Source: Nitrospirales bacterium (GTDB lineage Bacteria; Nitrospirota; Nitrospiria; Nitrospirales; UBA8639). Taken from it: a stretch of 64,000 nt of DNA. The DNA lies in assembly GCA_965223315.1 (NCBI GenBank), contig CBDCWD010000004.1:875759-939758 (forward strand), written 5' to 3'. The notes under the pieces were generated by a model, which was given only the letters and a program-made list of their open reading frames with translations, made no database searches and was not told where the DNA came from. Positions within the stretch are counted from its first letter, which is position 1; the number at the start of each line of letters is the position of its first letter. Made by a program: the position numbers and the translations under genes. Below, piece by piece: positions 1 through 64,000 of the stretch.

Positions 1-171
1 GCGCAGACTCTCGCGATACGTGAGCTGGGCAAAGGCCAGGCTGAGATATTGGTCGAGACAGCTGAAGTGCTTGACCTTGTGGTGGCCTCGATAGCGTTGG
101 ACACAGCGCCGAAACGTGTGCATAGGCAAATGATCCATCACCTGTGAAAAAATAAGTTTGCCGGTATACAT
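1..171 (-). CDS. IS4-family transposase, N-terminal part (DUF4372-type); runs off the window start
   Basis: Not in the ORF track. Minus-strand translation from ATG 171: MYTGKLIFSQVMDHLPMHTFRRCVQRYRGHHKVKHFSCLDQYLSLAFAQLTYRESLR, the typical N-terminus of IS4 DUF4372 transposases; open to base 1. Confidence 0.9.
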   Translation of the reverse strand, partial: MYTGKLIFSQVMDHLPMHTFRRCVQRYRGHHKVKHFSCLDQYLSLAFAQLTYRESLR

Positions 172-314
172 GAGCCAGGTCCTCCCCGAGTTCCACAGGA
201 GGATGGCGAAGAGCAGGTTTTCGTTTCAAGTCGATGACAGACATAAATGGGTTATTTGTCATGTAGAAACAAGAGGTTATGCCTTTTCAGCTATCAAACG
301 TCCGGACAGCAGTG
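1..314 (-). mobile_element. Left end of an IS4-family insertion sequence
   Basis: The minus strand begins CACTGCTGTCCGGAC at 314, resembling the CACTRNTGTCCGG termini of this IS4 group, 143 bp upstream of the transposase ATG. The other end is outside the window, so the IR pair and TSD cannot be checked. Confidence 0.75.
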
Positions 315-339
315 ATCTTATGTACTGAAGGAATGTCTG

Positions 340-1402
340 GTGACCTACTGTATGACTTTCAGGATGCTTCTTGTTTTGAGTGTTTTTTCGGGAGGAGAAA
401 TCGCATTCGCAGGGAATCATGGCAAAGACTTCTCCAGTGACTTTGATCGATTAAAGACAATTTTACAGCAACCCAATTCCCTTTCCGCTGCAACCCCTAA
501 ATGGTTGGATGTGGGAGTTGAACATCGAACTCGCTATGAAACGTTTAACCAGAGCTTTACCCGTGGAACGGCTGGAAGCAATCAACAAATTCATCAACGC
601 ACGAGAGTTCTTTTTGGTATTAAGGACATCTGGGATCCTGTGCGATTCACGCTAGAAGTTGCCGATTTTCGCACGCCTGTGGCGGATCGAGGACAAGATC
701 GTAACCCAATTTTTGTCAATCATCTGGATATTTTTCAGCTCCATATAGATTTGGTGTCTCAGAATTTTTTGGGGTTGGGGCATTCGGGAAAACTTGAGAT
801 TGGTCGTATCATCATGGATTTTGGGAAGGGGCGTTTGGTCGCAGGCCACCGGTTTGGGACGTTTACCCCAACGTTTGATGGTGTGCAATTGACCTTTGGG
901 TCTGATCCCAGCTCTTTTTGGAATGTTCGGGCCTTTGTCACGAGACCGGTTCACAGACATTCGGTTAGTCCAGATTGGACCACGCCGATTAGCTACTTTT
1001 CAGGTGCGGCGATTTCAAGCCGGCATGTTCCATGGGCCAATGGGAATCCTAGGTATTATTTTTCCTTCCAATATTCTTTCCCCTGCGGGTTTCCGTTCAA
1101 CCATCAAGCCCATCCCCACGGTCCAATGGATGATCTCTCATCGCACCTTCTGGCTGGTAGATAGCCGTGGTCCTTTTGTGGGTAGTGGGTTACAGGATTC
1201 TACAGGTCGGGCAGGCGCATTCCTGGGAAATTTGTTCGATACCTCGGTCAATTGGGCTCCGCACGCAGGCTATTTGCGCCATGTGTCATTCGAAGTGGGG
1301 TTTTCCCGTTTTTTCAAAGGCTCCTATTTTAATCGAGTCCCTCAGAGTCCAGGTACTGCGGATGTCAACTATGTGTATACGATGGCGACTCTTTCCTTCT
1401 AG
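340..1402 (+). pseudogene. Alginate-export (AlgE-like) outer-membrane porin, frameshifted with an internal deletion
   Basis: Signal peptide and family motifs (EHRTRYE, GRIIMDFGKGRLV, TFDG) in the 340..1164 frame. The C-terminal barrel strands ending TMATLSF (terminal Phe) are in the 896..1402 frame. The switch is near 1037-1044. Confidence 0.75.
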
Positions 1403-1661
1403 CTCCATCACCTGACCTTCTCTTTTCTTCAAAGACATTCAGGCATTGCGCAGTCAGTGATTCATCATTTAGCGCCATTTTTTACTTTTCCTTACCGGCT
1501 ATTTTCGCACAGTGCATACCGTACGAATTCGCACAGGACACGAGTTTCGTTGAAAAAGGAGAAGGCTCTTTCTGAGGTGCGCCGTGTGATGGTTCCGGAG
1601 TTTATTGAGAAATAAGGGGAAAAGACTCTGAATGGCCAATGATCATTTTCCTCATATTTCA

Positions 1662-1677
1662 TGGCATGTGATTTGCC
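1662..1677 (+). promoter_or_regulatory. Sigma54 (-24/-12) promoter candidate for the first SulP gene
   Basis: TGGCATGTGATTTGCC = GG-N10-GC with TGGCA and TTGC consensus positions, 74 bp before ATG 1751. Confidence 0.7.
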
Positions 1678-1750
1678 CATTAGTAAGAAGATTCAGCAGT
1701 TTTCATTCAATTCAAGACAGGCAAGGGACTTCATCAAGGACGAATCGGTG

Positions 1751-3523
1751 ATGGATCAGGTGATAAAAAATTTTCGGGAATATCTCGATACGTTTAACTT
1801 CAAAGAAAACTTTGAGGGATTAACCAGCAATGTGCGGGGAGACATGTTGGCGGGAATCACGGTCGCCATGGTGATCCTCCCGATGGCCTTGGCGTTTGGA
1901 GTGGCCTCAGGTCTTGGGGCCGTGGCGGGGATGTGGTCGGCTGTCGCAGCCGGTCTGGTCGCCGGCCCGTTAAGTGGATCGGCCTGGTCGGTAGGCGGCC
2001 CGACGGGGCCAATGACGATTCAAATCCTGACCATTGCGCAGACACATCAGATGTCTGATGGTTCTCCTGATGTAGTTTTTATTGCGACGATGATTGCTTT
2101 GACGGGTTTGATCTTAATTACTCTGGGATTTTTGAAGCTTGGACAATTTATTAAGTTCACACCCTATTCTGTTATTTCCGGATTTATGACCGGGCTGGGC
2201 GTGTTGTATATGCTGCTCCAGCTTAATCCATTTATCGGGCTACCTGGTGCGAAGAGCATTACGGCCGCGATCACAGAATTACCTTCAACAATCGCACAGG
2301 CCTCCGTCCCAGCACTTGGCATTGGGGTGCTGACGCTAGTGATTGTCGTCATATGGCCGAAAATTTCTCCGGTGACGTGGTTGCCAGGGCCACTGATTGG
2401 TTTGTTTGTTGGGACGGCTGCGGCTACGGCATTGGGGTTAGATATTCCCAAAATTGGAGAGGTGCCGACCGGTTTACCTGAACTCTATCTGCCTGATTTC
2501 ACTGTTTTTCACGAAGCCTTTGTTCCGGCCGCCGCTCTTGCCGGTTTGTGTATTTTTGACAGTCTGCTCACCTGCCTCATCGTGGATAATATGACCGGAA
2601 CTCATCATAACAGTGATCGGGAACTCGTGGCTCAAGGCTCAGCCAACTTATTTTCCGGGATGGTCGGCGGCTTAGGTGGGGCCACCAATACCATGCCCTG
2701 TGTGGTTGGGATTCAGAGCGGGGCAAAGACAAGATTGTGCTCGATCACGATGGGATTGGTTCTCCTTTCGTTTATTCTTGGTTTAGGGTCTCTGGCGGCT
2801 GCTATTCCACTTTCTGCTTTGGCGGGGATCCTTCTGAAGGCCGGATATGACATTCTGGATATGCGTGTGCTTCCAGTGGTGCGACGATTGCCAACCTCGG
2901 ATCTCATGGTGTTTGCCCTCGTGGTGGTGATGACCGTCTTTTGGAACTTATTGTCGGCGATGGCGATGGGATTGGCTGTGGCGTTTTTCCGTTTTGTGAA
3001 GGACCAATCAGATCGTTATAAGGCTGAGCTCAATGTACGGAATGAAGACGTGAAGCAGGAAGAGGAAGATCTTATTTTCGCGTTTGGTCGAGACTATGCA
3101 CAACGGATCAGTCAAAATGGGGCGAATATGGGAGAAATTAGCGGTCGCTTTGAACATCTGGTTCGAGATCGCATTATTATCGTTCGTCCCCATGGTCCCT
3201 TATTCTTCGGGGCCATTGATTGGTTGAATGAAACGGTTGAGCATCTTGAAAACAAAGACGTGCTCATCATTCGTTGCAAGTGGTTGGATGAGTTGGATTT
3301 GTCTGGGGCCTATGCCTTAGGTGATCTCATCGAGGCGGCGAATAGCCGTAATGTTGCAGTATTGACGGCTGGTATGTCGCCTAGGACGAGACAGGTTCTA
3401 GAAGATTTACATGAATTGGACAGGCTGGATCCAAATAATATCTGCACGCATTTTAATGAGACCCTTGATAAAGCCATGCAAATTGTCGAGAAGAAAGCCC
3501 TGCAAGCTACATCGAAATCTTAG
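1751..3523 (+). CDS. SulP/SLC26 anion permease with C-terminal STAS domain (BicA-like; substrate possibly bicarbonate)
   Basis: GDMLAGITVAMVILPMALAFG SulP signature, many TM segments, GPLFFGA STAS motif. Start moved from 1661 to 1751 because 1661 lies inside the sigma54 motif. Confidence 0.9.
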   Translation: MDQVIKNFREYLDTFNFKENFEGLTSNVRGDMLAGITVAMVILPMALAFGVASGLGAVAGMWSAVAAGLVAGPLSGSAWSVGGPTGPMTIQILTIAQTHQMSDGSPDVVFIATMIALTGLILITLGFLKLGQFIKFTPYSVISGFMTGLGVLYMLLQLNPFIGLPGAKSITAAITELPSTIAQASVPALGIGVLTLVIVVIWPKISPVTWLPGPLIGLFVGTAAATALGLDIPKIGEVPTGLPELYLPDFTVFHEAFVPAAALAGLCIFDSLLTCLIVDNMTGTHHNSDRELVAQGSANLFSGMVGGLGGATNTMPCVVGIQSGAKTRLCSITMGLVLLSFILGLGSLAAAIPLSALAGILLKAGYDILDMRVLPVVRRLPTSDLMVFALVVVMTVFWNLLSAMAMGLAVAFFRFVKDQSDRYKAELNVRNEDVKQEEEDLIFAFGRDYAQRISQNGANMGEISGRFEHLVRDRIIIVRPHGPLFFGAIDWLNETVEHLENKDVLIIRCKWLDELDLSGAYALGDLIEAANSRNVAVLTAGMSPRTRQVLEDLHELDRLDPNNICTHFNETLDKAMQIVEKKALQATSKS

Positions 3524-3640
3524 GAAGATCCTTCCATGTCTTCAGAATAAAATCGCTTTACTCCTTTTTTGCAAGATATTTTTCACATTGCTTCCTGACT
3601 TCCTTAACCCGCATTCTTGCATAATCTGGAAAGGCTGCCC

Positions 3641-3883
3641 ATGCCGTTAAAACGGAGTATTTCGCAGGAACTGGCGCAGAACGTTCTCAATCACACCCCT
3701 GCCTGGTGCAAGCTGGCCATCTTGGGATTTCTCCTGCTTAATATCATCCTGCTGCTTCTGGCTAGCCCCTTTGTCACGGGTTGGGTGCTCATCCTGGAGT
3801 TTGTCTTCATGCCCGCCATGGTCTACCATTCGGAGCATGGAAGTCAGTGGGTTGATATGATGTCCTATCCATTTCTTCAGTGA
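3641..3883 (+). pseudogene. nhaB: 5' remnant of a second nhaB Na+/H+ antiporter gene
   Basis: The first ~57 codons align with intact nhaB at 32898-31303 (MPLKRSISQELAQNVLNHTPAW vs [22 protein letters not shown]). An 81-bp deletion follows, then homology is lost after PAMVYH. Confidence 0.85.
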
Positions 3884-3906
3884 CATGTACATAACCGGCA
3901 CAAGCC

Positions 3907-5826
3907 ATGAGTGAATTTTTCTTCAATCTTCCTATTGCCAAAAAGCTTCTTTTTGTCTCGGCCGTTCCTATTTTGGCCGTGTTGATATTAAGTCTGGTGA
4001 CCTATAAGAGTGTGGAGACGTTTTCTCTTGATGAAGATCATCTAAATGACGTGTATCATATCCAAAGCGCCTCAGCAGAATATATGCGATTGGTTGTCGA
4101 TCTTGAGACTGGATTTCGTGGGTATGTGCTTACCGAGCAAGTTCAATTTTTGCAGCCATATCAAGCGGCCAAACAACGGGTGTTAGCTTTGGGAAATTCT
4201 CTCCGACAAATGGTCGCGTCTGATCCTGTACAACATACATTGATTAAGTCTGTTCAGGATAATATTCATCTGTTAATGACGGATAAGGACCGCCTCATTG
4301 AGCGGGTGAAAATGGGGCATAAAGAAGAGGCGGAAGAGTACATTGAAGCGGAAAAAGGGCGTTTGTTGATGTTAGCCATTCGTGAAGAGATGGCCAGATT
4401 TGATCGTAATGAGATTGAACAGTTACAACATGCACTAGACAGTAGTGCTCAGGATCGTTCAGTGCTTATGAGTGTCGTGGTAGGCGGAGGTGCGTTGGCC
4501 TTGATTTTGATGCTTCTCCCTTTGCAACTCATCGCACGATCTATTACGGGACCCTTAACAACCTTAGTGAAGACGGTCGAAAATTTTTCGGGTGGTCGGA
4601 TGCCGTCAGTTCCTATTCTGAACAGAAGCGATGAAATTGGAGAGTTGACTCGTGTGATGAATACGATGGGCACTCAACTTGATCAGCATGTCCAACAAAT
4701 CCAGCAGTCAGAACAGGAGCTACGTATTCTGAATCAGGATATTACTTCGTCCGAAGCAAAATATCGTGGGATTGTTGATCATGCGCCCATTGGGATCTTT
4801 ACGGTTGAGCAAGGGCGGGTGATTTTTAGTAACCGGCAGAATTGGAAATTGGCTGGACGAGATCCGGACCAGGTCTTGGATCCGGAACACATATGGGAAG
4901 CCGTGCATCCTGAGGATCGCGAGGAGGTTCAACGTGCCTTCCATGATGCCCGCAAAGAAGGCGAGCCGTTCGAGCGTGTATTCAGATTTCTGCATCCAGG
5001 TGGAGCTGTGCGCCGGGTTTTGAGCCGGGCTGTTCCGATTAACGATGAAACGGGCCGGACCATGGTGTATCAGGGATTTAATGTGGATATCACCGCACTG
5101 GAACAAATGCGGGCGCAGTTAAGCCGATCCGAACGGTTGGCCACTCTCGGGCAAGTCGCTGCCGGGATTGCTCATGAAATTCGTAATCCCTTGGTTGGGA
5201 TTGGTTCCACTGCTTCGTTGTTACTCGAAGATTTTGAGGAAGGGGATTCTCGATGGGAGGATCTCACCATCATTTTGAAAGAAACACGTCGCCTGGACCG
5301 TATTGTGAACCAAATTGTTGACTATGCGCGCCCGAGAGAGTTTAATCCAGTGAATTTTCAGCTTGAGGATCTCTTGAAAGAATCGCTTCACGTGTTATCC
5401 AAGCCCATTGCCGAGAAAGATATTCAAGTTTCTCAACACTATCCAAGTGATCTTTGCGCACTGCAAGCCGATAGAGATCAGTTGAAGCAGGTCGTCTTGA
5501 ATATCGTGCAGAATGCCATTGAAGCAATGCCGGACGCCGGGACGTTGCGAATATCTATTCAAGAAGAAGCATATGAACATGAACCAGGTCTTCGATTAAG
5601 GGTAGAAGATTCCGGGAAAGGGATAGATCCTCATGTGCTTGCGAGAATTTTTGAGCCCTTTTTTACGACGGGAAAATATCGGGGAACAGGGTTGGGATTG
5701 GCTATCTGCCGGAATATTATCGAAGCCCATGGAGGAGAGATTCATGCCGAAAGTCAATTGCAGGTGGGGACGACGATTTCGGTCTGGCTCCCCCGGGTGT
5801 GTCAGCCACAATTATCTACGGTGTAA
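3907..5826 (+). CDS. Membrane sensor histidine kinase (CHASE3-HAMP-PAS-HisKA-HATPase)
   Basis: Two TM helices flank DLETGFRGYVLT (CHASE3), then HAMP (RSDEIGEL), PAS/PAC, H-box AHEIRNPL and G-box GTGLGL. Confidence 0.9.
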   Translation: MSEFFFNLPIAKKLLFVSAVPILAVLILSLVTYKSVETFSLDEDHLNDVYHIQSASAEYMRLVVDLETGFRGYVLTEQVQFLQPYQAAKQRVLALGNSLRQMVASDPVQHTLIKSVQDNIHLLMTDKDRLIERVKMGHKEEAEEYIEAEKGRLLMLAIREEMARFDRNEIEQLQHALDSSAQDRSVLMSVVVGGGALALILMLLPLQLIARSITGPLTTLVKTVENFSGGRMPSVPILNRSDEIGELTRVMNTMGTQLDQHVQQIQQSEQELRILNQDITSSEAKYRGIVDHAPIGIFTVEQGRVIFSNRQNWKLAGRDPDQVLDPEHIWEAVHPEDREEVQRAFHDARKEGEPFERVFRFLHPGGAVRRVLSRAVPINDETGRTMVYQGFNVDITALEQMRAQLSRSERLATLGQVAAGIAHEIRNPLVGIGSTASLLLEDFEEGDSRWEDLTIILKETRRLDRIVNQIVDYARPREFNPVNFQLEDLLKESLHVLSKPIAEKDIQVSQHYPSDLCALQADRDQLKQVVLNIVQNAIEAMPDAGTLRISIQEEAYEHEPGLRLRVEDSGKGIDPHVLARIFEPFFTTGKYRGTGLGLAICRNIIEAHGGEIHAESQLQVGTTISVWLPRVCQPQLSTV

Positions 5827-5828
5827 CG

Positions 5829-7217
5829 ATGCGGGCAACCATTTTTGTGACAGATGATGATGAAGTGGTCCGCCAGGCGATTAGCCGGCGGTTAGCCAAG
5901 CGGCACCATGATATACGCAGTTTTGATTCTGGAGAAGCGCTGTTGGAAGCGCTTGATCATGATATGCCCGACATCATTTTTCTGGATTTGAAAATGACGG
6001 GATTAAGTGGCCTAGAAACATTAAAACAGATTCGCTCGAAAACACAGCAAGCCCTCGTGATTTTGCTCACGGCGTATGGCACGGTGGAAAATGCTGTTGA
6101 GGCCATGCGCCTTGGGGCCTATGACTTTCTCATCAAAAGCGTGGATTTGTCGGGCGTTGATCCCGTGGTAGATCGAGCGTTGGACTATTTGACCTTGCGG
6201 CGTCGTGTCGACTTTGAGACGCAAGATCGGCCGGGACGGTATGCTTTGCAAAATGTTGTATCCCACAGTCCCAGTATGAAAGCCTTGGTCGGGCAAGTTC
6301 AGGAAATGGCGCACAATCTGAAAACAACGGTCTTACTGTTTGGAGAAACAGGAACGGGTAAAGAATTTGTTGCGCGCGTGTTGCATCATAATGGCCCACG
6401 GGCCCAGGGGCCATTTGTGGGGGTCAACTGTACGGCTATTCCCCAAGAGTTGTTTGAAAGTGAACTGTTTGGATATGAGCGGGGCGCGTTTACGGGTGCC
6501 CATCAACGAAAGCCCGGACTCTGTGAACAGGCTGAAGGCGGGACATTGTTTCTTGATGAAATTGGAGATTTGGATCCTGCAATGCAGGCTAAATTACTGC
6601 GAGTGTTACAGGAGCGGTCATTTAAACGTTTAGGAGGGCGTCAAGATATCGATGTTGATTTCCGTCTGGTTGCGGCGACGAATCGTGATCTTCGAAAAGA
6701 AGTCGCACAAGGAAATTTTCGAGAAGACCTTTTTTTTCGGTTAAATGTTGTCTCCCTGGATCTTCCTCCCTTGCGTCAACGTGTTGAGGATATTATCCCT
6801 TTAGGTTTGCAGACGTTAATCCAGCATAGCAAAGAGTTAGGCAAAGATGTGACGGCTATCGACCCCGAGGCTCAGCAAGCCTTAGAGCGATATCAGTATC
6901 CGGGTAATATACGGGAATTACAGAATATCATTGAGCGGGCTGTCATTTTTTGCCGTGGACAAAGTTTGACGAGTGGAGACCTGCCACGGGAAGTTCACGA
7001 AACGGCCCAATCGGCTGTCAATGTTGTCACACAGGGAGATCATCCGGTGGTGCGTATTGAAATGAAGCTGGGTGAACAATCGTTAGGGGATATTGAACAT
7101 TCGCTTATTGAAGAAGTCATGCGTGTCTCGGATTTTAATAAAAGTTTAGCGGCGAAACATCTGGGCATTACACGATTTGCTCTGGACCGGCGCCTGAAAA
7201 AACAGACGGATGCATGA
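5829..7217 (+). CDS. Sigma54-dependent response regulator (NtrC family: REC-AAA+-HTH)
   Basis: REC domain, GETGTGKE Walker A, intact GAFTGA loop, LFLDEIG Walker B, Fis-type HTH. ATG is 2 bp after the kinase stop. Confidence 0.93.
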   Translation: MRATIFVTDDDEVVRQAISRRLAKRHHDIRSFDSGEALLEALDHDMPDIIFLDLKMTGLSGLETLKQIRSKTQQALVILLTAYGTVENAVEAMRLGAYDFLIKSVDLSGVDPVVDRALDYLTLRRRVDFETQDRPGRYALQNVVSHSPSMKALVGQVQEMAHNLKTTVLLFGETGTGKEFVARVLHHNGPRAQGPFVGVNCTAIPQELFESELFGYERGAFTGAHQRKPGLCEQAEGGTLFLDEIGDLDPAMQAKLLRVLQERSFKRLGGRQDIDVDFRLVAATNRDLRKEVAQGNFREDLFFRLNVVSLDLPPLRQRVEDIIPLGLQTLIQHSKELGKDVTAIDPEAQQALERYQYPGNIRELQNIIERAVIFCRGQSLTSGDLPREVHETAQSAVNVVTQGDHPVVRIEMKLGEQSLGDIEHSLIEEVMRVSDFNKSLAAKHLGITRFALDRRLKKQTDA

Positions 7218-7234
7218 AGCCATGCTGTAGGCCA

Positions 7235-7330
7235 CTAGCCATCTTTTTTCTTGCGGCTCTTTAATAGCACAATGATGCCAGCAACCCCGATGGCTAAAGA
7301 AAGCAAGCCCAGTAAAGCTAAGCCTTCCAT
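7235..7330 (-). CDS. Small single-pass membrane protein (31 aa)
   Basis: MEGLALLGLLSLAIGVAGIIVLLKSRKKKDG. AGGA RBS just upstream, ATG 1 bp after the preceding stop, TM helix followed by a basic tail. Confidence 0.55.
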   Translation of the reverse strand: MEGLALLGLLSLAIGVAGIIVLLKSRKKKDG

Positions 7331-7331
7331 T

Positions 7332-7829
7332 TCAATTCCTCTGACATTGTGATTCAACGTTCTCTGTGTGGGAGCGCCAAGGTTCAAGGTTCGACGCATC
7401 ATAGCGAAATCGATCTCGATATTCTGCTGGCGGGACGTCACACGCATCCAAGGTTCCTCGCAACCGATAGCGGTGCCGAGCCATGAAGTCATAAATCCCG
7501 TCTCGTAGAGTTTTAGGGATAACAATAAGAATAGAGAAGAGACGCCAGAGCCCTCCAAGGTGGTGAGCAATCGTCAAGGCTGCTGTTGACTTGGTCATGT
7601 AGCCCTGGGGAGTCACCAGGACAAATGTGGAAAAGTCTTGTTGGGGCAACTGATAGTTGGATAATACTTGTTGTCCGAGAGGAGACTGAAGCGGGGCAAA
7701 TAGAAAGCGTTTGTGTGTATCCTGTTTGATCAGAAAGCGGACCCACCCGGTACACCATCCACAGATGCCATCATAAAGGATCAACCATGGGGATTGGGGG
7801 AGAGGTTGAGAAGATGGTATGTGCTGCAT
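7332..7829 (-). CDS. DCC1-like thiol-disulfide oxidoreductase (DUF393)
   Basis: ILYDGICGWC (DxxCxxC) motif, FAPLQS and YDFMARHRY family motifs. Start uncertain (7829 or 7886). Confidence 0.85.
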   Translation of the reverse strand: MQHIPSSQPLPQSPWLILYDGICGWCTGWVRFLIKQDTHKRFLFAPLQSPLGQQVLSNYQLPQQDFSTFVLVTPQGYMTKSTAALTIAHHLGGLWRLFSILIVIPKTLRDGIYDFMARHRYRLRGTLDACDVPPAEYRDRFRYDASNLEPWRSHTENVESQCQRN

Positions 7830-7987
7830 GGAATTGGGTGTTCCCTCGATTCTGCTCTCGTCAATAAATTGTGGCAGTCGAATCAATCATCTGTCTAGTA
7901 CAACGAATCTCTCTTGAGACAAGCGGAAGATTGTCGGGTGAAGGTGCACTTGCTAGAATAAGAGTTTCATGAACATGCCATCGCCTC

Positions 7988-10309
7988 ATGCTTGCTGATG
8001 TTGTTCTGCCAAGTCGGCGCTTTCAAGTTTTTACCTACCAGGTTCCTCCGCAATTATCGACCTCTATTCACATTGGAAGTCCGGTAACAGTACCGTTAGG
8101 TTCGACGGTCGTCTCCGGCCTAGTTGCCAGTGTCTATCCCTATGAATCCGCAACCTCAGAGTCTCAGCGAGTTCGTTACACATCACTGAAGGCGATCATC
8201 GCCATAGAAACGGAACCGGATCAGGCTTCCCCGGGACGTAACCTATTCAAGCTCGTCGAGAAGATTGCAGACTATTACCTAGTTCCACTTTCCGCCTGTT
8301 TGCGGCTCATTGTTCCTCCCTATTCGGTAAAGATGGTCAAGCGTCTTCAGCTCACGGAAGAGGGACGTGCCGCATTAGAGAAGCCATCGCTTTCAGAAGC
8401 GGGTAGGACAGTCCTTCGTAAATTGGAGCATGCGCCAAATGGGTTGCTCCGGTCCTCTCTGACTCGATCAATTCCCGATGCGGTACCCGTACTGGATTTA
8501 CTGAAAAAGAAAGGGTGGGTCGTCGAGAAGACGGCAAGTTATTCTCATTCTAAAGGACGAAGAATGCCTCGTCCTGCACCTTCGAAATTGACGACTCCAA
8601 GTTTATTCGATTGCCTAGATCAAGGTCATACGTGTGCCGTGGAGACATCGACCACCTCACGGGTCTCTGCGGATGATACATCCACGCTTTGGCCAACCAT
8701 TGCGAATGCCATCAATGGTGGCGGGTTCCAGGAACTCTCTGTGGTGAATACGGAGTCGATTCGACGAACGCTTCTCATGGAAACGATCCAAGCCATTTGC
8801 AAGCAGGGTCGGCAAGCGATGGTCTTGGCGCCTGAAGTACACCAAGCAGAAACCCTGGCGGCTTCTCTGCAGACTATCTGGGCAGACCTAGTCGAAGTTT
8901 ATTATGGACAGCTTTCTTCTCCTGTGCGTTCAGAGCGATGGGAGAGAATTCGTCAAGGAAAGACGCAGATTGTTGTGGGAACACGATCCGCATTGTTTCT
9001 GCCTTTTGCTCATCTTGGGCTGGTCTGGGTTGAGGATGAACAAGATGCGTCGTACAAGGACGAACATCTTCCCTACTATCACGCGCGGGATGTTGCACGG
9101 ATGCGGGGGGAGATTGACGAGGCGCTGGTTGTGTATGGCGCCGCTTGCCCCTCGCTGGAAACCTATAGCCGGTTTTCTCTTCCCCACTCCGACCCGGCAA
9201 AGCCGTTCGATACTCAGGTTCTTCATGAAGGCAAGCCGAAGGTGGAAATGGTCGACCTAAGTTCTTTGCCATTTGGGACAACGCTAGCCCCCGAGCTACT
9301 GCAGAGCGTGAAGCGTACATTGGAAGCGGGACAACAAGTGATTCTGTTGCTAAATCGCAAGGGGTTTTCTCGTGCCTTGATTTGTCAAGACTGCGGGCAG
9401 GCACCTCAATGTTTGCATTGTGGGGTCACCCTTACCCTGTTTCATCGTCCTGTCCGTTTGGTGTGTTCCTATTGTGAAAACAGCCAGGAGGCTCCGGAGA
9501 TTTGTCCGAGCTGTCAGGGAGTAATTTTTCGCTATTCAGGAATGGGGACTCAACGATTAGAAGAGGAGCTTGCCAATCTGCTGCCTTCATATGCAATGGC
9601 ACGTTTGGATCGTGAAAACGTGAAGGCAGTGGAAGAAGTCATCGGAATTTTGCAGCGGTTCAGGCATAAAAAGATTCAAATTCTGATCGGAACGGAATTG
9701 TTGCTTCACCAAGCCATTCCGCCAACAGCTCCGCTCGTGGTTTTCCCTCAAGCGGACCTCGGGTTGCATATCCCGGATTTTCGCTCTTCTGAGCGCACCT
9801 TTCAGATGCTGTCTAAAGCCGTGGCCCTAGCCAGGAATGAACAGCAGCCCGGACACGTGATCCTGCAAACACGAATGCCAGATCATCATGTTCTTCAAGC
9901 GATTTACCACGGTGACTCCCATATTTTTTACGATCAAGAATTGGAGCTGAGGAAAGCATTGGGGTATCCGCCAGTCACCCATGTCATTCTGTTAGTCATC
10001 ACTGGCGCCCAAGAATATCGTGTAAAGGGTGTCGTTGATTTCTTATGTGCGCAGTTGACCGACTGTGGTTTGAAGGGAAGATCGGGTGCGGAAGAGAAAG
10101 GGCTGCTCTCATTACCTGCCGCTCTAGGACCCATGGCCTCCCAAAAAACGGGAAGCACAAAAAAGAACCGGACGTTGTTTCTTATTAAGACTGCAGATTT
10201 GGCAGATACGCAATGTCATCTCCGTCGCATTCGTGATGCGCTGAATGACAAATTTTCTAGGAACGGGGTTGTCTGTGAAATGAATGTGGATCCAGTTGCT
10301 ATTCAGTAA
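7988..10309 (+). CDS. priA: Primosomal protein N' (PriA)-like protein with degenerate helicase motifs
   Basis: N-terminal FTY..P 3'-DNA-binding domain, YHARDVA, LLNRKGF and eight-Cys Zn module (CQDC, CLHC, CSYC, CPSC). Walker A and motif VI are not recognisable. Confidence 0.85.
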   Translation: MLADVVLPSRRFQVFTYQVPPQLSTSIHIGSPVTVPLGSTVVSGLVASVYPYESATSESQRVRYTSLKAIIAIETEPDQASPGRNLFKLVEKIADYYLVPLSACLRLIVPPYSVKMVKRLQLTEEGRAALEKPSLSEAGRTVLRKLEHAPNGLLRSSLTRSIPDAVPVLDLLKKKGWVVEKTASYSHSKGRRMPRPAPSKLTTPSLFDCLDQGHTCAVETSTTSRVSADDTSTLWPTIANAINGGGFQELSVVNTESIRRTLLMETIQAICKQGRQAMVLAPEVHQAETLAASLQTIWADLVEVYYGQLSSPVRSERWERIRQGKTQIVVGTRSALFLPFAHLGLVWVEDEQDASYKDEHLPYYHARDVARMRGEIDEALVVYGAACPSLETYSRFSLPHSDPAKPFDTQVLHEGKPKVEMVDLSSLPFGTTLAPELLQSVKRTLEAGQQVILLLNRKGFSRALICQDCGQAPQCLHCGVTLTLFHRPVRLVCSYCENSQEAPEICPSCQGVIFRYSGMGTQRLEEELANLLPSYAMARLDRENVKAVEEVIGILQRFRHKKIQILIGTELLLHQAIPPTAPLVVFPQADLGLHIPDFRSSERTFQMLSKAVALARNEQQPGHVILQTRMPDHHVLQAIYHGDSHIFYDQELELRKALGYPPVTHVILLVITGAQEYRVKGVVDFLCAQLTDCGLKGRSGAEEKGLLSLPAALGPMASQKTGSTKKNRTLFLIKTADLADTQCHLRRIRDALNDKFSRNGVVCEMNVDPVAIQ

Positions 10310-10337
10310 GCTGCCACTGCCAATGTTCAAAAATTAA

Positions 10338-10775
10338 TTACCGTGATTTCTTTTTGGATTTTTTCTTGGGAGTGTTGCCGGATGATGGTGCAGGGAAGGG
10401 ATGGTGGCTGATGGAGCCGCTGGTGCGTTTATAAATCCCATAGGCAAATGTCATCCAAAACACTCCGGAAAAGAGGCCGAATATTACGGCGTTAAAAATG
10501 CGTTCTAGTTCTTCCATGGGAGGTTCAGGCCCTAACTTTTGTAAATCAGCCATTTGCATCAGTGGCCACGCCATACTTTCCACTCCCAATAATAAAGTGC
10601 ACACCGCCCAGATGTAGCCAATAGACGTGCATTGCCAGGCCAACAGGACTGCCAAACCGATACCAATAGCAATCCCAAGTGGTACGGGTATCGCCCCAAG
10701 TAAGAGCCACAATCCTACCGTGACCGTTAGGCTTCCTAGCACGGCATTAAGTTGAAGCCATAGATTACTGTTCAT
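10338..10775 (-). CDS. Hypothetical membrane protein (about 4 TM)
   Basis: 145-aa ORF with hydrophobic segments and a basic C-terminus. Confidence 0.7.
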   Translation of the reverse strand: MNSNLWLQLNAVLGSLTVTVGLWLLLGAIPVPLGIAIGIGLAVLLAWQCTSIGYIWAVCTLLLGVESMAWPLMQMADLQKLGPEPPMEELERIFNAVIFGLFSGVFWMTFAYGIYKRTSGSISHHPFPAPSSGNTPKKKSKKKSR

Positions 10776-10873
10776 AAGACATATTCTTTATTCTTCGGGT
10801 GTAAAATGCTCACACCATATCACAGCTCTTTTCCCTAGAGCAGCTGAGGAATGAAAATGTGGATATTGAACGA

Positions 10874-11746
10874 TTATCGACCAATGTCGGCTAGGGGTTC
10901 GGAAGAGAGAATATATTTTCCTCGAGGATTATTTGTGAAGGTATTGGCCTGGGGTAGCTTCTCAGGTTCCGGGGTGGGGTGGGAATCTGGTGTCATGACT
11001 ATTCCCCACTGAGCGTTCTGTTCAAAGGTATTGTCCAAAATTAGGGCTTGTGCCTGCGAAAAGAGCAAGACGCCACTTAGCATATTATCGCGGCAAATAT
11101 TTTTGACCACATCTGGGCGAGTATTCTCGTCTCGAGCCGCGATACCAAAGTGGTGATTTCCGAAACAATCATTCTGCCGCAAGTAAGGTTGAGCTCCGGC
11201 AAACGAAAAAATACCAGATTCCCGGTTATGACAAATCTCATTCTCTTGCAATGTTGGACGACAGTCGGGACCATATATGACCACCCCAGATAGAAGCCCC
11301 TCTGTGGCCCGGCATTGAGAAATCGTACATACCGAATCCAAGATATTAATGGCTGAATGTTGATCACTCCCCACATACCGAAAGGTGATGCCGCTGATTT
11401 GCCCGCCTGAAACGCGTTGTAAGTAGCAGGGCCCACTTCGTCGATGATAGATTGTGACTAGGTCACGCCCCTCACCAATTAAATGAATTGGCCGTTCGGT
11501 AATGGTTACCCGATCTTCGTAAATCCCTGGTCTGACGAAAACTTGATCATTTGATTCAGCTTGTTTCAATGCCTCACTAGGAAGAGCAAAACAATTTGAT
11601 TGATTGGGGTCGACGATTAAGGTTCGTCCTTCAAGCGGATTGGAAGGAGGCTCAGTTAAAGAATGTGTTTGACTGCTCAGAAGTTTTACTCCTTTGGCAA
11701 GGGTGACTTGGCTATGCATAGAAACGGTCAATCGGTGTTGTACCAC
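10874..11746 (-). CDS. Right-handed parallel beta-helix repeat protein (pectin-lyase/NosD-like fold)
   Basis: VFVRPGIYE motif and repeated N.I..N..SGI units; no signal peptide; start uncertain. Confidence 0.8.
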   Translation of the reverse strand: MVQHRLTVSMHSQVTLAKGVKLLSSQTHSLTEPPSNPLEGRTLIVDPNQSNCFALPSEALKQAESNDQVFVRPGIYEDRVTITERPIHLIGEGRDLVTIYHRRSGPCYLQRVSGGQISGITFRYVGSDQHSAINILDSVCTISQCRATEGLLSGVVIYGPDCRPTLQENEICHNRESGIFSFAGAQPYLRQNDCFGNHHFGIAARDENTRPDVVKNICRDNMLSGVLLFSQAQALILDNTFEQNAQWGIVMTPDSHPTPEPEKLPQANTFTNNPRGKYILSSEPLADIGR

Positions 11747-11866
11747 ATCTATCGTAGCTTCTCATCCACGAAATGCTGGCGACATAGCACAGAAGAACGG
11801 TGTTAAAGTTGATAGGGGTGAAGAACGTATGGATTGTACGGACGGGAAAAATAGTTCACTAGAAGT

Positions 11867-13360
11867 CTATAAACTTGGGAGCCAAGTAATGAGGCGCCTC
11901 AGAATCTTCAAGGTCGGGTGTTCACGCCAGCACCCTTGTTTCCAAATCATTCGTTGAGACGTTTTCTCCGCCCATTCACGGTCATGAGTTGAGCAATCGT
12001 TTGATACCATGCAACGAAGTTGGTACTCCTGAAATATGGTTACGGCTTTGCAGTTGTTTAGCTGACTAACTGCCCATCCGTAATGGAGTCGATACCAAGA
12101 TTTGTCCGGTTTCAATTGAACCGCGTTTTTTAAAAATGGCAAAGCTTTTTCAGGGCTATTCAAGTCTGCAAGATAAAGCCTTCCTAAACTTCCTAAGATC
12201 GCATGATCGTAAGAGCCATAGGTTAGAGCTTGGGTTAAAACCTTTTCTGCTTCAACAAAGCGGTGCTGTTCGCTGAGTCGCCAAGCGTAGCGGCGAAGGT
12301 TTCCTGGATCTAGTTCGTCGAGAGCTATCGCTTTGGCTTGCTCTTTCAACGCCTGTTCCGGACGTTGGAGGGCTTCAAATACCCGTGCTCGATAATCATG
12401 GATATCCGCTTCTTGTGGGCGATCTTTAAGGCTGGCGGTGAGTTCATTCAATGATTCTTCAAACTGATCAAGAAAAAACAAGTTTTTCCCTAAATTAAAA
12501 GAATAAATGTAATATCGTCCCTGTTTGAGTGCGTTTTGGAAAAATGGGATTGCTTGTTCACGGTTGCCGCTTCGTCTACGCATTTCTGCGCGGACGTAAT
12601 CAGGAAATCCTAATAAAGGTCGGAGATTGGAATTTTGTGTGAGATAGGGTAGGACGTCTTTTTCAAGGAAAGGGTTTATTTGCGCGAGGCTCTCCTCAAG
12701 TGTTCCACCCCCTCCCCACCAGGGAGTTTGGCTGTATAGATATTTCCATCGTATAGCGAACGAATTAGGATCGGCCTGGAGGCCTTTGAGGGTATATTGG
12801 ATCGTCCCATTTCGATCTCCTAGGGCCATAGCAATATTGGTCAGGAGCGCATATGGGATCCCAGAGTGTTTTTTAAAACTGGAGGCACGCTTAAAATCCT
12901 TCCAGGCGACTGCAAAATTTTCTTTCATGCCCAATACTCGTTCATTTGGGGTTTCTGAGAAAAACGCGTATCCACGGCTTATCCATCCTCTATTCCAGTA
13001 ATAGACACCTCGGGCTAAGGAAGCTGTTCCATTTGTCTTATCTCTGGCCACCCATTCATTGAGTTTTTCTTCGAGATCGGCTGCGGAATTTGCAAACGCG
13101 TAATAGGCGGCTTCAACATGTTCTTCTGGAATTTTCTTAGCCTGATAGAGACGTTCTTGACGCGTGAGAATTTGTTCCAACTTTTGGTAATGGCCTTGGC
13201 GAAGATGACTGATTAGTTCCAGGCGATCCAGAAATTCGGCGTGGATGACTTCAGGAGAGAAGAAGAAGACCAGCAGGCCAAACCACAGGCCTAGGGCTCG
13301 AATCGCGGGTGAAGTGTGAGGAATTGCAGGGACCAAAGAGTGAAGATTGTAAGGTGCCAT
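11867..13360 (-). CDS. DUF4034-like domain plus TPR-repeat exported protein
   Basis: N-terminal hydrophobic helix, AWxxRG and PWWGG motifs, several C-terminal TPRs. Confidence 0.7.
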   Translation of the reverse strand: MAPYNLHSLVPAIPHTSPAIRALGLWFGLLVFFFSPEVIHAEFLDRLELISHLRQGHYQKLEQILTRQERLYQAKKIPEEHVEAAYYAFANSAADLEEKLNEWVARDKTNGTASLARGVYYWNRGWISRGYAFFSETPNERVLGMKENFAVAWKDFKRASSFKKHSGIPYALLTNIAMALGDRNGTIQYTLKGLQADPNSFAIRWKYLYSQTPWWGGGGTLEESLAQINPFLEKDVLPYLTQNSNLRPLLGFPDYVRAEMRRRSGNREQAIPFFQNALKQGRYYIYSFNLGKNLFFLDQFEESLNELTASLKDRPQEADIHDYRARVFEALQRPEQALKEQAKAIALDELDPGNLRRYAWRLSEQHRFVEAEKVLTQALTYGSYDHAILGSLGRLYLADLNSPEKALPFLKNAVQLKPDKSWYRLHYGWAVSQLNNCKAVTIFQEYQLRCMVSNDCSTHDREWAEKTSQRMIWKQGCWREHPTLKILRRLITWLPSL

Positions 13361-13650
13361 GATTGGATCTAAAGAAAGGGAGAACCCTCTCTACTTCTTT
13401 TCGGCAGGAACTGCTATTTGGTGAAGGAGGAAACTTTGAAAACGTCACTTGAAGGAACTTTTTAAAAATGATGAAAATTTAGAAATTCCAGTTGCACGGA
13501 GAGAAGTCATGAAGTCTCATGTAATTCCAGGGATTCAGAGTGCTCGTGAGTATTTTGGTGGGTGGAACGATTGTCATTCAGAGAGTGGCGAATCATGAAG
13601 ATATCAAGGGCCATATTTCGTCAGAAAGCTATTCACTATCAGCAGACATC

Positions 13651-13912
13651 GGGTCTGTTCAAAAAACCTGCCCTGAGCGTGTCGAAGGATCACAATGAAC
13701 CTATCGAAGGATGGTTCGACGGGCTCACCATGATCGTTCTCACTCATCCCGAACCGTATGATTTATCATCCTGAGTCGTTCGACAAGCTCACGATGCACT
13801 CGCAGAACGGCTGAAGGATACATCCTGAGCCTGTCGAAGGGTTTTCGTGCTCCTTACTTCTCACTTTTCACTGGTCTAGAGAACGCCGCTGGCGGCTTTT
13901 TTCAACAGACCC
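13651..13912. mobile_element. MITE-like element with terminal inverted repeats and an internal REP array
   Basis: Starts GGGTCTGTTCAAAAAA and ends TTTTTTCAACAGACCC (15/16 inverted match). The interior has CCTGAGC.TGTCGAAGG / GTTCGAC..GCTCAC units. Confidence 0.75.
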
Positions 13913-14590
13913 TTAGTTATTTTCGAAGGCTTGGTGGGTCGCAAAGACTTCCCCGGGATGGATCAACAACAGGCAATTGCCATCTACGGGATCTTGGTGA
14001 AAGAGCGCAAAGGCCAGGCAGAGCTGAGGAGTTGGTTCCGGGGAAAACTCTAAAAGTAGAGGAACATCGATTAAGGGCGTGGGCTCTTTAAGACTGACCA
14101 GGCGGAGTCGTACCGCAACCAGTGTTTCGCGTACGCGGGTGTGAATGTGTTGTTCGGTAAGATCTGGAGAAGAAGAAATGTATTGCTGCCACAAAGGATT
14201 GGTCAGGCCCACGCAAAAATCCAAGCCAACCGTTTGAGCTAAGGGAGTGACATCTTTAAGAATCCCGGATTGTACCGCCTCTCTTCGTAGCCGGACTGTA
14301 AGCCGTTTCAGGTCGGGCGGGATTTCTTCAGGATTGATCGAATCTGCAGGAGGTATTTCCACCAGATCTCCTGCTTCAGAGGCATTACTCACCTCCTCCG
14401 CAGCGGGCAATGTGGGTAGATGGGTATCCTCAGTCCCTGGAATTGCAGGAGGGTTTTTATCGAGTGCCTGAATGATCCCCGCGTAGACCGATTTGGCAGA
14501 ATCGGTCCAGCTTTCATCTTGTGGTAATCCACGAAAAGCAGCTTCTGAGGCTTTCTTTTCATCATGTGTCAATTGGCGTGGTGATGTCAT
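13913..14590 (-). CDS. Hypothetical two-domain protein (short N-terminal domain, acidic/Pro linker, DUF6573-like C-terminal domain)
   Basis: 225-aa ORF. RREAVQSGILKDVTPLAQTVG resembles the RAQAIxDGxLVDV motif, recalled from memory. Confidence 0.6.
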   Translation of the reverse strand: MTSPRQLTHDEKKASEAAFRGLPQDESWTDSAKSVYAGIIQALDKNPPAIPGTEDTHLPTLPAAEEVSNASEAGDLVEIPPADSINPEEIPPDLKRLTVRLRREAVQSGILKDVTPLAQTVGLDFCVGLTNPLWQQYISSSPDLTEQHIHTRVRETLVAVRLRLVSLKEPTPLIDVPLLLEFSPEPTPQLCLAFALFHQDPVDGNCLLLIHPGEVFATHQAFENN

Positions 14591-14841
14591 AACTACAAGA
14601 TAAGTTAATTTGCTAGAAAGTCAAGTATTTGCGAGGAATGCTCGAGAAGGTGAAGCAATGCAGTAGAACTTAGAGAGCGTGACTAATTTTCATTGTGCGA
14701 AAACGCACCCTGGTGGCAGAGCGAAATCGCTCTACATAGACTGTGAATCATATTCTTAGGCTATGAAAAATCATCGTCATTACTATAATTTTATTATATA
14801 TTTCAATATTTTATGATAAATTATTGCCATGAAGGTATTAT

Positions 14842-14857
14842 TGGAATGTCATTTGCA
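14842..14857 (+). promoter_or_regulatory. Sigma54 promoter candidate
   Basis: TGGAATGTCATTTGCA = GG-N10-GC, preceded by a very AT-rich tract (about 14760-14830). Confidence 0.6.
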
Positions 14858-14903
14858 TTACTTATCTTTCAAGTTTCAATCAATATTCGTCAAGGAGAAT
14901 ACA

Positions 14904-14975
14904 ATGGATCCTATTTTTGATTTAGCCATGATTGTCGTAGTTGGAATCATGGTGGCTTTTAACATCTACGGGTAA
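14904..14975 (+). CDS. Small hydrophobic peptide (23 aa)
   Basis: MDPIFDLAMIVVVGIMVAFNIYG; AAGGAG RBS 6 nt before ATG; directly downstream of the sigma54 motif. Confidence 0.6.
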   Translation: MDPIFDLAMIVVVGIMVAFNIYG

Positions 14976-15322
14976 TACGGTTTCTTCATTTCTCTTTTGA
15001 TCAGCAGAAGAGAATTGAAAAAGTAGTAGTATTCAGCATTTCCACCCCGTATTTTCCTCCCTGTTTTTCCTTTTCTCGCTTCGTTCCTCTGTTCATTTAA
15101 AGTAGTTCTACGTAATTAAAAATTCATAAAATCAAGCTTTTTAAGGGATTTTTTCCAAAATTTCTTGAGGTGGCCTGTTCCGTCCTGGTATACCTTTTTT
15201 CACAGCTCTAATTTTCAGTTTTTTAGAAATTGCCAGTCCTTTTGAGTGTTAATGGAAGTGTTGAATACTACCAAACACCAGAAGCAAATTTGCTGATGAT
15301 CATGTTTGATGCCAAAAGCTTC

Positions 15323-15412
15323 GGGGCGGTTCAAAAAAGTTCATCCAGTCCTGTCCTGAGACATTTCGAAGGGAAGGCGAGAACGCCGCTGGTGGCTTTT
15401 TTCAACAGCCCC
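15323..15412. mobile_element. Short copy (90 bp) of the same MITE-like family
   Basis: Left end GGGGCGGTTCAAAAAAG vs reverse complement of the right end GGGGCTGTTGAAAAAAG. Shares GAGAACGCCGCTGG(C/T)GGCTTTTTTCAACAG with 13880-13908. Confidence 0.7.
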
Positions 15413-15429
15413 TTAATGTCGAAATTATC

Positions 15430-15524
15430 GAGTGCCTGACTCTTACGTTGAAACCAGGGTCGGTATCAATGAAAGCCGGTTTCTGTTTCTGGAATCTATT
15501 CCAGTAACAAGGACCGGTTTTTTT
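15430..15524 (+). promoter_or_regulatory. Structured 5' leader ending in an intrinsic-terminator-like hairpin (attenuator/riboswitch candidate)
   Basis: Arms 15471-15495 and 15498-15522 pair at 23/25 positions on the + strand (4 G-U); T7 run at 15518-15524; 110 bp before the SulP ATG. Confidence 0.55.
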
Positions 15525-15633
15525 GTCCTGATTTGTTGCAATCAACAATGTGTCTCTGTCATGACTCACGCCATCGGTAGGCCGAGATCAATATAGCGGA
15601 CAAACATTCTGACTTACTTCCTCCCGTCTCATC

Positions 15634-17271
15634 ATGCCCCCTAGCGTAAAGGACATTCCTAGAGGCCAGATTTCCGAATTCCCGAAGCATTGGCAACCCG
15701 ATATGATTTCGGGGTTTCTGGTGTTCTTGATCGCTCTTCCGCTGTGCCTAGGCATTTCCCTGGCCTGTGGCTATCCTGCCATAGCGGGCATCTTTACCGC
15801 GATTATCGGTGGAGTATTGGCCACCTTTTTTAGTAATTCAGAGCTCACCATCAAAGGGCCCGCGGCGGGACTCATTGTGATCGCCCTAGGATGTGTCACG
15901 GAATTTGGGTTTACAGGTGGGGAAGACCCTGCTGCTGACCTTCAAGCGTATCGCTTGGCCCTTGGCGTTGGTGTCGCCGCTGGATTGATCCAAATTCTTT
16001 TTGGAATCTGTCGCGCGGGAATTCTGGGAGAGTTTTTCCCGACCTCGGCAGTGCATGGCCTGCTCACGGCTATTGGAGTCATCATTATCGCCAAACAATT
16101 TCCGGTGGCCATGGGGTTGAGCCCAACAGGTACACCGTTGGAACTCTTGGCCAACATTCCACATTTTATTTTGAACATGAATCCCCTGGTTGGCCTCATT
16201 GGCGTGGTGAGTCTTGTCATCATGTTTGGGTATCCGTTTGTCAAGAATCCTCGGCTGAAGGCCATACCCGCGCCGATGCTTGTGCTGTGTATTACGGTTC
16301 CTTTAGCAATGTGGTTTGATATTGGGCAAGAGCAGACGTATGCTTTCCTAGGACAAGACTATCCATTGGGGAAGAATTTTCTGGTCGCGGTTCCAGAGAA
16401 TATGTTTTACGCCCTGACCTTCCCTGACTTTTCCGGTTTGGCGACGAGTATAGGGATAAAGTACGTGATCATGTTTGCGTTGATCGGCAGTATCGAATCC
16501 CTTCTCAGCGCAAAAGCGATTGATGAAATTGATCCATGGAAAAGAAAAACCGATCATGATCGAGATATGTTAGCGGTGGGAGTTGGCAATACACTGGCCT
16601 CATTTGTGGGCGGGCTTCCAATGATCTCGGAAATTGTTCGAAGCAAAGCCAATATTGACAATGGCGCACGCACTCGATTTGCGAATATGTTTCATGGTTT
16701 GTTTTTGCTGGGGTTTGTAGCGCTTGTGCCGGGTCTGATCAACCAAATCCCGCTTGCTGCTCTGGGAGCCATGCTGGTCTTTACGGGATTTCGACTAGCC
16801 TCCCCGCAGGAATTTCTCCATATGTGGCAGGTCGGCCGTGAGCAGTTTGTGATTTTTGTCTCAACGGTCATTGGAGTCTTGTCGACGGATTTGCTGATGG
16901 GTATCGCAATTGGCATTGGTGTGAATTTTCTCGTGCATCTCAAAAACGGAGCGCCTCCGAGGTCACTCTTGAAAACACAAGTGACGGTTGAACCGCAGGA
17001 ACGGGATGGCGTGGTTGTCCGGGTCAGGGATTCGGCGATTTTTAGTACATGGATTGGCCTGAAGAAAACCTTGGAGCCCCTCATGACCGAATCACGTGTG
17101 GTTCTGGATTTATCAGAGACGTTTCTGGTGGATCACACAGTTATGGCCAAACTCCAAGATATGGAAAAGGCTTTTCAGGAGCATGGTTCGACTTTAGTGC
17201 TGACAGGACTAGAACAGCATCAGCGACTCTCCAGTTACCCCACTGCTGCAAGGAAAAAACCTCGAACATGA
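15634..17271 (+). CDS. SulP/SLC26 anion permease with STAS domain (second, divergent copy)
   Basis: DMISGFLVFLIALPLCLGIS, TIKGPAAGL and GGLPMISEIVRS motifs, typical of SulPs linked to carbonic anhydrase or DAB genes. Confidence 0.92.
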   Translation: MPPSVKDIPRGQISEFPKHWQPDMISGFLVFLIALPLCLGISLACGYPAIAGIFTAIIGGVLATFFSNSELTIKGPAAGLIVIALGCVTEFGFTGGEDPAADLQAYRLALGVGVAAGLIQILFGICRAGILGEFFPTSAVHGLLTAIGVIIIAKQFPVAMGLSPTGTPLELLANIPHFILNMNPLVGLIGVVSLVIMFGYPFVKNPRLKAIPAPMLVLCITVPLAMWFDIGQEQTYAFLGQDYPLGKNFLVAVPENMFYALTFPDFSGLATSIGIKYVIMFALIGSIESLLSAKAIDEIDPWKRKTDHDRDMLAVGVGNTLASFVGGLPMISEIVRSKANIDNGARTRFANMFHGLFLLGFVALVPGLINQIPLAALGAMLVFTGFRLASPQEFLHMWQVGREQFVIFVSTVIGVLSTDLLMGIAIGIGVNFLVHLKNGAPPRSLLKTQVTVEPQERDGVVVRVRDSAIFSTWIGLKKTLEPLMTESRVVLDLSETFLVDHTVMAKLQDMEKAFQEHGSTLVLTGLEQHQRLSSYPTAARKKPRT

Positions 17272-17302
17272 ACTACTGAAGAGTTCAAGGGGATCTGAAT
17301 CA

Positions 17303-20300
17303 GTGAGACAAGAAGTTTCGCCTTTGACTCAAGAAGAACGAACACTTCTGCACGATGTGATCGAAGCGGCCTGTGAGCCGATTGCACCGTTTTGGCCGAT
17401 GCGAACCATGGTGGCTCAGAATCCAATTCATGGTTTGGAATATCTCCCGTTCGATGAGGCTGTCCGGCAAGGAAAAGATCTGCTTGGAGGCAATGGATAT
17501 CTGTCAAATGAAGATTATCGGCGGTTGTATCGAGAGGGACGAATAACGTCCAACAGCATTCAACAAGCCTTAACCCATGTGGGTCCTCAGTCGCATACGC
17601 AAGATTCTATTCAGATCGGGGCGCAGCCAGTATCGTCTCAAGATATTTGGCGCTGGCATTTGGTGACTGGGTTTGAGGAGTTAGAGCCTGCTCTCTTGCA
17701 ATGGGAACTGAGTGGAGGCAGGGCAACCAAACAGTTTCGTTCAGATTTTCCTGCTGACTCTAAACAACGGATTGTCCAGCGCACCATCAAAGATTGTGAG
17801 CGATGTCGGGATTTTCCTGAAGAAGCCTATCTCACCAATCTGTGGAATGCGACCTTGAGAGCGTTAGGGCTGCATGAGTCTTCCTCAGAAAAAAATCATG
17901 GTCAAGAATCTTCATCAACTGTAGAACAAGAGAGCCGTGAGATACCTATTCACTTACCTGTTCAGCGAACGATGAGTGATTGGATTGAACGCTTGAGCGG
18001 TGTTCCGCTTGTCGAACAAATTAATAACCAGATGATCAAGTGGATTGCGGCTTTTGTTGACGAAGGATTGGCCGGATGGGAGATGCCACAAAAGCACAGA
18101 GGCTTTTTCCTCACGTGGCGAGAGCTTGTGCAATGGGATCACTCGGGCCATTTTCTCGGGATCTCTGATTTTCACCAAAAGGTCAGGGACCTATCTGATG
18201 ACCCGGAGGAGGTGATCGTTTCGTGCCTGCGCTGTTCGGGTGTCCCCCAAGCTGAATGGAAAGCCTATCTGTCGCGGGAGTTATCGCAATTGCCCGGATG
18301 GACCCGGTATATTCGATGGCTGGGAGAGCATCCCCGGTATCATGCTCAACGAAAGCAACCTATTGATGTGCGGCAATATTTGGCGGTTCGGCTGGTGTAT
18401 GAAGTGGAGCTCACTCAGGTAATCTGCCAAAGGGAATGGGGAATTGAAGGAACCGTCCCTGCATTGCAGGAATTTTGGGGAGAACGTGGTGGAGAGTACG
18501 AACACCCTATTGGGTTAGGCCGTTGTTCCGTCGATCCCATCACGCAGATGACATGTCGAGATGCTTGGCGCTTGTTTCATCTTGCTCAATGCTTAGAAGT
18601 TGCCCCCGCTGACATGCATGACCTTTCAAGGACAGACGCTCAGGTCTTATTGAGATGGCTTGATGCCTTTCCATCCGATTTGCACGGCCCAGTTTGGTTA
18701 GAGGCTTTGGAAGATTCCTTTCGCAAAGATATCCTGGGGAAACTCTCGCTCCATTGTCAGGGCGTGAAAGATGTCGATACGCGCCCGCAGGCCCAATTGG
18801 TGTTTTGTATCGATGTCCGCTCTGAGTCGTTCCGCCGTCATATCGAAGCACAAGGTCCTTACGAGACATTTGGCTTTGCGGGATTTTTTGGCATTCCCAT
18901 CAGTCACCAGGCCTTTGATAGCGAACAGCGGTCTGATTTATGCCCGGTATTGTTGACACCCAATCATGCTGTGAGAGAAGTCCCTCGATCTGAGGAAAAC
19001 GACTCTTTGCAGAGGTATTCTTCCGGTACTCGATGGTATCATCTTGGGCATCATCTCTTTCACGATCTGAAACATCATCCCATTGGTTCGATGATGGTCA
19101 TTGATGTCCTGGGTTTCTTTTTTAGTCTTGGGTTAGTCGGTAAAACGTTGCTTCAAAAAATATTTCGTGGAATCACGTCTACCATCGAAGATTGGTTCAC
19201 CCATCGTGTACGGACTCAGATCGCGGTTTCTGCCTCTTCGGACCCCACGCATCCGAAAATCGGAGAAGTGCATCCAGAAGGGATTCCCAGTGATCTGGCG
19301 CAAGGGTTTTCTTTGACGGAACAGGCGACGTTTATCGAAAACGGGTTACGGGCAATGGGGCTAACAAAAAATTATGCGCGTCTCGTCTGTCTTTGTGGCC
19401 ATGGAAGCGAGACGGATAACAATCCCTATTATGGCGCACTGGATTGCGGGGCTTGTGGGGGAGCGCCGGGGGATGCGAATGCGCGAGTTTTTGCCGCGAT
19501 GGCGAATTCACCTGACGTTCGCCGCGTTCTTGGAGAAAAAGGCCTGTCTATCCCCAGCGATACCTGGTTTCTTCCAGGGAAACATAATACGACGACGGAT
19601 CGTGTACAGTTTTACGATGTAGAAGATCTGCCGGATAGTCATCTAGAAGATTTACGTGTGTTGGAGAAGGATCTCAAAGAGGCCGGTGCGAACCAAGCCC
19701 TTGAGCGTTGTCATCGTCTTCCACATGCTCCCACACAAATTTCTCCAGAACATGCTTTGGCTCATGTGGAGGAGCGTAGTTGCGATTGGGCCAATACCCG
19801 GCCGGAATGGGGGCTTGCTGGCAATGCCGCGTTTTTAATCGGGCGACGCCGTCTCACGAAAGGGCTGGATCTGGGCGGGCGGGTCTTCTTGCATTCGTAT
19901 GATCCCATTGCGGACTCTGCGGGTGGCATCCTTGAGAAGATCATGACGGCTCCATTGATTGTAGGAGAGTGGATCAATACGGGATATTATTTTTCAGGAG
20001 CCGACCCATGGAAGTATGGAAGCGGCAGTAAGGTCTTGCACAATGTGGTGGGAGGTGTGGGAATGATGCTAGGAAGTCAAAGTGACTTACAAATGGGATT
20101 TCCTTTGCAGACCGTGAACGATGGAGACCGTCATTATCATGAGCCCATGCGTCTTCTTGCCATCATTGAACACACACCGTGTGTTATTTCGTCAATTATC
20201 CAAAAACATGGAATCCTTCAGCAGTTGTTTCATAATCAGTGGCTTCATCTTGTGGCGCTAGATCCTCATGCATATGAGTTTCATCAATATCATGCTGATG

Positions 20301-20332
20301 GGCGGTGGGAAAGGGTTTCTCCAACTGAGTAG
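17303..20332 (+). CDS. dabA: DabA (DUF2309) beta-carbonic-anhydrase-like subunit of an inorganic carbon pump
   Basis: IAPFWP..TMVAQNP N-terminus, FCIDVRSE (Cys/Asp), CGHGS (His), LDCGACGG (Cys), HNTTTD, RPEWGLAGNA and RVFLHSYD. All four Zn ligands are present. Confidence 0.95.
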   Translation: MRQEVSPLTQEERTLLHDVIEAACEPIAPFWPMRTMVAQNPIHGLEYLPFDEAVRQGKDLLGGNGYLSNEDYRRLYREGRITSNSIQQALTHVGPQSHTQDSIQIGAQPVSSQDIWRWHLVTGFEELEPALLQWELSGGRATKQFRSDFPADSKQRIVQRTIKDCERCRDFPEEAYLTNLWNATLRALGLHESSSEKNHGQESSSTVEQESREIPIHLPVQRTMSDWIERLSGVPLVEQINNQMIKWIAAFVDEGLAGWEMPQKHRGFFLTWRELVQWDHSGHFLGISDFHQKVRDLSDDPEEVIVSCLRCSGVPQAEWKAYLSRELSQLPGWTRYIRWLGEHPRYHAQRKQPIDVRQYLAVRLVYEVELTQVICQREWGIEGTVPALQEFWGERGGEYEHPIGLGRCSVDPITQMTCRDAWRLFHLAQCLEVAPADMHDLSRTDAQVLLRWLDAFPSDLHGPVWLEALEDSFRKDILGKLSLHCQGVKDVDTRPQAQLVFCIDVRSESFRRHIEAQGPYETFGFAGFFGIPISHQAFDSEQRSDLCPVLLTPNHAVREVPRSEENDSLQRYSSGTRWYHLGHHLFHDLKHHPIGSMMVIDVLGFFFSLGLVGKTLLQKIFRGITSTIEDWFTHRVRTQIAVSASSDPTHPKIGEVHPEGIPSDLAQGFSLTEQATFIENGLRAMGLTKNYARLVCLCGHGSETDNNPYYGALDCGACGGAPGDANARVFAAMANSPDVRRVLGEKGLSIPSDTWFLPGKHNTTTDRVQFYDVEDLPDSHLEDLRVLEKDLKEAGANQALERCHRLPHAPTQISPEHALAHVEERSCDWANTRPEWGLAGNAAFLIGRRRLTKGLDLGGRVFLHSYDPIADSAGGILEKIMTAPLIVGEWINTGYYFSGADPWKYGSGSKVLHNVVGGVGMMLGSQSDLQMGFPLQTVNDGDRHYHEPMRLLAIIEHTPCVISSIIQKHGILQQLFHNQWLHLVALDPHAYEFHQYHADGRWERVSPTE

Positions 20333-20374
20333 ACATGCAGGGAAGTGTTGAATAAATCTGAAGGTGCGATCTAA

Positions 20375-20902
20375 ATGACCAAAAACGTTGTTGGGCATGG
20401 GGCGCGGCCACGGCCGATTTCATCACAATTTTTGATCTTAAAGGCCACGGCACTATTCGTGTTGTGGATGATGTTATCGGCCCGTTTCGATTGGATCCAT
20501 CTTGGATTGGGCTTAGTCCTGTCTTTCGCGGTTGCCTGGATTAATTCCGGCCATTCTCCCTTTGTTCCCAAGTTTCGATTATGGGGCAATATCCTGCTCT
20601 ATCTTCCCTGGCTTTTTGTGAAAATCGTACAAAGTAGTCTTCACCTCTCAAAGCTGATTCTTCATCCCGCGCTTCCCATAAATCCTCGGCTAATCAAAGT
20701 TGAGACGAAGTTGGGGCATCATGCAGCCGTGGTGCTGCTTGGCAATTCCATTACCTTAACTCCCGGAACGATTACCGCAGAAGTGGATCGTAATACTCTC
20801 ATCGTGCATGCCATGGATGAAGTTGCCGCCGAAGATGTCACAAGCGAGCGGATTGAATCGAAAATTGCTGAAATTTTTAAGAATGAAGAGCCTGATTTGT
20901 GA
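20375..20902 (+). CDS. mrpE: Mrp/Mnh Na+/H+ antiporter subunit E
   Basis: LGNSITLTPGTITAEV and LIVHAMD motifs. Confidence 0.92.
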   Translation: MTKNVVGHGARPRPISSQFLILKATALFVLWMMLSARFDWIHLGLGLVLSFAVAWINSGHSPFVPKFRLWGNILLYLPWLFVKIVQSSLHLSKLILHPALPINPRLIKVETKLGHHAAVVLLGNSITLTPGTITAEVDRNTLIVHAMDEVAAEDVTSERIESKIAEIFKNEEPDL

Positions 20903-21165
20903 AAATATTTCTTCTCGGTGTCTTATTACTCTTAGCCCTCCTCATTGGTGTCTATCTTTATCGTGTGCTTCAGGGCCCTACAATTTTTGATCGCGTCCTG
21001 GGTCTCAATGGCATTTCCACCAAGGCGATCATTTTACTGATTGTGATGGGTATGTATTTTGAGCGAGTCGACATGTTTGTCGATATCTCGACGGGATATG
21101 CTCTCTTAAATCTAGTGGGAGCTCTTGCCGTCGCCAAGTTTCTGGAACAAAGAGGACTGCCGTAA
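20899..21165 (+). CDS. mrpF: Mrp/Mnh subunit F
   Basis: YRVLQGPTIFDRVL motif; overlaps the mrpE stop. Confidence 0.9.
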   Translation: MKIFLLGVLLLLALLIGVYLYRVLQGPTIFDRVLGLNGISTKAIILLIVMGMYFERVDMFVDISTGYALLNLVGALAVAKFLEQRGLP

Positions 21166-21166
21166 C

Positions 21167-21466
21167 ATGGAAGTGCTTGCCATAGGTTGTATTCTCGCCG
21201 GGCTATTTTTTTTGATTGTTGCGGCAATCGGCGTGATTCGCCTGCCCGATGTGTTTAGTCGGTCTCATGCGGTGTCACTTACAGACTCGTTGGGGGCCTT
21301 TTTGATGCTCGTGGGTGTGGCGCTTCATGAGGGCTTGAGCGCGAGTATGCTGAAAATCATAGCGGTCCTGGCACTACTGTACATCCAAAATCCGGTCATT
21401 GCCCATGCGACTGTTCGCGCAGCGCTTCGTGCTGGCTTGAAGCCCTGGAAAAAGGAGCATTCATGA
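21167..21466 (+). CDS. mrpG: Mrp/Mnh subunit G
   Basis: IGVIRLPDVFSRSHA and NPVIAHA motifs. Start set to ATG 21167, 1 bp after the mrpF stop. Confidence 0.9.
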   Translation: MEVLAIGCILAGLFFLIVAAIGVIRLPDVFSRSHAVSLTDSLGAFLMLVGVALHEGLSASMLKIIAVLALLYIQNPVIAHATVRAALRAGLKPWKKEHS

Positions 21467-21993
21467 TATTTTCCTATGAAATTCCCCTCCTGGTTTTACT
21501 GCTCGTGACAGCAGCCGGCGCGATCTTAGTCAAGGATCTGATGAGCGCCATCTTATTGTTGGGTTGCTACAGTTTTTTCCTTGCCTTGGTGTGGGCGTGG
21601 CTGGGTGCGGTTGATGTGGCGTTTGTCGAAGCCGTCGTTGGCGCTGGTTTAGCCACCGTGCTTTTCTTACTCACCCTATTTGGAACCGCACCAAAAGACA
21701 ATCGTCTCAGGCGGCCTCCGCCTCCGATGGCGGCACTGATTGCCCTTCCGCTTCTGGGAGTTCTGTTGCTCTATGCCGCAAACGATCTTCCAGAGTTTGG
21801 AGATCCACGTTCCCCGGCCAGTGTGCATATTTCACCGACATATCTCGAACAGAGTTATCCAGATTCTCATACGCCAAATGTCGTGACATCGGTCCTGATG
21901 GATTACCGGTCCCTTGATACCATGGTGGAAACGGTGGTGATTTTTACCGCAGGCATTGCTTGCGCACTATTGTTGCGGAGGCAACCCTCATGA
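21463..21993 (+). CDS. Mrp subunit: DUF4040 (MrpA C-terminal piece) fused to the MrpB N-terminal piece (MbhD/E-like)
   Basis: LGAVDVAFVEAVVGAG and TPNVVTSVLMDYRSLDTMVE motifs. Confidence 0.85.
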   Translation: MIFSYEIPLLVLLLVTAAGAILVKDLMSAILLLGCYSFFLALVWAWLGAVDVAFVEAVVGAGLATVLFLLTLFGTAPKDNRLRRPPPPMAALIALPLLGVLLLYAANDLPEFGDPRSPASVHISPTYLEQSYPDSHTPNVVTSVLMDYRSLDTMVETVVIFTAGIACALLLRRQPS

Positions 21994-22442
21994 TTCGCCC
22001 TCACGATAGTGTTATCGTGCAGACCTTAGGACGGTTTCTGATTCCGGTGATCCAGATTTTTGGTTTGTATGTGTTGTTTTTTGGCCAATATGGCCCTGGG
22101 GGAGGATTTGTTGGAGGGGTGATATTAGGCACCGGCATGATCTTATCGGTGCTCATTTTTGGCCACGATGCTTCCCGGAGCCAGATTGCGAAAAAAGTGT
22201 TGCACGGCGATGGAGTCGGCATGTTGATTTATGCCGGCGTTGGCGGATTGTGCATGATTGGCGGCGGGGAATTTCTCAACTATGCCAATTTGGAGATTCC
22301 GGGGCTTGAGACGGCTTCACGCCGATCTTTGGGAATTGTGTTGACGCAAATTGGCGTGGCTGTGGACGTGGCTGTGACGGCGGTGTCCATTGTCTTCAGT
22401 CTTTCTGCCGAAGAAATTATTGAGGATTCAATGAATGGGTGA
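21990..22442 (+). CDS. mrpB: Mrp/Mnh subunit B (MbhF-like)
   Basis: GQYGPGGGFVGG motif; ATGA overlap with the previous gene. Confidence 0.88.
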   Translation: MIRPHDSVIVQTLGRFLIPVIQIFGLYVLFFGQYGPGGGFVGGVILGTGMILSVLIFGHDASRSQIAKKVLHGDGVGMLIYAGVGGLCMIGGGEFLNYANLEIPGLETASRRSLGIVLTQIGVAVDVAVTAVSIVFSLSAEEIIEDSMNG

Positions 22443-22812
22443 TCTGTTTTCTGCCGTCTTTCAGCGCCCCAACTTTTTGACGTTTGTCATTATCTTCCTG
22501 TGGGGCTTTTATATCATGGTGACCCGGTACAACCTCGTCAAGAAATTGGTCGGATTGTATCTTGTCCAGACCAGCGTGATTTTTTTCCTGGTCTCTATTA
22601 GTGCGAAAAAGCACTCGACAGTCCCGGTCCTGCTGTCGACAACTGAACCTGTGCGAGCCATGAACTATGCGAATCCGTTGCCACATGTGCTGACGTTGAC
22701 AGCTATTGTGGTGGGTGTCGCCACGCTGGGTGTGGCATTGGCGTTGTGTGCGGCTATTTATCGACGATACGGCAGTCTTGATGAGGAAGAGATTTTAAAA
22801 AAACTAGAATGA
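22435..22812 (+). CDS. mrpC: Mrp/Mnh subunit C (NuoK-like)
   Basis: NLVKKLVGL and NPLPHVLTLTAIVVG motifs. Confidence 0.92.
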   Translation: MGDLFSAVFQRPNFLTFVIIFLWGFYIMVTRYNLVKKLVGLYLVQTSVIFFLVSISAKKHSTVPVLLSTTEPVRAMNYANPLPHVLTLTAIVVGVATLGVALALCAAIYRRYGSLDEEEILKKLE

Positions 22813-24278
22813 GGCATCATTTCCCAGCCCTGCTCTTTCTGTTCCCTTTGTTTGCCGCGATCGCCATGCCGGTTGTCTGTTTGAGGCACCGGCAGTGGAG
22901 CCGGCCCATCGCTCTCGCGGTGCTTGGCGCCATGGTTGTGGTCTCTATTCTGAATCTGAATAGCGTCATTAATGATGGAGAAGTGCGATATGCCTTCAGT
23001 GGCTGGATTGCACCATTAGGCATTGAGTGGGTCGCGGATGGATTGGCGAGTGTCATTATGGTGACGTTGAGTACGTTGGGTTTGCTGGCGTTGGTATTTA
23101 CCGGTCCCACTTCACCAAAAGATTTGGGGGGACGGATCGTTCATTATCATATCTTGATCTTGTTGCTTATTTCCGCGCTTACCGGAATCGTGTTTGCGGG
23201 AGATCTCTTTAATCTATTTGTGTTTTTGGAAGTCGCGGCCATATCCAGTTATGCGCTGATTGGTGTGGCCGGCGGGCGAGCGCTGTTTGCGGCGTTTCGC
23301 TACCTTGTGCTGGGGACGCTTGGGGCGTCTCTCTACTTACTGGGCGTGAGTTATTTCTACGCAGCCAGTGGCACGCTCAATATGGCAGATATGGCAGAGA
23401 AGCTTCCCCAACTCTTGACTTCCAAAGCGGTTGTGGGCGGGCTTCTGTTTATGTTCATTGGGTTGGGTATCAAGATGGCGTTGGTGCCATTTCATGCATG
23501 GTTGCCGGATGCCTATACCTATGCCCCCGAATCCATCTCTCCTATCTTAGCGGCATTAGTGACCAAAGTGGCGTTGTTAGGGTGGGTCCGCATTATTTAC
23601 TGGGTCTTGGGGGCTAAGGCCATTGTGTACGACATTCCCGTGCTCGTGCTCGTGGGGGTACTTGGCACTCTGGCAGCGGTCATTGGGGCGGTTCTGGCCT
23701 TGTCGCAGCGGGATATAAAGATGATGTTTGCCTATGGAGGAATTTCCCATATTGGCATCATTCTTATTGGCGTGAGTCAAGGGAATCATACGGGATTTGT
23801 CGGGGGTATTTTTTATTTACTAAACGATGCCGTGATGCAAGCGGCCTTGTTTTTTTTAGCAGGGGTCGCGATCTGCCAGTATGGCGTTCGGACTGTCGAG
23901 GATCTTGGAAAGATTGGGAAGCGCGCGCCTTGGTTTACGGGGGGCTTGGTCGTGGTGGCGTTGGGCATGATCGGCCTTCCTCCAACTGGGGGCTTTTTTG
24001 GAAAATGGTATATCATTCTCGGAGCGCTTGAAGCCAATAATTATATTGCGGTCGCCGCGGTTTTACTTTCAACTCTTTTGACGCTTGCCTATTTCGTCAG
24101 ACTATTTGAGGCGCTCTTTCGTCCGCTGGCCTCTGACTCGGAAACCGCATTCGGGGATATTCCGTTTCCGTTTAAACTGAGTGTGGGAGTAACGTCGGCG
24201 GCCGTCATGATCTTGGGACTGTTCAGCGACCCGATTGTTCAGTTTTTGTTGAATCAGGCTCTGCCACCAGGTATCTAA
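22809..24278 (+). CDS. mrpD: Mrp subunit D-type antiporter-like subunit
   Basis: GDLFNLFVFLE, KMALVPFHAWLPDAY, LVTKVA and GLPPTGGFFGKW motifs. Confidence 0.9.
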   Translation: MRHHFPALLFLFPLFAAIAMPVVCLRHRQWSRPIALAVLGAMVVVSILNLNSVINDGEVRYAFSGWIAPLGIEWVADGLASVIMVTLSTLGLLALVFTGPTSPKDLGGRIVHYHILILLLISALTGIVFAGDLFNLFVFLEVAAISSYALIGVAGGRALFAAFRYLVLGTLGASLYLLGVSYFYAASGTLNMADMAEKLPQLLTSKAVVGGLLFMFIGLGIKMALVPFHAWLPDAYTYAPESISPILAALVTKVALLGWVRIIYWVLGAKAIVYDIPVLVLVGVLGTLAAVIGAVLALSQRDIKMMFAYGGISHIGIILIGVSQGNHTGFVGGIFYLLNDAVMQAALFFLAGVAICQYGVRTVEDLGKIGKRAPWFTGGLVVVALGMIGLPPTGGFFGKWYIILGALEANNYIAVAAVLLSTLLTLAYFVRLFEALFRPLASDSETAFGDIPFPFKLSVGVTSAAVMILGLFSDPIVQFLLNQALPPGI

Positions 24279-24286
24279 CCAAGGCC

Positions 24287-26386
24287 ATGGCGATCTTTGT
24301 TCTCATCCCTTTGCTTCCTCTCATGGCTTCGCTTGTCCTTGTGCTTGGAGGACGACGATGGGGCGAGCACAGCCACCGAATTGGCATTCCTGCCATTGGT
24401 CTGTCTTTTGGTTTGTCGGTGTTTGCCTTTCTTGAGGTTCTGCGCCACGGGCCTTTCTCGCTCTCTCTGTATCGTTTCTTTCAGTCCGGGGCGTTGACCA
24501 TTAATTTCAGCCTTTATGTGGATCAACTCACGGTTCTCCTTTTGCTCTTGGTCACAGGTGTGAGCGCTCTTGTGCATGTCTATTCGTCTCGATACATGAT
24601 CGGGGACCCACGATACAATCGGTTCTTTGCGGTCATCGCATTGTTTACCTTTTCCATGGTGCTACTTGTCATGAGTGGCAATCTCTTGATGTTGCTCGTC
24701 AGTTGGGAGGTGATGGGTATCTGCTCATATCTCTTAATCTCCCATGCCGCACAAAGACCCTCGGCCGGACGGGCAGCGACCAAAGCATTCTTGGTGAATG
24801 CGGTGGCGGATGTGGGGTTAAGTTTTGGAATTATCTTGACCTTTTTTACATTCGGCACGCTCGACATTCAGACCATTCTCGCCCAGGCTGACAGCATGCA
24901 ACATCAGACGGTCAATATCATGGGATGGATCGGGGGCAATCTTGCTGTGAATCCCGTGACGTGGATTCCTTTCTTTCTGTTCTTAGGAGCCATGGGCAAG
25001 TCAGCTCAAATGCCCTTTCATGTATGGTTGCCATTTGCCATGGAAGCCCCTACTCCAGTCTCGGCGTTAATTCACGCGGCCACGATGGTGAATGCCGGTC
25101 CGTTCCTGCTCGTGCGGCTGAGCCCCTTGCTCGTCCTTTCTCCGTTCACCATGACATTCATTGCGGTCATTGGAGCCAGCACGGCGCTGTTTGCGGGTCT
25201 TGTTTCATTGACGCAGTCGGACATCAAAAAGATCTTGGCGTATTCCACGATTAGCCAAATTGGTTTCATGATCATGACCTGCGGTTTAGGTGCGTTTGTT
25301 GTGACGATCTTTCATCTCCTTGCTCATGGCTGTTATAAAGCGTTCTTTTTTCTGTCCACTGGTAATGCGCTCCGGTCGGTGGAGCCGGGTCGTGTCCATA
25401 GAGGAAATCATGAGCATCATAGTCCGCAGGGCATGGGAATGTTGTATGGGGGCGCGCTGGCCTTAGCGTTGATTCCTCCGATTATTCTGTTTTCAGGGGC
25501 ATATGAATACTTGTGGGGGGTAACGGGATTTGCCTCTGCCACAATGGGATTTCGCGTCATTGGTCTAATCACTGTCTTTGTGGCTTCTCTGTATCTTTTC
25601 CGAAGTGTCACGTCGCTATTTGTTTATGGTCCGAAGACGTATTGGCCGGTTTCCGGCCAATTGGGATCACAGACGCATTCCATCCGGCCGCAGTTTGTGA
25701 ATGGGGCGATTTTGACTGGGCTTTTCGTCGCCACTCTTGTCATCGGGGCGATGTTGACCCTGTTTTGGACGTGGTTTGCCAACTTCTTAGCTCCAGCGTT
25801 GATCTCACCCACGGCGGTGTTCCATGAAGGAACGGATAAGGCGGGCCTCTCGATATGGATGCTCATGGCTATTGGAATGGCGATTGCCGGATGGGCCTAT
25901 GCCTACTGGCAGGTTCAATCAGGCTCGCAGGTCGCAACAGCAGGCAGTAGGAACAAAAAGTTATACGTCCTCTTCTGGAATAAATGGTATTTTGATGAAT
26001 TCTATGATGTCTATGTGGTGAATCCCACCATTCGGTTTGCCGAATGGCTTTGGCGCTTCGTTGATGTGAATGTGATCGATGCATTCATACATTCCATCGC
26101 GACCTACTCCATTCTTTTGGCCCAGTGGCTCTGGCGAATCGTGGATATCAAAGGCATTGATCGAATGGTGATGGGTATCGGACGGCAGAGTGTTGGAATG
26201 GGCAGTTGGCTGTGGCAAGTGGTGGATATTCGATGGCTGGAACAGAGAGTCAGTCAAATGGGCAGACAAGCGGATACGGCAGGGCAACTCTTACAAGAGG
26301 TTGAACCTCGTACCCTCCAACACCAACTACTTGTCATGATATTTTGGCTGGTCTTGGCAACTGGGCTATTATATCTTTTGGTGTAA
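24287..26386 (+). CDS. NuoL/MrpA/DabB-family antiporter-like subunit with an extended lateral helix
   Basis: SWEVMG, GKSAQMPFHVWLPFAMEAPTPVSALIHAAT and KKILAYSTISQIG motifs; three 27-aa repeats in the C-terminal amphipathic helix. Confidence 0.9.
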   Translation: MAIFVLIPLLPLMASLVLVLGGRRWGEHSHRIGIPAIGLSFGLSVFAFLEVLRHGPFSLSLYRFFQSGALTINFSLYVDQLTVLLLLLVTGVSALVHVYSSRYMIGDPRYNRFFAVIALFTFSMVLLVMSGNLLMLLVSWEVMGICSYLLISHAAQRPSAGRAATKAFLVNAVADVGLSFGIILTFFTFGTLDIQTILAQADSMQHQTVNIMGWIGGNLAVNPVTWIPFFLFLGAMGKSAQMPFHVWLPFAMEAPTPVSALIHAATMVNAGPFLLVRLSPLLVLSPFTMTFIAVIGASTALFAGLVSLTQSDIKKILAYSTISQIGFMIMTCGLGAFVVTIFHLLAHGCYKAFFFLSTGNALRSVEPGRVHRGNHEHHSPQGMGMLYGGALALALIPPIILFSGAYEYLWGVTGFASATMGFRVIGLITVFVASLYLFRSVTSLFVYGPKTYWPVSGQLGSQTHSIRPQFVNGAILTGLFVATLVIGAMLTLFWTWFANFLAPALISPTAVFHEGTDKAGLSIWMLMAIGMAIAGWAYAYWQVQSGSQVATAGSRNKKLYVLFWNKWYFDEFYDVYVVNPTIRFAEWLWRFVDVNVIDAFIHSIATYSILLAQWLWRIVDIKGIDRMVMGIGRQSVGMGSWLWQVVDIRWLEQRVSQMGRQADTAGQLLQEVEPRTLQHQLLVMIFWLVLATGLLYLLV

Positions 26387-26412
26387 TCAACTTCCTGGAT
26401 AGGGGCCTGCTG

Positions 26413-27918
26413 ATGAGCATATTCACTGATCATATTATTAGTTGGATGATTGCGGTTCCCTTTTTAGGAATCGTTGCCCTTGCATTTCTCCGCGATGAAG
26501 AATGGATTCGCCGAATGGCTTTCGCCACAACGATGGCGGAGTTTCTGCTCTCGCTGATCTTGTGGAGGAACTTCGATTTCACTCAACAGGGTATGCAATT
26601 CGTTGAGCGTATGGAATGGATGCCTACCTTCAATATTCAGTATGCCGTTGGTGTAGATGGGATCAGCATCCTGTTAGTCATCCTCACCGCTCTTCTGTGT
26701 CCACTTTGCGTTCTGTGTTCGTGGAGTGCCATTACCACGCGGGTGCGAGCCTATTTGTCGTTGATTTTACTGGTGGAAGGCGCGATGATCGTCGTGTTTA
26801 CAGCCTTAGATCTTTTCCTGTTTTTCATGTTGTGGGAACTCACCATGATTCCCATGTATTTCATGATCATTCTTTGGGGAGGGCCCAATCGCATCACGGC
26901 GGGAATTAAATTTGTCTTGTACAGCTTGACAGGCAGTTTATTGTTGCTCGTGGGAATTCTTGGCCTCTACTTGGAAGGCGGACATACCTACGATCTGTTG
27001 GTTCTCAGCGAACAAACCTATTCCTCGAAGACACAATTCTGGCTATTCCTGGCGCTCTTTTTGGCGTTTGCCATCAAAATGCCCATGGTGCCTTTTCACA
27101 CCTGGTTGCCAGACGCACATTCCGAGGCCCCGACTGCTGGCAGCGTGATTTTAGCGGGAGTGCTACTAAAAATGGGGGGCTATGGATTCTTGCGCTTTTG
27201 CTTGCCGATGTTTCCCGAAGCCTCAGCCAAGTTTGCTCCGTATATATTATGGCTTTCGGTTATCGCCATTGTCTATGGCGGCTACATGGCGTTAGCGCAG
27301 ATTGACCTCAAAAAACTTGTGGCATACTCGTCGGTTTCACATATGGGATTTGTCACCCTTGGGATTTTTGTCTTTAACAGTCAGGGCATCCAAGGGGCCA
27401 TCTTGCAAATGTTCAATCACGGCATTACAACCGCCGCGCTCTTTATTTCAGTTGGTCAGCTGTACGACCGCACCCATAGCCGGGTTATCAGTGACTATGG
27501 CGGCTTGCATAAACCCATGCCGAAATTTGTGGCGTTTTTTTTCTTGTTCTCAGTTGCGGCATTTGGCCTGCCAGGCACCTGTAATTTCATTGGCGAGTTT
27601 TTGGTGCTGGTCGGGACGTCCTATGTGAATTTCGCCATGGTCCTGATTTCCATGGGAGGTATTGTCTTAGCGGCGGCCTATATGCTGTGGATGCTGCAAC
27701 GGTTGGCGTTGGGTGAGCCTTCCACGAAGGTGGCGGCAGTCCTTCCTGATCTCACCACTCGCGAGTTGGCCTCGGTGATTCCTTTGGCCATTGTTGTCCT
27801 GTGGATCGGGTTATATCCTGGCCCTCTTATGGAAATGATGGATGCAAGCGTGACGCACCTCGTTCAGCAGGTCGCTGCATACACATCCCCTCTTCCTGAA
27901 AACACGGTCCTGCGTTAA
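26413..27918 (+). CDS. NuoM-type antiporter-like subunit
   Basis: VGVDGIS, WELTMIPMY, KMPMVPFHTWLPDAH, LLKMGGYG, QMFNHG and NFIGEF are canonical NuoM motifs. Start set to ATG 26413. Confidence 0.92.
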   Translation: MSIFTDHIISWMIAVPFLGIVALAFLRDEEWIRRMAFATTMAEFLLSLILWRNFDFTQQGMQFVERMEWMPTFNIQYAVGVDGISILLVILTALLCPLCVLCSWSAITTRVRAYLSLILLVEGAMIVVFTALDLFLFFMLWELTMIPMYFMIILWGGPNRITAGIKFVLYSLTGSLLLLVGILGLYLEGGHTYDLLVLSEQTYSSKTQFWLFLALFLAFAIKMPMVPFHTWLPDAHSEAPTAGSVILAGVLLKMGGYGFLRFCLPMFPEASAKFAPYILWLSVIAIVYGGYMALAQIDLKKLVAYSSVSHMGFVTLGIFVFNSQGIQGAILQMFNHGITTAALFISVGQLYDRTHSRVISDYGGLHKPMPKFVAFFFLFSVAAFGLPGTCNFIGEFLVLVGTSYVNFAMVLISMGGIVLAAAYMLWMLQRLALGEPSTKVAAVLPDLTTRELASVIPLAIVVLWIGLYPGPLMEMMDASVTHLVQQVAAYTSPLPENTVLR

Positions 27919-27967
27919 ATAAAAGTCTTAGTTGAAAATTAAAAGACTAGAACTGGTGAGAGGCTAT

Positions 27968-29389
27968 CTAGGATTGTTTGTCCTGGTTACGTAGCAGCGT
28001 CTCGTAATTGTGTTGATAGAGTCGGGCGGTGGGATGGTCAACGCCAAACGTTTCGGTAATGATTGGAATGGCGCGTTCATACAATGTGATGGCTTCTTGA
28101 GTGTGTCCTTGAAGTTCGAGGACAGACGCGAGGTTGTTGAGTGTTGAAGCCACTTTAGGATGGTGAAGCCCGAGGGATTTCTCTCTGATGTCTAAAGCTT
28201 GTTCGTACAGGTGCCTGGCTTTAGCGAGGTGCCCCTGTTGTTGTCGCAAGCCCGCATAGTTAGTCAAGATAGTTGCCACTTGCAAATGGTCCGTCCCAAG
28301 ACTTTCACGAGCACGTGATAGCGCCTCGAGATAAAGAGACTCAGCCTTTGAGAACTGGTCCTGGCTTTGATGAAGTTCTGCCATATTGTTTAAAATTGTG
28401 ACATGTTGATCAAGATGGGGGGCTGGAGATCGATGTAATAGGATTAACGCTTCTTCATAGTGGTGATGCGCCAGAGAATATTGTTGCTGTTCTTGGTACA
28501 GGCTACCCAAGTTCTGTTGAAGCGTGATCATGGAAGAAAAATCCGAAAATGGAAGATTGTCGACCATGTGTAAGGCTTGCTTATACAGCGATTCGGCAAC
28601 CGTATATTCCTGTTGTATGTGATGGAGCCGTGCTGAATTGTTTAACACTCTGATAAGTTGAGGCGCCGCTCCTGAGGCTTTTTTGAGATACCCAATGGCT
28701 TGCCCGTACTGCCGTTGGGCTTCAACGTAGCGCCCCTGTGCTTGAAGCACTTCTCCTAATGTATTAATCGTAGCGCCTAAGGTACTGTAAGGAGGGTGCT
28801 GGTGTTGCTCCAGCAACACTAAGGCCCGACGGATATAGATTTCAGACTTAGAAAATTGTTCTTGTTTCCAATAAAGTTCTCCAAGGTTCGTAATCGTTGA
28901 AGCCATGAGAAGAGAATTGGGGGGCTTTTGTTGTTCCAGGATCTCTAACGCCCGTTTCAGAAGTTGTTTAGCTTCGTCCAAATTTCCTTGTGTTCGGTAA
29001 ATAATGGCGAGATTGTTCAGGCTCGTTGCAAGTTCAGGATGGGACGCCCTGCGTGTGTGTTCCAACAATTGAATGGTTTTGCGATAGTGTGTCTCAGCCG
29101 AGTCCAAGAGTCCCAGGGCATACTGTGTTCTGGCGATGTGATAGTGGCTATTGGCTAAACGGATGTTGTCTGTCTTAAGTTCATGAGCCGCGTCTTTGGC
29201 TTTTGTAAAATGTGTAAGGGCATCGGTAAATTGTCTTCGGTCGTAGGCCTTTGTGCCCTCGTCTATGGACATCTCCCATAAATCAACATTGTGGGAACAG
29301 CCGATGAGGATGACCGAGAGAAGCACCAGGCGTAAGTTGAAAATTCCCAGAATTGAATGTCTCGATATTGAGTGTGAAAAAATAGTCAT
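27968..29389 (-). CDS. TPR-repeat putative lipoprotein (kinesin-light-chain-type 42-aa repeats)
   Basis: Lipobox-like LIGC; repeated HP..A..LNNLA units. Confidence 0.85.
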   Translation of the reverse strand: MTIFSHSISRHSILGIFNLRLVLLSVILIGCSHNVDLWEMSIDEGTKAYDRRQFTDALTHFTKAKDAAHELKTDNIRLANSHYHIARTQYALGLLDSAETHYRKTIQLLEHTRRASHPELATSLNNLAIIYRTQGNLDEAKQLLKRALEILEQQKPPNSLLMASTITNLGELYWKQEQFSKSEIYIRRALVLLEQHQHPPYSTLGATINTLGEVLQAQGRYVEAQRQYGQAIGYLKKASGAAPQLIRVLNNSARLHHIQQEYTVAESLYKQALHMVDNLPFSDFSSMITLQQNLGSLYQEQQQYSLAHHHYEEALILLHRSPAPHLDQHVTILNNMAELHQSQDQFSKAESLYLEALSRARESLGTDHLQVATILTNYAGLRQQQGHLAKARHLYEQALDIREKSLGLHHPKVASTLNNLASVLELQGHTQEAITLYERAIPIITETFGVDHPTARLYQHNYETLLRNQDKQS

Positions 29390-29537
29390 GATGCCCGTAA
29401 TGGTGGATCGAAGAGGGCTGGCGAGTCAACCCTCCATGTGATGGTCCTCGTAGAGGACGACATTAATGGACGATACTCGTGTTTATGTGACAATGCGTTC
29501 AATTATCCAGCAACCCTTGCTTTTTCGTGGTATTGTC

Positions 29538-29565
29538 TCAAGAACTCTTTTTGAACCGCCGAAAA
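29538..29565 (+). promoter_or_regulatory. Sigma28 (FliA)-type promoter candidate
   Basis: TCAAG-N15-GCCGAAAA upstream of the lipoprotein and MotB-like genes. Confidence 0.6.
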
Positions 29566-29651
29566 GAGACTCGAACAGGTCTCATCAAATTGCTGACTAC
29601 AGAGATTGATACAGCATCTTTGGCGTAAATACGTATCGTGTCGGAGGTGAA

Positions 29652-29933
29652 ATGCCCGAAAGCAATCCTATGAAGAACCGTCAACACCGGCAGAATTGTG
29701 TGTTCGTTCTTGTTATGTGTGCCATCGTCAGTTGTGGATGTAGCCAAGTTGTGACTGTCTATTGGTCAAAACCTGGAGCAGGTAATGCTGAATTACAACG
29801 GGATAAAGATGAGTGCCAGTCCTTACAACGGGCTGTTGGACTCGCTGAAAGCCGAATAGAAAAATGTCTTGTCGCAAAGGGATGGGAAAAAGTCCGGCAA
29901 GAGGAAGGACCTACGGGTTCCGATTCTGAATGA
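29652..29933 (+). CDS. Small hypothetical lipoprotein
   Basis: GGAGG RBS, hydrophobic signal ending SCGC, paired Cys (ECQ, KCL). Confidence 0.7.
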   Translation: MPESNPMKNRQHRQNCVFVLVMCAIVSCGCSQVVTVYWSKPGAGNAELQRDKDECQSLQRAVGLAESRIEKCLVAKGWEKVRQEEGPTGSDSE

Positions 29934-29994
29934 ATAAGGGATTAAGAAAAAGCATGAGAGGTCTGTGGTCAGATTCATGTAGAGGAGTCACGTT

Positions 29995-31143
29995 ATGAAC
30001 ACGACGAAATGTATAGGTGCCCTGGTCCTTATTGTATGGATGTTTGGGGGGTGTGTGAGCCAACAGGCTCATGAACGGGCTATGGAAGAATTGGAAATGG
30101 CCAGCCAAAGTTCGGCTCAAGAAGTAGAGCGGTTGCAACGTATTGTGGAAGAACAGCAGTCCCAAGTCGTTCAACTGGAGGAGAATACGCAAGAGCTGAA
30201 GCGGGAGGTAGAAACGAAAGAGCAAGCCGTGGTCCAACTCCAGGAAGAAAATGTGGATTTAGTGGATGCTGTCAAAGTTCAAGAACAAGAAAAAGAACAG
30301 CAACTGGAAGCGGTGAAAGCCGAGTTGGAGAAACTCTATTCCGAGATTGCAGGCCTGCAATCGTTGACGGGGGTTGGTTCACTTTCCCGAGAGAGTCTGG
30401 AAGGGAGTGACCTGAATGATTTGGGTGGCATGGCTAGAGCCTTTCAGCAGGTTCGGGATAGCCTGAAGTCGCAAATTGACCATTTTTCTCAATTACAAAA
30501 GGACAATCAAGCCTTAGAGCAAAACCTTGTACAGCTAGAAGAACGTCTGAAAAATGTTGAGCGGCTGAAAAAGGAATTGGAAGAAGTGCGGGCAGCTCGT
30601 GCGGCGCAAGAGTCTCAATTGGCTCAAGTCAAACAAGAAGTCAATACTGTGAGCCGAGAAATTGATCGCATTACGCAAGCCTTAGAAGAAAAATTTGGGA
30701 AGAGTTTGGTCGTGACCCAACATCAGGATCGATTGGTCCTCACGATGCTAGGCCAAATCTTGTTTGCGTCGGGGGAAGCGCAACTCACCCCTCTGGGATT
30801 AGATATTATGAAACAGGTCGGGGAAGTTTTGGCCACCTTGCCAAATAAAAATATTCAAGTCGAAGGTCATACCGATAGCAACCCTATTTATGGACGACTC
30901 CAACAAAAATTTCCGACGAATTGGGAACTATCAACGGCTCGAGCGACGACCGTGCTTCGGTATTTGATTGAGCAAACCGGAATGGATCCTAAAGATTTTG
31001 CGGCGACTGGTTATGCTGATACACGGCCAGTGGTGGCGAACGACTCTGAAGAGGGGCGGGCTCAAAATCGACGTGTCGAAATTGTGCTATATCCAGAGAA
31101 AATTGTTGAAGAAAATAAAAAAATGGCAACGGTTGCCCAATAA
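29995..31143 (+). CDS. OmpA/MotB-domain lipoprotein with a long coiled coil
   Basis: FGGC lipobox, long heptad region, then VEGHTD, NWELSTARA, GYADTRP and NRRVEI peptidoglycan-binding motifs. Confidence 0.9.
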   Translation: MNTTKCIGALVLIVWMFGGCVSQQAHERAMEELEMASQSSAQEVERLQRIVEEQQSQVVQLEENTQELKREVETKEQAVVQLQEENVDLVDAVKVQEQEKEQQLEAVKAELEKLYSEIAGLQSLTGVGSLSRESLEGSDLNDLGGMARAFQQVRDSLKSQIDHFSQLQKDNQALEQNLVQLEERLKNVERLKKELEEVRAARAAQESQLAQVKQEVNTVSREIDRITQALEEKFGKSLVVTQHQDRLVLTMLGQILFASGEAQLTPLGLDIMKQVGEVLATLPNKNIQVEGHTDSNPIYGRLQQKFPTNWELSTARATTVLRYLIEQTGMDPKDFAATGYADTRPVVANDSEEGRAQNRRVEIVLYPEKIVEENKKMATVAQ

Positions 31144-31221
31144 CAGTGGCGGTTTCTGACGAAGTTTGCCCCTTGATATTTTCACTATTCAACACTCATA
31201 TAGTGCTAAATGCGCTTTTCA

Positions 31222-31255
31222 CCCTCACCCCAACCCTCTTCCTCAAAGGAGAGGG
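31222..31255. repeat. REP-like palindrome (CCCTCACCCCAACCCTCT...GGAGAGGG type), possible bidirectional terminator
   Basis: Lies between convergent genes; CCCTCT pairs with the downstream GGAGAGGG arm. Confidence 0.55.
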
Positions 31256-31302
31256 CGTTCTGAAATGTCTTAACTGAAAGTTAAAATACTCTATCAATTT
31301 AT

Positions 31303-32898
31303 TTAATGATGGGTTGAAACTCCCGTATCGCTGCTTGGCAGTGGATGATGCTCAATGAGGTTTATCTCATACAGGGCCGTGGTCGCCGGCCCTAAAAACA
31401 CATAGGCAGCCAGCAAACCCACCAGCGTCATGGTGATCGTGTAGGGCAGCGCCATCCACACCATTTTCCCGTAGGACAACCGAATGATGGGGGCTAAGGA
31501 TGAGGTCAAGAGGAACAAAAAGGCCGCCTGCCCGTTTGGCGTGGCCACACTGGGAATATTGGTTCCTGTATTAATGGCTACGGCCAGTAAGTCAAATTGA
31601 TCCCGCGTAATCGTGCCTGCCTGCAATGCTCGAAAGACTTCATTGATATACACTGTGGCGACGAACACATTGTCGCTAATCGATGACAAAATTCCATTGG
31701 CCAGATAAAACATCCCGATCTGATGCGTGCCGTCTAGGCTTAAACCATAGCCAATAATGCCTGCAAATAAATTCTGTTCCTGAATGACCGCCACAATCGC
31801 AAAAAAGACTACTAACAATGCGGTAAAGGGGAGGGCTTCAGTAAAAGCTTCGCCCAGTTGATGCTCCTCAATGATCCCATTCAGGGCCGTAATCAGGATG
31901 ATGACCGTGAGGCCAATGATGCCTACCTCAGCCAGATGGAAGGCCAAGGCGATAATGAGCCACACGCCGGCCAGTGCCTGCACGATGAGTTTGGCCTTAT
32001 CATCGTTATCTCTGCGCGCGGCTTGTTCCCGTTCATAGTCTACTAAAATATGCCGTACTGGCTCGGGGATTTCATAGCCATAGTCAAACCACTTTAGCCT
32101 CTCGACCACCAGGCACGTCGCTAAGCCCATCAGAAAGACCGGTAACGTAATCGGGGCCATGCGAAAGACAAACTCCATGAATTGCCATCCCGCCCGGTCC
32201 GCAATTAATAGATTCTGAGGTTCTCCGACCAACGTACAGACTCCACCCAAAGCTGTGCCGACCGCCCCATGCATCATGAGATTTCTCAGAAAGCCTCGAA
32301 AATTCTCTAAGTCAGTCCGGTTGAGCTCTTGGACGTCCTGATCACTGGTGTGGTCATGTGAGCTGGTGTAGGATTTTCCGGAGGCGACCCGGTGGTAGAT
32401 GCTGTAGAACCCTGTAGCCACGGCAATGATCACGGCGGTGACCGTTAGGGCATCCAAAAAAGCGGAAAGGAAGGCTCCCATCAGTGAAAACAGCAGCGCG
32501 AGCCATTGTTTAGAGCGGACACCCAGGAGGATCTTGGTGAAAAGAAACAAGAGAAGGTCTTTCATGAAATAGATGCCCGCGACCATGAACATCAACAAAA
32601 GGATGACCTGGAAATTATTCACCGTCTCATGGTACACCATGGCGGGGGTCGTCATACCCAGCAGGACGGCTTCCATGGCCAAAAGACCGCCTGGTTGGAG
32701 CGGATAACTCTTCAGAGCCATGGCGAGGGTAAAGATAAACTCCAGGATCAGCACCCAGCCTGTCACAAAGGGGCCAGCCAAAATGAGCAGGATAGGATTG
32801 ACCAGTAAAAATCCTACCACCGTCAGCTTGTACCAGGTGGGAGTGTGATTCAGAAAGTTCTGTGTCAGTTCCTGGGCAATGCTACGACTTTTCGGCAT
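31303..32898 (-). CDS. nhaB: NhaB Na+/H+ antiporter
   Basis: [44 protein letters not shown] and [24 protein letters not shown] motifs. Confidence 0.95.
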
Positions 32899-33043
32899 GA
32901 GCGCCCTTTCTTGGATGGAGTGTGGCTGTTATTAATGAAAACGAGAATGTAAAGTTGAGAGGCTCTTGTCAGAAGCACGAACAACACATCCGGGGACTGT
33001 GTTCGATGGAAGCGTAGGTATTATATGAAGCTGTTCTTATGGA

Positions 33044-33466
33044 ATGAAAGTAAAAAAGACACAAAATTCGAAAAAATCGCTCGAGAATTCTAAAAGTACA
33101 ATGAGCTCAAAGCCTATACCAAATAGCGTCTATCAAATTGCCGGGCTAGATGAGCGGGACAGGGGATTTAATCGGCAGTGTCAGATCATTGTTGAAGACG
33201 AGGCCTGTATCGCTCGACTTCGGTATGAAACGTTGCAAATTGAAAGTAAAGCCGTTCCCTCAGAAGAAGAAGCCCTGGATTCCCTTATTCATGCGTTACA
33301 GGATCGTGGCTATCGGCAAATGCGCTCCCAACGAATTTTTCAGGGCGCAAAGTATTTAGGTAATCAAGAGTTGTGGGTAGACTATCCGGACCCTGAATTG
33401 TCTGAGTCGCAGCCAGTTTCCTGGTGTATGCGAGTACGGCATTTCTTGGGACTAGGGAACACGTGA
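33044..33466 (+). CDS. Hypothetical protein
   Basis: 140-aa ORF in a gap between genes; start may be ATG 33101. Confidence 0.65.
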   Translation: MKVKKTQNSKKSLENSKSTMSSKPIPNSVYQIAGLDERDRGFNRQCQIIVEDEACIARLRYETLQIESKAVPSEEEALDSLIHALQDRGYRQMRSQRIFQGAKYLGNQELWVDYPDPELSESQPVSWCMRVRHFLGLGNT

Positions 33467-33489
33467 AAAGGCGGGGAGTTGCAGGCCCC

Positions 33490-34827
33490 TTATGTGCTAC
33501 AGGATTCAGGAACCGGCGTCTGCGATGGGAAGTAGCTAATGATACGCCGGGGGTTCAAGCATTCTCGAATATGGGGAGCGAGGTCGCCTGGCCGGATCGC
33601 ATCCACTATCGTGAGTGAATGGTCTTCCTCTGCTAAGTTGAGCACAATGGGTTCCTTGGTGGAGGATTGTTCATCATAGACGAGGAGGATGGGCCGGAGC
33701 CGGTTGTCGAAGTTCACGCTCGTCACAATCCCAGTTTTTTGGTTGCTCAAGTTCACCAGGGACCCTGGAGGATAGACGCCTAATTGTTTGATCAAGGAGA
33801 CGATGGCCTCTTGCCAGAGTGTGTGGCGGCATTTCACATATAGATATGAGAGGGCTTCTGAAGGAATAAGAGAACGAGCGGGATCTTGGTGGTGACAGAG
33901 TTCATCATAGAGATCCACCACCATGACAATCTTGGCGAAGGGACCAATTTGCTCTTCTTTTTTCCCAAAAGGCTGGCCTGTTCCATTTAAGCGCTCATGG
34001 TGTTGTTGAATGACCTCAATGGCTTCATAAGGAAAATTGGGTATTTTCTCGGAAATTTCGACACCGTAGTTCACATGTGTGGCTAAAAAAGTGTTGTATT
34101 CACCTGGCCCCATGGTGCCTTTGCGTAACAGGGTTTCGACAGGGTATTTGAGTTCTCCCACGTCATGAAAAAATGCGCCTAAGGCCAACTTTTCACTCTC
34201 CTCCCGACTAAAGCCAAGATCAAGGCCGACCATAAGAGACAATGAAGAGACATTCGAAGCATGGAGGAAAAATTCGTCGCTGGGTTCATTGGAGCCCATC
34301 AGATTGAGTAGGGCTCTCAAATTATCAGGTCCGTCTAATAAGTTGAGAAGATTATCAACGATCTGTTTTGCTGTTCGGAGCCCGCGAGGCCGCCCGGCCA
34401 CGACGTCTTGTACGGCCTGTTTAGAATGCTGTAAAACCTCTTGAAACTGCGTTTCCACTTTCTGCAGGTGCTCTTGATAGACTTGAAACGCTTCATGCTG
34501 AGACACTTTCCGTTGCAGTGAGTCTTCAGTCAGGGTATCGGCTGCCGAGGGTGAGGAGGTGTCGATCTCGAGTTCAATATCTGCGTTGTCATTCGTGATG
34601 GTTTCCGACGATTCGAACGTTTCTGAATCCTGAGAATCTGGTGCGGGGTCTGAACGTTGGATATCAACAAACAACTTGACCTTTTTTAATCCTTTGAGTG
34701 TTTGAAGGTCTTTCGCTGTTTTGATTTTAAAGGAATTGGTCGAAAAGGGATGACTAAACCAAGATCCTTGAATCTTGATAAATAAACCGAGGCGAAGCGC
34801 AGAGGGCTCTAATGGAGTAAATGCCAT
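33490..34827 (-). CDS. DUF3391 plus HD-GYP domain protein (c-di-GMP phosphodiesterase family, variant motif)
   Basis: N-terminal L..G.FI...W.SHPF (DUF3391), FHDVG, HHERLNGTGQP and LGVYPPGSLV motifs. Confidence 0.88.
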   Translation of the reverse strand: MAFTPLEPSALRLGLFIKIQGSWFSHPFSTNSFKIKTAKDLQTLKGLKKVKLFVDIQRSDPAPDSQDSETFESSETITNDNADIELEIDTSSPSAADTLTEDSLQRKVSQHEAFQVYQEHLQKVETQFQEVLQHSKQAVQDVVAGRPRGLRTAKQIVDNLLNLLDGPDNLRALLNLMGSNEPSDEFFLHASNVSSLSLMVGLDLGFSREESEKLALGAFFHDVGELKYPVETLLRKGTMGPGEYNTFLATHVNYGVEISEKIPNFPYEAIEVIQQHHERLNGTGQPFGKKEEQIGPFAKIVMVVDLYDELCHHQDPARSLIPSEALSYLYVKCRHTLWQEAIVSLIKQLGVYPPGSLVNLSNQKTGIVTSVNFDNRLRPILLVYDEQSSTKEPIVLNLAEEDHSLTIVDAIRPGDLAPHIRECLNPRRIISYFPSQTPVPESCST

Positions 34828-34909
34828 CGTGATGCAACCAATTCAGAAAACTCTCAATAGAGGTTGACGGTAAAACCGTAGATATTTCTACACACTACAC
34901 AGTGTAGTC

Positions 34910-34937
34910 TTTTCGGAAAACAGCATTGGAAAATTAA
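34910..34937 (-). promoter_or_regulatory. Sigma28-type promoter candidate for the HD-GYP gene
   Basis: Minus strand TTAAT-N15-TCCGAAAA, 82 bp before the ATG. Confidence 0.45.
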
Positions 34938-34950
34938 GAGTAGGGGGTTG

Positions 34951-35117
34951 CCCCTTCGACAGGCTCATTGTGATCCTTCGATAGGCTCAGGATGATACAT
35001 CGAACGACTCAGGATGATAAATCATACGGTTCGGGATGAGTGATACCGATCATGGTGAGCCCGTCGAACCATCCTTCGATAGATTCATTGTGAGCAAGCC
35101 GAACAACTCAGGGCAGG
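34951..35117. repeat. REP-type repeat cluster, inverted copy of the MITE interior
   Basis: 35000-35093 is the reverse complement of 13690-13783 at 91/94 identity; several CTTCGAC(A/T)GGCTCA units. Confidence 0.85.
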
Positions 35118-35169
35118 CTTTCGTGATCCAACTGCGGTCTAGGTTGATAGGGCTTAGAGAAACTGGTGC

Positions 35170-35529
35170 CTAGGTTTCCACTGGCACCGAAGTGAGAGGT
35201 GCTTGGGTCGCCTGAGCCATAGAGCCATAGATTGGAATCAGTTTGTCCATATTGGTAAGTAAGAGAACATCCAAGGTTGTTCCCGGTGTACTGACGATGA
35301 TCATCTGAACTCCCATGGGAGTCAACTTTTTATGGGTAAGGGCCAGGAGGCCCAAGCCGGCACTATCGATGTGAGAAACCTGACTGACATCCAAAATGAT
35401 TTTTCGTGGTGTGGATTTTTCAGCTTGTGCCGTCGATCTCTGGAAATCATGGCGTGCTTGAAAGTCAAATCGTCCTGAAAGCTCCAAAAGCCATGTCTGT
35501 GAATCCATCTGTGTGGTGTTGATGATCAT
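35170..35529 (-). CDS. STAS-domain anti-sigma-factor antagonist
   Basis: LSGRFD and IILDVSQVSHIDSAGLG (phosphorylatable Ser intact). Confidence 0.9.
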   Translation of the reverse strand: MIINTTQMDSQTWLLELSGRFDFQARHDFQRSTAQAEKSTPRKIILDVSQVSHIDSAGLGLLALTHKKLTPMGVQMIIVSTPGTTLDVLLLTNMDKLIPIYGSMAQATQAPLTSVPVET

Positions 35530-35665
35530 GTGTTCATTTCCACATTCTACTCCTCAGCTGATGTTTCCCACAGCACGTTTGAACCTATAGCTGTTCCAAT
35601 GAATTTGCGAATGATGATGTCTCTCAAGGAAATGCCCATCAATGGCTTGTACAGCTTTTTTGCGC

Positions 35666-36463
35666 TCAACCGCCGTCTTTAGGATTATCGGCCGGAGGCT
35701 GGGGGTCCTTAAGCGTTTCTGTGGTTTCACGTAGGACGTCTTCCAGATGTTTGCGAAGGCCAGCTAAGTCTTTTGACCGGAACGCACTCTTGGTCTTTTG
35801 GAGGATTTGAATGGTGTGATAGACCGATTCGCGCAGCCGGAAATAATCGGTCATCGATGGAGAGGAATCCTTGGGAAGGGATGTCTGCAGGAGGTGTTGT
35901 TGGGGGCCTACGCTTTCTGAAAGATTTGTTGTGCGCATTGCTTGGGTGGGAAGAGAAGAGTCAGACAACATCGATGGGGTACATTCTGGATCCAGTGGCA
36001 GTTGCAAGGTGCTTAGCGTCTCTTCCAGACGAGCGAGCCTCTGACTCCGCTGTTCGGCATCATACCGGGCTTGGCGGAGGGAGGTGAGTGTCTTGCGATG
36101 ATGGAGTCCTCGTTTGACCGCCTCCAGCAATACCTGAAAATCGACGGGTTTGATCATATACTCCAGAACATTCAAGTGCACCGATTCGACAGCGGTAGGG
36201 ACGGATGGATAGCCGGTAATGACAATGACAGGCAGTATCCTGGCCTGTTCTCGTAATGCCTGAACTTTCTTCATGACATGGTTGCCTGGCATGTTCAGGT
36301 CGGTGATAAGCAGGTCAAACTCAGAGCGCTTCAGAGCTTGTGAGAGTTGGTGGGCATCACCCACGCCGTGACATTCATATCCCTCTTCTTCCAACAGGTC
36401 CTTTGTGGCCTCCAAGAAGGTGTCTTCATCATCGGCGATCAGAATGGTTCCTTGAGCAGTCAT
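35666..36463 (-). CDS. Response regulator (REC plus uncharacterised C-terminal region)
   Basis: ILIADDE, LLITDLNMP and YMIKP REC motifs. Confidence 0.88.
   Translation of the reverse strand: MTAQGTILIADDEDTFLEATKDLLEEEGYECHGVGDAHQLSQALKRSEFDLLITDLNMPGNHVMKKVQALREQARILPVIVITGYPSVPTAVESVHLNVLEYMIKPVDFQVLLEAVKRGLHHRKTLTSLRQARYDAEQRSQRLARLEETLSTLQLPLDPECTPSMLSDSSLPTQAMRTTNLSESVGPQQHLLQTSLPKDSSPSMTDYFRLRESVYHTIQILQKTKSAFRSKDLAGLRKHLEDVLRETTETLKDPQPPADNPKDGG
35685..35712 (-). promoter_or_regulatory. Sigma28-type promoter candidate for the STAS gene
   Basis: Minus strand TTAAG-N15-GCCGATAA (perfect -10 box), inside the 3' end of the upstream gene. Confidence 0.65.
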
Positions 36464-38553
36464 GCAGGCGATCCTCCGTTTTCACTCGTTCCGGGTAGAG
36501 TAATGGTAAACCGAGAGCCCTGCCCGAGTGTGCTCGAGAAGTCGAGTGTTCCACCCATGGCCGCGACCAGGCTATGGCTAATAGACAAGCCTAGTCCCAT
36601 ACCACCATCTGTCTGCCCTTGCTTCGTTGAAAAGAATGGTTCAAAGATATGCGACGCGATGTCTGGCGAGATGCCCTGGCCATGGTCAATGACATGGATC
36701 GTGATCGTATCGGATTCCGTATCGGTGATGACCTCAATAGTATCATGCGGCTGCGATGTGTCGATAGCGTTTTGGAGCAAGTTACAAAGTACTTGAATCA
36801 TTTCGTTTCTGGGTGCCCGGCACAATAAGGGATGCTGGATATTGGCCACGATTTCAACTCCGTGCTTTGAGGAAGGGCGTTGCATAATGTCAATGGCATT
36901 CTGAATGGGTATCCGAACATCGAGTGTCGACGGAACAGGACTGCTTGGGCGGTAAAGTTGATAGAGGCGTGCCGTAATCTGCGAAATGCGTTCGATGCAG
37001 TCCTCGACTTTGGCCATATACCGGTAGTGCGGATGTTTATGAGGAATGGCTCGCTTCAGAAGCACCAAAGATTGTGAAATGCTGGCAAGTGGATTATTAA
37101 TCTCATGTGCCACTCCGGCGGCTATTTGCGCTAATGCTGCCAATTTTTCGACCTGCATGCGCCGCTGTTCCAATTCTTGAATGCGCTGTGTGCGGTGCCG
37201 GATCGTCGCTTCCAATTCAACATTGTGCCTGCGGATGGTTTCCTGGGCTTCTTTTTCTGTGGAAATATCCTGAATGATTAAGGCGAGATAATCCGCCTCT
37301 CCAGAGGAATCTCTCACAAATTGGGCAGATAATTTTGCATAGAGAACTGTACGATCCTTTCGGATAAAGCGTGTTTCACACAAGACTCGTTCTATCGTTC
37401 CCGTGATGAGTTGTTGGAGGTGGTCGTGAATTGTCTGGCGGTCGTCTGAATGTATGAGGTCCGTCCATGATTGTTCCGCCAGTTCTTCTCGTGTATAGCC
37501 GAGCATGTCACAGAGGTAATCATTGACTTCTATCCATTGGTGTTGCGGAGAGGTGATAGCCATGCCGACCAGCCCGGCTTCAAAATAGGCGCGAAAACGT
37601 TTTTCACTGGCATAGAACGCCGCTTCTGCTTTCTTCATATCGGAAATATCAATGACGTTGGCCACACGGCAACGTACCTCGCCGCGAGGGTCTTTGATGT
37701 CGGAAATAGTGAGCAAGGCCGGGAATGTTGTCCCATCTTTACGGACATGAAGGGCTTCAAACGAATGAAGTCCATGTTCATGAATGAGACGAATATGTAG
37801 CGGGAGTTGTTTTTGAGATTCCGTGGCAAAAACTTGGGCAATCGACTTGCCTTGTAACTCTTCCACCGTGTATCCGTGCATGCGCGCGTATGCTTCATTG
37901 ACCATATCTAATGTTTGACTGTTGGCGCTTCCCACAGCCATGCCCCATTGGGTCTGGTGAAAAACGCTGGTCCATTGCTGGAGTTGAACCTGGGTTTTGT
38001 TCCAGTCGGTGATATCGTGGCCGGTACCAATGACCCCGGAAGGTTCTTGGGTTTCGTCGGGCGGGCGGTCAATGTTCCACAAGATATCGTGCCGTTGGCC
38101 CAATATGATTGTTGCCCAAATGACGCAGAGGGTCATTATTCGATTGACTATATGATCCCAGGACTCCTTCCCTTCCGGAAAAAGATAGAATCCTGCAATG
38201 GTCAATGCCGAGCAGCCTATAGCAGTCCATAGCGGGATGTGGGTTTGTCGGTGGCGAAGGCTGAGAAGGACAATAAGAACATAGGGGATCCCGCCGGCAA
38301 CTCCACGTGGAGCCATCAGGTCAATGATGAAGATAGTGCCAGCACTGACGATTAACAGCCAAGGATGTGACAGAGCCTGACTCTGGTGCAAGTCTTGGGA
38401 AGGGGGATTCACGGTGCCTGCCCATATGCTTGAGATGTGGGTAGCATTGTTTTGACGTGTTGGGAGAGAGAAGTGTAGCGAATTACATGATAACTGACAA
38501 AGGGGTCGTTGAAAAAATCCACCAGTGGCGTGCTGGCCATTTTCCCGTGTCAC
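36460..38553 (-). CDS. Membrane PAS-PAS sensor histidine kinase
   Basis: TM segments, two PAS/PAC domains, AHEINNPL and GGMGLGL. The start may be GTG 38412. Confidence 0.88.
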   Translation of the reverse strand: MTRENGQHATGGFFQRPLCQLSCNSLHFSLPTRQNNATHISSIWAGTVNPPSQDLHQSQALSHPWLLIVSAGTIFIIDLMAPRGVAGGIPYVLIVLLSLRHRQTHIPLWTAIGCSALTIAGFYLFPEGKESWDHIVNRIMTLCVIWATIILGQRHDILWNIDRPPDETQEPSGVIGTGHDITDWNKTQVQLQQWTSVFHQTQWGMAVGSANSQTLDMVNEAYARMHGYTVEELQGKSIAQVFATESQKQLPLHIRLIHEHGLHSFEALHVRKDGTTFPALLTISDIKDPRGEVRCRVANVIDISDMKKAEAAFYASEKRFRAYFEAGLVGMAITSPQHQWIEVNDYLCDMLGYTREELAEQSWTDLIHSDDRQTIHDHLQQLITGTIERVLCETRFIRKDRTVLYAKLSAQFVRDSSGEADYLALIIQDISTEKEAQETIRRHNVELEATIRHRTQRIQELEQRRMQVEKLAALAQIAAGVAHEINNPLASISQSLVLLKRAIPHKHPHYRYMAKVEDCIERISQITARLYQLYRPSSPVPSTLDVRIPIQNAIDIMQRPSSKHGVEIVANIQHPLLCRAPRNEMIQVLCNLLQNAIDTSQPHDTIEVITDTESDTITIHVIDHGQGISPDIASHIFEPFFSTKQGQTDGGMGLGLSISHSLVAAMGGTLDFSSTLGQGSRFTITLPGTSENGGSPA

Positions 38554-38582
38554 CGAATGGGAACGACAGATGTAAGGGAACG

Positions 38583-39692
38583 TTAGGCCAAGTAACTGGA
38601 TTCGACCAGATTGAATTGTGGTGAGTCAATGTCGGCGTGCGTTCGCTGAATCTCTATCATCATGGGCAGGAATTCGTCGAACATTTCAACTAATCGTGGA
38701 TCGAAATGTCTTCCCGAAAGAGATCGAATTTCTTCAAGCGTTTTTTCCAATGGCCAAGGTTCTTTGTAGCACCGTCGGGACGAGAGGGCATCAAAGACAT
38801 CGGCCACCGCGCAAATCCGTCCGACCAGTGGAATATCTTCTCCAGCCAGCCGGTTGGGATATCCTGAGCCATCCCATTTTTCATGATGAGTGAGGGCTAT
38901 CATCTCGGCCATTTTGAGGACCGGGGATTTACTGTTGGACAGGAGTTGGGCGCCGAGGACGGTATGTTGTTTCATGATTTCCCACTCGTCTGCATCAAGT
39001 TTGCCAGGTTTTAAGAGGATCCGGTCGGGAATGCCCAATTTCCCAACGTCATGCATGGGGGTGGCGTGGAATAGGGTGTCGCATTCTTCTTCTGTCATGC
39101 CGCAGGCACGTCCGAGGACCGTGGCATAGTGACTCATGCGGATGATATGGCTGCCGGTTTCATTGTCCCGATGTTCGGCTGCCCGGGCCAAGCGATGCAC
39201 GATTTCCAATTGGGTTTCCTTCAGCTCTTGCGTGCGTTCCCGAACCGTTTCTTCCAACGTTTCTTTTTGTAGAGAGATGGCTTTATTCAATAGGCTGGTT
39301 TCTAAGAGATTACGAATGCGCATGAGCACTTCGGTTTTGTCGAACGGTTTATGGAGAAAATCTTTCGCTCCGGATTCCAACGCTCGTAGCCGGGTTTCCC
39401 TGTCCTCCTCGGACGTTAAAACCAAAATCGGCAGAAAGGTATCGTGTTGGATAATCTTTAATTGTCCCATGACCTGAAAGCCATTAATCTCCGGCATGCG
39501 GATATCTAAACAAATCAGATCTGGGTGGAGTTCTTTCACGAGCGTCAGGACCTGTGTGGGGTCCTGCGTGGAATGAATATGCGTATAGCCGGCATTCTGT
39601 AGAATGCTCTCCAGAAGTAAAATGTTGGTCATCTGATCGTCCACGATAAGAATCGTGGCATTTTGACAATGTTGTTGGGAAATCATGGCCAT
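38583..39692 (-). CDS. RpfG-like response regulator (REC plus HD-GYP phosphodiesterase)
   Basis: REC domain; MHDVGK and HHEKWDGSGYP intact; AVADVFDAL. Confidence 0.93.
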   Translation of the reverse strand: MAMISQQHCQNATILIVDDQMTNILLLESILQNAGYTHIHSTQDPTQVLTLVKELHPDLICLDIRMPEINGFQVMGQLKIIQHDTFLPILVLTSEEDRETRLRALESGAKDFLHKPFDKTEVLMRIRNLLETSLLNKAISLQKETLEETVRERTQELKETQLEIVHRLARAAEHRDNETGSHIIRMSHYATVLGRACGMTEEECDTLFHATPMHDVGKLGIPDRILLKPGKLDADEWEIMKQHTVLGAQLLSNSKSPVLKMAEMIALTHHEKWDGSGYPNRLAGEDIPLVGRICAVADVFDALSSRRCYKEPWPLEKTLEEIRSLSGRHFDPRLVEMFDEFLPMMIEIQRTHADIDSPQFNLVESSYLA

Positions 39693-39819
39693 AGAAAGGT
39701 CTTACTGTTCAGTATGGTTCGTTGGGGTCTCTTGTTTACGTTTTCAATGCGTTCATGGAACGATTTCGTCGCAGAAACAGGACGTGAGGAGCGTATGAAT
39801 ATTTATGTATCCTGTTTCA

Positions 39820-39846
39820 TTTTCGGATGACCTGTTAGAAACTTGA
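39820..39846 (-). promoter_or_regulatory. Sigma28-type promoter candidate for the RpfG-like operon
   Basis: Minus strand TCAAGTTT-N11-TCCGAAAA (compare TAAAGTTT-N11-GCCGATAA). Confidence 0.65.
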
Positions 39847-39877
39847 CCCCAAAGGGAACAGGAGCCGCTCGGAACAA

Positions 39878-42800
39878 TCAGGTTTGAGAAGGGGGAACGT
39901 CTGCGAGAAACGTCTCGATGTCAGTGACGGCGGTTCGCAGCGACTCCATGGTACGTCCACTGTCCACATCCTTGCCTTGGCGGCCAATCTGTTCGAGGTC
40001 GAACGCGATCTGTCGAAGTTGGCTGGCGCCAATATTCGCGCAAATCCCTTTGAGCCCGTGGGCCGCATCGGCAAGCGAGTCAGTATTGTTCGCATCCAGA
40101 GCCTCCTCGATGGCACTGATACAGGCATGCACATCTTTCACAAATTGTTGGATCATGTGTGTAGCAAATTCAGGCCCTCCCAGCTCTTGCCATTCCTGAA
40201 GTCTGGCAAGATCCACTGGAATGAGTGCATCGTCCTCTGAAGTTTCCTGACTATGTGATGAGGCGCTAGGTGTTGGTGTGATGATATCTGGGGTCGAGCC
40301 GGGGAATGGATCTTGTTGACTTGGAGGAGGGTCAGCCATGGGACTTTCCTCTTCACAGATAGGGTACCAGCGTTCCAATGCCGACGCTAATTCTTCCTGG
40401 CGAATGGGTTTTGTCATATAGTCATCCATCCCAGCGGCCAAACATTTTTCTCTGTCGCCTGCCATGGCGTTGGCCGTTAAGGCGATGATGGGAATCCGGC
40501 CAATATCCAGCGTATGAGATAGAAGCTCGGAGGGAGACGGCGGGTTTGTCTCTGTGACTGTTGAAGCCGTGCTGTCTTGTTGTTGGTCTTCCTCCTGGCG
40601 GATGATTCTTGTGGCTTCAAAGCCATCCATTTCCGGCATTTGGCAGTCCATGAATATGAGGGCGTACGATCCTGTGCGAACGGCATGAATGGCTTCTTTG
40701 CCATTGTTGACGACTTCCGTAGGATATCCAAAACGTTCCAGCAACAGGACCATGAGTTGCTGGTTGACAGCATGGTCGTCGGCGATAAGAATTTTCTTTC
40801 GGGATTGCCGTTGGGCCTCTTTGACGGTATGCCGGGTCACAAGAGGCCTGCTCGTGATGAAATGTGTTGAAGGGGAAAATCCCATGACCGTCGCAATGGT
40901 ATTGTGAAGATCAACTTTATGAATAGGTTTGGTAAGATAGGCGTTAAAGCCAGCCTCTTCCGCGTCCAGGGCCTCCCCGCGTTGGGCCACCGATGTCAAT
41001 AACATGAGTTTCGTTTCTGCGAGATGCGGGTTTTGCCTGCAGCGCAAACCAAAATGCATTCCGTCCTGTTCAGGAAAGTTGCGGTCGATGATCGCGAGAT
41101 CAAACGCGTGGTTGTTCTTGGCCGCGTCGAGTAAAGCTGAATATCCCGTTTCGGGGTCGGTGGTCGTAAATGCCTGCATCCCCCACGCGTCAGCAAAGCT
41201 TTTAATGACGAAAAGATTAGTGGGGTTGTCATCGATACAGCATAATCGTAACCCTTGCAAATCTTTTCGTGGAATCCATTCCTGTTGAGGGTGGCTTTTT
41301 GGCTTTTGTAATCGAACGGAAAACCAAAACAAGGTCCATTCATGCTGTTGGCTTTCGACACCAACTTCACCTCCCATGAGATCAACCAGTTGTTGACAGA
41401 TGGCCAAGCCTAGCCCGGTGCCACCAAATTTACGTGTGGTGGAACTGTCAGCCTGACTGAACGCGTGAAATAACTTACTTTTGGCTTCCGGGGCAATGCC
41501 GATTCCGGTATCCCAAATATGGAAACGTAGCTCAAAGTCTGTTTCGTGTTCTTCGCCGAGCAGTACTTGGACGCTCACTTCTCCCTTGTTTGTGAACTTG
41601 ATCGCATTGCCCAGTAAATTCAAGAGGATTTGCCGCAGTCGTCCAGGGTCTCCTCGCAAAAACGTTGGGACATCCGGAAAAATAATTCCAGTCAGTTCAA
41701 GATTCTTTTTCGCTGCCCGTTCGGAAAGGAGATCTAAGCTGGCTTCAACCGTGGCCCCCAAATCAAAGTCGATAATTTCCAATTCAAGTTTTCCGGCCTC
41801 GATCTTTGAAAAGTCGAGAATGTCATTGAGCAAAGTAAGAAGAGCTTCGGCGGAACCCTGAACGGTCGTGGCTAAAGACAATTGATTAGGGGTCAAGTCT
41901 GTTCCTATGAGGAGGTCGGTCATTCCTAAAATTCCATTCATGGGCGTACGGATTTCATGGCTCATCGTGGCCAAAAATTCCGCCTTCGTGCGAGCAGCTT
42001 GAAGTGCGGCATCACGGGATTGAGCCAACTCCTCGTTTTTTGTTTTGAGGTCATTGGCCATATCTTGAACTTGCTTGGCAATGCGTTCCCGTTTGACGAT
42101 CTCATCCTGCAGGCGTACGTTGGTGTCCAGTAATTCAGCGGTCCGTTCGGCGACCATGTCGGATAAATGAGAGCGATGTTGATTGAGTTCGCTATTTTGC
42201 CCTTCGATTTCTTGCAACATGGTGTTAAATCCCTCAAAGAGCGTTCCGATTTCGTCGGGCGCATGGGCGGGCGCCCGCAAGGAATAATCTTTATTCCGTG
42301 AAATGCGGCCGGCCACTTCGGTCAGGCTAACGAGTGGTCCCAGGATAACTTTCTGGAGTCGTGAGGAAATGATGAGAGAGAACAGACTCGACACAATCAT
42401 GGCGACCACGGTCACCAGGAGTAAATCTTTCAAATGTTGTTTAACGGTGTCCAGGTTGGAATGGAGATAAATGAAGCCAATGTGTTCATTGTTGAACATG
42501 ATGGGGCGGATGATTTCTGCTGATGTCCATGTGACCTCAGTCTTGAGCTGCCGTAGAGATTGGTCTACCTTTGGAGACTCTCCCGCGCGAAATTGCGCAA
42601 GGGCCTCGCCCGAGGCGGTATACAGGACTGCTTGAAGAATGGTGGGCTGATGTTGGAAGGCTTCAAGAATTTCTCGCGCGCCTTTGGAATCCTCAAACAT
42701 CAAAGCCGCTGAGCTGTTTTCACCCACTAAACCCGCCTGATCTGTCAGATCTTTAATCAGAGAATCCCGAATTTGCAAAACATCATTGATCACCAACACC

Positions 42801-42907
42801 GAACAGGCAAAAAGAAGGCTCAGGCCCGAGGTGAGGAGTAAAATCAAGAAAAACTTTTTCTTGAGTGAGATGCGTTGAAAGATTCGAGAAATTGGAAATC
42901 GTGCCAT
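39878..42907 (-). CDS. Hybrid histidine kinase (periplasmic YfiN-like sensor-HAMP-HisKA-HATPase-REC-REC-Hpt)
   Basis: Two TMs, HAMP (DEIGTL), [18 protein letters not shown], two REC domains, Hpt AHGLKG. Confidence 0.92.
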   Translation of the reverse strand: MARFPISRIFQRISLKKKFFLILLLTSGLSLLFACSVLVINDVLQIRDSLIKDLTDQAGLVGENSSAALMFEDSKGAREILEAFQHQPTILQAVLYTASGEALAQFRAGESPKVDQSLRQLKTEVTWTSAEIIRPIMFNNEHIGFIYLHSNLDTVKQHLKDLLLVTVVAMIVSSLFSLIISSRLQKVILGPLVSLTEVAGRISRNKDYSLRAPAHAPDEIGTLFEGFNTMLQEIEGQNSELNQHRSHLSDMVAERTAELLDTNVRLQDEIVKRERIAKQVQDMANDLKTKNEELAQSRDAALQAARTKAEFLATMSHEIRTPMNGILGMTDLLIGTDLTPNQLSLATTVQGSAEALLTLLNDILDFSKIEAGKLELEIIDFDLGATVEASLDLLSERAAKKNLELTGIIFPDVPTFLRGDPGRLRQILLNLLGNAIKFTNKGEVSVQVLLGEEHETDFELRFHIWDTGIGIAPEAKSKLFHAFSQADSSTTRKFGGTGLGLAICQQLVDLMGGEVGVESQQHEWTLFWFSVRLQKPKSHPQQEWIPRKDLQGLRLCCIDDNPTNLFVIKSFADAWGMQAFTTTDPETGYSALLDAAKNNHAFDLAIIDRNFPEQDGMHFGLRCRQNPHLAETKLMLLTSVAQRGEALDAEEAGFNAYLTKPIHKVDLHNTIATVMGFSPSTHFITSRPLVTRHTVKEAQRQSRKKILIADDHAVNQQLMVLLLERFGYPTEVVNNGKEAIHAVRTGSYALIFMDCQMPEMDGFEATRIIRQEEDQQQDSTASTVTETNPPSPSELLSHTLDIGRIPIIALTANAMAGDREKCLAAGMDDYMTKPIRQEELASALERWYPICEEESPMADPPPSQQDPFPGSTPDIITPTPSASSHSQETSEDDALIPVDLARLQEWQELGGPEFATHMIQQFVKDVHACISAIEEALDANNTDSLADAAHGLKGICANIGASQLRQIAFDLEQIGRQGKDVDSGRTMESLRTAVTDIETFLADVPPSQT

Positions 42908-42912
42908 AGGTA

Positions 42913-43461
42913 TTACGGGGAGATAATTTTTGCCAGCCTGAGCAACTTCGAACTCACTTTTAAGTTGGTTTGGTTGATCACATCGGGGTTGACCGCAAAC
43001 CTCACTTTCTGATCTTGAAGAAAGAATTGAACCATGCCACCTTTCTTCATAAACTCGGAGCTCTCTCCAACAGTCAGTACCTCTCCTTTCGAAATCTCCC
43101 GGCGGAATCTGTCAAATTTTCCGGTTTCAGTCTGAGGGAGATACAGGATATGACAATGTGGGAGCTGGGATTTTGGAGGATTCTCTTGAATGTTAAACGC
43201 ACGGTCTCCGACGGTTTTCTCCGCCAATGAGGCTGATAGTATTTCCCCAAAAGTGTTTTTTCCGAGAAGACAGATACGGAGGGCACCGTCAGTCGCTTGG
43301 AATGTCGACTCGGGCCAATCCACAAAATTAGCAAAGTGATACAAGAAGGCCGCTTTGACCTGATATTCCACGGTCGTCCCAGCATGGCTATTGCCGGGAC
43401 TTCCCGTCAGGCTAGCCAGCATGAGCATGATCAGGAACCCGAGTCGTGTGAGCGGGGACAT
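42913..43461 (-). CDS. yfiR: YfiR-family periplasmic protein (DUF4154)
   Basis: EYQVKAAFLYHFANFVDWP and LKVSSKLLRLA signatures. Start set to ATG 43461 to avoid overlap with the receptor gene. Confidence 0.92.
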   Translation of the reverse strand: MSPLTRLGFLIMLMLASLTGSPGNSHAGTTVEYQVKAAFLYHFANFVDWPESTFQATDGALRICLLGKNTFGEILSASLAEKTVGDRAFNIQENPPKSQLPHCHILYLPQTETGKFDRFRREISKGEVLTVGESSEFMKKGGMVQFFLQDQKVRFAVNPDVINQTNLKVSSKLLRLAKIISP

Positions 43462-43478
43462 ATTCAAACCCTGAGTCG

Positions 43479-45482
43479 TTAGTAGTTCCAAGTAATTTTT
43501 CCGTAAAAACTACGTTGGACTTCCGTGGGCTGAGTTGCTAATAACGGGGACGAGCCGGCTTCCGGATGATGGTTATCTAAGAGATTTTGCCCAACTAGTG
43601 AAAGGTCAAGGTTTGGCCAGGGTTTCCACCCCAGCCTGAGATCGAGTTCCACATAACCAGGAATATTCTGAGCCTCGACGTTATCAATGACCCGAATCCA
43701 GGAATCAAATTCCACGTGATAGGGAAGTGTGATGAACGAGCGAAGAGAGCCTTGGTGATGGGGAGTATTGCTCCCGACTGTGCTGAGGCCCCTATTAATA
43801 GGCCCGTCCACATCCATGTTGATATACGAATAGGCCCCACGTATGCGCCACCATTCCTGTACTTGGACATCACTGGCGATTTCCAGGCCAATAGTGTCGA
43901 CTGTTAAGTTATTCGCCAGCGTGCCTGTCGGAGGAAGAAGACTGACGGTTTCAGTGCCACGGATGTTATCGTATTGGTTATAAAATCCCGTGATGTCCAA
44001 GGAGAAATGTTCGAACGTATTCAACCGATAGCCAACCTCAAAGGCTAAAAGTTCTTCAGATTCAAATTCCTGATTTCCTCGCAAGCGAATAGGAAATGGT
44101 GTTGTTGCATTCGGGGCGAATGTCAGGCGGCTGTTATCTTCCAGCCGGGATGGAACACGAACGGCACGGGAGACGGCTCCCCACAGATTGTGTCCTTCTG
44201 TCGGTATCCAGAGGAAACGTCCGCTGGGTTGATATTCAAAACCCGTAAAACCGTTATGCGAAAGCTTTGTGCCAATGGTGATAGTCAACGTCTCAGGGAT
44301 CAGCGTGATTTCGTTCTGCAGAAATCCACTGATCAAATTGAACGAACGAGACTCGGGAAACACGGCGGCCCCTGGCATATTTTGTAGGTCATCCATCCAA
44401 TAACGATATTCCAGTCCCCACAGGAGTTCTTGGTGAGCAAACAGCCCAAATCGATGTTGGAAATCTACGTCGAAAGAATCTATCGTCGCATGTATGGTGT
44501 TTTCCTTGCGTTCGACCCGGTCATAGAAAAATTGCAGGGCCATGTCAGATTCTGAACTGAAACGATGTTCCCACCGAGTGAGAAAATGCCCGCCTGATAT
44601 CTGGAGATCTTCATCTCCAGTTGTGAACCCATAGGGGAACGTGGGTCTCGTGGCTACCGTGCTACGCTGGCCCCCGTCCATGGTATAGAGCTCACCTTGT
44701 ACCATCACCTGGTCTTGCTTCCCGAGTTCCCAGTCGGTTCGAAACCCACTGCGGAACATGCGAGAGTCATCATGCGCTCCCATGGGATTAAAACTCGTGT
44801 CCCGGTTAAGGTATTTTCCAAAAATACGATAGTGGAAATCCGAACCATGACTCCCACCTTGCCGGAGTGACACAATGCCTTCTTCCGTTCCACCGACTCC
44901 ACTGACTAAGAGTCCATGAGTCTCTTGGGATTGTTTGGTGATAATATTGATGACGCCGTTCACGGCATTGACGCCCCAGAGCGCCCCACCTGGGCCACGG
45001 ATGACTTCAATGCGCTCGATATCTTCCAACAGGGTGTCTTGTGTTTCCCACGTCACTCCAGCAAACAGTGGGTTGTAAATGGTTCGGCCATCAATGAGGA
45101 CGAGGAGTTTGTTGGTAAAGCGTTCATTGAACCCTCTGGCACTAATATTCCATTCATTTTTACTGCCTCGCGAGACTTGAATGCCGGGAACCATCCGAAG
45201 CGCTTCGGGAATGCTCGTGACACCTGAGCGGCGAAGATCTTCCTGCGTAATCACAAAGATTGCGGCTGCCGATTTAGAGAGCTTTTGTTTCTTCTTTGAG
45301 ACAGATGTGACTTCGACAGACATCAGCTCTTCAAGGCTCAGTTGGGTGAGATCGACATTGGTTAAGGGTGCAGACGACTGTCCTGCAGCGGTGGCTCCCA
45401 TTCCGAAAAGCCAGAATGCCAGAGCTACCCCTAAAGTTGAAACATTCTGAAAGAACCGGAGTTTTCTCAAAACATCTACCAT
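43479..45482 (-). CDS. TonB-dependent outer-membrane receptor
   Basis: Signal peptide, plug motifs (EALRMVPGI, LVLIDGR, IERIEVIRGPG) and C-terminal ITWNY. Start set to ATG 45482. Confidence 0.92.
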   Translation of the reverse strand: MVDVLRKLRFFQNVSTLGVALAFWLFGMGATAAGQSSAPLTNVDLTQLSLEELMSVEVTSVSKKKQKLSKSAAAIFVITQEDLRRSGVTSIPEALRMVPGIQVSRGSKNEWNISARGFNERFTNKLLVLIDGRTIYNPLFAGVTWETQDTLLEDIERIEVIRGPGGALWGVNAVNGVINIITKQSQETHGLLVSGVGGTEEGIVSLRQGGSHGSDFHYRIFGKYLNRDTSFNPMGAHDDSRMFRSGFRTDWELGKQDQVMVQGELYTMDGGQRSTVATRPTFPYGFTTGDEDLQISGGHFLTRWEHRFSSESDMALQFFYDRVERKENTIHATIDSFDVDFQHRFGLFAHQELLWGLEYRYWMDDLQNMPGAAVFPESRSFNLISGFLQNEITLIPETLTITIGTKLSHNGFTGFEYQPSGRFLWIPTEGHNLWGAVSRAVRVPSRLEDNSRLTFAPNATTPFPIRLRGNQEFESEELLAFEVGYRLNTFEHFSLDITGFYNQYDNIRGTETVSLLPPTGTLANNLTVDTIGLEIASDVQVQEWWRIRGAYSYINMDVDGPINRGLSTVGSNTPHHQGSLRSFITLPYHVEFDSWIRVIDNVEAQNIPGYVELDLRLGWKPWPNLDLSLVGQNLLDNHHPEAGSSPLLATQPTEVQRSFYGKITWNY

Positions 45483-45597
45483 GGAATCTTCCCTCTTAAA
45501 GTTGCCCAATACATCGCTGAACCTTTTTTTGTTTCCCAAAGTACTCTTCAGAGAAGACTTATGAAGGAGAATATAGTCCTAGGTTTTCCTTATCTTT

Positions 45598-45625
45598 TTG
45601 TCGGTTATTGGAAGTTGAGACTTAA
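45598..45625 (-). promoter_or_regulatory. Sigma28-type promoter candidate for the receptor-yfiR-kinase operon
   Basis: Minus strand TTAAG-N15-ACCGACAA. Confidence 0.55.
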
Positions 45626-45774
45626 TGTTAGGGAAAGTCGAAATGACTATATGTTGTTGGGAGGAGCGTGAAGGGAATTGGTATTGGGGAGAGGAGATAG
45701 GTGAGGGGGTAGAGTCAGATGGATTGAGAGACGTCAACATGCGGAACGTAATTGGAATGAACTGCTTGGGAAAG

Positions 45775-48700
45775 TCATGAATTCTTGATGGAATTTGTGA
45801 GCTCTTGTCGGGTTTGCTGGAAACGATCATGAATAGTTTGTTGGAACGAACTCAGGGATGCTGTCTTCTCAGCTTTGCAGGCGTTTTCAAGATCAAGGGC
45901 GATCTGGGCCAGAGAATTGGCTCCGATGTTTCGCGCAATCCCTTTGAGTCCGTGGGCAGTTTCTCGAGCGTTCATCAGATCGTTGTTGGCCAGTGATTGT
46001 TCAATACGCGTGACACATTGATAGGCATCCTCAATAAATTTCTGAACTATGGTTTGAAGGAATTGGCGGCCGCCCAGGTCCTCTATCTCCTGCAAGGTCT
46101 GGAGATTGATGGCGGATTGCTCTGGTAGGGAAGAGCCAGCGGGAAGAGAATCATGAGGGCGAGACACGACAGACTCTTCTGGATTGGGGATATGAGAGGA
46201 CTGGTGAGGAAGCCATGTCTTGAATATGCGATCTAACTCTTCTGGTCGAATGGGCTTGCTGAGATAGTCATCCATGCCCGCTTCCAAACATTTGTTCCGG
46301 TCACCCTCCATGGCATTGGCGGTGAGAGCAATGATGGGAGTTCGGTGCCTGGGTTGATTGTTTTCCACCTGTCTCTCCTGCCTTTTCCGGATCTCACGCG
46401 TGGCTTCAAATCCGTCCATTTCTGGCATTTGGCAATCCATCAGAACAAGATCATAGGGAATGCGCGACATGGCTTCGACCGCTTCCTGGCCGTTTCCGGC
46501 GACATCGGCCTTATAACCCAACCGTTCAACCATTAAGACCCCCAGTTGTTGGTTGACCTGATGGTCGTCTACGACCAAGATTCGCATGGTTTGTTGTTGT
46601 TGAAGATCTTTGAGGAAATGAGATGTGACGAATGGTTGGGTATCCGTCGGATGAGCGTCTGAGGCTTGGAAGCCCATGACGGTTTCCAAGCAGGCTTGAA
46701 GTTGAGCCTTGCGTATGGGTTTTGTGAGGTAGCCAGCAAATCCGCATTCCTTGGCAGCCGAGGCATCTCCGCGTCTTCCCAAGGAGGTGAGAAGGATTAA
46801 GCGTGTGGCTTGAAGGCTTGGATCTGTCTTAATCAATCGTGCCAGGTCAAACCCATCCATAACGGGCATTTCCATATCCAAAATAGCCAAATCGTAGGGG
46901 GTGCCTTCTTGAGCCTGTTGCCGAAGCAGAGTCAGGCAATCATTTGGATGTTCCATGAGGGTTCCATCCATATTCCAGGATTGAAAATATTGCTCTAAGA
47001 GTTGACGGTTGATGGGATGATCATCTACGGCACAGACACGAAGATGTTCTAAAGCCACGGGGTGTCTGGTCACCTTGGCTCCCGCGTCTTGCTGCTTGTG
47101 AAACTGTGCGGTAAACCAGAACGTGGTGCCGCCGGTTTTTCGGCTTTCCACTCCGATCTCCCCATTCATGAGCCGGACAAGTTGTTTGCAAATAGCCAAG
47201 CCAAGGCCTGTACCTCCATATCGTCGAGTGGTAGAACTATCAGCCTGGGAAAAGGGCTTGAACAATTTCGGGAGAATGTCGGAAGGGATGCCTTCTCCGG
47301 TATCCTGAACGTCTACACGAATGACGACGTGGTCCTGCGTCTCTTCAATGGAGGAGATTTTTACAATAATTTCACCTTTTGAAGTAAATTTTATGGCATT
47401 TCCGGTGAGGTTCATCAAGATCTGGCGCAACCGTCCCGGATCACCAAGAAGGGCCGTGGGCACCTGCGCTGATACTAGCCCGACCAATTCCAATTTCTTT
47501 TTCCCTGCGGCCTCCGCCAGGAGTTCTAAGGATTCTTCCATCGTCGTGCGGAGATCGAAGGGAATCATCTCGAACTCAAGTTTTCCTGCTTCAATTTTCG
47601 AAAAGTCCAAAATGTCATTGATGATCTTGAGCAATGTTTCGCCCGATGAGCGAACCGTTTCTGCAAACTGACGTTGTTGTTGAGTCAAGCTCGTATCTAA
47701 GAGTAAGCCAGTCATGCCAATGACCCCGTTCATCGGGGTCCGGATTTCGTGACTCATGGTTGCCAAAAATTGGCTTTTCGCGATGGCAGCCATTTCAGCT
47801 TGTTCTTTGGCCTCTTGTAATTCCTGTTCATGCTTCTTTCGTTCACTAATGTCCCGGACAATGCCGGTAAAGACGCGGCGAGAGCCGACCTTCACTTCAC
47901 TCACTGATAACTCTATAGGAAAGACCGAGTTGTCTTTTCGTTTCCCAACCAGTTCCCGGACTTTCCCAAAAATCGCGGATTTCTGATTCTTGAGATATCG
48001 TTGGAGGTATCCATCATGTTCTTCCTGATAGGGCGAGGGCATGAGCAACGAGACGTTTTCCTCCAGAACTTCTTTGACCGAGTATCCAAACAAGTGTTCT
48101 GCCGCGCTATTAAACGATTGGATCAGGCCGGTTTCACTAATGGTAATAATGGCATCGGCGGCGGTTTCGACAATTCCGCGAATGCGGGCGTCGCTTTCTT
48201 CCCTTGCCAGTTCTCCTCGTTTGCGTTCGAGCACACGGCCTAGTTGTGTCCCAATGATTTCGATCACTTCTAAGAGCCGGGCGCCGGGCTTGTTCTCAGA
48301 ATAGGAAAAAAATTCTAAAACCCCCATCACATGAGTGCCCACCATGACTGGAAAAGCCAGGCCTCCATGGAGTCCCAGAGCGGCGGCACTCTGATTGCGT
48401 GGAAAATTTAAGTCCAGCGTGATGTCTGGTATCCAGACGGCGCGTTTCTGTTGCAACACCCGTCCCGGAAGTCCCACACTCTTTGAAAATGTCATCTGTT
48501 CTGTGAGGGTTTTGAATGCGCGAAATTCTTGAGGATGTTCCAGATGCCAAATTCCGGAAGTGGTGAGCAAGTCAGTGTGTTCATCGATGCGAAAATACAC
48601 ATGCCCGATGGGCCACTGGGCAAAGGTACAGATGCGATGGAGGCATGCCTGAAACGTTTCCATCACCGATGTGGTTTCATTGGCGGTAATGGCGACCTGT

Positions 48701-49143
48701 TGAATGAGGTTCATGAGGGCGGTTTCTTGCTGAAGAGCCTGTTCGGTCTGTTGTTGTTCGGTGAGGTCCCGTACGAATGCACAAAACGCGTGGGTTTCTC
48801 TCTGGAAAATAGGAATGATGGTCAATTCAATAGGAAACTCATGGCCGTCTCGATGTAGAGCGGTCAATGTGAGACGTTGATTCACTGTGGATCCATTTTT
48901 CTTGATAGCAAATCGTTTGAGTCCAGCGATGTGAGCTTGTCGATATTGTGGAGGAATAATTGTCTGTGTGAGCGACTGGCCGATGATTTCACCGTGTGCC
49001 CATCCGAATATCTTGGCAGCTGAAGGATTCCAGGTTGTGACCACGCCCTCTTCATTGATTCCAATGATGCCATCCAAGGCATGGTCGATGATCAGCTGCA
49101 TCTCTTCAGGGTTGCCGTGAAAGGCAAGAGGGTCAGTGGTCAT
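45775..49143 (-). CDS. Cytoplasmic hybrid histidine kinase (PAS-GAF-PAS-HisKA-HATPase-REC-REC-Hpt)
   Basis: No TM; two PAS domains (the second FixL-like), GAF (VGLPGRV), [11 protein letters not shown], two REC domains, Hpt AHGLKG. Confidence 0.93.
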
Positions 49144-49250
49144 GGTGCGTCTGGATTGCCTTGGTCTTGAGGTTTACCAATCTGTTTTGAATGAGAGCAT
49201 AAAATGATCGTTGATTGTTGGATATTCCTGCATTCAACATGGGGCCTTTT

Positions 49251-51551
49251 TCAACGGGCCCGTGTTGGAAGCCATCGTTGTAAGGCTTGGGCCAGGTCAT
49301 CCGCTCGAATGGGTTTAGGCAGATAGTCGTCCATTCCGGCCTGCAGGCATTTATCTCGATCCTCAGGCATAGCGTTGGCGGTCATGGCGATAATCGGAAG
49401 GTGGAAACAGTGAGGAGCACAAAGTAAGGAGTGAGAAGTTTGTGAAAGCTCGGTCTCTTTGGCCTCCCCATTCACTCCTAACTCCTGACTCTTGACTTCG
49501 GACTTGTCACGTTCTGTTTTCCGAATAGTCCTGGTAGCTTCATAGCCGTCCATGATGGGCATGTGACAGTCCATCAACACCAAGTCATAGGGGATCTTGA
49601 GACAGGCCTCGACGGCTTCCTGGCCATTTGCGGCCACGTCGGCTTTGTGTCCAAGACGCTCTATCATCATCACAGCCAATTGTTGGTTGACCTGGTGATC
49701 GTCGACGATCAACACTCTCTTGCGCCTTTTTTCAGACGACTCCAACGTGGCAAAACGGGTGATAACCGGAGCCTCTGGGTCTTTAAGCGTTTCTGGCAGG
49801 AGGCCCATCACAGTTTCTAGTGTGTGTTTGAGCACATTCTGGCGTATGGGTTTGGTCAGGTACCCCGAGAACCCAGCGGCCTTGGCTTCCCCAGCATCGC
49901 CTCGCTGGCCGAGAGAAGACAGGAGGACTAGACGAATGGCCGAGAGCTGCGAATCGTTTTTGATCGTTTGCGCCAGGGTCAGGCCGTCCATGCCCGGCAT
50001 AGTCCTATCCAGGACCGCGATATCGAATGGATCGTGTTGTTGAAAGGCAGTGTGAAGCAGGTGAAGGGCTTCAGCCGGGGTCGAAGCAGATGTACAGCGG
50101 ACTCCCCAATCTTTGGCATATTCCTCGAGCAGGTGCCGATTGACGGGATGATTGTCGACGCAGCACATCCGTAGGCCGTGAAGGGGCTTGGGGCTGAGTA
50201 TTATCCGGCTCTGGATGGGTTGTTTGAGAAATTCAGAAGTAAACCAAAACGTGCTCCCCTGGCCTTTCTGGCTGTCAACGCCGATTGTTCCTCCCATCAA
50301 TTCCACCAACTGCTTACATATGGCCAACCCCAGCCCTGTCCCGCCAAACTGACGGGTCGTGGAGCCGTCAGCTTGTTGAAATGGTTGAAAAAGCTTTTGT
50401 TGTACATCGGGATCAATTCCAATCCCTGAGTCTTGCACGGTCACGTTAATGAGGGCTTTCTCAGCGGTTTCTTCCTGGAGAGTGATGCGTATAATGACTT
50501 CGCCCGAAGGAGTGAATTTAACAGCATTTCCGACAAGATTGAGAAGAACCTGCCGAAACCGGCCAGGATCTCCTCGTAAGGCTGTGGGGACTCGGGCATC
50601 CACGCATCCAATCAACTCTAAATTCTTGCTCCCGGCTTTCTCCGCTAAGAGGTCGAGGGAATCCTCCATCGAGACACGAAGGTCGAAGTCAACCGTTTCG
50701 ACATCTAGTTTTCCTGCTTCGATTTTTGAGAAATCCAAAATATCATTGATAATGGTGAGTAGGGCTTCGCCGGAACTTCTGACGGTTTCAGCAAATTGGA
50801 ATTGTTCGGCTTTCAGATCCGTGTCCAATAACAGGCCGGTCATGCCGATAATGCCATTCATGGGGGTGCGAATTTCATGACTCATGGTGGCTAAAAATTC
50901 GCTTTTGGCCTTCGCGGCATGTTCGGCCGCTTCCTTTGCGTGATGCAGAGCGCGTTCGGCTTCTTTTCGTTGTGTAATATCCCGAATAAACGCGCTGAAG
51001 ATGGTGTTCCCGTCCACGGTGAAAGGATTGACGCAGATTTCAATAGGGAAGATGTCGCCATGCCTGTTCAGAGCCGACACTTCAAGGCGCTGATTGACCA
51101 TCGTACCTTTTCCTGTTCTGAGAAATTCTTTAAAGCCGTGATTGTGGGCCTCGCGAAAATCAGGAGGAATGATCTTTTCTGATAGGAGATGCCCCACGAC
51201 TTCCTCTTTTTCCCACCCAAATAGGGTTTCGGCTTGTGGATTCCAATCGATGATGATGCCAGCCGCATCCACGGAGATAATGGCATCCAAGGCATGGTCC
51301 ACGATCATCTTTGTCCGCTCTTGCTCGTTCCTGAGGCGCATTTCGCTTGTGTGTCGGAGGTCTTCGTAGAGTTGCGTCATCTCTTTCGAGGAGATTGCGA
51401 GAGATCGTTCGAGTAATTCACGCCCTTGATCAGCTTCAGTATAGGCGTTGCTAATGCGCTCGAGGAATCCAGGCCACGCTTCAGGTGTTAGCGGGACCGT
51501 GGGGTCAGAAGATCCGAAGCGTTTGAGCTGTCGTTTGAGCAAAGGATGCAT
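49251..51551 (-). CDS. Hybrid histidine kinase (PAS-HisKA-HATPase-REC-REC), FIST partner
   Basis: [12 protein letters not shown]-terminus typical of kinases downstream of FIST genes; H-box and two REC domains; no Hpt. Confidence 0.92.
49423..49508. repeat. Inverted heptamer tandem repeat inside the kinase CDS
   Basis: AGTAAGG AGTGAGA AGTTTGT ... ACTCCTA ACTCCTG ACTCTTG ACTTCGG ACTTGTC. Confidence 0.7.
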
Positions 51552-51557
51552 GTTTCG

Positions 51558-52691
51558 TTATTGCTCGGAAATAGTCGTCAGAGTCATGGTTTGATTATGA
51601 AGTTCACATCGTCCATTTGTGTAGGGTGACAATTCCCCATAGGAATAAAATCCAATTTGCTGAGTCCCTGACGGGAATACGTCCAATGTGGCTTCGACTT
51701 CTTCCTCGGCACGCTCGCCCAGAACGAGGCGTCGTCCGACGCAGGTAATGGCAATGGCGAGTGTATGCTGTGGATCCTTAGGTTGAGTCAGAAGCGCTGC
51801 CTCCGAAGCGCCGGTGATGAGCCGGTCAAAATTGCCTCGCATAAGTTGGACGAGCGAATCTTGAGGAATATTCCCGGCAAAGGTCATCGATTGTTCGTCT
51901 TCATTCACGGCTAAGATAGTGCGGACAAGATAATCATCGCCCGTTCCGTTTTGTTTTAATGCTAAGGGAAAGAGAAGCGCGGTAGCCGGAAGCCCACTGG
52001 CTCGCTCGCCGAGGTATTCTTTATACAGTTCAAGCGCAGGTTTGCCGTCTAACTCATACAGTATGTTCCCGTCGGATCGTGTCACCCGTCGTTCTGGCCC
52101 TAAATAATCCCAGCCACCCTTAGAGCCGTGGGACAAACGAATGTGGTCACCATAGAACCCCACGGCCGTGATCATGCCTCCCATGGGTGACGAATTGCTA
52201 ATGACCCAAGTTTGTTTGAAGCGATCTCCGTCTCCGGCTAATCCACCAGTCACAATGACAGATTCCGGAAGGATGGTATTGAGGCCCTGGATGAGTTCGC
52301 TGCCATTGACTTGTAGTCCATCAGAGAGCACGAGGATTCCTCGAAGATCAGGCCGCAAAAGGTCTTGGGCGATTTGTTGCCCCACTTGACAGGATTGTGA
52401 GGCATCGGAAATTTCGACGGTGGCGGTCCGGACCGTGGTCGACTCGAATTGAAGGATGCCGCCCACAACACTCTGGTCTCGAATTTCACTGCCGAATACC
52501 TCACCCGAGGTCGAGCAACCGATCACCGGAATACCTGAAAATGTATGACAAATCTCTTGGATACGATTCGGTGACTCCAAGAAGCTTGATGCACCAAACA
52601 AGATGACGAGGGACTTTTGAGGGTCTTGGAGAAAATCGGGTCGAGTCACCGGTGGGCTGGAATAATCAAGACAAAATGTTTGAACGTTCAT
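51558..52691 (-). CDS. FIST-domain signal transduction protein (FIST N plus FIST C; NosP family)
   Basis: GCSTSGE, LVLSDGL, GGLAGD, LYELDGKPAL, TCVGRR and GFYSYGE motifs. Confidence 0.92.
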   Translation of the reverse strand: MNVQTFCLDYSSPPVTRPDFLQDPQKSLVILFGASSFLESPNRIQEICHTFSGIPVIGCSTSGEVFGSEIRDQSVVGGILQFESTTVRTATVEISDASQSCQVGQQIAQDLLRPDLRGILVLSDGLQVNGSELIQGLNTILPESVIVTGGLAGDGDRFKQTWVISNSSPMGGMITAVGFYGDHIRLSHGSKGGWDYLGPERRVTRSDGNILYELDGKPALELYKEYLGERASGLPATALLFPLALKQNGTGDDYLVRTILAVNEDEQSMTFAGNIPQDSLVQLMRGNFDRLITGASEAALLTQPKDPQHTLAIAITCVGRRLVLGERAEEEVEATLDVFPSGTQQIGFYSYGELSPYTNGRCELHNQTMTLTTISEQ

Positions 52692-52778
52692 GAACCCTCC
52701 TTTATCTTGAAGACAGAGGTCAGTCTGACAGGAAATGCGCTTTTTCTCCTACGAAAGGTAGGCCTCCTCCTTCCTACT

Positions 52779-52806
52779 TATTCGGATTGTCTTGTGTGAT
52801 TCTGTA
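52779..52806 (-). promoter_or_regulatory. Sigma28-type promoter candidate for the FIST operon
   Basis: Minus strand TACAG-N15-TCCGAATA in the intergenic gap. Confidence 0.4.
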
Positions 52807-52817
52807 TGGGACTGAAC

Positions 52818-54185
52818 CTAAAACTTAGATCCGGAGGAAGAAGCGGATAGTGAAGGGGTGGAATTTTGGGAGGAGGTTGATTGTGTGAGGCGAGAGAATA
52901 ATTTTTTTCTAATGGAGAAATACTCTGGATTGCCTTCCGAAACTTGAAGAAACTTCGCATAATATTGATTGGCTAACCGGCCATTTCCTAGCTGTTCATA
53001 GGCATACCCCATATTCAGGTGAATATGAGGCAGGTCGGGTTTTAGCAATTCTGCTTGCCGTAATTCATGGATGGCTAACTGATAGTTGCCGCGTTGTTGA
53101 GCGACCAAGGCCCGTTGGATCCATAGTTGCGGCACCTTGTCATTTCTGGCTAATCCACTGAGGAAAAATTGATCGGCTTCTTCCACGTCTCCTTTGCCCA
53201 ACAGCGCGGTTCCCATCCAAAACCAAGGCTGCCAATTAACAGGCGGTTCATGAAACATCGGCCTCAGCAGTACTGAGGCTTCTTGATATTGTCCAATCTG
53301 AATCAGCTGTCGGGCATTGTGTAACCGTTGAGCTGGTGATAGGGGTTGTCGAGGAGGTACAGAGGTTTTCAGCTGTTTCTTTTCTACATGCGCTGGTAGG
53401 GGACTAGGTTCTCCGGTTTTAGTCGACTCCTTGGTTAGTAGGCTCGTCATGATCAATTCATCAGGCTGGACAATTTCTTCCTCTTCTAAGGGAACCGTCA
53501 ACGAGTCGGCTGACTCTGAGTCGTTCATGTTGTCAGATATGGCTGGGAACGCAGGAGAAATAGCTGTGGAGGTTTCAGGTGTGAGTGTCGTCGTGACGGT
53601 TGAAAGCTCCTCTGCTTCTGATTCAATCGAAGTTGAATCAGGTTCTGGCTCTGTGTCGATGGTCTGGTCTTCTATTGCAGGTGTGTTCTGATTCTCCGGC
53701 TTTGTGTCGGCCACGGCGATCTCTGGAGTTTCTGGGTTTGTTGACACTTCTGAAGCGGGCGCCTTTTGCTCGTCCTGCGGCAGGGCTGATGATACTGCCA
53801 CGTCCGTCATTTCAGCAGTCTGTGGAATTGTCACAGATTCGAGTTCTTGAGCCACCGGATTTTCTGAGGGAAGATCGACAGGCATAGGTTCCTGGGGAGG
53901 AGGGTCGGGAAGGGAAACGCCGCTATTGATGCTGGCTTGTGTGTGCGGAGCCAGGCCAAAGTCCATGTGCCAACCAATCCAAAATGCACCAATGGCCAGT
54001 CCGCCAAGGGCGAGAGTGATTCCCCCAGTAATGACCCAAAATTTAATTTGGGAAGGCTTTTGATGATGTCCTGTTCCTTCTCCTTTGGGAAAGGTTGGAC
54101 GGGTTTGCGGGATTTCTGGTGATTCAGCGGATCCCTGTTGTGATTGGGCCTGGAGGCGTTTGAGTGTGTCAGCGATGATACTCAT
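52818..54185 (-). CDS. MshN/ExeB-like protein (N-terminal anchor, Pro/acidic linker, TPRs)
   Basis: MSIIADTLKR start like ExeB/MshN, one TM, low-complexity linker, C-terminal TPRs; follows the ExeA-like gene. Confidence 0.7.
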   Translation of the reverse strand: MSIIADTLKRLQAQSQQGSAESPEIPQTRPTFPKGEGTGHHQKPSQIKFWVITGGITLALGGLAIGAFWIGWHMDFGLAPHTQASINSGVSLPDPPPQEPMPVDLPSENPVAQELESVTIPQTAEMTDVAVSSALPQDEQKAPASEVSTNPETPEIAVADTKPENQNTPAIEDQTIDTEPEPDSTSIESEAEELSTVTTTLTPETSTAISPAFPAISDNMNDSESADSLTVPLEEEEIVQPDELIMTSLLTKESTKTGEPSPLPAHVEKKQLKTSVPPRQPLSPAQRLHNARQLIQIGQYQEASVLLRPMFHEPPVNWQPWFWMGTALLGKGDVEEADQFFLSGLARNDKVPQLWIQRALVAQQRGNYQLAIHELRQAELLKPDLPHIHLNMGYAYEQLGNGRLANQYYAKFLQVSEGNPEYFSIRKKLFSRLTQSTSSQNSTPSLSASSSGSKF

Positions 54186-54196
54186 TGTACGAATGC

Positions 54197-54268
54197 AGTA
54201 AGGAGTTAGGAGTGAGTAGTGAAAACATAAGAACTAATTTCTTTTTTACTGCTGACTTCTTACTTCTT
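54197..54268. repeat. Inverted heptamer tandem repeat (intergenic)
   Basis: AGTAAGG AGTTAGG AGTGAGT AGTGAAA ... ACTGCTG ACTTCTT ACTTCTT. Confidence 0.65.
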
Positions 54269-54274
54269 CCCTTT

Positions 54275-55099
54275 TCACTTTAGAAATTCCTGGGCGGCTT
54301 TCCAAACCAGGAAATGGGTAATCACGGGTTGTCTTTTGGCATAGGCTCCGAGTAAGGCGCGATCACACAGTTGATTAATGCGCCGTGGGACACCATGGGA
54401 TAAGAAATATATGAGCCCTGGAACGCCGGTCTGGAGTCGCAGCCGGTGAGTGCGCTCAGCTTTCTGAAGGCGATGCTCGATGTAGGCTCGCGTTTCTCTG
54501 TATCCAAATGGCTTCAGACAATATTTGACGCTGATGCGTTGGCGCAGCGGCCGGAAGGCCCGGGCGGCTAACTTTTGCTCAAGTTCCGGTTGTCCAACAA
54601 GCAGCAGGCACATCAGCTTGTCTTTTTCGGTATCCAGGTTCGACAGAAGCCGCAGGCCTTCTAACACTTTCCCGCTCAACCGGTGAGCTTCATCGACCAA
54701 TACAACGACTCGTTCACCATCCTCAGCCAGCCGGAGCAGAAGTTTCGGCAATTCCCGTTGAAGGGCGCCAAGCGAGGAGTCTTCCGGAATGGTTCCCGTG
54801 AGATCTTCATAAATTGATGTGAGCAAATCCCCATAGGATTGGTCCGGATTAATCAGATAGGCAAAGCGGACGCCCTTAGGCGGATTGCGAAGGAGATGAC
54901 GGCACAAGAGCGTTTTTCCGAGCCCCACTTCGCCGGTCAACATCGTGAACCCTCCACTCGCGATGCCAAAACGCAGATGATGCAACGCTTCCATGTGATG
55001 ACTGCCTGGAAAAAAGAAGTCCGTGTCAGGAGTGAGTTGAAATGGCGGTTCCGTGAATCCCAGTTCTTCGTAACAAAGGCCCAGATCTAGAGTTGTCAT
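54275..55099 (-). CDS. ExeA/MshM-family AAA ATPase
   Basis: PFQLTPD, GEVGLGKT, VLVDEAH, LLVGQPEL and GVPRRINQLCDRALL motifs. Confidence 0.92.
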   Translation of the reverse strand: MTTLDLGLCYEELGFTEPPFQLTPDTDFFFPGSHHMEALHHLRFGIASGGFTMLTGEVGLGKTLLCRHLLRNPPKGVRFAYLINPDQSYGDLLTSIYEDLTGTIPEDSSLGALQRELPKLLLRLAEDGERVVVLVDEAHRLSGKVLEGLRLLSNLDTEKDKLMCLLLVGQPELEQKLAARAFRPLRQRISVKYCLKPFGYRETRAYIEHRLQKAERTHRLRLQTGVPGLIYFLSHGVPRRINQLCDRALLGAYAKRQPVITHFLVWKAAQEFLK

Positions 55100-55101
55100 A
55101 G

Positions 55102-56673
55102 TTACGATCCTACAATTTTGGGTGAGAGGAAAATGACCAGTTCACTTTTGGTTTTCACAGTGTACGTTCCTTTGAACAATCGGCCTAACAATGGGATATC
55201 ACCTAACAACGGCACGGATCGTTCCGTTTCGGATTCCTCTTCTTGAATAAGTCCGCCGATAATGACCATTTCCCCATCTTTGAGCCGAACGACTCCCGAG
55301 GATTGTTTAATGTCCAAAATTGGAGCATTCGATGTCTCAAGTGGCGAGAGGGCGATATCACGAAGACGGGAAATAATAGGCGTGACATCTAACATGATCC
55401 ATCCATCCTCGGAAATTTGCGGGGTGACGGATAAGACTAAACCAACCGTGACCGAATTGGCTTCTTCCGTCACGATATTGCCAGTTCCGGCTGTTCCCTG
55501 GGTAATGGTTTGTGTAAAAAATGGTTGATCGGTAGCCACCTTGATCAACGCGGGTTGATTGTTCAGCGTGACGACGCGGGGCTGAGAAATAACCTGGAGT
55601 TCCCCTTGTTCACGAAGTGCCTCTAAAATGCCGGCAAAATCTCCAGAGGAAAATGAAACCGTCGTGGTGGCGACTTTGGGAATTAGCCCTCCAAAGGGTG
55701 CGCCGATAATATTCGACAGAGAAAACGCGCCGGTATCCCCATCGAATTTGATCTCATTCCAGTTAATACCCAGACTGTAATTATCGTTTAAGTTGACTTC
55801 GTAAATTCTAGCCTCAATTTCTACCTGGCGATACAATGCTTGGTGGACTTTGTCGAGGAATTCTTCAATCTCGTGGACACGTTGGTACCAATCGGTCACG
55901 TGGATCGTCCCAGAAAGACGATTGGCCACCATGCGGCCATCTTGAGACATGAGTGTTTGAATTTGCCGTTCGAGTTCTTCCCAGAATTTGATTTCGTCTT
56001 GTTGATTGACTGTGATTTGTCCGGTTTCTTGCGATCCCCCGCCGCTGGAGGACCCTGAGCTCATTTTGGCCTGATTTTGGCCGGTGCCTCCCCGGACCAG
56101 GCGAATGTAATCCACGTTGAATAATGCCGTTTTAAATTGTTTCACTCTGATGAGGCCATCCTCTTCTTCCCAATAGTAGCCATGGGCTTCTAGTAGCGCA
56201 GACATCGCCCGTTCTAGCGGGAGGTCGTGAAAATCGACGGTGACGGTGCCGATGATTTCCGGACCTGCCACAATATTCAGCTGATTGCCTCTGGCAAACA
56301 GAGCTAGCGCGTCGATAAGCGGAAGGTCTTGCGCCCGGAATGAGTAGAGTGGGCCGAGAGTTGGAGCCGGAGCCGGAGGCATCTCTGAAACATTGCTGCT
56401 CAGCAACATGCGGTCTTCCAGAGAAAAATTAGCATGCGGTGCCTGCCGATGTACCGGAATAGGTTGCGGGTTTTTTGATACCCTGTTGAACGATTGAGAC
56501 GGTGCAGGTCTGACCTGGATGTCTGCGTCACGGTCGATAGTGGAACAACCTGCAATCGTGAAGATGTTGACGAGCACAAGAGAGAGACCTGCCCGTACGA
56601 TAGAACGCCCAAGGGTGTGCCCCAAAGCTGCCCCTGTCACGGAAAGTATGTGTGTGTGTGTTGGTTGCGGCAT
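55102..56673 (-). CDS. mshL: MshL-type secretin
   Basis: Lipobox IAGC, STN and secretin N domains, QVEIEARIYEV, SQPRVVTLNNQPA, VPLLGDIPLLGRLF. Confidence 0.88.
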   Translation of the reverse strand: MPQPTHTHILSVTGAALGHTLGRSIVRAGLSLVLVNIFTIAGCSTIDRDADIQVRPAPSQSFNRVSKNPQPIPVHRQAPHANFSLEDRMLLSSNVSEMPPAPAPTLGPLYSFRAQDLPLIDALALFARGNQLNIVAGPEIIGTVTVDFHDLPLERAMSALLEAHGYYWEEEDGLIRVKQFKTALFNVDYIRLVRGGTGQNQAKMSSGSSSGGGSQETGQITVNQQDEIKFWEELERQIQTLMSQDGRMVANRLSGTIHVTDWYQRVHEIEEFLDKVHQALYRQVEIEARIYEVNLNDNYSLGINWNEIKFDGDTGAFSLSNIIGAPFGGLIPKVATTTVSFSSGDFAGILEALREQGELQVISQPRVVTLNNQPALIKVATDQPFFTQTITQGTAGTGNIVTEEANSVTVGLVLSVTPQISEDGWIMLDVTPIISRLRDIALSPLETSNAPILDIKQSSGVVRLKDGEMVIIGGLIQEEESETERSVPLLGDIPLLGRLFKGTYTVKTKSELVIFLSPKIVGS

Positions 56674-56689
56674 AGGTGGTCGCGGTTTT

Positions 56690-57217
56690 CTACGAGGTTG
56701 CCAGTGTTTTAAATGTGAGTAAGTGTTTCTTCCCCCGCCGTTTTAGCCATACCCCTTCAAGTTCGATCGCAACGACGTGATAGCCATCAATCATCTCTCC
56801 TTCATACACGACGCTCCGGTTAATCACCGCGCTGCGTTCCTGGTTGTCCAGCGCAATAGCTTTGAGTTCAAAATGCTGAAGCGCCTGAGATTTTTTCTCT
56901 TTTGGCAGGAGAGCAACTGTTGATGATTCACCGGCTCGAGCCTTGGCCTGAGACAAAACGGGTGCCGGCGCAAACGGGTCCCGTTGAGGATTCTGTATCC
57001 ATTGGATGGCTTCAGCCTCATGCTTGTGGAGTGAGGGTGTCACAGCGGCCTGAGTTTCTCCAAGGAAGGGCGCCGCGGCATCCATCAACACAGGAGGAAT
57101 AAAATCTGTACTCGGCCCTACCATATTGTTGTAGACCGCAACGCCAGCAACGGCGCATAGTCCTAAGACCACAACTGGGTTTTTTAAAGCTCGACTGAAT
57201 GTTGAGTTTTCATCCAT
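56690..57217 (-). CDS. MshK/GspC-like pilus accessory protein
   Basis: TM anchor, RDPF motif, L.AI....SAVIN...VYEGE C-domain; operon position. Confidence 0.6.
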   Translation of the reverse strand: MDENSTFSRALKNPVVVLGLCAVAGVAVYNNMVGPSTDFIPPVLMDAAAPFLGETQAAVTPSLHKHEAEAIQWIQNPQRDPFAPAPVLSQAKARAGESSTVALLPKEKKSQALQHFELKAIALDNQERSAVINRSVVYEGEMIDGYHVVAIELEGVWLKRRGKKHLLTFKTLATS

Positions 57218-57771
57218 ACCACGAGTCCAATTCGTAATTCTGTTGCTTTTTTCCCGTCCCCCATCATTGTCATTTCTTGAAGATCAATGCGGGCTCCCGA
57301 TTGTTCCAACACTTTCAAAAATTTCAGATAGGATCCATACCCACTGGCGTCCCCTTGAGGACTCACCGTGAGTTCAATGGGAACCAGGTTGATGCCTTGT
57401 AACGATGATGCTGATTGTTTGTCTTTCAGGATCCTATAGTCTGTCCGAAGGGCAAATTGGCTCCCATGTTCTTGAAGGTTCTGGGCCCAAGTTGCTAATT
57501 GAGTAAAATTTTGAATCAGTCGTTGATCAGCCTGAGCCACATCTGTCGGCAAGGATTCCGGGTGCGTGTCCTGATACTGACGGCGGAGCCGAGAGACTTG
57601 ACGTTCCAAATCCTGGATTGTCTGCAAGGAATCCTGGCTCTGTTGAATGGCTAAGAGATGCTCTATTGAGATCCAACCAACCACAATAATGCTGCCAACC
57701 AGCAGAAGAACCATGCCAAGGGTTCTGACATCCGGCCATGTGAATGTTGTGTTTTCCCTCCAACTGGTCAT
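57184..57771 (-). CDS. MshJ/PilO-like inner-membrane protein
   Basis: One TM plus coiled coil and a ferredoxin-like tail (GSYLKFLKVLE). Start set to 57771 (ATGA overlap). Confidence 0.6.
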   Translation of the reverse strand: MTSWRENTTFTWPDVRTLGMVLLLVGSIIVVGWISIEHLLAIQQSQDSLQTIQDLERQVSRLRRQYQDTHPESLPTDVAQADQRLIQNFTQLATWAQNLQEHGSQFALRTDYRILKDKQSASSLQGINLVPIELTVSPQGDASGYGSYLKFLKVLEQSGARIDLQEMTMMGDGKKATELRIGLVVWMKTQHSVEL

Positions 57772-59258
57772 GAGAAGTTTCCTTGCAAGGTCCAACGATA
57801 CAGTGTTTGGCCATGTTCTCCTGTGGTAGGAGCATTGGATTGTGTTAGAAGCTGGTCTCGCCAATTCTCATCTATGGTGACGTGATACGGTCCTTTTTCA
57901 AGGTCCTGCGCTAGTTGCTCGACAAGCGCCAAAGTTGAGGAAAGATTGGCTGAAGTATGGCCCGCTAATTCCACATTCCAGAAACCTTCAGTTTTTTTCA
58001 CTGAGGCCTTATGCAGGACGATCTGAGGAGGAACGATCTTCCCCAAGTAACTTAGCAACGTGCCTTCCAGCATGGGCGTTGTATTGTGCGTTAAGGTTTG
58101 CACCCATTGCCGTTGAGTGCGTACAGCCACGAGTTGGCTCTGCCAATGACGGTGGTCTTGGGCAAGCGCATTGACTTGAGCGGTGCGTTGTTGATGAATA
58201 TCCTGATTCTTCATCAGATAACCTTTGATGGCCCCAGTGGTTCCAATGCCGGCCGCGAGAAAGACGACAATGACGGCAGCTGCGGCATTGACCAGCATCT
58301 TCTTCATTGGGGCGCGACGGACATGTTGCGGCGTAAAATTTGTTGGAAGATTGGTTGGAAGCGTCGCACCAATCCAGAGCCAATATTTCCAATCCGGACT
58401 GACTGGACACGGAAGTATCGGCGTCACAATGTGGGGTTGTATTTCCTCAAGGGTCAGTCGTTCATCATCGCCTAAAAACCAAACTTGAGGGATGGGCAAA
58501 TTGGTTTGTTGGTTAATAAACATGATCGTCCGGTTGACTTCCGTGGCGAGGCGTTCTCCCAGAGGCACCCAATCTTGAACTGGAGCCAAATGTCGGGTTA
58601 AGAGTGGGGTGCCGTCTTCCCCTCCGGCGGCAAACGTCACCTTTCCATCCAACATCGTGATCAGGATGGTGGCTTCACCTTGTTCTACAGACAGAGAACT
58701 GAGCTGACTTTCCGATAAAGCGGACAGAGGGGCTAATTGTTGAAGGTAGAGGCCTAAATCCTCACATATCTGAACGATTTCAGCCACAAAACTTTGTGGC
58801 CACACCTCAAGGTGGATACATTGTTTCTGTCTGGCTTGTATGCCGGGATAATGGCACCAGGCTACCGGACCGTCCCAGGTCTTGACCCGTTGGGCTTTGC
58901 GGTCGAGGATACTCAGAAGGTCGGGGTGAGACATGGGAGGGAGTTGAAGCATGAGGGTCATAAACCGCTGGTCTTCCACGAGGATCGCGATATGGGTCCC
59001 TGGAAATTCTGTTCTCTTAATTGCTTCAGCAATGGCCTGCCGGAGTATTTCGGGTTTCCGGATGACGCCCGGCCGGTCCCAGGCTTTGTGAATAGAATCA
59101 TTAATGATGGAAAGGGCTTTGAAGCGGCCATTGATAAGGGTCACACTCAACACGGTGACCTGTTTGCGAAACATACTCTTCCCTGAATTTTCAGAAAATT
59201 TCTTAGCAATTTTCTGAAAACCTTCTTTCGAAAAACCTGTGGGAAATGAAAATGCCAT
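57768..59258 (-). CDS. MshI/PilM-PilN-like assembly protein
   Basis: Cytoplasmic actin-like region, one TM, periplasmic coiled coil and PilN-like end; start uncertain. Confidence 0.6.
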   Translation of the reverse strand: MAFSFPTGFSKEGFQKIAKKFSENSGKSMFRKQVTVLSVTLINGRFKALSIINDSIHKAWDRPGVIRKPEILRQAIAEAIKRTEFPGTHIAILVEDQRFMTLMLQLPPMSHPDLLSILDRKAQRVKTWDGPVAWCHYPGIQARQKQCIHLEVWPQSFVAEIVQICEDLGLYLQQLAPLSALSESQLSSLSVEQGEATILITMLDGKVTFAAGGEDGTPLLTRHLAPVQDWVPLGERLATEVNRTIMFINQQTNLPIPQVWFLGDDERLTLEEIQPHIVTPILPCPVSPDWKYWLWIGATLPTNLPTNFTPQHVRRAPMKKMLVNAAAAVIVVFLAAGIGTTGAIKGYLMKNQDIHQQRTAQVNALAQDHRHWQSQLVAVRTQRQWVQTLTHNTTPMLEGTLLSYLGKIVPPQIVLHKASVKKTEGFWNVELAGHTSANLSSTLALVEQLAQDLEKGPYHVTIDENWRDQLLTQSNAPTTGEHGQTLYRWTLQGNFS

Positions 59259-59272
59259 GCTTCTCAAGACTC

Positions 59273-60133
59273 CTACGGGGCGTAACATCCGCTACTAATG
59301 ACCCGCCATTGCGAGCCATTGGGACAATCGGGATCAAATTGATAGCCGGCCTCGGCCGTCATGGTAAATTGTATCTCTGGTGTCCCAAATGTATTGGCTT
59401 CATCAAGGCCGATGGGTGTTCCGGTAAGGTGATAGCGAATAGCAGGAGCAAGGGTGCCGCCACCGGAGTTGGTGGGCGCTCCGTCGACGGAGTAGCTGCC
59501 TCCGGCTCCATCGGCCGATAAACTGACCAGATGAAATAAATGGCCCACATGTCCACGGAATATCTTGACGTCATGTAGCCCTGTTTCGTCCGTATTCCAC
59601 CAACCCTCGAATTCGGCATCGGTCGTAATGGAAGGATTAAGATTCTGAGACAAGCCGGAAATGAGCAGGTATCGTGCATTGGCCAATTGAGCGGGTGCTA
59701 AACCCGCCGTATTGGTAAAGCCGGCAAGGTTTGGCTGCAGAAAAAAGTATCGTGAAAAACCATTGGGATTATTTGAGAGTTGATTCGCAGACATCTGGAC
59801 ATAATCGGGACTTAAGGCCGCAAGGTTTGCAGGGAAGGACCGAGTTTGGCGGACAAACAGTTCAATCCCCTTGGCAATATTTTCCAGTTGTTTGGTCTCC
59901 GCATCTCGTCGGGTGTTTCGTAGTTGATTGATGATGCTTGGCGCCACGAAACTGGCCAAAATCGCCAAGATTGCTAGGACTCCGATTAATTCTACAAGGG
60001 TAAAGCCAGAGGAAAACGTGAGGCGTGAAGCCTGAGGTGCCGAGGATACGAAAGCTGGCTGTGTGAGTGCAGAGATTGTAAGTCTTGCACCGGTGATGCT
60101 TCTGTATGGAAGTTTATGTAACATTTCTCTCAC
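59273..60133 (-). CDS. Large type IV pilin / pseudopilin
   Basis: Class III signal SSG/FTLVELIGVLAILAILAS with Glu at +5. Confidence 0.9.
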   Translation of the reverse strand: MREMLHKLPYRSITGARLTISALTQPAFVSSAPQASRLTFSSGFTLVELIGVLAILAILASFVAPSIINQLRNTRRDAETKQLENIAKGIELFVRQTRSFPANLAALSPDYVQMSANQLSNNPNGFSRYFFLQPNLAGFTNTAGLAPAQLANARYLLISGLSQNLNPSITTDAEFEGWWNTDETGLHDVKIFRGHVGHLFHLVSLSADGAGGSYSVDGAPTNSGGGTLAPAIRYHLTGTPIGLDEANTFGTPEIQFTMTAEAGYQFDPDCPNGSQWRVISSGCYAP

Positions 60134-60210
60134 TCTTCTTTGGCCCTCTAGCTAAAATGCACATACATAGATGGTCCTGGCATATTTTGCCGGGTAGACC
60201 TCTCTTGTAT

Positions 60211-60238
60211 GTGTCGGAAAAACGATAGCCAATCTTTA
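60211..60238 (-). promoter_or_regulatory. Sigma28-type promoter candidate upstream of the pilin
   Basis: Minus strand TAAAG-N15-TCCGACAC. Confidence 0.5.
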
Positions 60239-60339
60239 TTAACCAGATGGTTTTTGGAAAAAAAGAGGAACAATTGGCAGCTCGGAGAGGAAAACTTGGG
60301 TCCGGCTTCTTCAGATGCGCTTGAAAGCTTTCGGCAGGG

Positions 60340-61620
60340 TTAGTTCCAGGTAATCTCAATATTGTCGGCGAAAAAGAAGCGCTTCACATTGCCACTTCGT
60401 ACGAAGCGAATTTGCATGTTGGGACTGAGGTAAGCTGTGAGATCAAAGGTTTGCGGAACCTGGTTGGTATCGCTGCTGTTCATATTGTAACCCTGAAGGC
60501 TTGTCCAAGATCCTCCTCCATTAGCGGACGCTTCAAGTCTGATCGAGCCTCCATTTCCCCCAGCACCACGGCGATAGCTAAAGGTCAGAGTCGCTGAAGC
60601 GGCTCCTGTCACATCCACTTCCCGGCTGATCGATGTCGACGGTCCACCACCGCCACCTCCCAATTGGAAACAGTTCCCTGATGTACATTGGGCATTTGTG
60701 ACAACTTGCATTTTCCCCGCTGCGGGTCCATCGGCTTCTCCTCCTTCTAACCAGTCGTTTGTCCAATTCTGTAGCCCATCATTTCCATTAAAGGCGATAG
60801 CCGTGAATTCATCGCTGACTTGGCCAAGTGCGCTCATGCAGGTGGGATCCAGCGGGTTCCATTGTTTGGTTGTCGAACAGAGAGGGTCATACCAGTACGC
60901 GGTATTTGTGGTGAGAGCAAATTGAACGTCCGGTCCGGTATAAAATGTATTTTCATCCAGCCCAATGAGGGTCCCGACGAGATGAAACGCATTATGGGCA
61001 GGCAGGAGACCACCGCCTGAATCAGTAGGCGGATTGGAGCTAATGAAATAGCTGGCGCCGTTACCTTCGGGCGTGATCGCGAAGGAATAGAAGAGATGCC
61101 CGATGTTGCCCCGATGAATATGGAGATCTGAGGTGAGGGTTTCATCGGTTGTCCACCAGCCGTCAAAGTCCGCGGCGGTGTTGATGGTTGGCGCAATATC
61201 TTGCGAGAGATCCGAAAGAAGAAGGAAGCGGGCATTGGCCAGTTGGGCGGTAGGGAGGCCCGTGCTGTTATTAAAGCCATTCATGGCTGGATGAATGGCA
61301 TAGTAGCGAGGAAATCCGCGCGCGTTGGCGGCAATCTGGTCTATGGAAAATGGAACATAATCTGGGACCAGGGCGGCTAGTGATGGCGGATACGCTTTTT
61401 GTTCTTTGAGGTAAAGCACGATTCCATCTGCAATGCGGCGAAGTTGTTGATCTTCAACTTCTTGATCCTGTTGATTGAAGAGATGCAAGAGATGCGGCGC
61501 GGCTACCGCTAGGCCAATAGAGATCACGGCTAGCGTGCCAACTAAAGCGATGAGCGAAAAGCCTTGCTGTGGAAGGGTGCCCTTCGGTCTAGAAACAATG
61601 AGAGGAAAGCCGTCTATCAT
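60340..61620 (-). CDS. Large minor pilin with a C-terminal beta-sandwich domain (putative tip adhesin)
   Basis: QQG/FSLIALVGTLAVISIG prepilin motif lacking Glu5; core paralogous to the neighbouring pilin; extra C-terminal domain ending DNIEITWN. Confidence 0.85.
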   Translation of the reverse strand: MIDGFPLIVSRPKGTLPQQGFSLIALVGTLAVISIGLAVAAPHLLHLFNQQDQEVEDQQLRRIADGIVLYLKEQKAYPPSLAALVPDYVPFSIDQIAANARGFPRYYAIHPAMNGFNNSTGLPTAQLANARFLLLSDLSQDIAPTINTAADFDGWWTTDETLTSDLHIHRGNIGHLFYSFAITPEGNGASYFISSNPPTDSGGGLLPAHNAFHLVGTLIGLDENTFYTGPDVQFALTTNTAYWYDPLCSTTKQWNPLDPTCMSALGQVSDEFTAIAFNGNDGLQNWTNDWLEGGEADGPAAGKMQVVTNAQCTSGNCFQLGGGGGGPSTSISREVDVTGAASATLTFSYRRGAGGNGGSIRLEASANGGGSWTSLQGYNMNSSDTNQVPQTFDLTAYLSPNMQIRFVRSGNVKRFFFADNIEITWN

Positions 61621-61631
61621 GGCCCATGTCT

Positions 61632-62837
61632 CTAGAACCCGCTCATTAAACTCATCATGGGCATAAAGAGGGCTAACGCCACGACTCCCACGATACTGAT
61701 GAGCCCTAAGGTAATCACGGGTTCGAGGATGGTGAAGATCTTTTTCACTCGCCGGGGAATTTCTTTATTGTAATAATCCGCCACGTTCATCAGTGTTTTG
61801 GGCAGGTTTCCGGTGGCTTCCCCGACGGCAATCATTTGAACCATCATGGGTGGGAAAATCGCGTGCCGGCGCAGAGAATCATGAATGGAGGAGCCTTCGG
61901 AAATGTCATGCTGCATGTCTTGAATGGCGTCAGCCACGATCTGGTTTCCCACCAGCGCCTGGCATAATTTGAGACATTGCAACACGGGTATGCCTGCTTT
62001 GTAGAGGACGGCAAAATTCTGCACGAACTTTGACAACGTCAACATCTTAAAAAGGTTGCCGAATATAGGCAGTTCGAGCATCATTCGATCTCGCCAATGT
62101 GAAAACCCCGGGACAAAGGTTCGTGCCATCCACCAGCCTAAGGGTAGACCAAGCACAAGAGGCAACCAAAGATACCAGTTGTCCACCAGAAAAAGACTGG
62201 CGTTAAACACCATGACCGTGATGAATGGGAGCGGGACATCCAGGCTTTCCAGGACAGGAATAAATTGAGGGACAACAAACGTAAACAACAGAATGAGCAA
62301 TCCAATGACGGCAGCAATCACCACGGTGGGATAAATGGTGGCCTGGCGAACGTCACTACGGATTTGATCAACCCAATCTAAGTAGCGCTCCAGTTCTTTG
62401 AAGGTGGCGGCTAACGTGTCGCTTTCTTCCCCGGCCTGGACAAGATTGGTGATCTGTGGAGGGAAAATATTGGGATGCTGGCTCATGGCCACATTCAAAG
62501 CGCTTCCCGCCTCCACCCGGTGGTGAATCGTGCGTAAGGTCGCCCGCAATTGAAGATTGGGAGATTCTTCCGACAGGTTTTTCAGCGCATCGGCAAGGGA
62601 AATCTCCGCATCCAGCAAGGTAAACATGTGTGTCGAAAATTCCAGGAGATCGCGGGGAGACACTTTTCCCCGTGTGCCGCCAAACGAGGTCTTCTTGTGT
62701 TTGGCTTCGAACACTTCGACAAGATAGAGCCCCATGCCTTCAAGATGACTTTCCAATTGTGAGCGATCAACGACCACCATCGTGCCCTCCGCAGAACGGC
62801 CGTGGTTATCAATCGCACGGTAATGAAAATTATTCAC
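61632..62837 (-). CDS. PilC/GspF/MshG inner-membrane platform protein
   Basis: Two T2SSF repeats; AGEES, TIYP, VGEATG and LEPVI motifs. Confidence 0.93.
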   Translation of the reverse strand: MNNFHYRAIDNHGRSAEGTMVVVDRSQLESHLEGMGLYLVEVFEAKHKKTSFGGTRGKVSPRDLLEFSTHMFTLLDAEISLADALKNLSEESPNLQLRATLRTIHHRVEAGSALNVAMSQHPNIFPPQITNLVQAGEESDTLAATFKELERYLDWVDQIRSDVRQATIYPTVVIAAVIGLLILLFTFVVPQFIPVLESLDVPLPFITVMVFNASLFLVDNWYLWLPLVLGLPLGWWMARTFVPGFSHWRDRMMLELPIFGNLFKMLTLSKFVQNFAVLYKAGIPVLQCLKLCQALVGNQIVADAIQDMQHDISEGSSIHDSLRRHAIFPPMMVQMIAVGEATGNLPKTLMNVADYYNKEIPRRVKKIFTILEPVITLGLISIVGVVALALFMPMMSLMSGF

Positions 62838-63999
62838 CGGCCACCCGTATCACTTCTTCCACCGTTGTAACGCCTTTGAGGGCTTTCTGTATCCCGTCTT
62901 CGAACATCGAGGGAAGACCTTGTTTATGAATAAGTGCGCGAAGACTGCCCATGTCCATTCGATTCACAATTGGCCCATGGAGTTCATCTGTGATTTCGAT
63001 AATTTCATAAATGCCCGCACGTCCTTTATAGCCGGTGTTTCCGCAAGATTTGCACCCTTTGCCGTGCCAGAGTTTCCTTGGGGCGTTCTCGGGGAGGGCG
63101 ATCTTGAGGTTGGTCAGCACGTTCTCTGAATCGGCCCGTTCTTCTTTGCAGTCGGGACAAATGCTGCGGACGAGTCGTTGCCCAGCCACAGCCGCCAGGG
63201 CTGACGCCAGGAGAAACGGCTCGATGCCCATATCGATGAGCCGTGGAATCGCCCCCAGCGCATCATTAGTATGGAGAGTCGAGAAGACTAAGTGACCCGT
63301 CAGTGCGGCCCGCATCGCCAGTTCCGCAGTTTCATGGTCGCGGATTTCACCGACTAAGATGACGTCGGGGTCTTGCCGTAAGAGCGCGCGGAGACCAGAG
63401 GCGAAGGTCATGCCAATATCAGGATTGACTTGTGTTTGCCGGATCATGGACATTTGGTACTCGATGGGATCTTCAAGCGTGAACACACTTTTTTCCTTGG
63501 TGTTAATGTTGCGCAAGGCGGTGTAGAGCGTGGTGGTTTTCCCGCTTCCCGTTGGGCCGGTGACCAGGATGATTCCATGAGGCCGTTGTATGATTGATTT
63601 GATTCGTGACTGATCTTTTGCCGTGAAGCCGAGTGCCCGAAATTCTAACTTGAGCGATCCTCTGTCGAGGATTCGCAGCACAATACTTTCTCCAAAATTC
63701 GTTGGAAGGGTGGAAACACGCAGATCGATATGACGGGAGCCTAACGCAAACGCAATGCGGCCATCTTGAGGTGTGCGCTTTTCAGTCAGATTTAAGTTAG
63801 CGATAAGTTTCATGCGGGCCGTAATCGGCGCCTGAAGAGGCTTGGGAATCAAAAGTTCTTGGGTCATGACGCCATCGATGCGATACCGAATGCGTAAATA
63901 TTGCTCTTCCGGTTCTATATGAATATCGGTGACCCGGGCTTGGATGGCGGCGGTAATCAATTGATTGCAGAGCCGGATCATCGGGGCGTCATGACTGGC
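62830..63999 (-). CDS. PilB/GspE/MshE assembly ATPase (5'-truncated by the window end)
   Basis: DIHIEP, GPTGSGKT, TLEDPIE, DPDVILVGEIRD and GHLVFSTLH motifs; the frame stays open to the window end. Confidence 0.95.
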   Translation of the reverse strand, partial: ASHDAPMIRLCNQLITAAIQARVTDIHIEPEEQYLRIRYRIDGVMTQELLIPKPLQAPITARMKLIANLNLTEKRTPQDGRIAFALGSRHIDLRVSTLPTNFGESIVLRILDRGSLKLEFRALGFTAKDQSRIKSIIQRPHGIILVTGPTGSGKTTTLYTALRNINTKEKSVFTLEDPIEYQMSMIRQTQVNPDIGMTFASGLRALLRQDPDVILVGEIRDHETAELAMRAALTGHLVFSTLHTNDALGAIPRLIDMGIEPFLLASALAAVAGQRLVRSICPDCKEERADSENVLTNLKIALPENAPRKLWHGKGCKSCGNTGYKGRAGIYEIIEITDELHGPIVNRMDMGSLRALIHKQGLPSMFEDGIQKALKGVTTVEEVIRVAGE

Positions 64000-64000
64000 A

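Follow-up and report, generated by a model that had tools for sequence, protein, structure and literature searches.

A covarying leader RNA with an intrinsic terminator precedes SulP, DabA, MrpE and NhaD genes in Nitrospirales and is probably an ON-type transcription attenuator

The described leader RNAs that are closest to the element reported here are the monovalent-cation riboswitches. The Na+-I riboswitch (DUF1646 motif) is composed of two extended stems, P1 and P2, and its conserved nucleotides form clusters in the P2 loop and at the lower end of P1 (PMC9337991). It is found as a leader before ion-transport genes, including nhaD, and its terminator overlaps the sensor, with the folded sensor leading to read-through (White et al. 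2022, PMC9337991). The nhaA-I motif (Li+-I) resembles DUF1646 and occasionally precedes nhaD; its description likewise includes two extended stems and groups of conserved nucleotides at the P1 base and in the P2 loop. Another set of comparable systems is formed by the compact-hairpin leaders, for example folE/THF-II, the HMP-PP thiS motif located in a terminator, the pH-responsive alx element of E. coli, and the RAT antiterminators of BglG/SacY. In these leaders, the closing helix of an irregular hairpin competes with an adjacent terminator, and the conserved nucleotides lie in an internal loop and not in a multi-helix junction. To our knowledge, the regulation of inorganic-carbon (Ci) uptake in chemolithoautotrophs outside the cyanobacteria is largely unknown, and our literature search found no riboswitch linked to DAB or SulP carbon-uptake genes.

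We analyzed a leader region of a Nitrospirales bacterium within a DNA stretch of 64 kb, which is called the window throughout. The preliminary description of positions 15430-15524 had read this region as a riboswitch-like leader with a loose likeness to monovalent-cation motifs. The part of this reading that stood is a real terminator within a conserved, covarying leader family, and the idea of a riboswitch-like leader found partial support for the family as a whole, whereas its specific switch model and the resemblance to known cation riboswitches were not supported. Infernal searches against Rfam gave no match to nhaA-I, nhaA-II or DUF1646. With Rfam 15, which was assumed to hold both nhaA models (nhaA-I and nhaA-II), nothing was detected at the element at gathering thresholds, either on the whole window or on nine related loci. 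At E<=10, positions 14500-15750 returned only noise, and at E<=1, 11 consensus-like loci returned nothing at the element.

Upon comparison with Na+-I, the family was found to be similar in its predicted terminator-overlapping ON layout, its position as an ion-transport leader, its theme of Na+/H+ antiporters and the shared nhaD. In contrast to Na+-I, the Nitrospirales leader family does not contain two extended stems; it consists of a single variable-loop hairpin flanked by two boxes, gave no Infernal match, has a different taxonomy and precedes different main genes (SulP and DabA). Li+-I and Li+-II (nhaA-I and nhaA-II) are likewise ON-type, cation-responsive leaders before antiporter genes, the ON response being a prediction in our case, but what defines them is a link with nhaA genes together with consensus structures of their own, and we found neither nhaA nor a match to their models. 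Like folE/THF-II, thiS, alx and RAT, the family has a compact irregular hairpin next to a terminator, but the Rfam scans gave no sequence or model similarity to them. The theme of Na+, pH or Ci sensing put forward earlier fits the gene set associated with the family, which comprises NhaD, Mrp-like subunits, DabA/MpsB with MpsC, and SulP.

The features of the locus are given below in window coordinates. Columns refer to A7, a MAFFT alignment of 51 unique family members, 47 of which lie outside the four-genome group that includes the window (the window group).

15165 to 15194, forward strand: sigma70-like promoter, with the -35 element TTGAGG at 15165-15170, an 18-nt spacer, and TGG plus the -10 element TATACC at 15189-15194.
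15322 to 15414, no strand assigned: palindromic REP/MITE-like repeat of 93 nt, which folds as a long hairpin and is an insertion in the leader alignment.
15426 to 15434, forward strand: 5' box in the variant form UAUCGAGUG, A7 columns 15-23; the family consensus is UGUAGGGUR.
15436 to 15463, forward strand: P1 hairpin (RNAalifold), in which CUGACUCU (15436-15443) pairs with AGGGUCGG (15456-15463) around a 12-nt variable loop.
15465 to 15477, forward strand: 3' box in the variant form AUCAAUGAAAGCC, A7 columns 55-67; the consensus is nACAGUACAAGCC, and its last bases begin the terminator.
15471 to 15524, forward strand: intrinsic terminator with the GC-rich base AGCCGG/CCGGU, then U7 at 15518-15524.
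15634 to 17271, forward strand: SulP-family anion transporter with a STAS domain (Pfam PF00916, E 4.6e-57).
17303 to 20332, forward strand: DabA, 1009 aa (Pfam PF10070, E 6e-264).
17303 to 27918, forward strand: DabA followed by Mrp/Mnh-like subunits (PF01899, PF04066, PF03334, PF04039, PF00420, PF00361).

RNAfold of 15470-15526 revealed a 22-bp interrupted hairpin at 15471-15522 of the forward strand, with four G-U pairs and two 1x1 mismatches, and U7 (15518-15524) directly on its 3' side. The hairpin with U7 noted earlier was therefore real, at 22 bp rather than 25 bp, the difference being due to A-U pairs that had been counted at its base. The other sequence elements named in that account were also present where it had placed them: GAGTG at 15430-15434, CCTG at 15435-15438, CAGG at 15455-15458, GTCGGT at 15459-15464, AGCCGGT at 15474-15480 and T7 at 15518-15524. 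The predicted free energy of the hairpin was -26.6 kcal/mol on the forward strand versus -19.6 kcal/mol on the reverse strand. The 106-nt region around it folded at -38.4 kcal/mol (z = -4.86; none of 200 shuffles was equally good), and its reverse strand gave z = -2.68. The forward strand thus carries the stable GC-rich hairpin and U-tract of an intrinsic terminator, while the reverse-strand hairpin is weaker and has no U-tract; a bidirectional terminator was ruled out for these reasons and because no convergent gene was present. By these predictions, the hairpin with U7 is a strong forward-strand intrinsic terminator. It is kept at the equivalent locus in 11 close relatives and in approximately 55 sequences across the family, which is far beyond chance.

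SulP is the first gene on the 3' side of the element, and Pfam assignments confirmed the order SulP-DabA-Mrp given in the preliminary description. The SulP protein belongs to the NCBIfam sulP subfamily with a score under the BicA equivalog cut-off, and bicarbonate as its putative substrate is for this reason suggested by the DabA neighborhood. The Mrp/Mnh-like set consists of MnhE, F and G, an MbhD/E-like protein, MnhB, a NuoK-like protein and three Proton_antipo_M proteins. DabA of the window, with 1009 aa against the 747 positions of the Pfam profile, is paired with this full set and its three Proton_antipo_M subunits, and not with a single DabB. In relatives, the Mrp module can be a transcription unit apart from DabA, and each then has its own copy of the leader RNA.

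Covariance-model searches revealed approximately 55 related elements, all in Nitrospirales save one in Nitrospinota. The element was present at 11 syntenic Nitrospirales/Nitrospirota loci, which were identified from SulP-anchored loci and by a DNA pattern scan, and a covariance model (R1) was built from the 12 close sequences. On 80 SulP-homologue loci, R1 identified approximately 45 forward-strand copies, including those of a clade with about 70% SulP identity (hereafter the 70% clade), and further copies were identified among 41 loci derived from a box-based pattern scan; pattern matches in other phyla all failed R1. No second copy was found in the 64-kb window with models R1 and R2, and a pattern scan of metagenome contigs gave only chance matches in coding DNA. 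Weak R2 matches were observed at L046 901-1009 (E 0.005) and L050 958-1070 (E 0.02), 300-430 nt upstream of SulP; both loci are from NPIRA MAGs and may represent further diverged copies.

The genes directly downstream of family copies were SulP, DabA, MrpE and NhaD, and never nhaA. Copies precede DabA at L072/L147, L104/L141 and L132, and probably also at L091 and L094, while those at L112, L113 and L126 precede MrpE. The NhaD-upstream copy is at L148; the NhaD assignment comes from the homologous protein of L072, which scored 502 bits with the NhaD_1 equivalog. An MpsC gene adjoins one DabA copy. Each copy examined had a sigma70-like promoter approximately 100-130 nt upstream. In the 70% clade, the distance from the U-tract to the ATG is only about 25-40 nt with the Shine-Dalgarno sequence included, leaving no room for a promoter, and the gene would therefore be expressed by read-through alone. 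We also noted in this clade that MpsC (PF10057; L072 3776-4150, reverse strand) is divergent from the DabA leader copy and that an NhaD antiporter gene (L072 47-1030, forward strand) lies upstream of SulP. NhaD and SulP are adjacent with the element missing between them at L064, L066-L069, L074 and L077, and just the 3' half of the terminator remains between them at L090.

The family members share, in order, the 5' box UGUAGGGUR, the P1 hairpin, the 3' box and the intrinsic terminator. As the preliminary description had proposed, covariation among orthologous leaders was examined, and P1 and the terminator base were found to covary across the 51 sequences. P1 (columns 24-31:47-54) and the terminator base (columns 63-72:111-120) were 92.3% paired in A7, and changes on both sides occurred in 13 of their 18 pairs, including seven of the eight P1 pairs. 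Column shuffles matched the observed pairing in 0 of 500 cases on four of five measures and in 2 of 500 on the fifth, and slid controls gave a pairing of only 18-56%. The terminator base was present as GCCGGUU:AACCGGC, GCCAACC:GGUUGGC, GCCGACC:GGUCGGC, GCCAGUC:GACUGGC and ACCAGUC:GGCUGGU. In all 51 members, a U-rich run follows a hairpin of -18.5 to -30 kcal/mol; in the near group, this run is interrupted by G. Positions G16, U17, G20, G21, A58, G59, U60 and C67 were invariant in all 47 members outside the window group.

A covarying structured domain that recurs ahead of functionally related genes, which is the general mark of a regulatory leader, was thus found, and no description of the motif was retrieved by a literature search. 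The family is apparently an undescribed leader RNA that is specific to Nitrospirales and carried by marine nitrite oxidizers. It is present in more than 50 Nitrospirales genomes, many of them from sponge symbionts, before four types of genes for Na+/H+/Ci transport, and a leader supported by covariation offers a testable handle on the regulation of Ci uptake.

Two readings of the P1 region were rejected. Leader-peptide attenuation was discarded on inspection, as the P1 loop often has an ATG, but the frames it opens differ between relatives, stop early (L006 and the window frame) or are missing (ACG in L014). If TGTAGGGT were a -10 element, or TGGCC..GTAG a sigma54 site, transcription would start 6-8 nt downstream and the covarying 5' strand of P1 would be cut; in addition, the DabA copies have GTGGGGT or GTGTGGT, and TTGGCC is just 6 nt away.

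The terminator of the window sits between the sigma70-like promoter at 15165-15194, which reads TTGAGG-N18-TGGTATACC, and the SulP start at 15634. The transcription start is putatively placed near 15200; the runs found to contain the window or the L070 or L089 loci were all DNA metagenomes. Relatives, L005 included, keep both promoter hexamers and differ in the spacer. In the stretch from promoter to element, close relatives (L001-L024) have a hairpin "A" with abundant compensatory changes (alignment A3, columns 36-85), and other clades carry different hairpins there. The window has a deletion of the 5' half of this hairpin and an insertion of approximately 130 nt, including the 93-nt repeat. 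The repeat is absent from the relatives at the matching place, and its insertion accounts for the promoter-element distance of approximately 240 nt in the window compared with about 100-130 nt in the others.

The locus L005 retains the promoter and the flank just before the element, lacks P1 and the terminator, and has 206 nt between the promoter and the SulP ATG. This arrangement argues for the conserved promoter as that of the operon and for a terminator located in the leader. The same observation bears on a different reading, in which the unit from promoter to terminator encodes an independent, trans-acting small RNA (about 190 nt long in relatives, about 320 nt in the window), with SulP having its own promoter. 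A promoter and a strong terminator would bound such a discrete transcript, hairpin A covaries in relatives, and part of the sequence ahead of the SulP start is conserved in the window group. Against this, the promoter of L005 reads into SulP, no promoter-like site was found between the terminator and the SulP start (15525-15633), the 70% clade has no promoter room after its U-tract, and the copies immediately precede four functionally linked gene types. We therefore consider a small RNA very improbable.

Directly upstream of the -35 element, at approximately 15095-15165 of the forward strand, we observed a strongly conserved block of about 70 bp (AAAGTAKTTCTACGTAATTAAAA..TTCATAA...TTTTTAAGGRATTTTTT), which is conserved even in L005, where the terminator is missing. 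This block resembles a transcription-factor binding region, and the operon is probably also under promoter-level control.

To describe the possible antiterminator, we turn to transcripts that end before the 3' arm of the terminator. For the 70% group and the near group, RNAalifold predicted that (U)GUA:UAC(A), together with G21-C57, forms a closing helix beneath P1; the window group gave no such prediction. The closing helix is nearly invariant, with A/G opposite U (wobble-type) as its only variation, and covariation thus neither proves nor refutes the closure. Outside this helix, an upstream GGY or GRCC can pair with AGCC(GG) at the terminator start. In the MFE structures of truncated transcripts, AGCCGG was paired with the 5' flank in 42 of 47 members, compared with 41.5% when the flank was shuffled, and the excess was present in all three subgroups. 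In 34 of 38 unique sequences, this was also the architecture of the best duplex of 14 nt by 13 nt (median shuffle p 0.08); these single-sequence tests are modestly above shuffles, and the sequences are mutually related. A broader duplex test of 42 nt of flank versus the terminator 5' arm was no better than shuffles, the signal being confined to the constrained tests.

Individual members revealed compensatory changes in the flank pairing. L106 has AAACC with GGU in place of the usual AAGCC with GGC, and L085 has AUGCC with GGCA, giving a GGCA:UGCC pairing. L006/L036 have GGCC:GGCC, where a single U-to-C change improves the flank pair and breaks a terminator pair. Other antiterminators, namely GGGUC with GACC of the terminator 3' arm, P1-5' GCU with AGC, and P1-3' with the terminator 5' arm, were rejected as they were not conserved on inspection and were not the MFE structures; L106 and L085 favor the flank pairing over them.

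We assign a probability of roughly 0.6 to a joint reading in which the family has the layout of an ON-type transcription attenuator and the hairpin with U7 is the expression platform of a window leader RNA that is transcribed from the promoter at 15165-15194 before the SulP-DabA-Mrp operon. In a typical member, the nascent RNA would close a long irregular hairpin, in which the flank GGY/GRCC pairs with AGCC(GG), (U)GUA pairs with UAC(A), and the two boxes are opposed as an internal loop beneath P1. While this extended hairpin is held, the terminator base would be sequestered and the polymerase would read through; when it opens, the terminator of -20 to -30 kcal/mol would form. The extended hairpin would be stabilized by a ligand or factor tied to Na+/H+/Ci transport. 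We infer, rather than show, where transcription starts, that termination is conditional and of ON polarity, and the presence and nature of a ligand.

The layout in the preliminary description was also of the ON type, but it was built on other pairings, in which the terminator 5' arm pairs with GUCGGU and CCUG pairs with CAGG. Neither pairing was conserved. The first was predicted at -2.6 kcal/mol with three G-U pairs and the second at -3.4 kcal/mol, and together they reach -6.0 kcal/mol compared with -8.2 kcal/mol for the window P1 helix (CUGACUCU:AGGGUCGG) on the same nucleotides. In 8 of 12 close relatives, A or C stands in place of the middle G of GUCGGU, and this position covaries with its P1 partner (UA in five, UG in four, CG in one and GC in one). 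Among the 51 folds of truncated transcripts, a single one paired P1-3' with the 5' arm of the terminator.

The same pairing could serve an OFF switch, in which an unstabilized P1 frees its 3' strand to block the terminator and a ligand-locked P1 terminates. GUCGGU:GCCGGU can be drawn in the window group and, on inspection of the alignment, a stronger CCGGC:GCCGG in the 70% clade, and an OFF response to abundant Ci would be physiologically sensible, while an ON response is not an obvious logic for Ci-uptake genes if bicarbonate were the signal. However, the pairing is not conserved in the near group, the DabA and MrpE copies or L085, and the single MFE case and the energies given above also stand against it; we consider an OFF switch of this kind quite improbable.

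With regard to what an ON-type attenuator would sense, the conserved core is small, being one irregular hairpin with a variable loop, and it would suit a protein site as well as a ligand pocket. Tentatively, and with more doubt than confidence, the family can be read as a new class of riboswitch whose direct ligand is an ion or small molecule that reflects the Na+/H+ or Ci status, with the window sublineage as a natural specificity variant. If ligand binding is true, the family would be an orphan riboswitch class with a theme of ion homeostasis and carbon; if a new class is true, it would control SulP, DabA/MpsB, Mrp-like and NhaD transporters of marine and sponge-associated nitrite oxidizers.

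The same switch logic could instead operate with a protein sensor, as a protein-dependent attenuator in which the boxes and the irregular helix bind an RNA-binding antiterminator or terminator-promoting protein. A small core with highly sequence-specific stems and boxes is typical of protein sites, the closing helix (P0) has no true covariation, and no Rfam aptamer matched. However, no gene for a candidate RNA-binding protein travels with the element, its neighbors being transporters, MpsC and a 225-aa protein without a Pfam or NCBIfam family, and the element precedes four gene types in differing neighborhoods. We regard a protein sensor as unlikely, but as a serious rival.

The copy in the window differs from the typical member. 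The window, L001, L002 and L023 form a sublineage with the changes G16A, A18C, G20A and G59A; in the other 47 members, G16, G20 and G59 are invariant and A18 is kept in 43. Neither the closure nor the flank pairing was found in the window group (p 0.54-0.80 in the duplex test, and truncated folds), and the evidence for switching thus stems from the other members and not from the window copy, which lacks the antiterminator. On inspection, a shifted register with the pairs (15,61), (16,60), (17,59) and (19,57) is possible in the window copy, where the tandem G-U/U-G pairs of the main family would be replaced by A-U/U-A pairs in the window group.

These differences are also what a decayed relic would show, in which the sensor has been lost, the plain terminator insulates or damps the operon, and control is exerted at the promoter. 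The four substitutions fall at invariant or near-invariant positions, the antiterminator is absent, the leader is disrupted in other ways (the partial deletion of hairpin A and the 93-nt repeat in the window; insertions of 300-380 nt downstream of the terminator in L001 and L023), and the strong conservation of approximately 70 bp ahead of the -35 element suggests control by a transcription factor. Against decay, the variant 5' box is identical or differs by 1 nt across the four window-group genomes, and their P1 stems are conserved. Between the window and L001, the boxes are identical at 13 of 13 and 11 of 13 positions, whereas the P1 loop agrees at 5 of 14 positions and the flank at 4 of 10. 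The retention of the boxes and P1 stems while the loop and flanks drift argues for continuing constraint. Furthermore, no promoter is visible downstream of a terminator of approximately -26 kcal/mol with U7, and unregulated termination would therefore be costly. We consider a relic less likely than not. The window copy may differ from the family in its specificity or its mechanism, or it may be mostly constitutive as an attenuator and damp the operon, and its sublineage provides a natural set of mutants and variants for dissecting the core.

Several minor observations were made around the element. Partial copies of the REP/MITE-like repeat are present at 13879-13914 and 38508-38531 of the window. 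This repeat is a point where contigs from the source metagenome break and accumulate, with a summed depth of approximately 44,000 versus about 113 in the adjacent sequence, which indicates hundreds of copies in the genome or community. A divergent gene on the reverse strand (13913-14590) encodes the 225-aa protein mentioned above, for which no Pfam or NCBIfam family was found; it is syntenic in close relatives with 64-74% identity. Finally, a 23-codon ORF, MDPIFDLAMIVVVGIMVAFNIYG, is located at 14905-14975 of the forward strand, within the 1-kb intergenic region, with a strong AAGGAG Shine-Dalgarno sequence in front of it and a covarying hairpin behind it. All close relatives conserve this ORF, most of the changes in it being synonymous or conservative, and it has no Pfam match. 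It lies just upstream of the operon promoter and probably encodes a genuine membrane peptide, small and hydrophobic.

Follow-up and report, generated by a model that had tools for sequence, protein, structure and literature searches.

A strongly conserved operon of marine nitrite-oxidizing bacteria seemingly joins the CO2-hydrating enzyme DabA to a ten-subunit ion-translocating arm similar to complex I and to the Mrp antiporters. In our assessment, this operon probably encodes, together with a SulP family protein, a ten-subunit, redox-free membrane machine, which we denote Mrp-DAB, for trapping CO2 as bicarbonate. The representative described here comes from a 64,000-nucleotide stretch of a Nitrospirales genome (contig CBDCWD010000004.1; hereafter, the window). 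If the strongest form of this reading, a single particle, is correct, Mrp-DAB would be the main CO2-capture device of the dominant nitrite oxidizers of the ocean and the first case of a hydratase head mounted on a complex I/Mrp-type arm. No description of a redox-free inorganic carbon pump composed of DabA and such an arm was found in the searchable literature, nor was any paper that connects DabA with Mrp.

Gene content, neighborhood and conservation of the cluster

The cluster consists of 11 co-oriented, tightly packed open reading frames (ORFs) in positions 15634–27918 of the plus strand of the window, with intergenic gaps of at most 42 nt or else overlaps of 4–8 nt; the ORFs and the Pfam searches through which the families were assigned confirm the gene content and coordinates given in the first-pass annotation. 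The first gene encodes the SulP family protein (15634–17271; Sulfate_transp and STAS domains, E = 4.6e-57) and is followed by dabA (17303–20332; 1009 aa), with a full-length match of the product to PF10070 (E = 6e-264). The next six genes encode MrpE (MNHE; 20375–20902; PF01899, E = 1.7e-33, with 971 database clusters matched at E ≤ 1e-5), MrpF (20899–21165; PF04066; D31 invariant and R32 present in 99% of the orthologues), for which the closest structures are the MrpF-type subunits of MBS and MBH (6u8y_B and 6cfw_B), MrpG (21125–21466; PF03334), a fusion of MbhD and MbhE (DUF4040-type; 21463–21993; PF13244 and PF20501), MrpB (MnhB; 21960–22442; PF04039) and MrpC, a NuoK-like protein (Oxidored_q2; 22435–22812; PF00420). 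The MbhD/MbhE fusion passes NF009159 and aligns with residues ∼605–800 of MrpA (7d3u, 7qru and 6z16), that is, it is the equivalent of the MrpA C-terminal domain.

The last three genes encode antiporter-like subunits of the MrpD type (22809–24278; Proton_antipo_M), the NuoL type (24287–26386; 699 aa; Proton_antipo_N and Proton_antipo_M) and the NuoM type (26344–27918; Oxidored_q5_N and Proton_antipo_M). The canonical residues E141, K222, K253 and K399 of the MrpD-type subunit, and E165, K245, K276 and E418 of the NuoM-type subunit, are invariant among the respective orthologues. The best PDB matches of the MrpD-type subunit, at 165–185 bits, are the MBS subunit 6u8y_H, MrpD and MbhH, and the NuoM-type subunit scores 431 bits against Nad4/NuoM vs 252 against NdhD3 and 111 against MrpD (618 bits for TIGR01972). 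All Mrp families (A, B, C, D, E, F and G) are thereby encoded together, with MrpA split into the NuoL-type and the MbhD/E-type proteins. The annotated starts of MrpG, MrpB and NuoM are probably too far upstream, the better ATG codons being at 21167, 21990 and 26413. Redox subunits are missing in the 11-gene cluster, which contains neither NuoH, NuoA or NuoN nor peripheral subunits of complex I (NDH-1), and no dedicated dabB either. In agreement with the claim that the cluster encodes no redox subunits and the window no carboxysome, the ORFs of at least 220 aa anywhere in the window yielded no match to the NuoB, C, D, H and I, hydrogenase, RuBisCO and carboxysome families.

The SulP protein, an anion transporter by family, may import HCO3-. 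The first-pass annotation assigned bicarbonate uptake to it, and the SulP family gene is indeed present, but the importer assignment is weak given that the protein scores 112 bits where the BicA equivalog requires 880 and that the gene occurs patchily; the score is also below the NCBIfam cut-offs for DauA and sulP. A SulP gene is located 5' of dabA in most of the Nitrospirales loci as well as in the acidobacterial and proteobacterial ones, and is missing from most of the Nitrospinaceae loci and from Nitrospina gracilis. In Nitrospirales, the cluster may also include, as an accessory gene, the one for a conserved 225-aa protein on the minus strand (13913–14590): its homologues in 31 other loci are encoded either divergently, 5' of SulP, or directly 3' of nuoM on the same strand, and two of these reach the DUF6573 threshold. 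An MpsC family gene (PF10057) divergently adjoins dabA in 33 loci; in staphylococci, mpsC comes third in mpsABC, the DAB homologue of these bacteria.

The linkage of DabA to the Mrp genes, for which a synteny survey had been suggested in the first-pass annotation, is conserved across several phyla. Among the 79 related loci, 70 are informative, that is, contain sequence 3' of dabA, and in 69 of these, the same nine membrane genes come after dabA in an unchanged order (all nine in order in 56 loci, one more with a split mrpC, 13 in order to the contig end). The nine genes are absent 3' of dabA in one locus only, in which the dabA reading frame is broken. The linked loci come from Nitrospirota, Nitrospinota, Acidobacteriota/Bryobacterales (three loci), a ‘Deltaproteobacteria' MAG and a gammaproteobacterial MAG. 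Additionally, the cultured Nitrospina gracilis and, judging by gene numbering, N. marina possess the cluster. Such conservation is far beyond chance. In the non-nitrifiers, the spacing within the block from SulP to NuoM is very tight, suggestive of its transfer in one piece. In some loci, dabA and mrpE are separated by an inserted gene, for an HtrA protease or a helicase, or by a DAB operon in inverted orientation, so that neither co-translation nor strict unity of the operon is required. The same genomes can hold, apart from this cluster, a canonical DabB-x-DabA-PII operon that encodes a DabB of its own. In the proteome of an N. marina culture, none of the Mrp, NuoL and NuoM subunits were detected.

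DabA and its candidate membrane partner

DabA is predicted to be a beta-carbonic-anhydrase-like, vectorial CO2 hydratase subunit. It matches DabA2 in the DAB2 structure (PDB 9rd0_A, E = 2.9e-119), and the four Zn ligands noticed in the first-pass annotation are all identified, namely, C502 (18806–18808), D504 (18812–18814), H700 (19400–19402) and C715 (19445–19447), which align with C351, D353, H524 and C539 of Halothiobacillus neapolitanus DabA2. The ligands are invariant across 66 DabA orthologues, and together with the coupling motif CDWANTRPEWGL, they are invariant in 52–66 orthologues. DabA also appears to keep the membrane-inserting finger hairpin with a buried acid. The finger/elbow, a helix-loop-helix (amino acids 566–632; 18998–19198), was delineated from hydropathy, an AF2 model and alignment: amino acids 594–612 are the only hydrophobic segment of DabA, and the single-chain model places helices at 566–590 and 593–615 with low confidence (such models are poor, with pLDDT of 52.8 and 67.6). 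The finger acid, D601 (codon 19103–19105), is invariant among the DabA orthologues; in the alignment with canonical DabA1-like proteins, it falls on their finger Glu. In DabA2, this Glu is E444, which replaces K399/D400 of NuoL and is essential in the DAB2 structure (PMC13144422).

The first PF00361 gene is located five genes (2.5 kb) 3' of dabA, and the cluster encodes no DabB-clade PF00361 subunit of ∼550 aa, the mark of a membrane partner in the same apparent operon used in a 2026 survey, in which such Nitrospira DabA genes were regarded as lacking a membrane partner (PMC13147460); in the canonical operons among the loci compared here, the gene for this subunit adjoins dabA. Judging from its sequence, the proposed docking partner is the NuoL-type subunit. 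This protein retains E141, D175, K238, H343, H347 and K351, including the lateral relay pair of E141 (the TM5 Glu) and K238 (the TM7 Lys), and has no Arg at the position of NuoL R175. In alignments with the E. coli, Thermus thermophilus and plant NuoL, its TM12 contains F402-S-G-A-Y-E407 (25490–25507) in place of the universal S-K-D, and this replacement is kept in at least 95% of the 60 NuoL-type orthologues. The lost Lys and Asp occupy the same positions that are lost in DabB. The MrpA-type NuoL-like domain has an intact TM12 Lys, the residue that is absent here.

By overall score, the subunit is NuoL, not DabB: it scores 275 bits against Nad5/NuoL in PDB, compared with 145 for DabB2, 130 for MrpA and 110 for NdhF3. 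It passes TIGR01974, and the NuoM-type subunit passes TIGR01972, both with scores short of the equivalog cut-offs. Beyond TM11, the homology to NuoL is no longer strong, a pattern that has been reported for DabB2 as well. The C-terminal ∼135 aa (25979–26383) consist of a long predicted lateral-helix region, in which WLWxxxD is repeated three times, and then a terminal TM helix, whereas canonical DabB (566 aa) lacks such a helical extension and TM helix.

DabA and NuoL co-evolve. In a mirror-tree analysis of 42 loci, the correlation between the two is 0.81 (bootstrap 0.70–0.89) despite the seven genes between them, compared with 0.59 for MrpE, the next partner of DabA, and 0.13–0.43 for the small Mrp subunits, and NuoL is the top partner of DabA in 99.4% of the bootstraps, although such correlations of distance matrices are confounded by the shared phylogeny and by differences in evolutionary rate between proteins. 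In a sub-group of four loci, the Mrp block is only ∼50% identical but DabA (0.72) and NuoL (0.62) are not diverged, which indicates that the pair was kept together on two Mrp lineages. Altogether, the finger with D601, the DabB-like loss in TM12 of a subunit that, unlike DabB, retains the lateral relay, the long lateral helix and the anchor, and the co-evolution of DabA and NuoL point to physical coupling.

The proposed machine and the alternatives

The physical assembly, the stoichiometry, the ion species (Na+ coupling), the direction of flow and the physiological role described below are those that we infer. The amphipathic finger hairpin of DabA, with the buried D601, would insert into the NuoL-type subunit, which lacks its own TM12 Lys/Asp, in the way canonical DabA plugs into DabB. 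Unlike DabB, this subunit keeps the TM5 Glu/TM7 Lys relay, a lateral-helix region about twice the length of that in E. coli NuoL, and a C-terminal TM anchor, and these would tie it to the NuoM-type and MrpD-type subunits and the Mrp/MBH-type cation module of small subunits (the MrpA C-terminal domain, B, C, E, F and G). Downhill flow of ions in the arm would drive, or make irreversible, the reaction CO2 + H2O -> HCO3- + H+ at DabA, with H+ passing through up to three antiporter-like channels and with the Mrp module perhaps swapping it for Na+; ion specificity is not readable from sequence, and the H. neapolitanus DAB2 is Na+-independent. CO2 would be trapped as cytoplasmic bicarbonate at the expense of more ions per turnover than in the two-subunit DAB, which would fit carboxysome-less autotrophs that rely on the reductive TCA (rTCA) cycle and inhabit seawater, a slightly alkaline medium poor in CO2 and rich in Na+.

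The strongest form of this proposal, one particle of ten subunits with mechanical and electrostatic coupling of DabA to a chain of three antiporter-like subunits, as long as that of complex I, and to the Mrp Na+ module, so that several H+/Na+ are translocated per CO2 hydration, falls in our estimate just short of an even chance. The placement of DabA on an Mrp/complex I-type arm, suggested in the first-pass annotation, gains support, all of it indirect, from gene order, the finger acid, the DabB-like TM12 loss and the DabA–NuoL co-evolution. The insertions between dabA and mrpE, the overall resemblance of the partner to NuoL rather than DabB, its missing Arg and the undetected subunits in the N. 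marina proteome count against it.

Two machines within one regulon are an unlikely alternative. DabA and the NuoL-type (and perhaps NuoM-type) subunit would form a DAB1-like pump, NuoM taking the role of DabC, and MrpE, F, G, the MrpA C-terminal domain, B, C and D would form a separate Na+/H+ antiporter in the style of MBH, which would recycle the Na+ needed by SulP. The two would be co-expressed and not part of one complex. DAB1 is a DabA/DabB/DabC heterotrimer with DabC at the NuoM position, which renders outdated the premise of the first-pass annotation that DAB consists of DabA and a single DabB; ybcC operons with NuoL, NuoM and SulP were reported in COGNAT in 2017 with no mention of Mrp; and the evolutionary exchangeability of the Mrp block relative to DabA/NuoL and the tolerated insertions after dabA are compatible with two machines as well. 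However, the known Mrp antiporters require the NuoL-like N-terminal domain of MrpA, and here only the C-terminal domain is separately encoded, so that the NuoL-type gene is the sole candidate for the N-terminal role. Furthermore, a trimer would leave the lateral-helix region and the anchor of the NuoL-type subunit unsupported, nuoL lies directly 3' of mrpD, with an 8-nt gap, and the near-universal linkage and the movement of the block between phyla as a unit are hard to reconcile with separate machines. NuoM, too, tracks the Mrp block (r = 0.92) and not DabA/NuoL, which fits a single complex although it is no proof of one.

Alternatively, the same complex could serve ion and pH homeostasis, with CO2 hydration supplying cytoplasmic H+ at alkaline pH or powering the extrusion of Na+. 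This role, in line with the COGNAT proposal that an exergonic YbcC reaction drives ion export, with the connection of Staphylococcus aureus MpsAB to Na+ and membrane potential, and with the haloalkaline or marine lifestyle of the lineages and the nearby nhaB, seems improbable to us given how little free energy CO2 hydration yields at ambient CO2, the distribution centered on obligate rTCA autotrophs, the frequent co-location of SulP, and the fact that the characterized DABs consume membrane energy and are CCCP-sensitive. Still less probable is an ordinary Mrp-type Na+/H+ antiporter for salt or alkali tolerance, with DabA as a mere neighbor, either a regulator or a cytoplasmic carbonic anhydrase that is free or only loosely associated: the N. 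gracilis annotation (‘eight subunit Mnh-type antiporter'), the ‘group 3 Mrp' of Ca. Nitrospira alkalitolerans beside nhaB and bicA, nhaB 3.4 kb 3' of the cluster in the window and the 2026 survey are all consistent with it, but the finger with the invariant D601 would make no sense in a free enzyme, other DabA-type cytoplasmic subunits expressed without the membrane subunit are reported in that survey to show no carbonic anhydrase activity (PMC13147460), the NuoL-type subunit lacks the TM12 Lys/Asp that an autonomous channel needs, and DabA and NuoL co-evolve.

Comparison with known systems

In published genome papers, this locus is taken for an Mrp antiporter and DabA is overlooked; the partial description available for Ca. 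Nitrospira alkalitolerans, a group 3 Mrp antiporter to which two NuoL/NuoM-like subunits are added, makes no mention of DabA (PMC7784846). Like that locus, which also has nhaB and an OmpA/MotB gene nearby, the cluster includes every Mrp (CPA3) subunit family. Unlike Mrp, it has a split MrpA, an extra NuoM-type subunit that brings the number of antiporter-like subunits to three, as in complex I, a NuoL-type subunit lacking the TM12 Lys/Asp and DabA encoded at the cluster head.

The genes mrpE-F-G-(MbhD/E)-B-C-D are arranged as in mbhA-H. The small and MrpD-like subunits are closest to MBS/MBH chains in PDB, and the Thermococcales MBH, MBS and MBX share the principle of a catalytic head on an Mrp-derived arm. 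The predicted head here, however, is a non-redox hydratase, MbhM (NuoH-like) and NiFe/FeS subunits are absent, and NuoL and NuoM are added.

With the cyanobacterial NDH-1MS and NDH-1MS', in which CupA/CupB sit on NdhF3/NdhD3, the proposed machine shares the concept of a Zn-containing, CO2-hydrating head that sits on the distal NuoL/NuoM-type subunits of a long, antiporter-like arm and renders the hydration vectorial. Of the ‘redox-free NDH-1MS analogue' put forward originally, only the functional analogy stands: CupA and the redox arm (NuoH/B/C/D/I) are missing, the NdhF3 family score is 150 vs the cut-off of 588.7 (TIGR01960), the NuoM-type subunit is closer to NuoM than to NdhD3 (431 vs 252 bits), and the energy would come from an ion gradient rather than electron flow.

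The DAB/DAC/MpsAB pumps (DAB2, that is, DabA2/DabB2, PDB 9rd0, and the trimeric DAB1) share with the proposed machine the Zn site, the RPEWGL coupling motif, the finger with a buried acid, a NuoL-fold partner devoid of the TM12 Lys/Asp and, in many loci, the MpsC family gene beside dabA. The DabA described here is 32–36% identical to the canonical DabA1-like proteins, whose long post-finger arm is missing from it. Unlike DabB2, the partner scores as NuoL (275 vs 145 bits), keeps the TM5 Glu and carries the long lateral helix and anchor, its gene is seven genes away from dabA, and the cluster holds genes for eight more membrane subunits between dabA and nuoL and 3' of them.

Gene content and neighborhood of the cluster

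The 11 ORFs at 15634-27918 of the window (+) all run in the same direction, with intergenic gaps of no more than 42 nt or overlaps of 4-8 nt. From the first gene to the last, Pfam identifies a SulP permease carrying a STAS domain, DabA over its full length (1009 aa; PF10070, E = 6e-264), MrpE, MrpF, MrpG, a protein of 176 aa in which MbhD and MbhE are combined, MnhB and a NuoK/MrpC-type protein. The last three genes encode proteins with a Proton_antipo_M domain, of 489 aa, 699 aa (where Proton_antipo_N is also present) and 524 aa (with Oxidored_q5_N in addition). The ATG codons at 21167, 21990 and 26413 are probably better starts, the three automatically called ones being too long. Among the ORFs of at least 220 aa in the whole 64-kb window, there was no match to peripheral subunits or NuoH of complex I, hydrogenase, RuBisCO or carboxysome proteins, and an assignment of the cluster to a complex I or hydrogenase operon is thereby ruled out. 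The first-pass annotation, which had claimed this gene set devoid of redox subunits, was accurate in every particular, as follows from the ORF listing, the Pfam assignments and the window-wide absence of redox, RuBisCO and carboxysome genes. Genes for TPR proteins, convergent or divergent, lie on the cluster flanks. Promoter and terminator scans gave signals no higher than in shuffled sequence, the Rfam search found no regulatory RNA at the locus, and no RNA-seq runs containing the locus were found, the runs with the locus resembling DNA metagenomes.

The bicarbonate uptake that had been attributed to SulP is a weak assignment: the gene is present, but its product scores 112 bits against the BicA model, with a cut-off of 880, and SulP is missing from most Nitrospinaceae loci. 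It is an optional companion of the proposed DabA-plus-arm machine (Mrp-DAB) and may import HCO3-. Genes for a second SulP + STAS transporter (620 aa), a CHASE3/PAS histidine kinase and, last in order, a sigma-54-dependent response regulator occupy 1661-7217 (+) and may constitute a regulated unit for anion uptake.

Downstream of the cluster are a gene for an OmpA/MotB-like protein that includes a long coiled coil (29995-31143, +) and an NhaB Na+/H+ antiporter gene (31303-32898, -), a neighborhood likewise reported in Ca. N. alkalitolerans (PMC7784846) and N. marina (Bayer 2021). Upstream, a 225-aa ORF without a Pfam or NCBIfam match (13913-14590, -) is conserved in 31 other loci, being divergent upstream of SulP in 16 of the 31 and on the cluster strand, nearly always right after nuoM, in the other 15; two of the homologs reach the DUF6573 threshold, and one follows the HtrA gene in L074, a related locus that has lost the Mrp genes. 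This ORF is a candidate twelfth gene of the cluster, for an assembly factor or regulator. A MITE/REP-like element at 13649-13915 and 15321-15415, whose ends GGGTCTGTTCAAAAAACCTGCC ... GGCGGCTTTTTTCAACAGACCC are inverted and which has CCTGAGCCTGTCGAAGG repeats inside, represents a very high-copy repeat family because its word depth in the metagenome runs holding this genome is ∼48,000, compared with ∼400 for the flanking DNA. A dense signaling block at 35666-52691 (-) encodes several hybrid histidine kinases (PAS/GAF/CHASE8/Hpt) and HD-GYP-type response regulators, together with a FIST-domain protein and a TonB-dependent receptor.

Conservation of the linkage between dabA and the membrane genes

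A scan of one genome per species yielded 80 loci with close DabA relatives (48-79% identity), onto which all 11 window proteins were mapped. Among the 79 loci with Mrp-type DabA, the nine membrane genes are all present in unchanged order in 56, in order but with mrpC split in one, and in intact order up to the end of the contig or locus in 13; nine loci have no sequence downstream of dabA, and one (L074) lacks the membrane genes and has a broken dabA frame. The synteny survey that the first-pass annotation had proposed as a check thus finds the linkage of dabA with the membrane genes conserved in 69 of 70 informative loci, and chance clustering is ruled out. The best 120 matches listed for MrpE and NuoL are all orthologs, with at least 67% identity.

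Going by record titles, the loci come from ∼45 Nitrospirota, 29 Nitrospinota, one unclassified genome, three Acidobacteriota (one labeled to phylum only, two Bryobacterales), one ‘Deltaproteobacteria' MAG and one gammaproteobacterial (Rariloculaceae) MAG. In the non-nitrifiers, the whole block from SulP to NuoM is very compact, which would be expected if it had been transferred in one piece. Cultured Nitrospina gracilis carries an HTH regulator followed by DabA and MrpE through NuoM, with SulP absent; Nitrospira marina has the cluster, judging from locus-tag order, and N. watsonii has an MrpE ortholog.

The adjacency of dabA and mrpE is not obligatory, as indicated by insertions of an HtrA-type protease gene, a helicase gene or, in inverted orientation, a canonical DabB-x-DabA-PII operon, but the association nonetheless survives. 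The HtrA/DegP-type gene (Trypsin_2 and two PDZ domains) is inserted in one Nitrospirales subclade (L021, L035, L041, L047, L048, L051, L070 and L078), and an htrA gene is also present in L074, the only decayed locus. A canonical DAB1-like operon, encoding DabB (566 aa), a membrane protein of 378 aa that matches no Pfam family, a DabA1-like protein (1082 aa) and PII, lies beside or inside the Mrp-DabA cluster in L010 (13038-19664, -), L054 and L075, and in tandem upstream of dabA in L011, L036 and L062, so that these organisms possess two different DabA systems. Directly upstream of dabA and divergent from it, L002 has a gene of the MpsC family (9528-10085, -; PF10057, E = 1.2e-34), named after the third gene of the staphylococcal DAB homolog mpsABC; it occurs at dabA in 32 other Nitrospirales loci as well and is absent from the window, where SulP and DabA are separated by 31 nt.

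DabA, the membrane arm and their proposed coupling

The window DabA is readily aligned with DabA2 of the solved H. neapolitanus structure (9rd0_A, E = 2.9e-119). Its Zn ligands C502, D504, H700 and C715 and the coupling motif CDWxxxRPEWGL are invariant across 52-66 orthologs, and the protein looks catalytically competent. The single hydrophobic segment, 594-612, falls within a predicted helical hairpin, and the invariant D601 occupies the same alignment column as the finger Glu of canonical DabA1-like proteins, the sequences compared being those whose genes adjoin the cluster in some genomes. In the 2026 cryo-EM structure of DAB2, the DabA2 finger, a helix-loop-helix, enters among TM11-14 of DabB2, its essential Glu, E444, takes the place of NuoL K399/D400 in TM12b, and DabB2 has lost the Glu that in TM5 of NuoL belongs to the ion-pair relay (PMC13144422).

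The arm has three antiporter-like subunits, each of its own kind. One, of 489 aa, belongs to the MrpD/MbhH/MbsH type (165-185 bits). Another, of 524 aa, is a bona fide NuoM/Nad4 (with a score of 431 bits, compared with 252 for cyanobacterial NdhD3 and 111 for MrpD) that passes TIGR01972. The third, of 699 aa, scores highest against genuine NuoL/Nad5 (275 bits, compared with 145, 130 and 110 for DabB2, MrpA and NdhF3, respectively) and passes TIGR01974. The MbhD/E protein is the equivalent of the MrpA C-terminal domain, and the nearest relatives of MrpF are the MrpF-type subunits of MBS and MBH. Judged by these subunit types, the arm is a chimera of an MBH/Mrp-type small-subunit module, MrpD and two complex-I-type subunits. 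The NuoM-type and MrpD-type proteins have all the canonical Glu/Lys relay residues. At the TM12 site, the S-K-D of NuoL from E. coli, T. thermophilus and plants gives way to F-S-G-A-Y-E in the NuoL-type protein, with no Lys under any alignment of those few residues; the F-S-G-A-Y-E motif is kept in at least 95% of 60 orthologs. Homology to NuoL is strong up to TM11 and weak beyond, the same pattern as in DabB2. In contrast to DabB, however, the NuoL-type protein retains E141 (TM5), D175, K238 (TM7) and H343/H347/K351 (TM11), and its C-terminus of ∼135 residues, predicted to be helical with a terminal transmembrane helix, is about twice as long as the corresponding segment of E. coli NuoL and has no counterpart in the canonical 566-aa DabB. 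The score, the length, the TM5 Glu and the lateral helix rule out a merely divergent DabB. The TM12 change together with the retained relay residues and the C-terminal extension would be expected of a subunit that takes the DabA finger while being coupled both mechanically and electrostatically to its antiporter-like neighbors. The lateral-helix region (26045-26230, aa 587-647) contains three conserved W-L-W-x-x-x-D repeats, 27 residues or, if helical, ∼40 Å apart, none of which is seen in E. coli NuoL; they might reflect periodic contacts along the arm. The AlphaFold2 models of the NuoL-type protein (pLDDT 52.8) and DabA (67.6) are too poor for a structural argument because the alignments are shallow (66-87% identity), and Foldseek with the DabA model retrieved CsoSCA alone, weakly (E = 1.9e-3), from a structure library older than the DAB2 entry.

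Pairwise-distance correlations over the 42 loci having all ten proteins show that DabA tracks the NuoL-type protein best (r = 0.81, bootstrap 0.70-0.89; the top partner in 99.4% of bootstraps), despite the location of the two genes at opposite ends of the cluster; MrpE comes second (r = 0.59), and the small Mrp subunits reach 0.13-0.43. The NuoM distances follow the Mrp block (r = 0.92). In four loci from both Nitrospirales and Nitrospina MAGs (L002, L034, L052 and L078), the identity of the Mrp block is ∼0.5, compared with ∼0.8 among the other loci, with no extra divergence of DabA (0.72 versus 0.69) or NuoL (0.62 versus 0.66), and therefore DabA and NuoL behave like a co-inherited pair on two Mrp lineages. 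Co-evolution favors DabA-NuoL coupling and is supportive rather than decisive, given that shared phylogeny and protein rate differences confound such correlations.

All ten proteins, DabA and the nine membrane subunits, would form one complex in which a proton and/or sodium gradient drives ion flow through the arm. By way of the finger acid and the NuoL-type subunit, this flow would be coupled to the hydration of CO2 by DabA, so that inward-diffusing CO2 would end up as trapped HCO3-. Given as many as three H+ channels besides a module for cation exchange, the complex could move more ions per CO2 than the DabAB dimer, which would suit seawater that is poor in CO2, slightly alkaline and rich in Na+, and also rTCA autotrophs with their need for both CO2 and HCO3-. 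Among characterized relatives, H. neapolitanus DAB2 is Na+-independent, and Na+ use has been argued for S. aureus MpsAB (PMC13144422). The docking of DabA on the arm originally suggested is partly supported: synteny, the matched changes in DabA and the NuoL-type protein, and co-evolution speak for it, and what we infer beyond them is the assembly, the ion species, the direction of flow and the physiological role.

The modular evolution of the Mrp block versus DabA/NuoL, like the precedent of the DAB1 trimer and the COGNAT ‘clade C' operons, also accords with two co-regulated but separate machines, a DAB1-like DabA/NuoL/NuoM trimer and an MBH-style Mrp antiporter; this is rather unlikely considering that no other MrpA N-terminal domain is encoded, that the NuoL-type protein has a long lateral helix with an anchor, that NuoM co-evolves with the Mrp block, and the mrpD-nuoL junction. 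That the single complex proposed here serves pH or Na+ homeostasis instead of carbon gain seems improbable. The published annotation, under which the Mrp genes make an ordinary antiporter for salt and alkali and DabA is unrelated to it, is hard to square with the kept DabA finger, the TM12 change in the NuoL-type protein and DabA-NuoL co-evolution, and is highly improbable.

Significance and relation to known systems

Nitrospina and marine Nitrospira, rTCA autotrophs without carboxysomes, are the main nitrite oxidizers of the ocean and important dark-carbon fixers. For the acquisition of CO2 from seawater by these nitrite oxidizers, the genome papers invoke only SulP/BicA and soluble carbonic anhydrases. 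The N. gracilis genes were labeled an eight-subunit Mnh antiporter (Luecker 2013), the Ca. N. alkalitolerans locus, adjoining nhaB, bicA and motB, was assigned to the group 3 Mrp antiporters, with two NuoL/NuoM-like subunits in addition (Daebeler 2020, PMC7784846), and the N. marina genes were filed under ‘ion exchange' and ‘alternative complex I', with the Mrp, NuoL and NuoM subunits undetected in the proteome from standard medium and NhaB detected (Bayer 2021). In COGNAT 2017, operons combining ybcC with NuoL, NuoM and SulP were pointed out, and the guess was that they encode a new complex for energy conversion, its chemistry being left unspecified. A 2026 survey of rTCA autotrophs flagged as a puzzle that Nitrospira DabA genes ‘lack a companion gene with transmembrane helices' (PMC13147460); the Mrp-DAB locus type may explain these partnerless DabA (N. 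moscoviensis and N. tepida). Neither of the two 2026 DAB structure papers mentions DabA-Mrp-type assemblies, and no paper in the searchable literature was found to link DabA to an Mrp-type cluster; an earlier description is possible in the subscription-only papers outside it (for example, Desmarais 2019 final, Schmid 2021 and Novakovsky 2016).

If the proposed coupling is correct, Mrp-DAB would provide a naturally occurring test of how complex-I-like machines couple over long distances, with a Glu/Lys relay and a lateral helix coupled not to quinone chemistry but to a simple, reversible, easily assayed reaction, and, as a higher-gear, possibly Na+-coupled CO2 pump, would be relevant to the engineering of carbon-concentrating mechanisms. 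The idea is directly testable thanks to the cultured hosts (N. gracilis, N. watsonii and N. marina) and the standard carbonic anhydrase-free E. coli assay. The system is of high interest because it is widespread in globally important nitrifiers, testable and informative on the mechanism of complex-I-like coupling.

The cluster shares three antiporter-like subunits with complex I but lacks NuoH, NuoA and the redox module, and it does not belong to the canonical DAB family because there is no partner from the DabB clade. Nor does it qualify as a canonical Mrp, NDH-1MS, complex I or MBH; going by its genes, it is best described as a variant of new architecture, a DAB head joined to an Mrp/complex-I-type arm.

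Follow-up and report, generated by a model that had tools for sequence, protein, structure and literature searches.

A group 3 Mrp gene module between a dabA gene and complex-I-type nuoL and nuoM genes in a Nitrospirales bacterium

We suggest that a ten-gene block of a Nitrospirales bacterium encodes one membrane complex, in which a DAB-type CO2 hydratase is placed on a hybrid Mrp/complex-I arm, and that the seven genes in its middle are a full group 3 Mrp module, a Na+/H+ antiporter of the type found stand-alone in bacteria; taken jointly, these two statements have our moderate confidence. They build on the gene content, gene order, phylogenetic position, block conservation and residue patterns observed in a stretch of 64,000 nucleotides (the window) and in related loci. 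The block is probably an ion-driven carbon-uptake machine of marine nitrite oxidisers that has not been described before, and no published description of a DAB-type hydratase on a hybrid Mrp/complex-I arm was found in the literature.

Organization of the locus

The operon consists of sulP and the ten genes of the block (Table 1), with overlaps or gaps of at most 42 nt, i.e. with translational packing. The earlier note on this DNA had bounded the module at 20375-24278; these limits enclose the seven Mrp genes, but the NuoL-like and NuoM-like genes follow directly and sulP and dabA precede. The E-values of the seven (Pfam/NCBIfam) range from 1e-13 to 1e-56, hence their assignments are not due to chance. 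All Mrp domain types (A-Cterm, B, C, D, E, F and G) are present, in an order other than ABCDEFG. The probable start of mrpG is ATG 21167, 1 nt past the mrpF stop, and that of mrpB is ATG 21990, in an ATGA overlap with the stop of the preceding gene. The sulP product matches the BicA and SulP models of NCBIfam only under their cut-offs. The window also holds nhaB as a neighbour, alongside sulP.

Table 1. Operon genes and their domain assignments (window coordinates).
Gene or product	Coordinates	Strand	Evidence
sulP: SulP-family anion transporter, BicA-like, STAS domain, first operon gene	15634..17271	+	PF00916 4.6e-57
dabA: DabA, 1009 aa, beta-carbonic-anhydrase-like CO2 hydratase subunit	17303..20332	+	PF10070 6.4e-264
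MrpE (MbhA equivalent)	20375..20902	+	PF01899 1.7e-33
MrpF (MbhB equivalent)	20899..21165	+	PF04066 1.1e-13
MrpG (MbhC equivalent)	21125..21466	+	PF03334 1.4e-21; TIGR01300 above cut-off
MrpA C-terminal protein (DUF4040), 176 aa, MbhD+MbhE fused	21463..21993	+	PF13244, PF20501, NF009159
MrpB (MbhF equivalent)	21960..22442	+	PF04039 1.7e-22
MrpC, NuoK-like (MbhG equivalent)	22435..22812	+	PF00420 7e-21
MrpD, antiporter-like (MbhH equivalent)	22809..24278	+	PF00361 6e-56
NuoL-like subunit, complex-I type, 699 aa	24287..26386	+	TIGR01974 480 bits, above cut-off
NuoM-like subunit, complex-I type	26344..27918	+	probable start ATG 26413; Nad4/NuoM 429-431 bits

The MrpA C-terminal protein (A' below) carries PF13244 (MbhD) at residues 11-74 and PF20501 (MbhE) at residues 118-173, and scores 168.8 bits with NF009159 of NCBIfam (cut-off 141). 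It represents the TM17-21 part of MrpA, aligning with residues 605-761 of Dietzia MrpA. In the naming of the P. furiosus stand-alone Mrp it is called 'MrpB'. The fusion state of MbhD and MbhE differs from relative to relative.

MrpD has the full set of pump residues (E141, K222, K253 and K399). The charged residues of MrpF, MrpG and A' are invariant in the DabA-linked and stand-alone sets, those of MrpF and MrpG also in the Mbh-type locus; D62 and E83 of MrpF are thus invariant in all three. These pump and charged residues indirectly predict Na+(K+)/H+ antiport by the module.

Gene order of the Mrp module

The order E-F-G-A'-B-C-D is that of mbhA-H, as the earlier note had noticed, and the match is borne out by the Pfam/NCBIfam calls, by Table 2 of Haja et al. 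2021 (PMC8415708) and by the Mbh-type locus L092, which shows the same order. However, this order has also been published as that of 'group 3' Mrp (CPA3, as defined in PMC5703873), including the stand-alone mrpEFGBB'CD of P. furiosus (PMC8415708, PMC5703873). Of 69 related loci in our survey, drawn from at least 17 phyla, 65 have it. Stand-alone clusters make up 59 of the 80 related loci surveyed and come from at least 15 phyla, and a hydrogenase gene or head occurs in none of the 80. Head genes are detectable by this survey, as all five head/anchor types were detected in L092, which served as the positive control. Hence the earlier supposition that the order marks an Mbh/Mbs-type module is not supported.

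The stand-alone clusters run E-F-G-A'-B-C-D-D2-x-A (e.g. L082, L084 and L089). All seven window subunits are colinear with these nearest relatives at 36-63% identity (for L082, 38% in MrpE, 57-63% in MrpF and 56% in A') and are equally tightly packed. Most likely, the order is ancestral to all of the stand-alone family, and Mbh was not its source.

NuoL-like and NuoM-like subunits

Against the PDB the NuoL-like protein scores 257-275 bits with Nad5/NuoL, 145 with DabB2 and 130 with MrpA; with NdhF1 it reaches 271 bits, with NdhF3 only 110. Of the split MrpA claimed previously, the C-terminal part is indeed a gene of its own, whereas the N-terminal place is held by this complex-I-type NuoL. A lateral helix longer than 100 residues and a C-terminal anchor are further features of the protein. 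In every DabA-linked locus A, S or P stands in place of its TM12 lysine (E. coli K399), and canonical DabB likewise is without it; NuoL of complex I and, in their MrpA-like tails, the Vicinamibacterales clusters that have no DabA retain the lysine (GFWSKD). The TM5 glutamate is kept, while it is Gln in canonical DabB of the same organisms. We considered membership of the DabB clade for the NuoL-like protein and rejected it on the score difference (Nad5 275 against DabB2 145 bits) and the retained glutamate. It is a probable DabB equivalent, and shares with DabB the loss of the TM12 lysine. The NuoM-like protein is nearer to Nad4/NuoM (Table 1) than to MrpD or MbhH (about 110 bits) and keeps E164, K244, K275 and E418. 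Pfam finds no nuo genes in the operon besides these two, and the gene set of complex I, including the 2M type, is not there.

The usual tail of stand-alone clusters consists of a second MrpD, a small conserved protein of 71-95 aa (about 80 aa) and a third antiporter-like protein (PF00361) of 564-605 aa, to which NuoL and NuoM of the window are not orthologous. The comparison suggests that in one lineage the ancestral tail was most likely swapped for complex-I-type NuoL and NuoM.

DabA and conservation of the block

DabA matches DabA2 of PDB 9rd0_A (2.9e-119). All 65 clade members share the ligands of its Cys-Asp-His-Cys zinc site (C502, D504, H700 and C715), and its single conserved hydrophobic helix, 593-617, corresponds to the 'finger/elbow' helix. 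The operon holds three PF00361 genes as same-operon partners of the kind expected for a DAB, none of them adjoining dabA. We predict that DabA of the window acts in energy-coupled CO2 hydration.

Of the 61 loci with enough flank, 55 have the entire block dabA-mrpEFGA'BCD-nuoL-nuoM in colinear order; these are spread over Nitrospirota, Nitrospinota, Acidobacteriota, Myxococcota and Pseudomonadota. A second survey adds two loci and with them a sixth phylum, Planctomycetota. In most Nitrospirota loci sulP lies directly 5' of dabA, and most Nitrospinota loci have no SulP match there. The trees of the Mrp module and of NuoL/NuoM have the same deep split and subclade, and thus the two parts co-evolve. 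The DabA tree lacks the 'type B' split that the membrane genes show, which counts against a single complex, as does the insertion of a canonical dabB-dabA pair between dabA and mrpE in three loci.

Origin of the module and alternative readings

The order match could also mean that the Mrp module of Mbh/Mbs is the ancestor or a specific relative of this one, with DabA sitting where Mbh/Mbs have their hydrogenase or sulfur-reductase head. The best single PDB match of MrpD is indeed MbsH with 185 bits, Bacillus MrpD reaching 173, and Mbh swaps MrpA for the head (PMC8415708), as the N-terminal part of MrpA is replaced in the window too. In the MrpD tree (a quick LG+G4 search, Ehr/Hyf left out), however, the DabA-linked MrpDs are one clade nested deep among stand-alone clusters, with MbhH, MbsH and group 1/2 MrpD (Bacillus/Anoxybacillus/Dietzia) outside that grouping. 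A clade of 130 sequences with 98% support unites them with their stand-alone neighbours to the exclusion of MbhH and MbsH, and the AU test rejects a union with Mbh/Mbs (delta lnL 162.5, p-AU 0.012). The closest DabA-free relatives (P0124, P0126, P0129 and P0143) belong to stand-alone clusters of identical order, which contain neither DabA nor hydrogenase. Each of the seven subunits scores better with stand-alone clusters than with the true Mbh cluster L092. Among the eleven genes of the operon and five that flank it Pfam finds none that is NuoB-, NuoC-, NuoD/[NiFe]-, NuoH/MbhM- or NuoI-like, no related locus is linked to hydrogenase, and in solved DAB complexes DabA is bound to a NuoL-like and not to a NuoH-like subunit. 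Since the clade is nested in stand-alone clusters and the union is rejected, an Mbh origin is largely refuted, by the outcome that the earlier note had named as its refutation, and what is left of this explanation is highly improbable.

It is rather unlikely, though the strongest of the alternatives, that the operon encodes two machines that do not touch: an autonomous seven-subunit group 3 Mrp and a DAB1-like DabA-NuoL-NuoM trimer with NuoL as DabB and NuoM as DabC. They would cooperate physiologically, Mrp recycling the Na+ imported by the SulP/BicA symporter. As mrpEFGBB'CD of P. furiosus is functional without MrpA (PMC8415708), the Mrp block of the window could be autonomous and DabA, NuoL and NuoM could form a separate trimer. 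DAB1 is such a trimer (DabA-DabB-DabC), and its DabC aligns with the NuoM helices. The homologous locus has been published as an Mrp antiporter supporting BicA (PMC7784846), with Mrp/NhaB-BicA cooperation proposed for Nitrospira (Daebeler et al. 2020), which weighs against one complex; in the window, too, SulP has NhaB for a neighbour. In the same direction point the greater closeness of the NuoL-like subunit to respiratory NuoL than to DabB by score, its TM5 glutamate, and the fact that the cluster stays together where a canonical dabB-dabA pair is inserted between dabA and mrpE. However, seven mrp genes separate dabA from its supposed partners in those 55 of 61 loci, which span five phyla, and the Mrp7 and NuoLM trees split alike at depth. 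Stand-alone relatives with sufficient locus extent carry three antiporter-like subunits, and as the tail was replaced and not added, NuoL and NuoM most simply stand in structurally for the subunits that were lost. The long lateral helix with its anchor also speaks against separation, since its equivalent in complex I clamps several neighbours. A single complex might also run the opposite chemistry, which we regard as improbable: SulP would import HCO3- with Na+, the Mrp arm would swap that Na+ for external H+, and with the delivered H+ DabA would dehydrate HCO3-, supplying CO2 to the CO2-using, ferredoxin-dependent carboxylases in the reductive TCA cycle. The leading position of sulP in most Nitrospirota operons fits this, as do the named hosts, Nitrospira-/Nitrospina-type nitrite oxidisers fixing carbon by the rTCA cycle (PMC8115632), and the usual Mrp direction of H+ in and Na+ out (PMC5703873). 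Yet every characterised DAB complex hydrates CO2 and most Nitrospinota loci are without the adjoining sulP, while the sequence itself leaves the direction unfixed.

Proposed mechanism

We return to the single CO2-hydrating complex. In a stand-alone lineage NuoL and NuoM would have taken over from the tail, while dabA was put in front, often together with sulP. The arm would then be laid out as NuoL - NuoM - MrpD - (MrpA-Cterm/MrpC/MrpB) - MrpEFG. The conserved hydrophobic 'finger' helix would dock DabA on the NuoL-like subunit in its role of DabB. We infer that the 'energy-input module' missing from the seven-gene Mrp is replaced by NuoL and NuoM, with DabA on top. The Mrp part would couple Na+/H+ exchange to proton movement via the three antiporter-like subunits, and such coupling would make the hydration of CO2 at the zinc site of DabA vectorial. 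If this is true, a DAB-type inorganic-carbon pump would be able to run on the seawater sodium gradient.

The idea of the earlier note that the module is a coupling device working with DabA agrees with the block conservation and the tail exchange, which point to it at the level of genes. It gives DabA the functional place of the redox head, but the operon has no NuoH/MbhM-like anchor, and docking is most likely distal, on the NuoL-like subunit and not where such a head would sit. Overall, that interpretation is partly supported, the functional idea surviving in altered form.

Comparison with known systems

Judged from the published text, the homologous locus of 'Ca. Nitrospira alkalitolerans' and of lineage IV Nitrospirales has the same layout, with BicA/SulP, a group 3 Mrp, additional nuoL and nuoM genes, a motB/ompA-like gene and nhaB (PMC7784846, PMC12342949). 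These papers take it for an antiporter accompanied by additional Mrp-like genes, and their texts make no mention of DabA, DAB or DUF2309. The P. furiosus stand-alone Mrp (mrpEFGBB'CD, PF1147-53; PMC8415708) shares with the window the seven genes, their order, the domain layout and the absence of a full-length MrpA. This likeness is one of published layout, the P. furiosus sequences in the tree being MbhH and MbsH; unlike the window, this Mrp is archaeal and has neither NuoL/NuoM-like genes nor DabA. Bacterial stand-alone clusters differ by the tail of D2, small protein and PF00361 protein and by having no DabA and no SulP.

Mbh/Mbs (PDB 6CFW, 6U8Y) and L092 have MrpE-F-G-(A' as D+E)-B-C-D in common with the window, and their Mrp module, as in the complex proposed here, is an ion-translocating unit joined to a separate catalytic unit. 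However, the five kinds of head and anchor gene come next in them, as seen in L092, and MbhH/MbsH are not the closest relatives of MrpD of the window.

The known DABs are DAB2 (DabA2-DabB2, PDB 9rd0) and DAB1 (DabA-DabB-DabC, Thermocrinis albus; PMC13684180). In the published structures the DabA helix is inserted in NuoL-like DabB, and DabC is NuoM-like. DabA of the window is a homologue with identical Zn ligands and likewise a membrane-inserting helix; its partner is NuoL-like and also without the TM12 lysine, and as in DAB1 there is a NuoM-like neighbour. The window differs in having nine membrane subunits against one or two, with a complete Na+/H+ antiporter module attached, in the complex-I type of the partner with its TM5 glutamate, and in a NuoM that is full-length and pump-competent by residues.

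Last, cyanobacterial NDH-1MS (PDB 6TJV) carries CupA, a CO2-hydrating head, on the distal NdhF3/NdhD3 of a complex-I-like arm. CupA is not known to be related to DabA, and NDH-1MS is powered by the redox reactions of NDH-1. In idea, however, the proposed complex would be analogous to it, with a CO2-hydrating head on distal NuoL/NuoM-type subunits.

Operon architecture

The SulP gene, dabA, the seven Mrp genes and the genes of the NuoL-like and NuoM-like proteins form a tightly packed block, in which intergenic gaps do not exceed 42 nt; several start codons overlap with the stop codon of the gene before. The scan for promoters and terminators inside the operon gave no more than background: 15 sites where 13.8 are expected, and 21 where 17.5 are. 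A search of sequencing runs turned up none with an RNA label; those found are of unstated kind and probably DNA. A convergent TPR gene closes the block, and the TPR, OmpA/MotB-like and NhaB surroundings match the neighbourhood in 'Ca. N. alkalitolerans' (Daebeler et al. 2020, PMC7784846). On context, NuoL and NuoM are not assigned to complex I, since the operon has no further nuo genes.

Features of the operon, its downstream neighbourhood and the relative loci (L numbers denote fetched loci)
Feature	Sequence	Position	Strand	Description
Eleven-gene block	window	15634-27918	+	SulP first, NuoM-like last
DabA	window	second gene of block	+	1009 aa; PF10070, E 6e-264
MrpE, MrpF, MrpG	window	after DabA	+	likely true start of mrpG, ATG 21167
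176-aa protein	window	after MrpG	+	Pfam MbhD and MbhE, the C-terminal TM17-21 domain of MrpA (A')
MrpB, MrpC (NuoK-like), MrpD	window	after 176-aa protein	+	likely true start of mrpB, ATG 21990
Seven Mrp genes	window	20375-24278		exact span
NuoL-like, then NuoM-like	window	last two genes of block	+	NuoL-like 699 aa; likely true start of nuoM, ATG 26413
Downstream neighbourhood	window	27968-32898		
OmpA/MotB-like protein	window	29995-31143		with coiled coil
NhaB	window	31303-32898	-	
Small ORF	L082	9462-9677		
Small ORF	L084	9085-9318		
Small ORF	L085	3826-4071		
Small ORF	L089	12281-12526		
Split dabA	L074	9920-13310		frames of 333 and 844 aa
Further DabA-Mrp-NuoLM lineage	L086	11777-15939		
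Further DabA-Mrp-NuoLM lineage	L087	13587-16102		

The gene order is that of group 3 Mrp

The earlier note stated the order E-F-G-(DUF4040+B')-B-C-D correctly, and took it as the mark of a hydrogenase-type (Mbh) module. However, an irregular order is what defines group 3 Mrp clusters (Ito et al. 2017, PMC5703873), and this one is the published order of that group; it is common among stand-alone clusters. The stand-alone Mrp of Pyrococcus furiosus, mrpEFGBB'CD, has the same architecture as the window (Haja et al. 2021, PMC8415708); its 'MrpB' is a fused MbhD+MbhE and its MrpB' is MbhF (PMC8415708). The fusion was considered as a marker of stand-alone versus Mbh clusters and dropped, because about half of the stand-alone loci show the MbhD/MbhE region as two separate matches.

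Scores against PDB sequences fail to separate Mrp from Mbh, both for MrpD (MbsH 185, Bacillus MrpD 173, MbhH 168 bits) and for the DUF4040 protein (27-38 bits), and a tree was therefore needed. The homologue search with MrpD gave in-clade matches only (at least 78% identity). Hence, the outgroups were taken instead from a phmmer search of 1.84 billion 50%-identity representatives, where each of the best 150 matches has at least 223 bits; MbsH, MbhH and the MrpDs of Bacillus, Anoxybacillus and Dietzia reach only 136-185 bits against the window MrpD. The tree (n=145), a quick LG+G4 search on this one subunit, comprises representatives, 20 DabA-linked MrpDs, five PDB references read from HMMER alignments, and the window NuoM as outgroup. 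DabA-linked MrpDs form a single clade (SH-aLRT 99) deep within a 130-sequence clade (98), and all five PDB references lie outside the latter. When the DabA-linked clade is forced to join MbhH, MbsH and their two sisters, the log-likelihood drops by 162.5 units (p-AU 0.012). The positive control is P0247, the representative that is sister of MbhH in the tree; its cluster is a genuine Mbh one and carries NuoB-, NuoC-, [NiFe]-, NuoH- and ferredoxin-type genes.

For each of the seven window subunits, three stand-alone clusters give higher scores than this Mbh cluster does. Ehr/Hyf homologues, compared by profile and PDB scores alone, are all under the MrpD models (257-315 bits), with 178 bits for EhbF, 154 for hydrogenase-4 B and 82 for HycC.

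The relatives are all MAG-derived, with taxonomy taken from record titles. We read the neighbourhoods of the nearest outgroup representatives P0124, P0126 and P0129 and, further away in the clade, of P0143 from a spore-former; P0122, P0127 and P0189 were left out as their contigs are short. All four clusters have the layout MNHE-MrpF-MrpG-(MbhD+MbhE)-MnhB-MrpC-MrpD, followed by a second MrpD-like gene, a small gene of 71-95 aa and a PF00361 gene of 564-605 aa. Neither DabA nor hydrogenase lies beside them, and the flanking genes are unrelated. A profile of 18 non-DabA MrpDs yielded 80 genome loci in at least 17 phyla: 59 are stand-alone with this tail, in which the small gene may be missing, 8 are DabA-linked, 5 have a NuoL/MrpA-like tail with DabA not seen, and 8 are cut short. 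None of the 80 is linked to hydrogenase. The order E-F-G-A'-B-C-D is present in 65 of the 69 loci having both MrpE and MrpD.

The DabA-linked subunits thus group among stand-alone Mrp clusters that share their order, the outcome which the earlier note had named as refuting its reading. The gene order is already known and ordinary, and the hydrogenase-type reading is to be dropped.

Other tails of related clusters

In the stand-alone clusters a conserved small ORF (71-95 aa) comes after the second MrpD and precedes the final PF00361 gene; the DabA-linked block lacks it. This ORF has no Pfam match, one or two hydrophobic stretches and a C-terminal 'R(K/R)E.(F/Y)YD' motif. A third tail type occurs in the Vicinamibacterales MAGs L104, L106, L110 and L113, where E-F-G-A'-B-C-D is followed by an MrpA/NuoL-like protein of 681-778 aa, which has a lateral helix and retains the TM12 'GFWSKD' intact, and then by a second MrpD-like protein; DabA is absent within 10 kb upstream of these clusters. 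NuoL-, NuoM- and NuoN/MrpD-like genes adjoin stand-alone clusters in L114, L117 and L145 (Balneolota/Bacteroidota), where they are divergent, and in L127 (Ignavibacteriota), where they lie upstream on the same strand. They may belong to the end of a nuo operon or represent a different combination of Mrp with complex I.

Conservation of the DabA-Mrp-NuoL-NuoM block

The DabA query fetched 80 loci, of which the 61 with at least 7.8 kb downstream were counted. The complete colinear DabA-E-F-G-A'-B-C-D-NuoL-NuoM is found in 55 of them, from MAGs labelled Nitrospirota, Nitrospinota, Acidobacteriota, Myxococcota and Pseudomonadota; Planctomycetota loci from the non-DabA MrpD survey bring the block to six phyla overall. 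Of the six remaining loci, three contain a canonical dabB-dabA pair behind dabA, with the tail pushed beyond the fetched flank; one lacks NuoM at the flank end, where it is probably truncated, and another shows mrpC as a split match. The sixth is L074, where dabA is frameshifted and mrp genes are missing downstream, as in no other DabA-clade locus; since this dabA lies in two reading frames, it is probably a decaying copy.

The window tail genes are only 23-34% identical to those of the stand-alone clusters and are thus different genes. NuoM scores 429-431 bits to Nad4/NuoM versus about 110 to MrpD or MbhH, and NuoL 257-275 bits to Nad5/NuoL versus 145 to DabB2 and 130 to MrpA. The tail is therefore of complex-I type, and the block is a three-part chimera of DabA, a group 3 Mrp core and complex-I NuoL+NuoM.

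The canonical dabB-dabA pair lies between dabA and mrpE in L010, L054 and L075, and upstream of dabA in L011, L036 and L062. Its DabA (~1080-1097 aa) is 31-36% identical to the window DabA and its DabB has ~565 aa; these organisms therefore have both pump types. Downstream of the block in the further lineage of L086 and L087 (MrpD 56% identical) come an MpsC-family gene (PF10057) and the gene of a SulP transporter. In L086 a protein with two PF08332 domains, a family including iota-carbonic anhydrases, is encoded there as well; the L087 counterpart is truncated where the contig ends and lacks a Pfam assignment. These surroundings are a clustered inorganic-carbon toolkit.

A deep DabA-linked lineage of membrane genes, 'type B', is observed in L002, L021, L034, L052 and L078. 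Its Mrp subunits are ~50% identical to those of the window, and its NuoL has 640-645 aa versus ~672-726, roughly two 27-aa lateral-helix repeats fewer. Type B is monophyletic in the concatenated Mrp7 and NuoL+NuoM trees, and scattered in the DabA tree. Hence, lateral-helix length co-varies once with the Mrp module type.

Probable docking of DabA

The zinc ligands C502, D504, H700 and C715 are kept in all 65 DabA clade members. DabA has a single conserved hydrophobic helix, 593-617, with a buried Asp inside. In the DAB2 and DAB1 structures the DabA 'finger/elbow' helix enters the NuoL-like DabB, and DabC aligns with NuoM helices beside NuoL. The window NuoL-like protein retains E141 (TM5), K238 (TM7), H263, H342, H346 and K350. 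In place of the TM12 Lys-Asp motif of NuoL (FFSKDEIL, with K399, in E. coli), every DabA-linked locus has FSG[A/S/P]YE; the MrpA-like tails of the DabA-free Vicinamibacterales clusters retain GFWSKD. The TM12 lysine is also absent from the canonical DabB of the same organisms, in which Gln replaces the TM5 Glu. Loss of this lysine thus tracks DabA linkage, which points to NuoL as the DabB equivalent. Accepting this, DabA probably docks on NuoL at the distal end of the arm. It would not sit at the place of the redox head, as the earlier note had proposed, nor on a NuoH-type anchor, which is absent.

One complex or two

We suggest that DabA, Mrp and NuoL/NuoM work as a single complex, which we regard as the likelier arrangement, if by a modest degree of confidence. 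The interleaved gene order is kept across phyla, the ancestral tail gave way to the new one instead of being added to, and the long lateral helix and anchor of NuoL require neighbouring subunits. NuoM and MrpD are also predicted from their sequences to be fully pump-competent, and the Mrp7 and NuoL+NuoM trees share the deep type B clade, which the DabA tree does not. It is rather unlikely that two machines merely cooperate, although the seven-gene Mrp of Pyrococcus functions alone and DabA-NuoL-NuoM would resemble the DAB1 trimer.

For the single complex, a Na+-driven CO2 hydratase is attractive in seawater organisms; the reverse direction, dehydration of bicarbonate fed by SulP, is a less likely option. 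More tentatively, and with slightly less than even confidence, we propose a redox-free relative of complex I. The carbonic-anhydrase-like DabA would be its head, and complex-I NuoL and NuoM with a complete Mrp Na+/H+ module would build a hybrid arm. Vectorial CO2 hydration would be driven by the seawater sodium gradient, or by the proton-motive force via three pump subunits.

Relation to known systems

For the homologous locus of Nitrospira, published accounts name a 'group 3 Mrp' together with BicA, motB, nhaB and additional genes resembling nuoL and nuoM (Daebeler et al. 2020, PMC7784846; PMC12342949). Both papers treat it as a salt and pH antiporter, and their texts mention neither DabA nor DAB nor DUF2309. 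As DabA was overlooked in these genomes, metabolic reconstructions may mis-assign the locus. A 2026 survey lists Nitrospira DabA genes 'lacking a companion membrane gene' (PMC13147460). We found no description in the literature of an association of DabA, DabB or DUF2309 with Mrp/Mnh, and the 2026 DAB1 and DAB2 structure papers do not mention one for DabA. The novel part is thus the DabA-Mrp-NuoLM assembly: in a ten-gene block conserved across six phyla, a known CO2-hydrating enzyme is combined with a complete Mrp antiporter and with two pump subunits of complex-I type.

If this is one machine, the DAB family grows from two or three subunits to ten; the machine offers a natural system for how antiporter-like subunits energise a non-redox catalytic site, and bears on carbon acquisition of marine nitrite oxidisers, whose energy source is very poor. 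Should the redox-free reading be true, the ocean's dominant nitrite oxidisers, Nitrospina and marine Nitrospira, would rely mainly on this machine for pumping inorganic carbon. The seven-gene Mrp core would then be a general-purpose coupling unit for hydrogenase, sulfur-reductase, MrpA and DabA/NuoLM inputs.

Follow-up and report, generated by a model that had tools for sequence, protein, structure and literature searches.

Gene cluster and family assignment

The 64-kb window (the whole stretch of DNA analysed) contains, on the + strand, an operon with the conserved order SulP-DabA-MrpE-F-G-(MrpA C-terminal piece)-B-C-D-NuoL-NuoM (Table 1). As the initial annotation had noted, only three antiporter-like genes are encoded here, and no other was found in the window. 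The NuoL-type protein has the domains PF00662 (7.9e-19) and PF00361 (2e-56), scores 480.2 bits for TIGR01974 (cutoff 407.5), and carries the extension of TM15, lateral helix (HL) and TM16, as a NuoL does. In the PDB, it matches chain L/ND5 of complex I best (about 1e-80), with DabB2 (9rd0_B) at only 3e-41. No NuoA-K, NuoN or other nuo genes neighbor it in the window, and the same was found in the 80 orthologous loci.

Table 1. Features of the DabA-Mrp-NuoLM operon and of the HL repeat, in window coordinates.
Feature	Coordinates	Strand	Remarks
SulP/BicA-type anion transporter	15634..17271	+	Cluster head; in many but not all orthologous loci
DabA	17303..20332	+	PF10070, 878 bits; 1009 aa
MrpE, MrpF, MrpG	20375..21466	+	MrpE 20375-20902; MrpF 20899-21165; MrpG likely 21167-21466
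Free-standing MrpA C-terminal / MbhD-MbhE / NuoJ-like subunit	21463..21993	+	176 aa; DUF4040, PRK12504
MrpB	21990..22442	+	Likely ATG at 21990; listed ORF from 21960
MrpC / NuoK-like subunit	22435..22812	+	
MrpD/NuoN-type antiporter-like subunit	22809..24278	+	489 aa
NuoL-type antiporter-like subunit	24287..26386	+	699 aa; PF00662 + PF00361; TIGR01974
N-terminal HL part, conserved	25949..26044	+	aa 555-586, ...LYVLFWNKWYFDEFYDVYVVNPTIRFAE; counterpart of E. coli NuoL around D542-P552
HL repeat unit 1 (U1)	26045..26125	+	aa 587-613, WLWRFVDVNVIDAFIHSIATYSILLAQ; aligned to the one HL segment of canonical NuoL
HL repeat unit 2 (U2)	26126..26206	+	aa 614-640, WLWRIVDIKGIDRMVMGIGRQSVGMGS
HL repeat unit 3 (U3)	26207..26287	+	aa 641-667, WLWQVVDIRWLEQRVSQMGRQADTAGQ; terminal, more polar unit type
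Linker, TM16 and stop codon	26288..26386	+	Linker LLQEVEPRTLQHQ; TM16 is the last transmembrane helix and strap anchor
NuoM-type antiporter-like subunit	26413..27918	+	TIGR01972, 618 bits; 501 aa from ATG 26413, matching orthologues; listed ORF from TTG 26344

The likeness to MrpA lies in the operon shared with MrpB-G and, as in the Anoxybacillus flavithermus structure (PMC7419157), in a NuoL-like core with HL and TM16 that braces MrpD and leads to the small-subunit domain. However, MrpA carries an MrpB-like/NuoJ-like C-terminal domain, TM17-21, in one polypeptide and has an HL that runs over one subunit, whereas here that domain is a separate upstream gene, the L protein scores as NuoL with all MrpA equivalog models far below their cutoffs (e.g., 240 vs. 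937 bits), a NuoM is added, and HL is extended by repeats. With DAB1 and DAB2, the cluster shares a NuoL-like protein in one operon with a DabA that has conserved zinc ligands, although seven genes separate dabA from nuoL. DabB has about 550 aa, a short HL stub without the TM16 strap, and a remodelled TM12-15; in contrast, the protein here has 699 aa, its HL and TM16 are complete, and the PF00361 partners are a full NuoL, NuoM and MrpD, together with six small Mrp subunits. In alignment with DabA2 of PDB 9rd0, the DabA keeps the zinc-ligand motifs FCIDVRSE, GHGS and DCGAC, and hence the C, D, H and C ligands of a DAB-type protein, reported as C351/D353/H524/C539 (PMC13147460). Classical DabA/DabB pairs occur separately in L002 and L040.

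Lateral helix repeat

Translation of 26045-26287 on the + strand gives three in-register 27-aa units (residues 587-667), identical to the three strings listed in the initial annotation. They lie within the C-terminal HL, or strap, of this membrane protein and are followed by a terminal hydrophobic helix. The similarity of the units is far above chance, with ungapped BLOSUM62 scores of 58 (U1/U2), 38 (U1/U3) and 67 (U2/U3), compared with a highest score of 30 among control 27-mer pairs from the same protein (n=141,778). Self-comparison of the protein peaks at offset 27 (score 133), with all repeat-unrelated offsets at 24 or below, and there are no indels between the three units. DNA identity among the units is just 32-40 of 81 nt, so the duplication is old in this lineage, and Tandem Repeats Finder reported no repeat on 25500-26800 because the units are too diverged in DNA; the scoring was done on the protein instead. 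Substitutions relative to close orthologues fall mostly at third codon positions (e.g., 6/4/31 against L002), and therefore the + frame is coding and under purifying selection. An antisense ORF at 25961-26287 was rejected as a gene and is considered a by-product, since the codon-position pattern and homology back the + frame only. In four Logan runs, the region 25800-26500 has the three-unit form with no 81-nt indels, as read from contigs from which rare variants drop out.

Alignment to the E. coli and P. denitrificans NuoL continues through the NKWYFDE.YD motif into unit 1, in agreement with the earlier identification of the repeated segment as the NuoL lateral helix, and a 20-residue segment of the P. 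denitrificans protein aligns to unit 1 in the PDB alignment. The three units are all diverged copies of the one HL segment found in canonical NuoL. Unit 1 is the counterpart of that segment, and thus the protein has about two extra units; past the aligned point, 47 residues remain in E. coli NuoL and 104 here. The E. coli counterpart segment begins at the D563/P564 kink, which is the point of HL-NuoM contact. In an AlphaFold2 monomer of the 699-aa protein, built from a 104-sequence alignment (mean pLDDT 60.6, HL 40-58) and used only for helix breaks as a weak hint, low-confidence DSSP predicts a break at the V-D of each unit.

Unit number across orthologous operons

In about 190 orthologues, the C-terminus lies 78, 105, 132, 159 or 186 aa beyond the YFDE.YD motif, in quantised steps, which confirms the 27-aa unit as a real module. 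The orthologous operons carry 1, 2, 3, 4 or 5 HL units, most commonly three (80 loci). From one to five units, the gene set is constant (DabA, MrpE, F, G, the A-C-terminal piece, B, C, D, NuoL and NuoM), and the antiporter-like genes of every one of the 80 loci are exactly MrpD, NuoL and NuoM; a search of the operon strand out to 10 kb finds no other PF00361 gene. Unit number has no relation to the length of DabA (996-1050 aa in all classes), MrpD (489 aa nearly everywhere, range 488-510) or NuoM (about 500 aa). With the gene set constant, unit number is not readable as a count of encoded pump subunits. The initial annotation had taken the extra units to imply extra pump modules, as extra copies or as subunits encoded elsewhere, and had suggested correlating repeat number with antiporter-like gene number in orthologous operons; at the gene level, the two do not track each other in the 80 loci.

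The copies come and go by in-frame 81-nt tandem duplication and deletion. Unit number changes at least 18 times on the 78-tip tree, and recent duplications leave copies with nucleotide identities of 81/81 (L075), 76/81 (L005) and 68/81 (L073). In 49 of 146 three-unit proteins, U1 is closer to U2 of the same protein than to orthologous U1s, a likeness that indicates turnover or gene conversion. Within clades, unit number is conserved, as with four units in 17 of 18 Nitrospira-type sequences. Among cultured carriers, Nitrospina gracilis and lineage-II Nitrospira have four units, and Nitrospira marina or a relative has three. Positions W1, L2, W3, D7, I11 and D12 of unit 1 have conservation values of 0.88-1.00 (104 orthologues), and the motif W-L-W-x3-D-x3-I-D is almost invariant in the non-terminal units. 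The terminal unit type (unit 3 here) is found in all orthologues with two or more units, and deletions of 3-13 aa are tolerated among orthologues in the C-terminal half of the last unit, which argues against a rigid ruler.

The one-unit state is found only alongside an alternative MrpE-D module (five of five one-unit loci), which has 70-92% identity inside the group and just 46-62% to the main type. The DabA of the one-unit locus L048 is 87-89% identical to that of its two-unit neighbors; HL/TM16 therefore co-varies with the E-D module. The cluster is carried by at least 80 species, which belong to Nitrospirota, Nitrospinota and a few other groups. It is conserved in nitrite-oxidising bacteria.

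Comparison with nuo operons and 2M complexes

A three-unit canonical-type NuoL (P0224) has no close relative in the genome collection; the control set consisted of the 80 loci returned with it (about 45% identity). Thirty nuo operons of this set have canonical tails of 75-83 aa, which, with the E. coli and P. denitrificans alignments, bears out the premise that a canonical NuoL has one such unit. Two-unit NuoLs were found in 27 control nuo operons, all genuine NADH dehydrogenase operons (NuoD/H/J verified), of which 25 are plain L-M-N and two have a second nuoM. The latter, L081 and L158, are arranged L-M-M-N with tails of 102-103 aa, and in both the ...D..[IV]DG.VNG... unit can be seen to occur twice, the insert being the second copy. 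This is the arrangement of 2M complexes, in which, following Chadwick et al. (2018) as relayed by Yu et al. (2022, PMC9040806), about one extra HL unit (26-aa inserts) accompanies a second nuoM; the lengthening by about one unit, stated in the initial annotation, is thereby corroborated. The protein in the window resembles a 2M-type NuoL in its HL insertion relative to E. coli and canonical tails. Nonetheless, it has two extra 27-aa units (up to four in relatives) instead of one, Mrp and DabA neighbors instead of a nuo operon, a copy number that varies, and no second nuoM in the window or in any orthologous locus, whatever the unit number.

A further parallel is Complex_I_1 and Complex_I_2 of 'Ca. 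Manganitrophaceae', which have an extra HL unit and three pump genes only (Yu et al. 2022, PMC9040806). In these and in the two-unit nuo operons of Acidobacteriota/Binatia, helix length and gene count disagree as they do here, but they are genuine NADH dehydrogenase operons with just one extra unit each, and they are not known to form a copy-number series.

Possible roles of the repeat

Here, it is tentatively proposed that the repeat is a modular, evolvable strap, which with three units would have the length to hold the entire Mrp-type arm together. The units would lengthen the amphipathic HL in modular fashion, and HL, which terminates in TM16, would strap the membrane arm. A canonical HL length would reach over NuoM and MrpD, and each extra unit, if helical, would add about 40 Å and continue the strap on the cytoplasmic membrane surface above the small Mrp subunits, with the A-C-terminal/B/C block under the first and the F/G/E block under the second. 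In the commonest, three-unit form, TM16 would be anchored near the far end and the entire arm of L, M, D and small subunits would be clamped, so that the repeats would set strap length and arm stability, not pump-gene number. In Mrp complexes, HL braces the complex and TM16 leads to the small-subunit domain (Steiner and Sazanov 2020). Against the strap, the small subunits are equal in size in one-unit orthologues, and thus spanning them is not obligatory; moreover, four or five units, at 120-160 Å past the canonical HL, would be too long for a monomeric arm, and they need another partner (a dimer mate or DabA) or must bend. The retention in each unit of the motif that contacts the antiporter-like subunit in E. 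coli would also count against the strap, being a prediction of a ruler that counts pumps.

In such a ruler, each additional unit would hold one more NuoM (or MrpD), made from the same single gene or supplied as a paralogue by another locus, giving from three pump modules with one unit to seven with five, and five in the complex of the window, the number arrived at in the initial annotation. The length of a unit is suggestive, as 27 aa at 1.5 Å per residue gives about 40 Å, roughly one antiporter-like subunit, and this fits the 26-aa inserts of 2M complexes with a second nuoM. HL connects the TM7 helices of successive antiporter-like subunits, and the WLWRxxD motif, counterpart of the E. coli kink that contacts NuoM, is kept in every unit, while the clade-stable number of four in Nitrospira-type sequences suggests selection on number. 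A single gene supplying several copies would make a change in gene content unnecessary, and Nitrospira genomes have more nuoL/nuoM copies elsewhere (Daebeler 2020). This reading is nevertheless unlikely. Gene content is constant whatever the unit number, nearly all two-unit NuoLs of real nuo operons are found with L-M-N only, and each of the numerous changes among close relatives would alter ion stoichiometry drastically. Non-integer variants exist, and in an ideal helix 27 residues make 7.5 turns, leaving successive units facing opposite sides unless each is kinked. We know of no complex-I-type assembly with several copies of one antiporter subunit, which also counts against it. The Shine-Dalgarno regions of D, L and M, compared for a sign of NuoM excess, have nothing distinctive. 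Less probable still is the strict form, in which unit number sets the count of NuoM (or MrpD) copies between NuoL and the Mrp small-subunit block, so that related nitrite oxidisers, with one set of eleven genes in common, would assemble DabA-coupled arms of three to seven pump modules, their ion:CO2 stoichiometry tuned by gain or loss of 81 nt.

The frequent gains and losses (including the pair identical at 81/81 nt), the own-protein likeness of U1 and U2, the tolerated partial deletions and the functioning of one gene set with one to five units are compatible with slack. The units would then be interfacial amphipathic segments joined by kinks, held by Trp-Leu-Trp anchors and foldable or zigzagging in the plane of the membrane surface, any number of which could bridge the distance from L to TM16, and the number would drift under weak constraint. 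The breaks that low-confidence DSSP places at each V-D, and the need for each unit of 7.5 turns to re-phase, agree with this. However, a motif that is near-invariant in all non-terminal units across deep divergence and the within-clade stability of unit number both point to specific contacts and selection on number, and none of the solved structures of complex I, Mrp or MBH is known to have a folded-back HL, which leaves slack a rather doubtful explanation. A platform for docking or oligomerisation, in which the extra cytoplasm-side units bind DabA or cross the MrpE-mediated dimer interface to a partner complex, would be in keeping with the location of HL on the same side as DabA, with the dimerisation of Mrp through MrpE at the end opposite MrpA, and with the overshoot of a monomer by four or five units. 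It is regarded as improbable: DabA length is independent of unit number, one-unit operons keep a closely related DabA, and L002 and L040 retain three units despite having no DabA in the operon.

Proposed function and significance

The whole complex would most likely hydrate CO2 in a DAB-like manner, driven by an ion gradient. DabA would be mounted on NuoL/NuoM, much as it is mounted on DabB/DabC in DAB1, where DabC is in the NuoM position and adjoins the NuoL-like DabB. A working analogy only is provided by the cyanobacterial NDH-1MS/MS' complexes, in which a CO2-hydrating module (CupA/CupB on NdhF3/D3 or NdhF4/D4) is attached to the two distal antiporter-like subunits of an arm of the complex I type; these are redox-driven, however, and the Cup proteins are unrelated to DabA. 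The DabA-Mrp-NuoLM association appears to be undescribed, with only 'extra mrp-like genes' or an orphan DabA mentioned in the searchable literature.

HL insertions in NuoL have served as evidence for extra proton pumps in complex-I-type enzymes. Since unit number here varies naturally from one to five while the gene set is fixed, and since most control nuo operons with an extra unit have no added pump gene, either this accepted inference needs qualifying or antiporter-like subunits stack from one gene, and either outcome informs the function of HL (clamp vs. ruler) and the evolution of ion stoichiometry. The host operon couples a carbonic-anhydrase-like DabA subunit to a full Mrp-type arm with NuoL and NuoM, and as such is a candidate novel type of pump for inorganic carbon among the main nitrite oxidisers of the sea.

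Genomic context of the NuoL-type gene

The NuoL-type protein of the window matches PF00662 and PF00361 and, at 480 bits, exceeds the cutoff of the NCBIfam model for NuoL (TIGR01974, 407.5 bits), and its gene lies outside any nuo operon, with DabA, Mrp genes and NuoM as neighbours. The gene order of this 11-gene operon is kept in about 80 species of Nitrospirales, Nitrospinota and a few others, the last being two MAGs from Acidobacteriota (L073, L075) and a third (L066) that is labelled Mariniblastus. The catalytic motifs of DabA are intact, and it retains the Zn-ligand motifs of DabA2 (FCIDVRSE, GHGS, DCGAC). As initially annotated, just three antiporter-like genes are encoded at the locus, and no further antiporter-like gene or other nuo gene was found in the whole 64-kb window.

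Features of the window
Feature	Position	Strand	Remark
SulP	15634-17271	+	head of cluster
DabA	17303-20332	+	PF10070, 878 bits
MrpE, MrpF, MrpG	after DabA, before 21463	+
Free-standing MrpA C-terminal/MbhD-E/NuoJ-like protein (Ac)	21463-21993	+
MrpB, then MrpC/NuoK-like	between 21993 and 22809	+
MrpD	22809-24278	+
NuoL	24287-26386	+	PF00662, PF00361, TIGR01974; 699 aa
27-aa units	26045-26287	+	three units, residues 587-667 of NuoL
NuoM	26413-27918	+
Whole operon	15634-27918	+	11 genes
Flank genes: OmpA/MotB-like, NhaB (minus strand), second SulP (SulP-STAS)	29995-32898 and 1661-3523
Signalling block	33490-54185		dense; HD-GYP-type response regulators, FIST protein, YfiR-like protein, TonB-dependent receptor, several hybrid histidine kinases with PAS/GAF/Hpt domains
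Pilus/secretion-type genes	54275-63981		secretin, T2SS-F, T2SS-E

The NhaB/OmpA-like pair is also present 3' of nuoM in the Nitrospira locus L056. A Logan contig of run X2 joins positions 26008 and 26440, skipping 431 nt (not a multiple of 3), and its shorter arm at the junction measures only 31 nt; it is probably a unitig chimera of related nuoL/nuoM sequences from a mixed community.

The repeated lateral helix unit

Translation of 26045-26287 on the plus strand reproduces exactly the three strings of the initial annotation. These 27-aa units align in register throughout, with ungapped BLOSUM62 scores of 58, 38 and 67 between them, against a highest score of 30 among 141,778 control 27-mer pairs of the same protein. 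Self-comparison of the protein peaks at offset 27 (score 133), and all repeat-unrelated offsets score 24 or less. The units share just 32-40 of 81 nt, which explains why Tandem Repeats Finder detected nothing in this region. Substitutions relative to close orthologues fall mostly at third codon positions, and therefore the plus frame is coding and constrained. An antisense ORF (25961-26287) was rejected as a gene, being an incidental overlap, with the codon-position pattern backing the plus frame. Among 104 three-unit orthologues, units 1 and 2 conserve W1, L2, W3, D7, I11, D12, S22 and V23 (0.81-1.00), and the last unit has a separate signature (L2, D7, W10, L11, Q21, G26).

The repeated segment corresponds to the lateral helix (HL) of NuoL, as had been proposed. 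Residues 4-595 align with residues 4-566 of the 613-residue E. coli chain in the PDB, leaving 104 residues vs 47 in E. coli, so that the window protein is about two units longer; the P. denitrificans NuoL segment aligns onto the NKWYFDE.YD motif and unit 1. In E. coli, mutagenesis locates D542, K551 and P552 in the initial portion of HL and a kink at P564, with L565 and N566 nearest NuoM (Belevich et al. 2011). The WLWRxVD motif of each unit maps to this kink and NuoM-proximal site, and thus canonical NuoL has one such unit, also as annotated.

Unit number across orthologous loci

The close homologues recovered by a protein search number 120 and belong to Nitrospina, Nitrospirales and Ca. Nitronauta. 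In 104 of these the tail, measured from the YFDE.YD motif to the C-terminus, is 131-133 aa long (three units); five have 105 aa (two units) and two, including N. gracilis, have 159 aa (four units), and a few tails are off-integer (119, 128-129 and 154 aa). The last unit shows natural deletions of 3-13 aa, all within its second, polar half. P0055 and P0067 (686-687 aa) have 'two and a half' units, their last unit lacking 13 aa (tail of 119 aa), and other orthologues are short by 3-5 aa there. The final unit is thus not length-critical, and these sequences indicate some slack before the final transmembrane helix (TM16).

For 80 genomic loci, one per species and with 10-kb flanks, every ORF was compared with the eleven proteins of the window.

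Unit number and tail length in the orthologous loci
Units	Tail (aa)	Loci
One	78	L044, L048-L051
Two	105	e.g. L019, L023, L024, L026, L066
Three	132	most loci
Four	159	L005, L032, whole Nitrospira clade
Five	186	L057, L073

The initial annotation had taken the two extra units to imply an arm of up to five antiporter-like modules, and predicted extra copies or subunits encoded elsewhere; at the gene level and within the 10-kb flanks, unit number does not track pump-subunit number, since loci with one to five units all have exactly three antiporter-like genes where coverage is adequate. The counts come from blastp against three references, which did pick up NuoN at 29-31% identity, and Pfam found no PF00361 among unannotated ORFs in the 10-kb flanks of representative loci of each unit class. 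The gene order DabA-E-F-G-Ac-B-C-D-L-M is identical in every locus with enough sequence. PF00361 genes beyond these occur only in L002 and L040, where each locus has a divergent DabA/DabB pair with a DabB of classical type. In these two loci the operon's own DabA is absent, the NuoL is nonetheless three-unit, and the classical pair (DabA of 837-902 aa, 32% identity; DabB of 566 aa) adjoins MrpE on its upstream side. In the five-unit Acidobacteria locus L073, a gene for a CPA-type Na+/H+ exchanger (PF00999, 4751-6199) overlaps the nuoM stop codon and appears co-operonic with it.

A neighbour-joining tree built from the NuoL core (78 tips) requires 18 or more changes of unit number, with sisters differing in number (two-unit L066 with five-unit L073; two-unit L024 with three-unit L052) and some clades uniform (four units in 17 of 18 Nitrospira-type sequences). 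Some adjacent units are 81/81 nt identical (L075), or 76/81 (L005), 68/81 (L073) and 67/81 (L036), and 49 of the 146 proteins with three units have a unit 1 that is closer to its own unit 2 than to orthologous first units; the units therefore come and go through in-frame tandem events of 81 nt. With two copies in place this mechanism yields 27-aa steps, so quantisation alone is no proof of a ruler. The identical pair of L075 (11747-11908) reflects either an in-frame tandem duplication of very recent date or an artefact in the assembly of that MAG.

Lateral helix units in ordinary complex I

A HMMER search with the HL tail against 1.84 billion representatives found unit duplication to be recurrent across the NuoL family, including canonical-type NuoL with two (P0184, P0192, P0265) or three units (P0224). 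P0224 is a metagenomic protein of 768 aa with a canonical-type 'KLQNGYIQNY' ending and a Gly/His-rich insert (…HGGGHAKEGDHGGGHGEEAAAHGGGGG…), and a search of the species-representative genomes gave no close relative. The control set comprised 80 ordinary nuoL loci related to P0224, weighted toward Acidobacteriota, with NuoD, NuoH and NuoJ neighbours confirmed for three. Of the 31 one-unit NuoLs (tails of 75-83 aa) whose flanks are adequate, 30 are in L-M-N operons. Of the 27 two-unit NuoLs (tails of 101-113 aa) in complete operons, two (L081 and L158) have L-M-M-N, which reproduces the 2M rule of an extra unit with an extra NuoM, but the other 25 are plain L-M-N. In this Acidobacteriota-weighted sample an extra unit is more often found alone than with an added pump gene, and the former is likewise reported for Manganitrophaceae Complex_I_1 and Complex_I_2 (Yu et al. 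2022, PMC9040806).

Eleven Acidobacteriota nuo operons with two-unit HL and L-M-N only (L088, L100, L108, L121, L126, L132, L141, L145, L146, L156, L159) have a second, convergent antiporter-like set (D, M and an L-like gene of ~460-560 aa) within 10 kb, several being cut by the contig end. In the Bryobacteraceae nuo operon of L110, also with two-unit HL, a NuoH-family gene (PF00146, 380 bits; 15167-16342) lies directly 3' of nuoN.

Possible roles of the units

The five one-unit loci share a distinct E-D module (MrpE through MrpD), 70-92% identical mutually and 46-62% to the module of the main type. In DabA and the NuoL core these loci stay near main-type neighbours (61-89% identical), the L048 DabA being 87-89% identical to those of two-unit L026 and L019. 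Their linker and TM16 also differ. In these sequences HL/TM16 type therefore follows MrpE-D module type, a pattern that would be expected were TM16 to dock on this module in the manner of Mrp and complex I (PMC7419157); it does not follow pump-gene number. The one-unit operons look chimeric, with an alternative E-D module about 50% identical to the main type, which suggests that this module was swapped together with the HL/TM16 end.

A helical stretch of 27 residues would be ~40 Å long, by our estimate about the width of one antiporter-like subunit, of the Ac/B/C block or of the F/G/E block. Here it is tentatively proposed, as the favoured reading of the sequences, that the units form a modular strap: the canonical HL length would span NuoM and MrpD, extra units would carry the clamp on across that half of the Mrp module which contains the small subunits, and the modal three units would tie the entire arm together. 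However, one-unit forms occur with small subunits of equal size, four or five units overshoot the monomer, and the units are acidic, yet the small subunits bear negative charge on their cytoplasmic face in Anoxybacillus Mrp (PMC7419157).

As 27 residues make 7.5 turns of an ideal helix, equivalent residues of neighbouring units would face opposite ways; the hydrophobic phases of the three units agree only at 106.7 degrees per residue, so each unit must re-phase, presumably at the kink, and a low-confidence AlphaFold2 model breaks the helix at V-D of each unit. That the units are slack or form a zigzag is a less likely reading. A ruler for pump subunits, which would agree with the NuoM-contact motif retained in each unit and with unit number conserved by clades, is left only in the form of homomeric stacking or of paralogues borrowed from elsewhere and is unlikely; docking of DabA or of a dimer partner by the units is more improbable still.

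The complex as a whole

In Ca. Nitrospira alkalitolerans a matching 'interesting genomic region' was described, in which the nuoL/M-like genes after mrpD were counted as additional mrp-like genes; the passages concerned are silent on both DabA and the helix (Daebeler et al. 2020); a 2025 Nitrospirales survey takes the same view of these genes. A 2026 survey lists one DabA of Nitrospira moscoviensis (printed 'muscoviensis') and one of N. tepida without a companion membrane gene, which may be the Mrp-linked copies. The DabA-Mrp-NuoLM coupling seems undescribed in the searchable literature. In DAB1 cryo-EM, DabA sits on the NuoL-like DabB and DabC occupies the NuoM position beside it; in DAB2 a DabA finger is inserted into DabB. 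A comparable seat for DabA may exist here, on NuoL/NuoM at the far end of an Mrp-type arm, and the assembly would then be an ion-gradient-driven CO2-hydrating machine.
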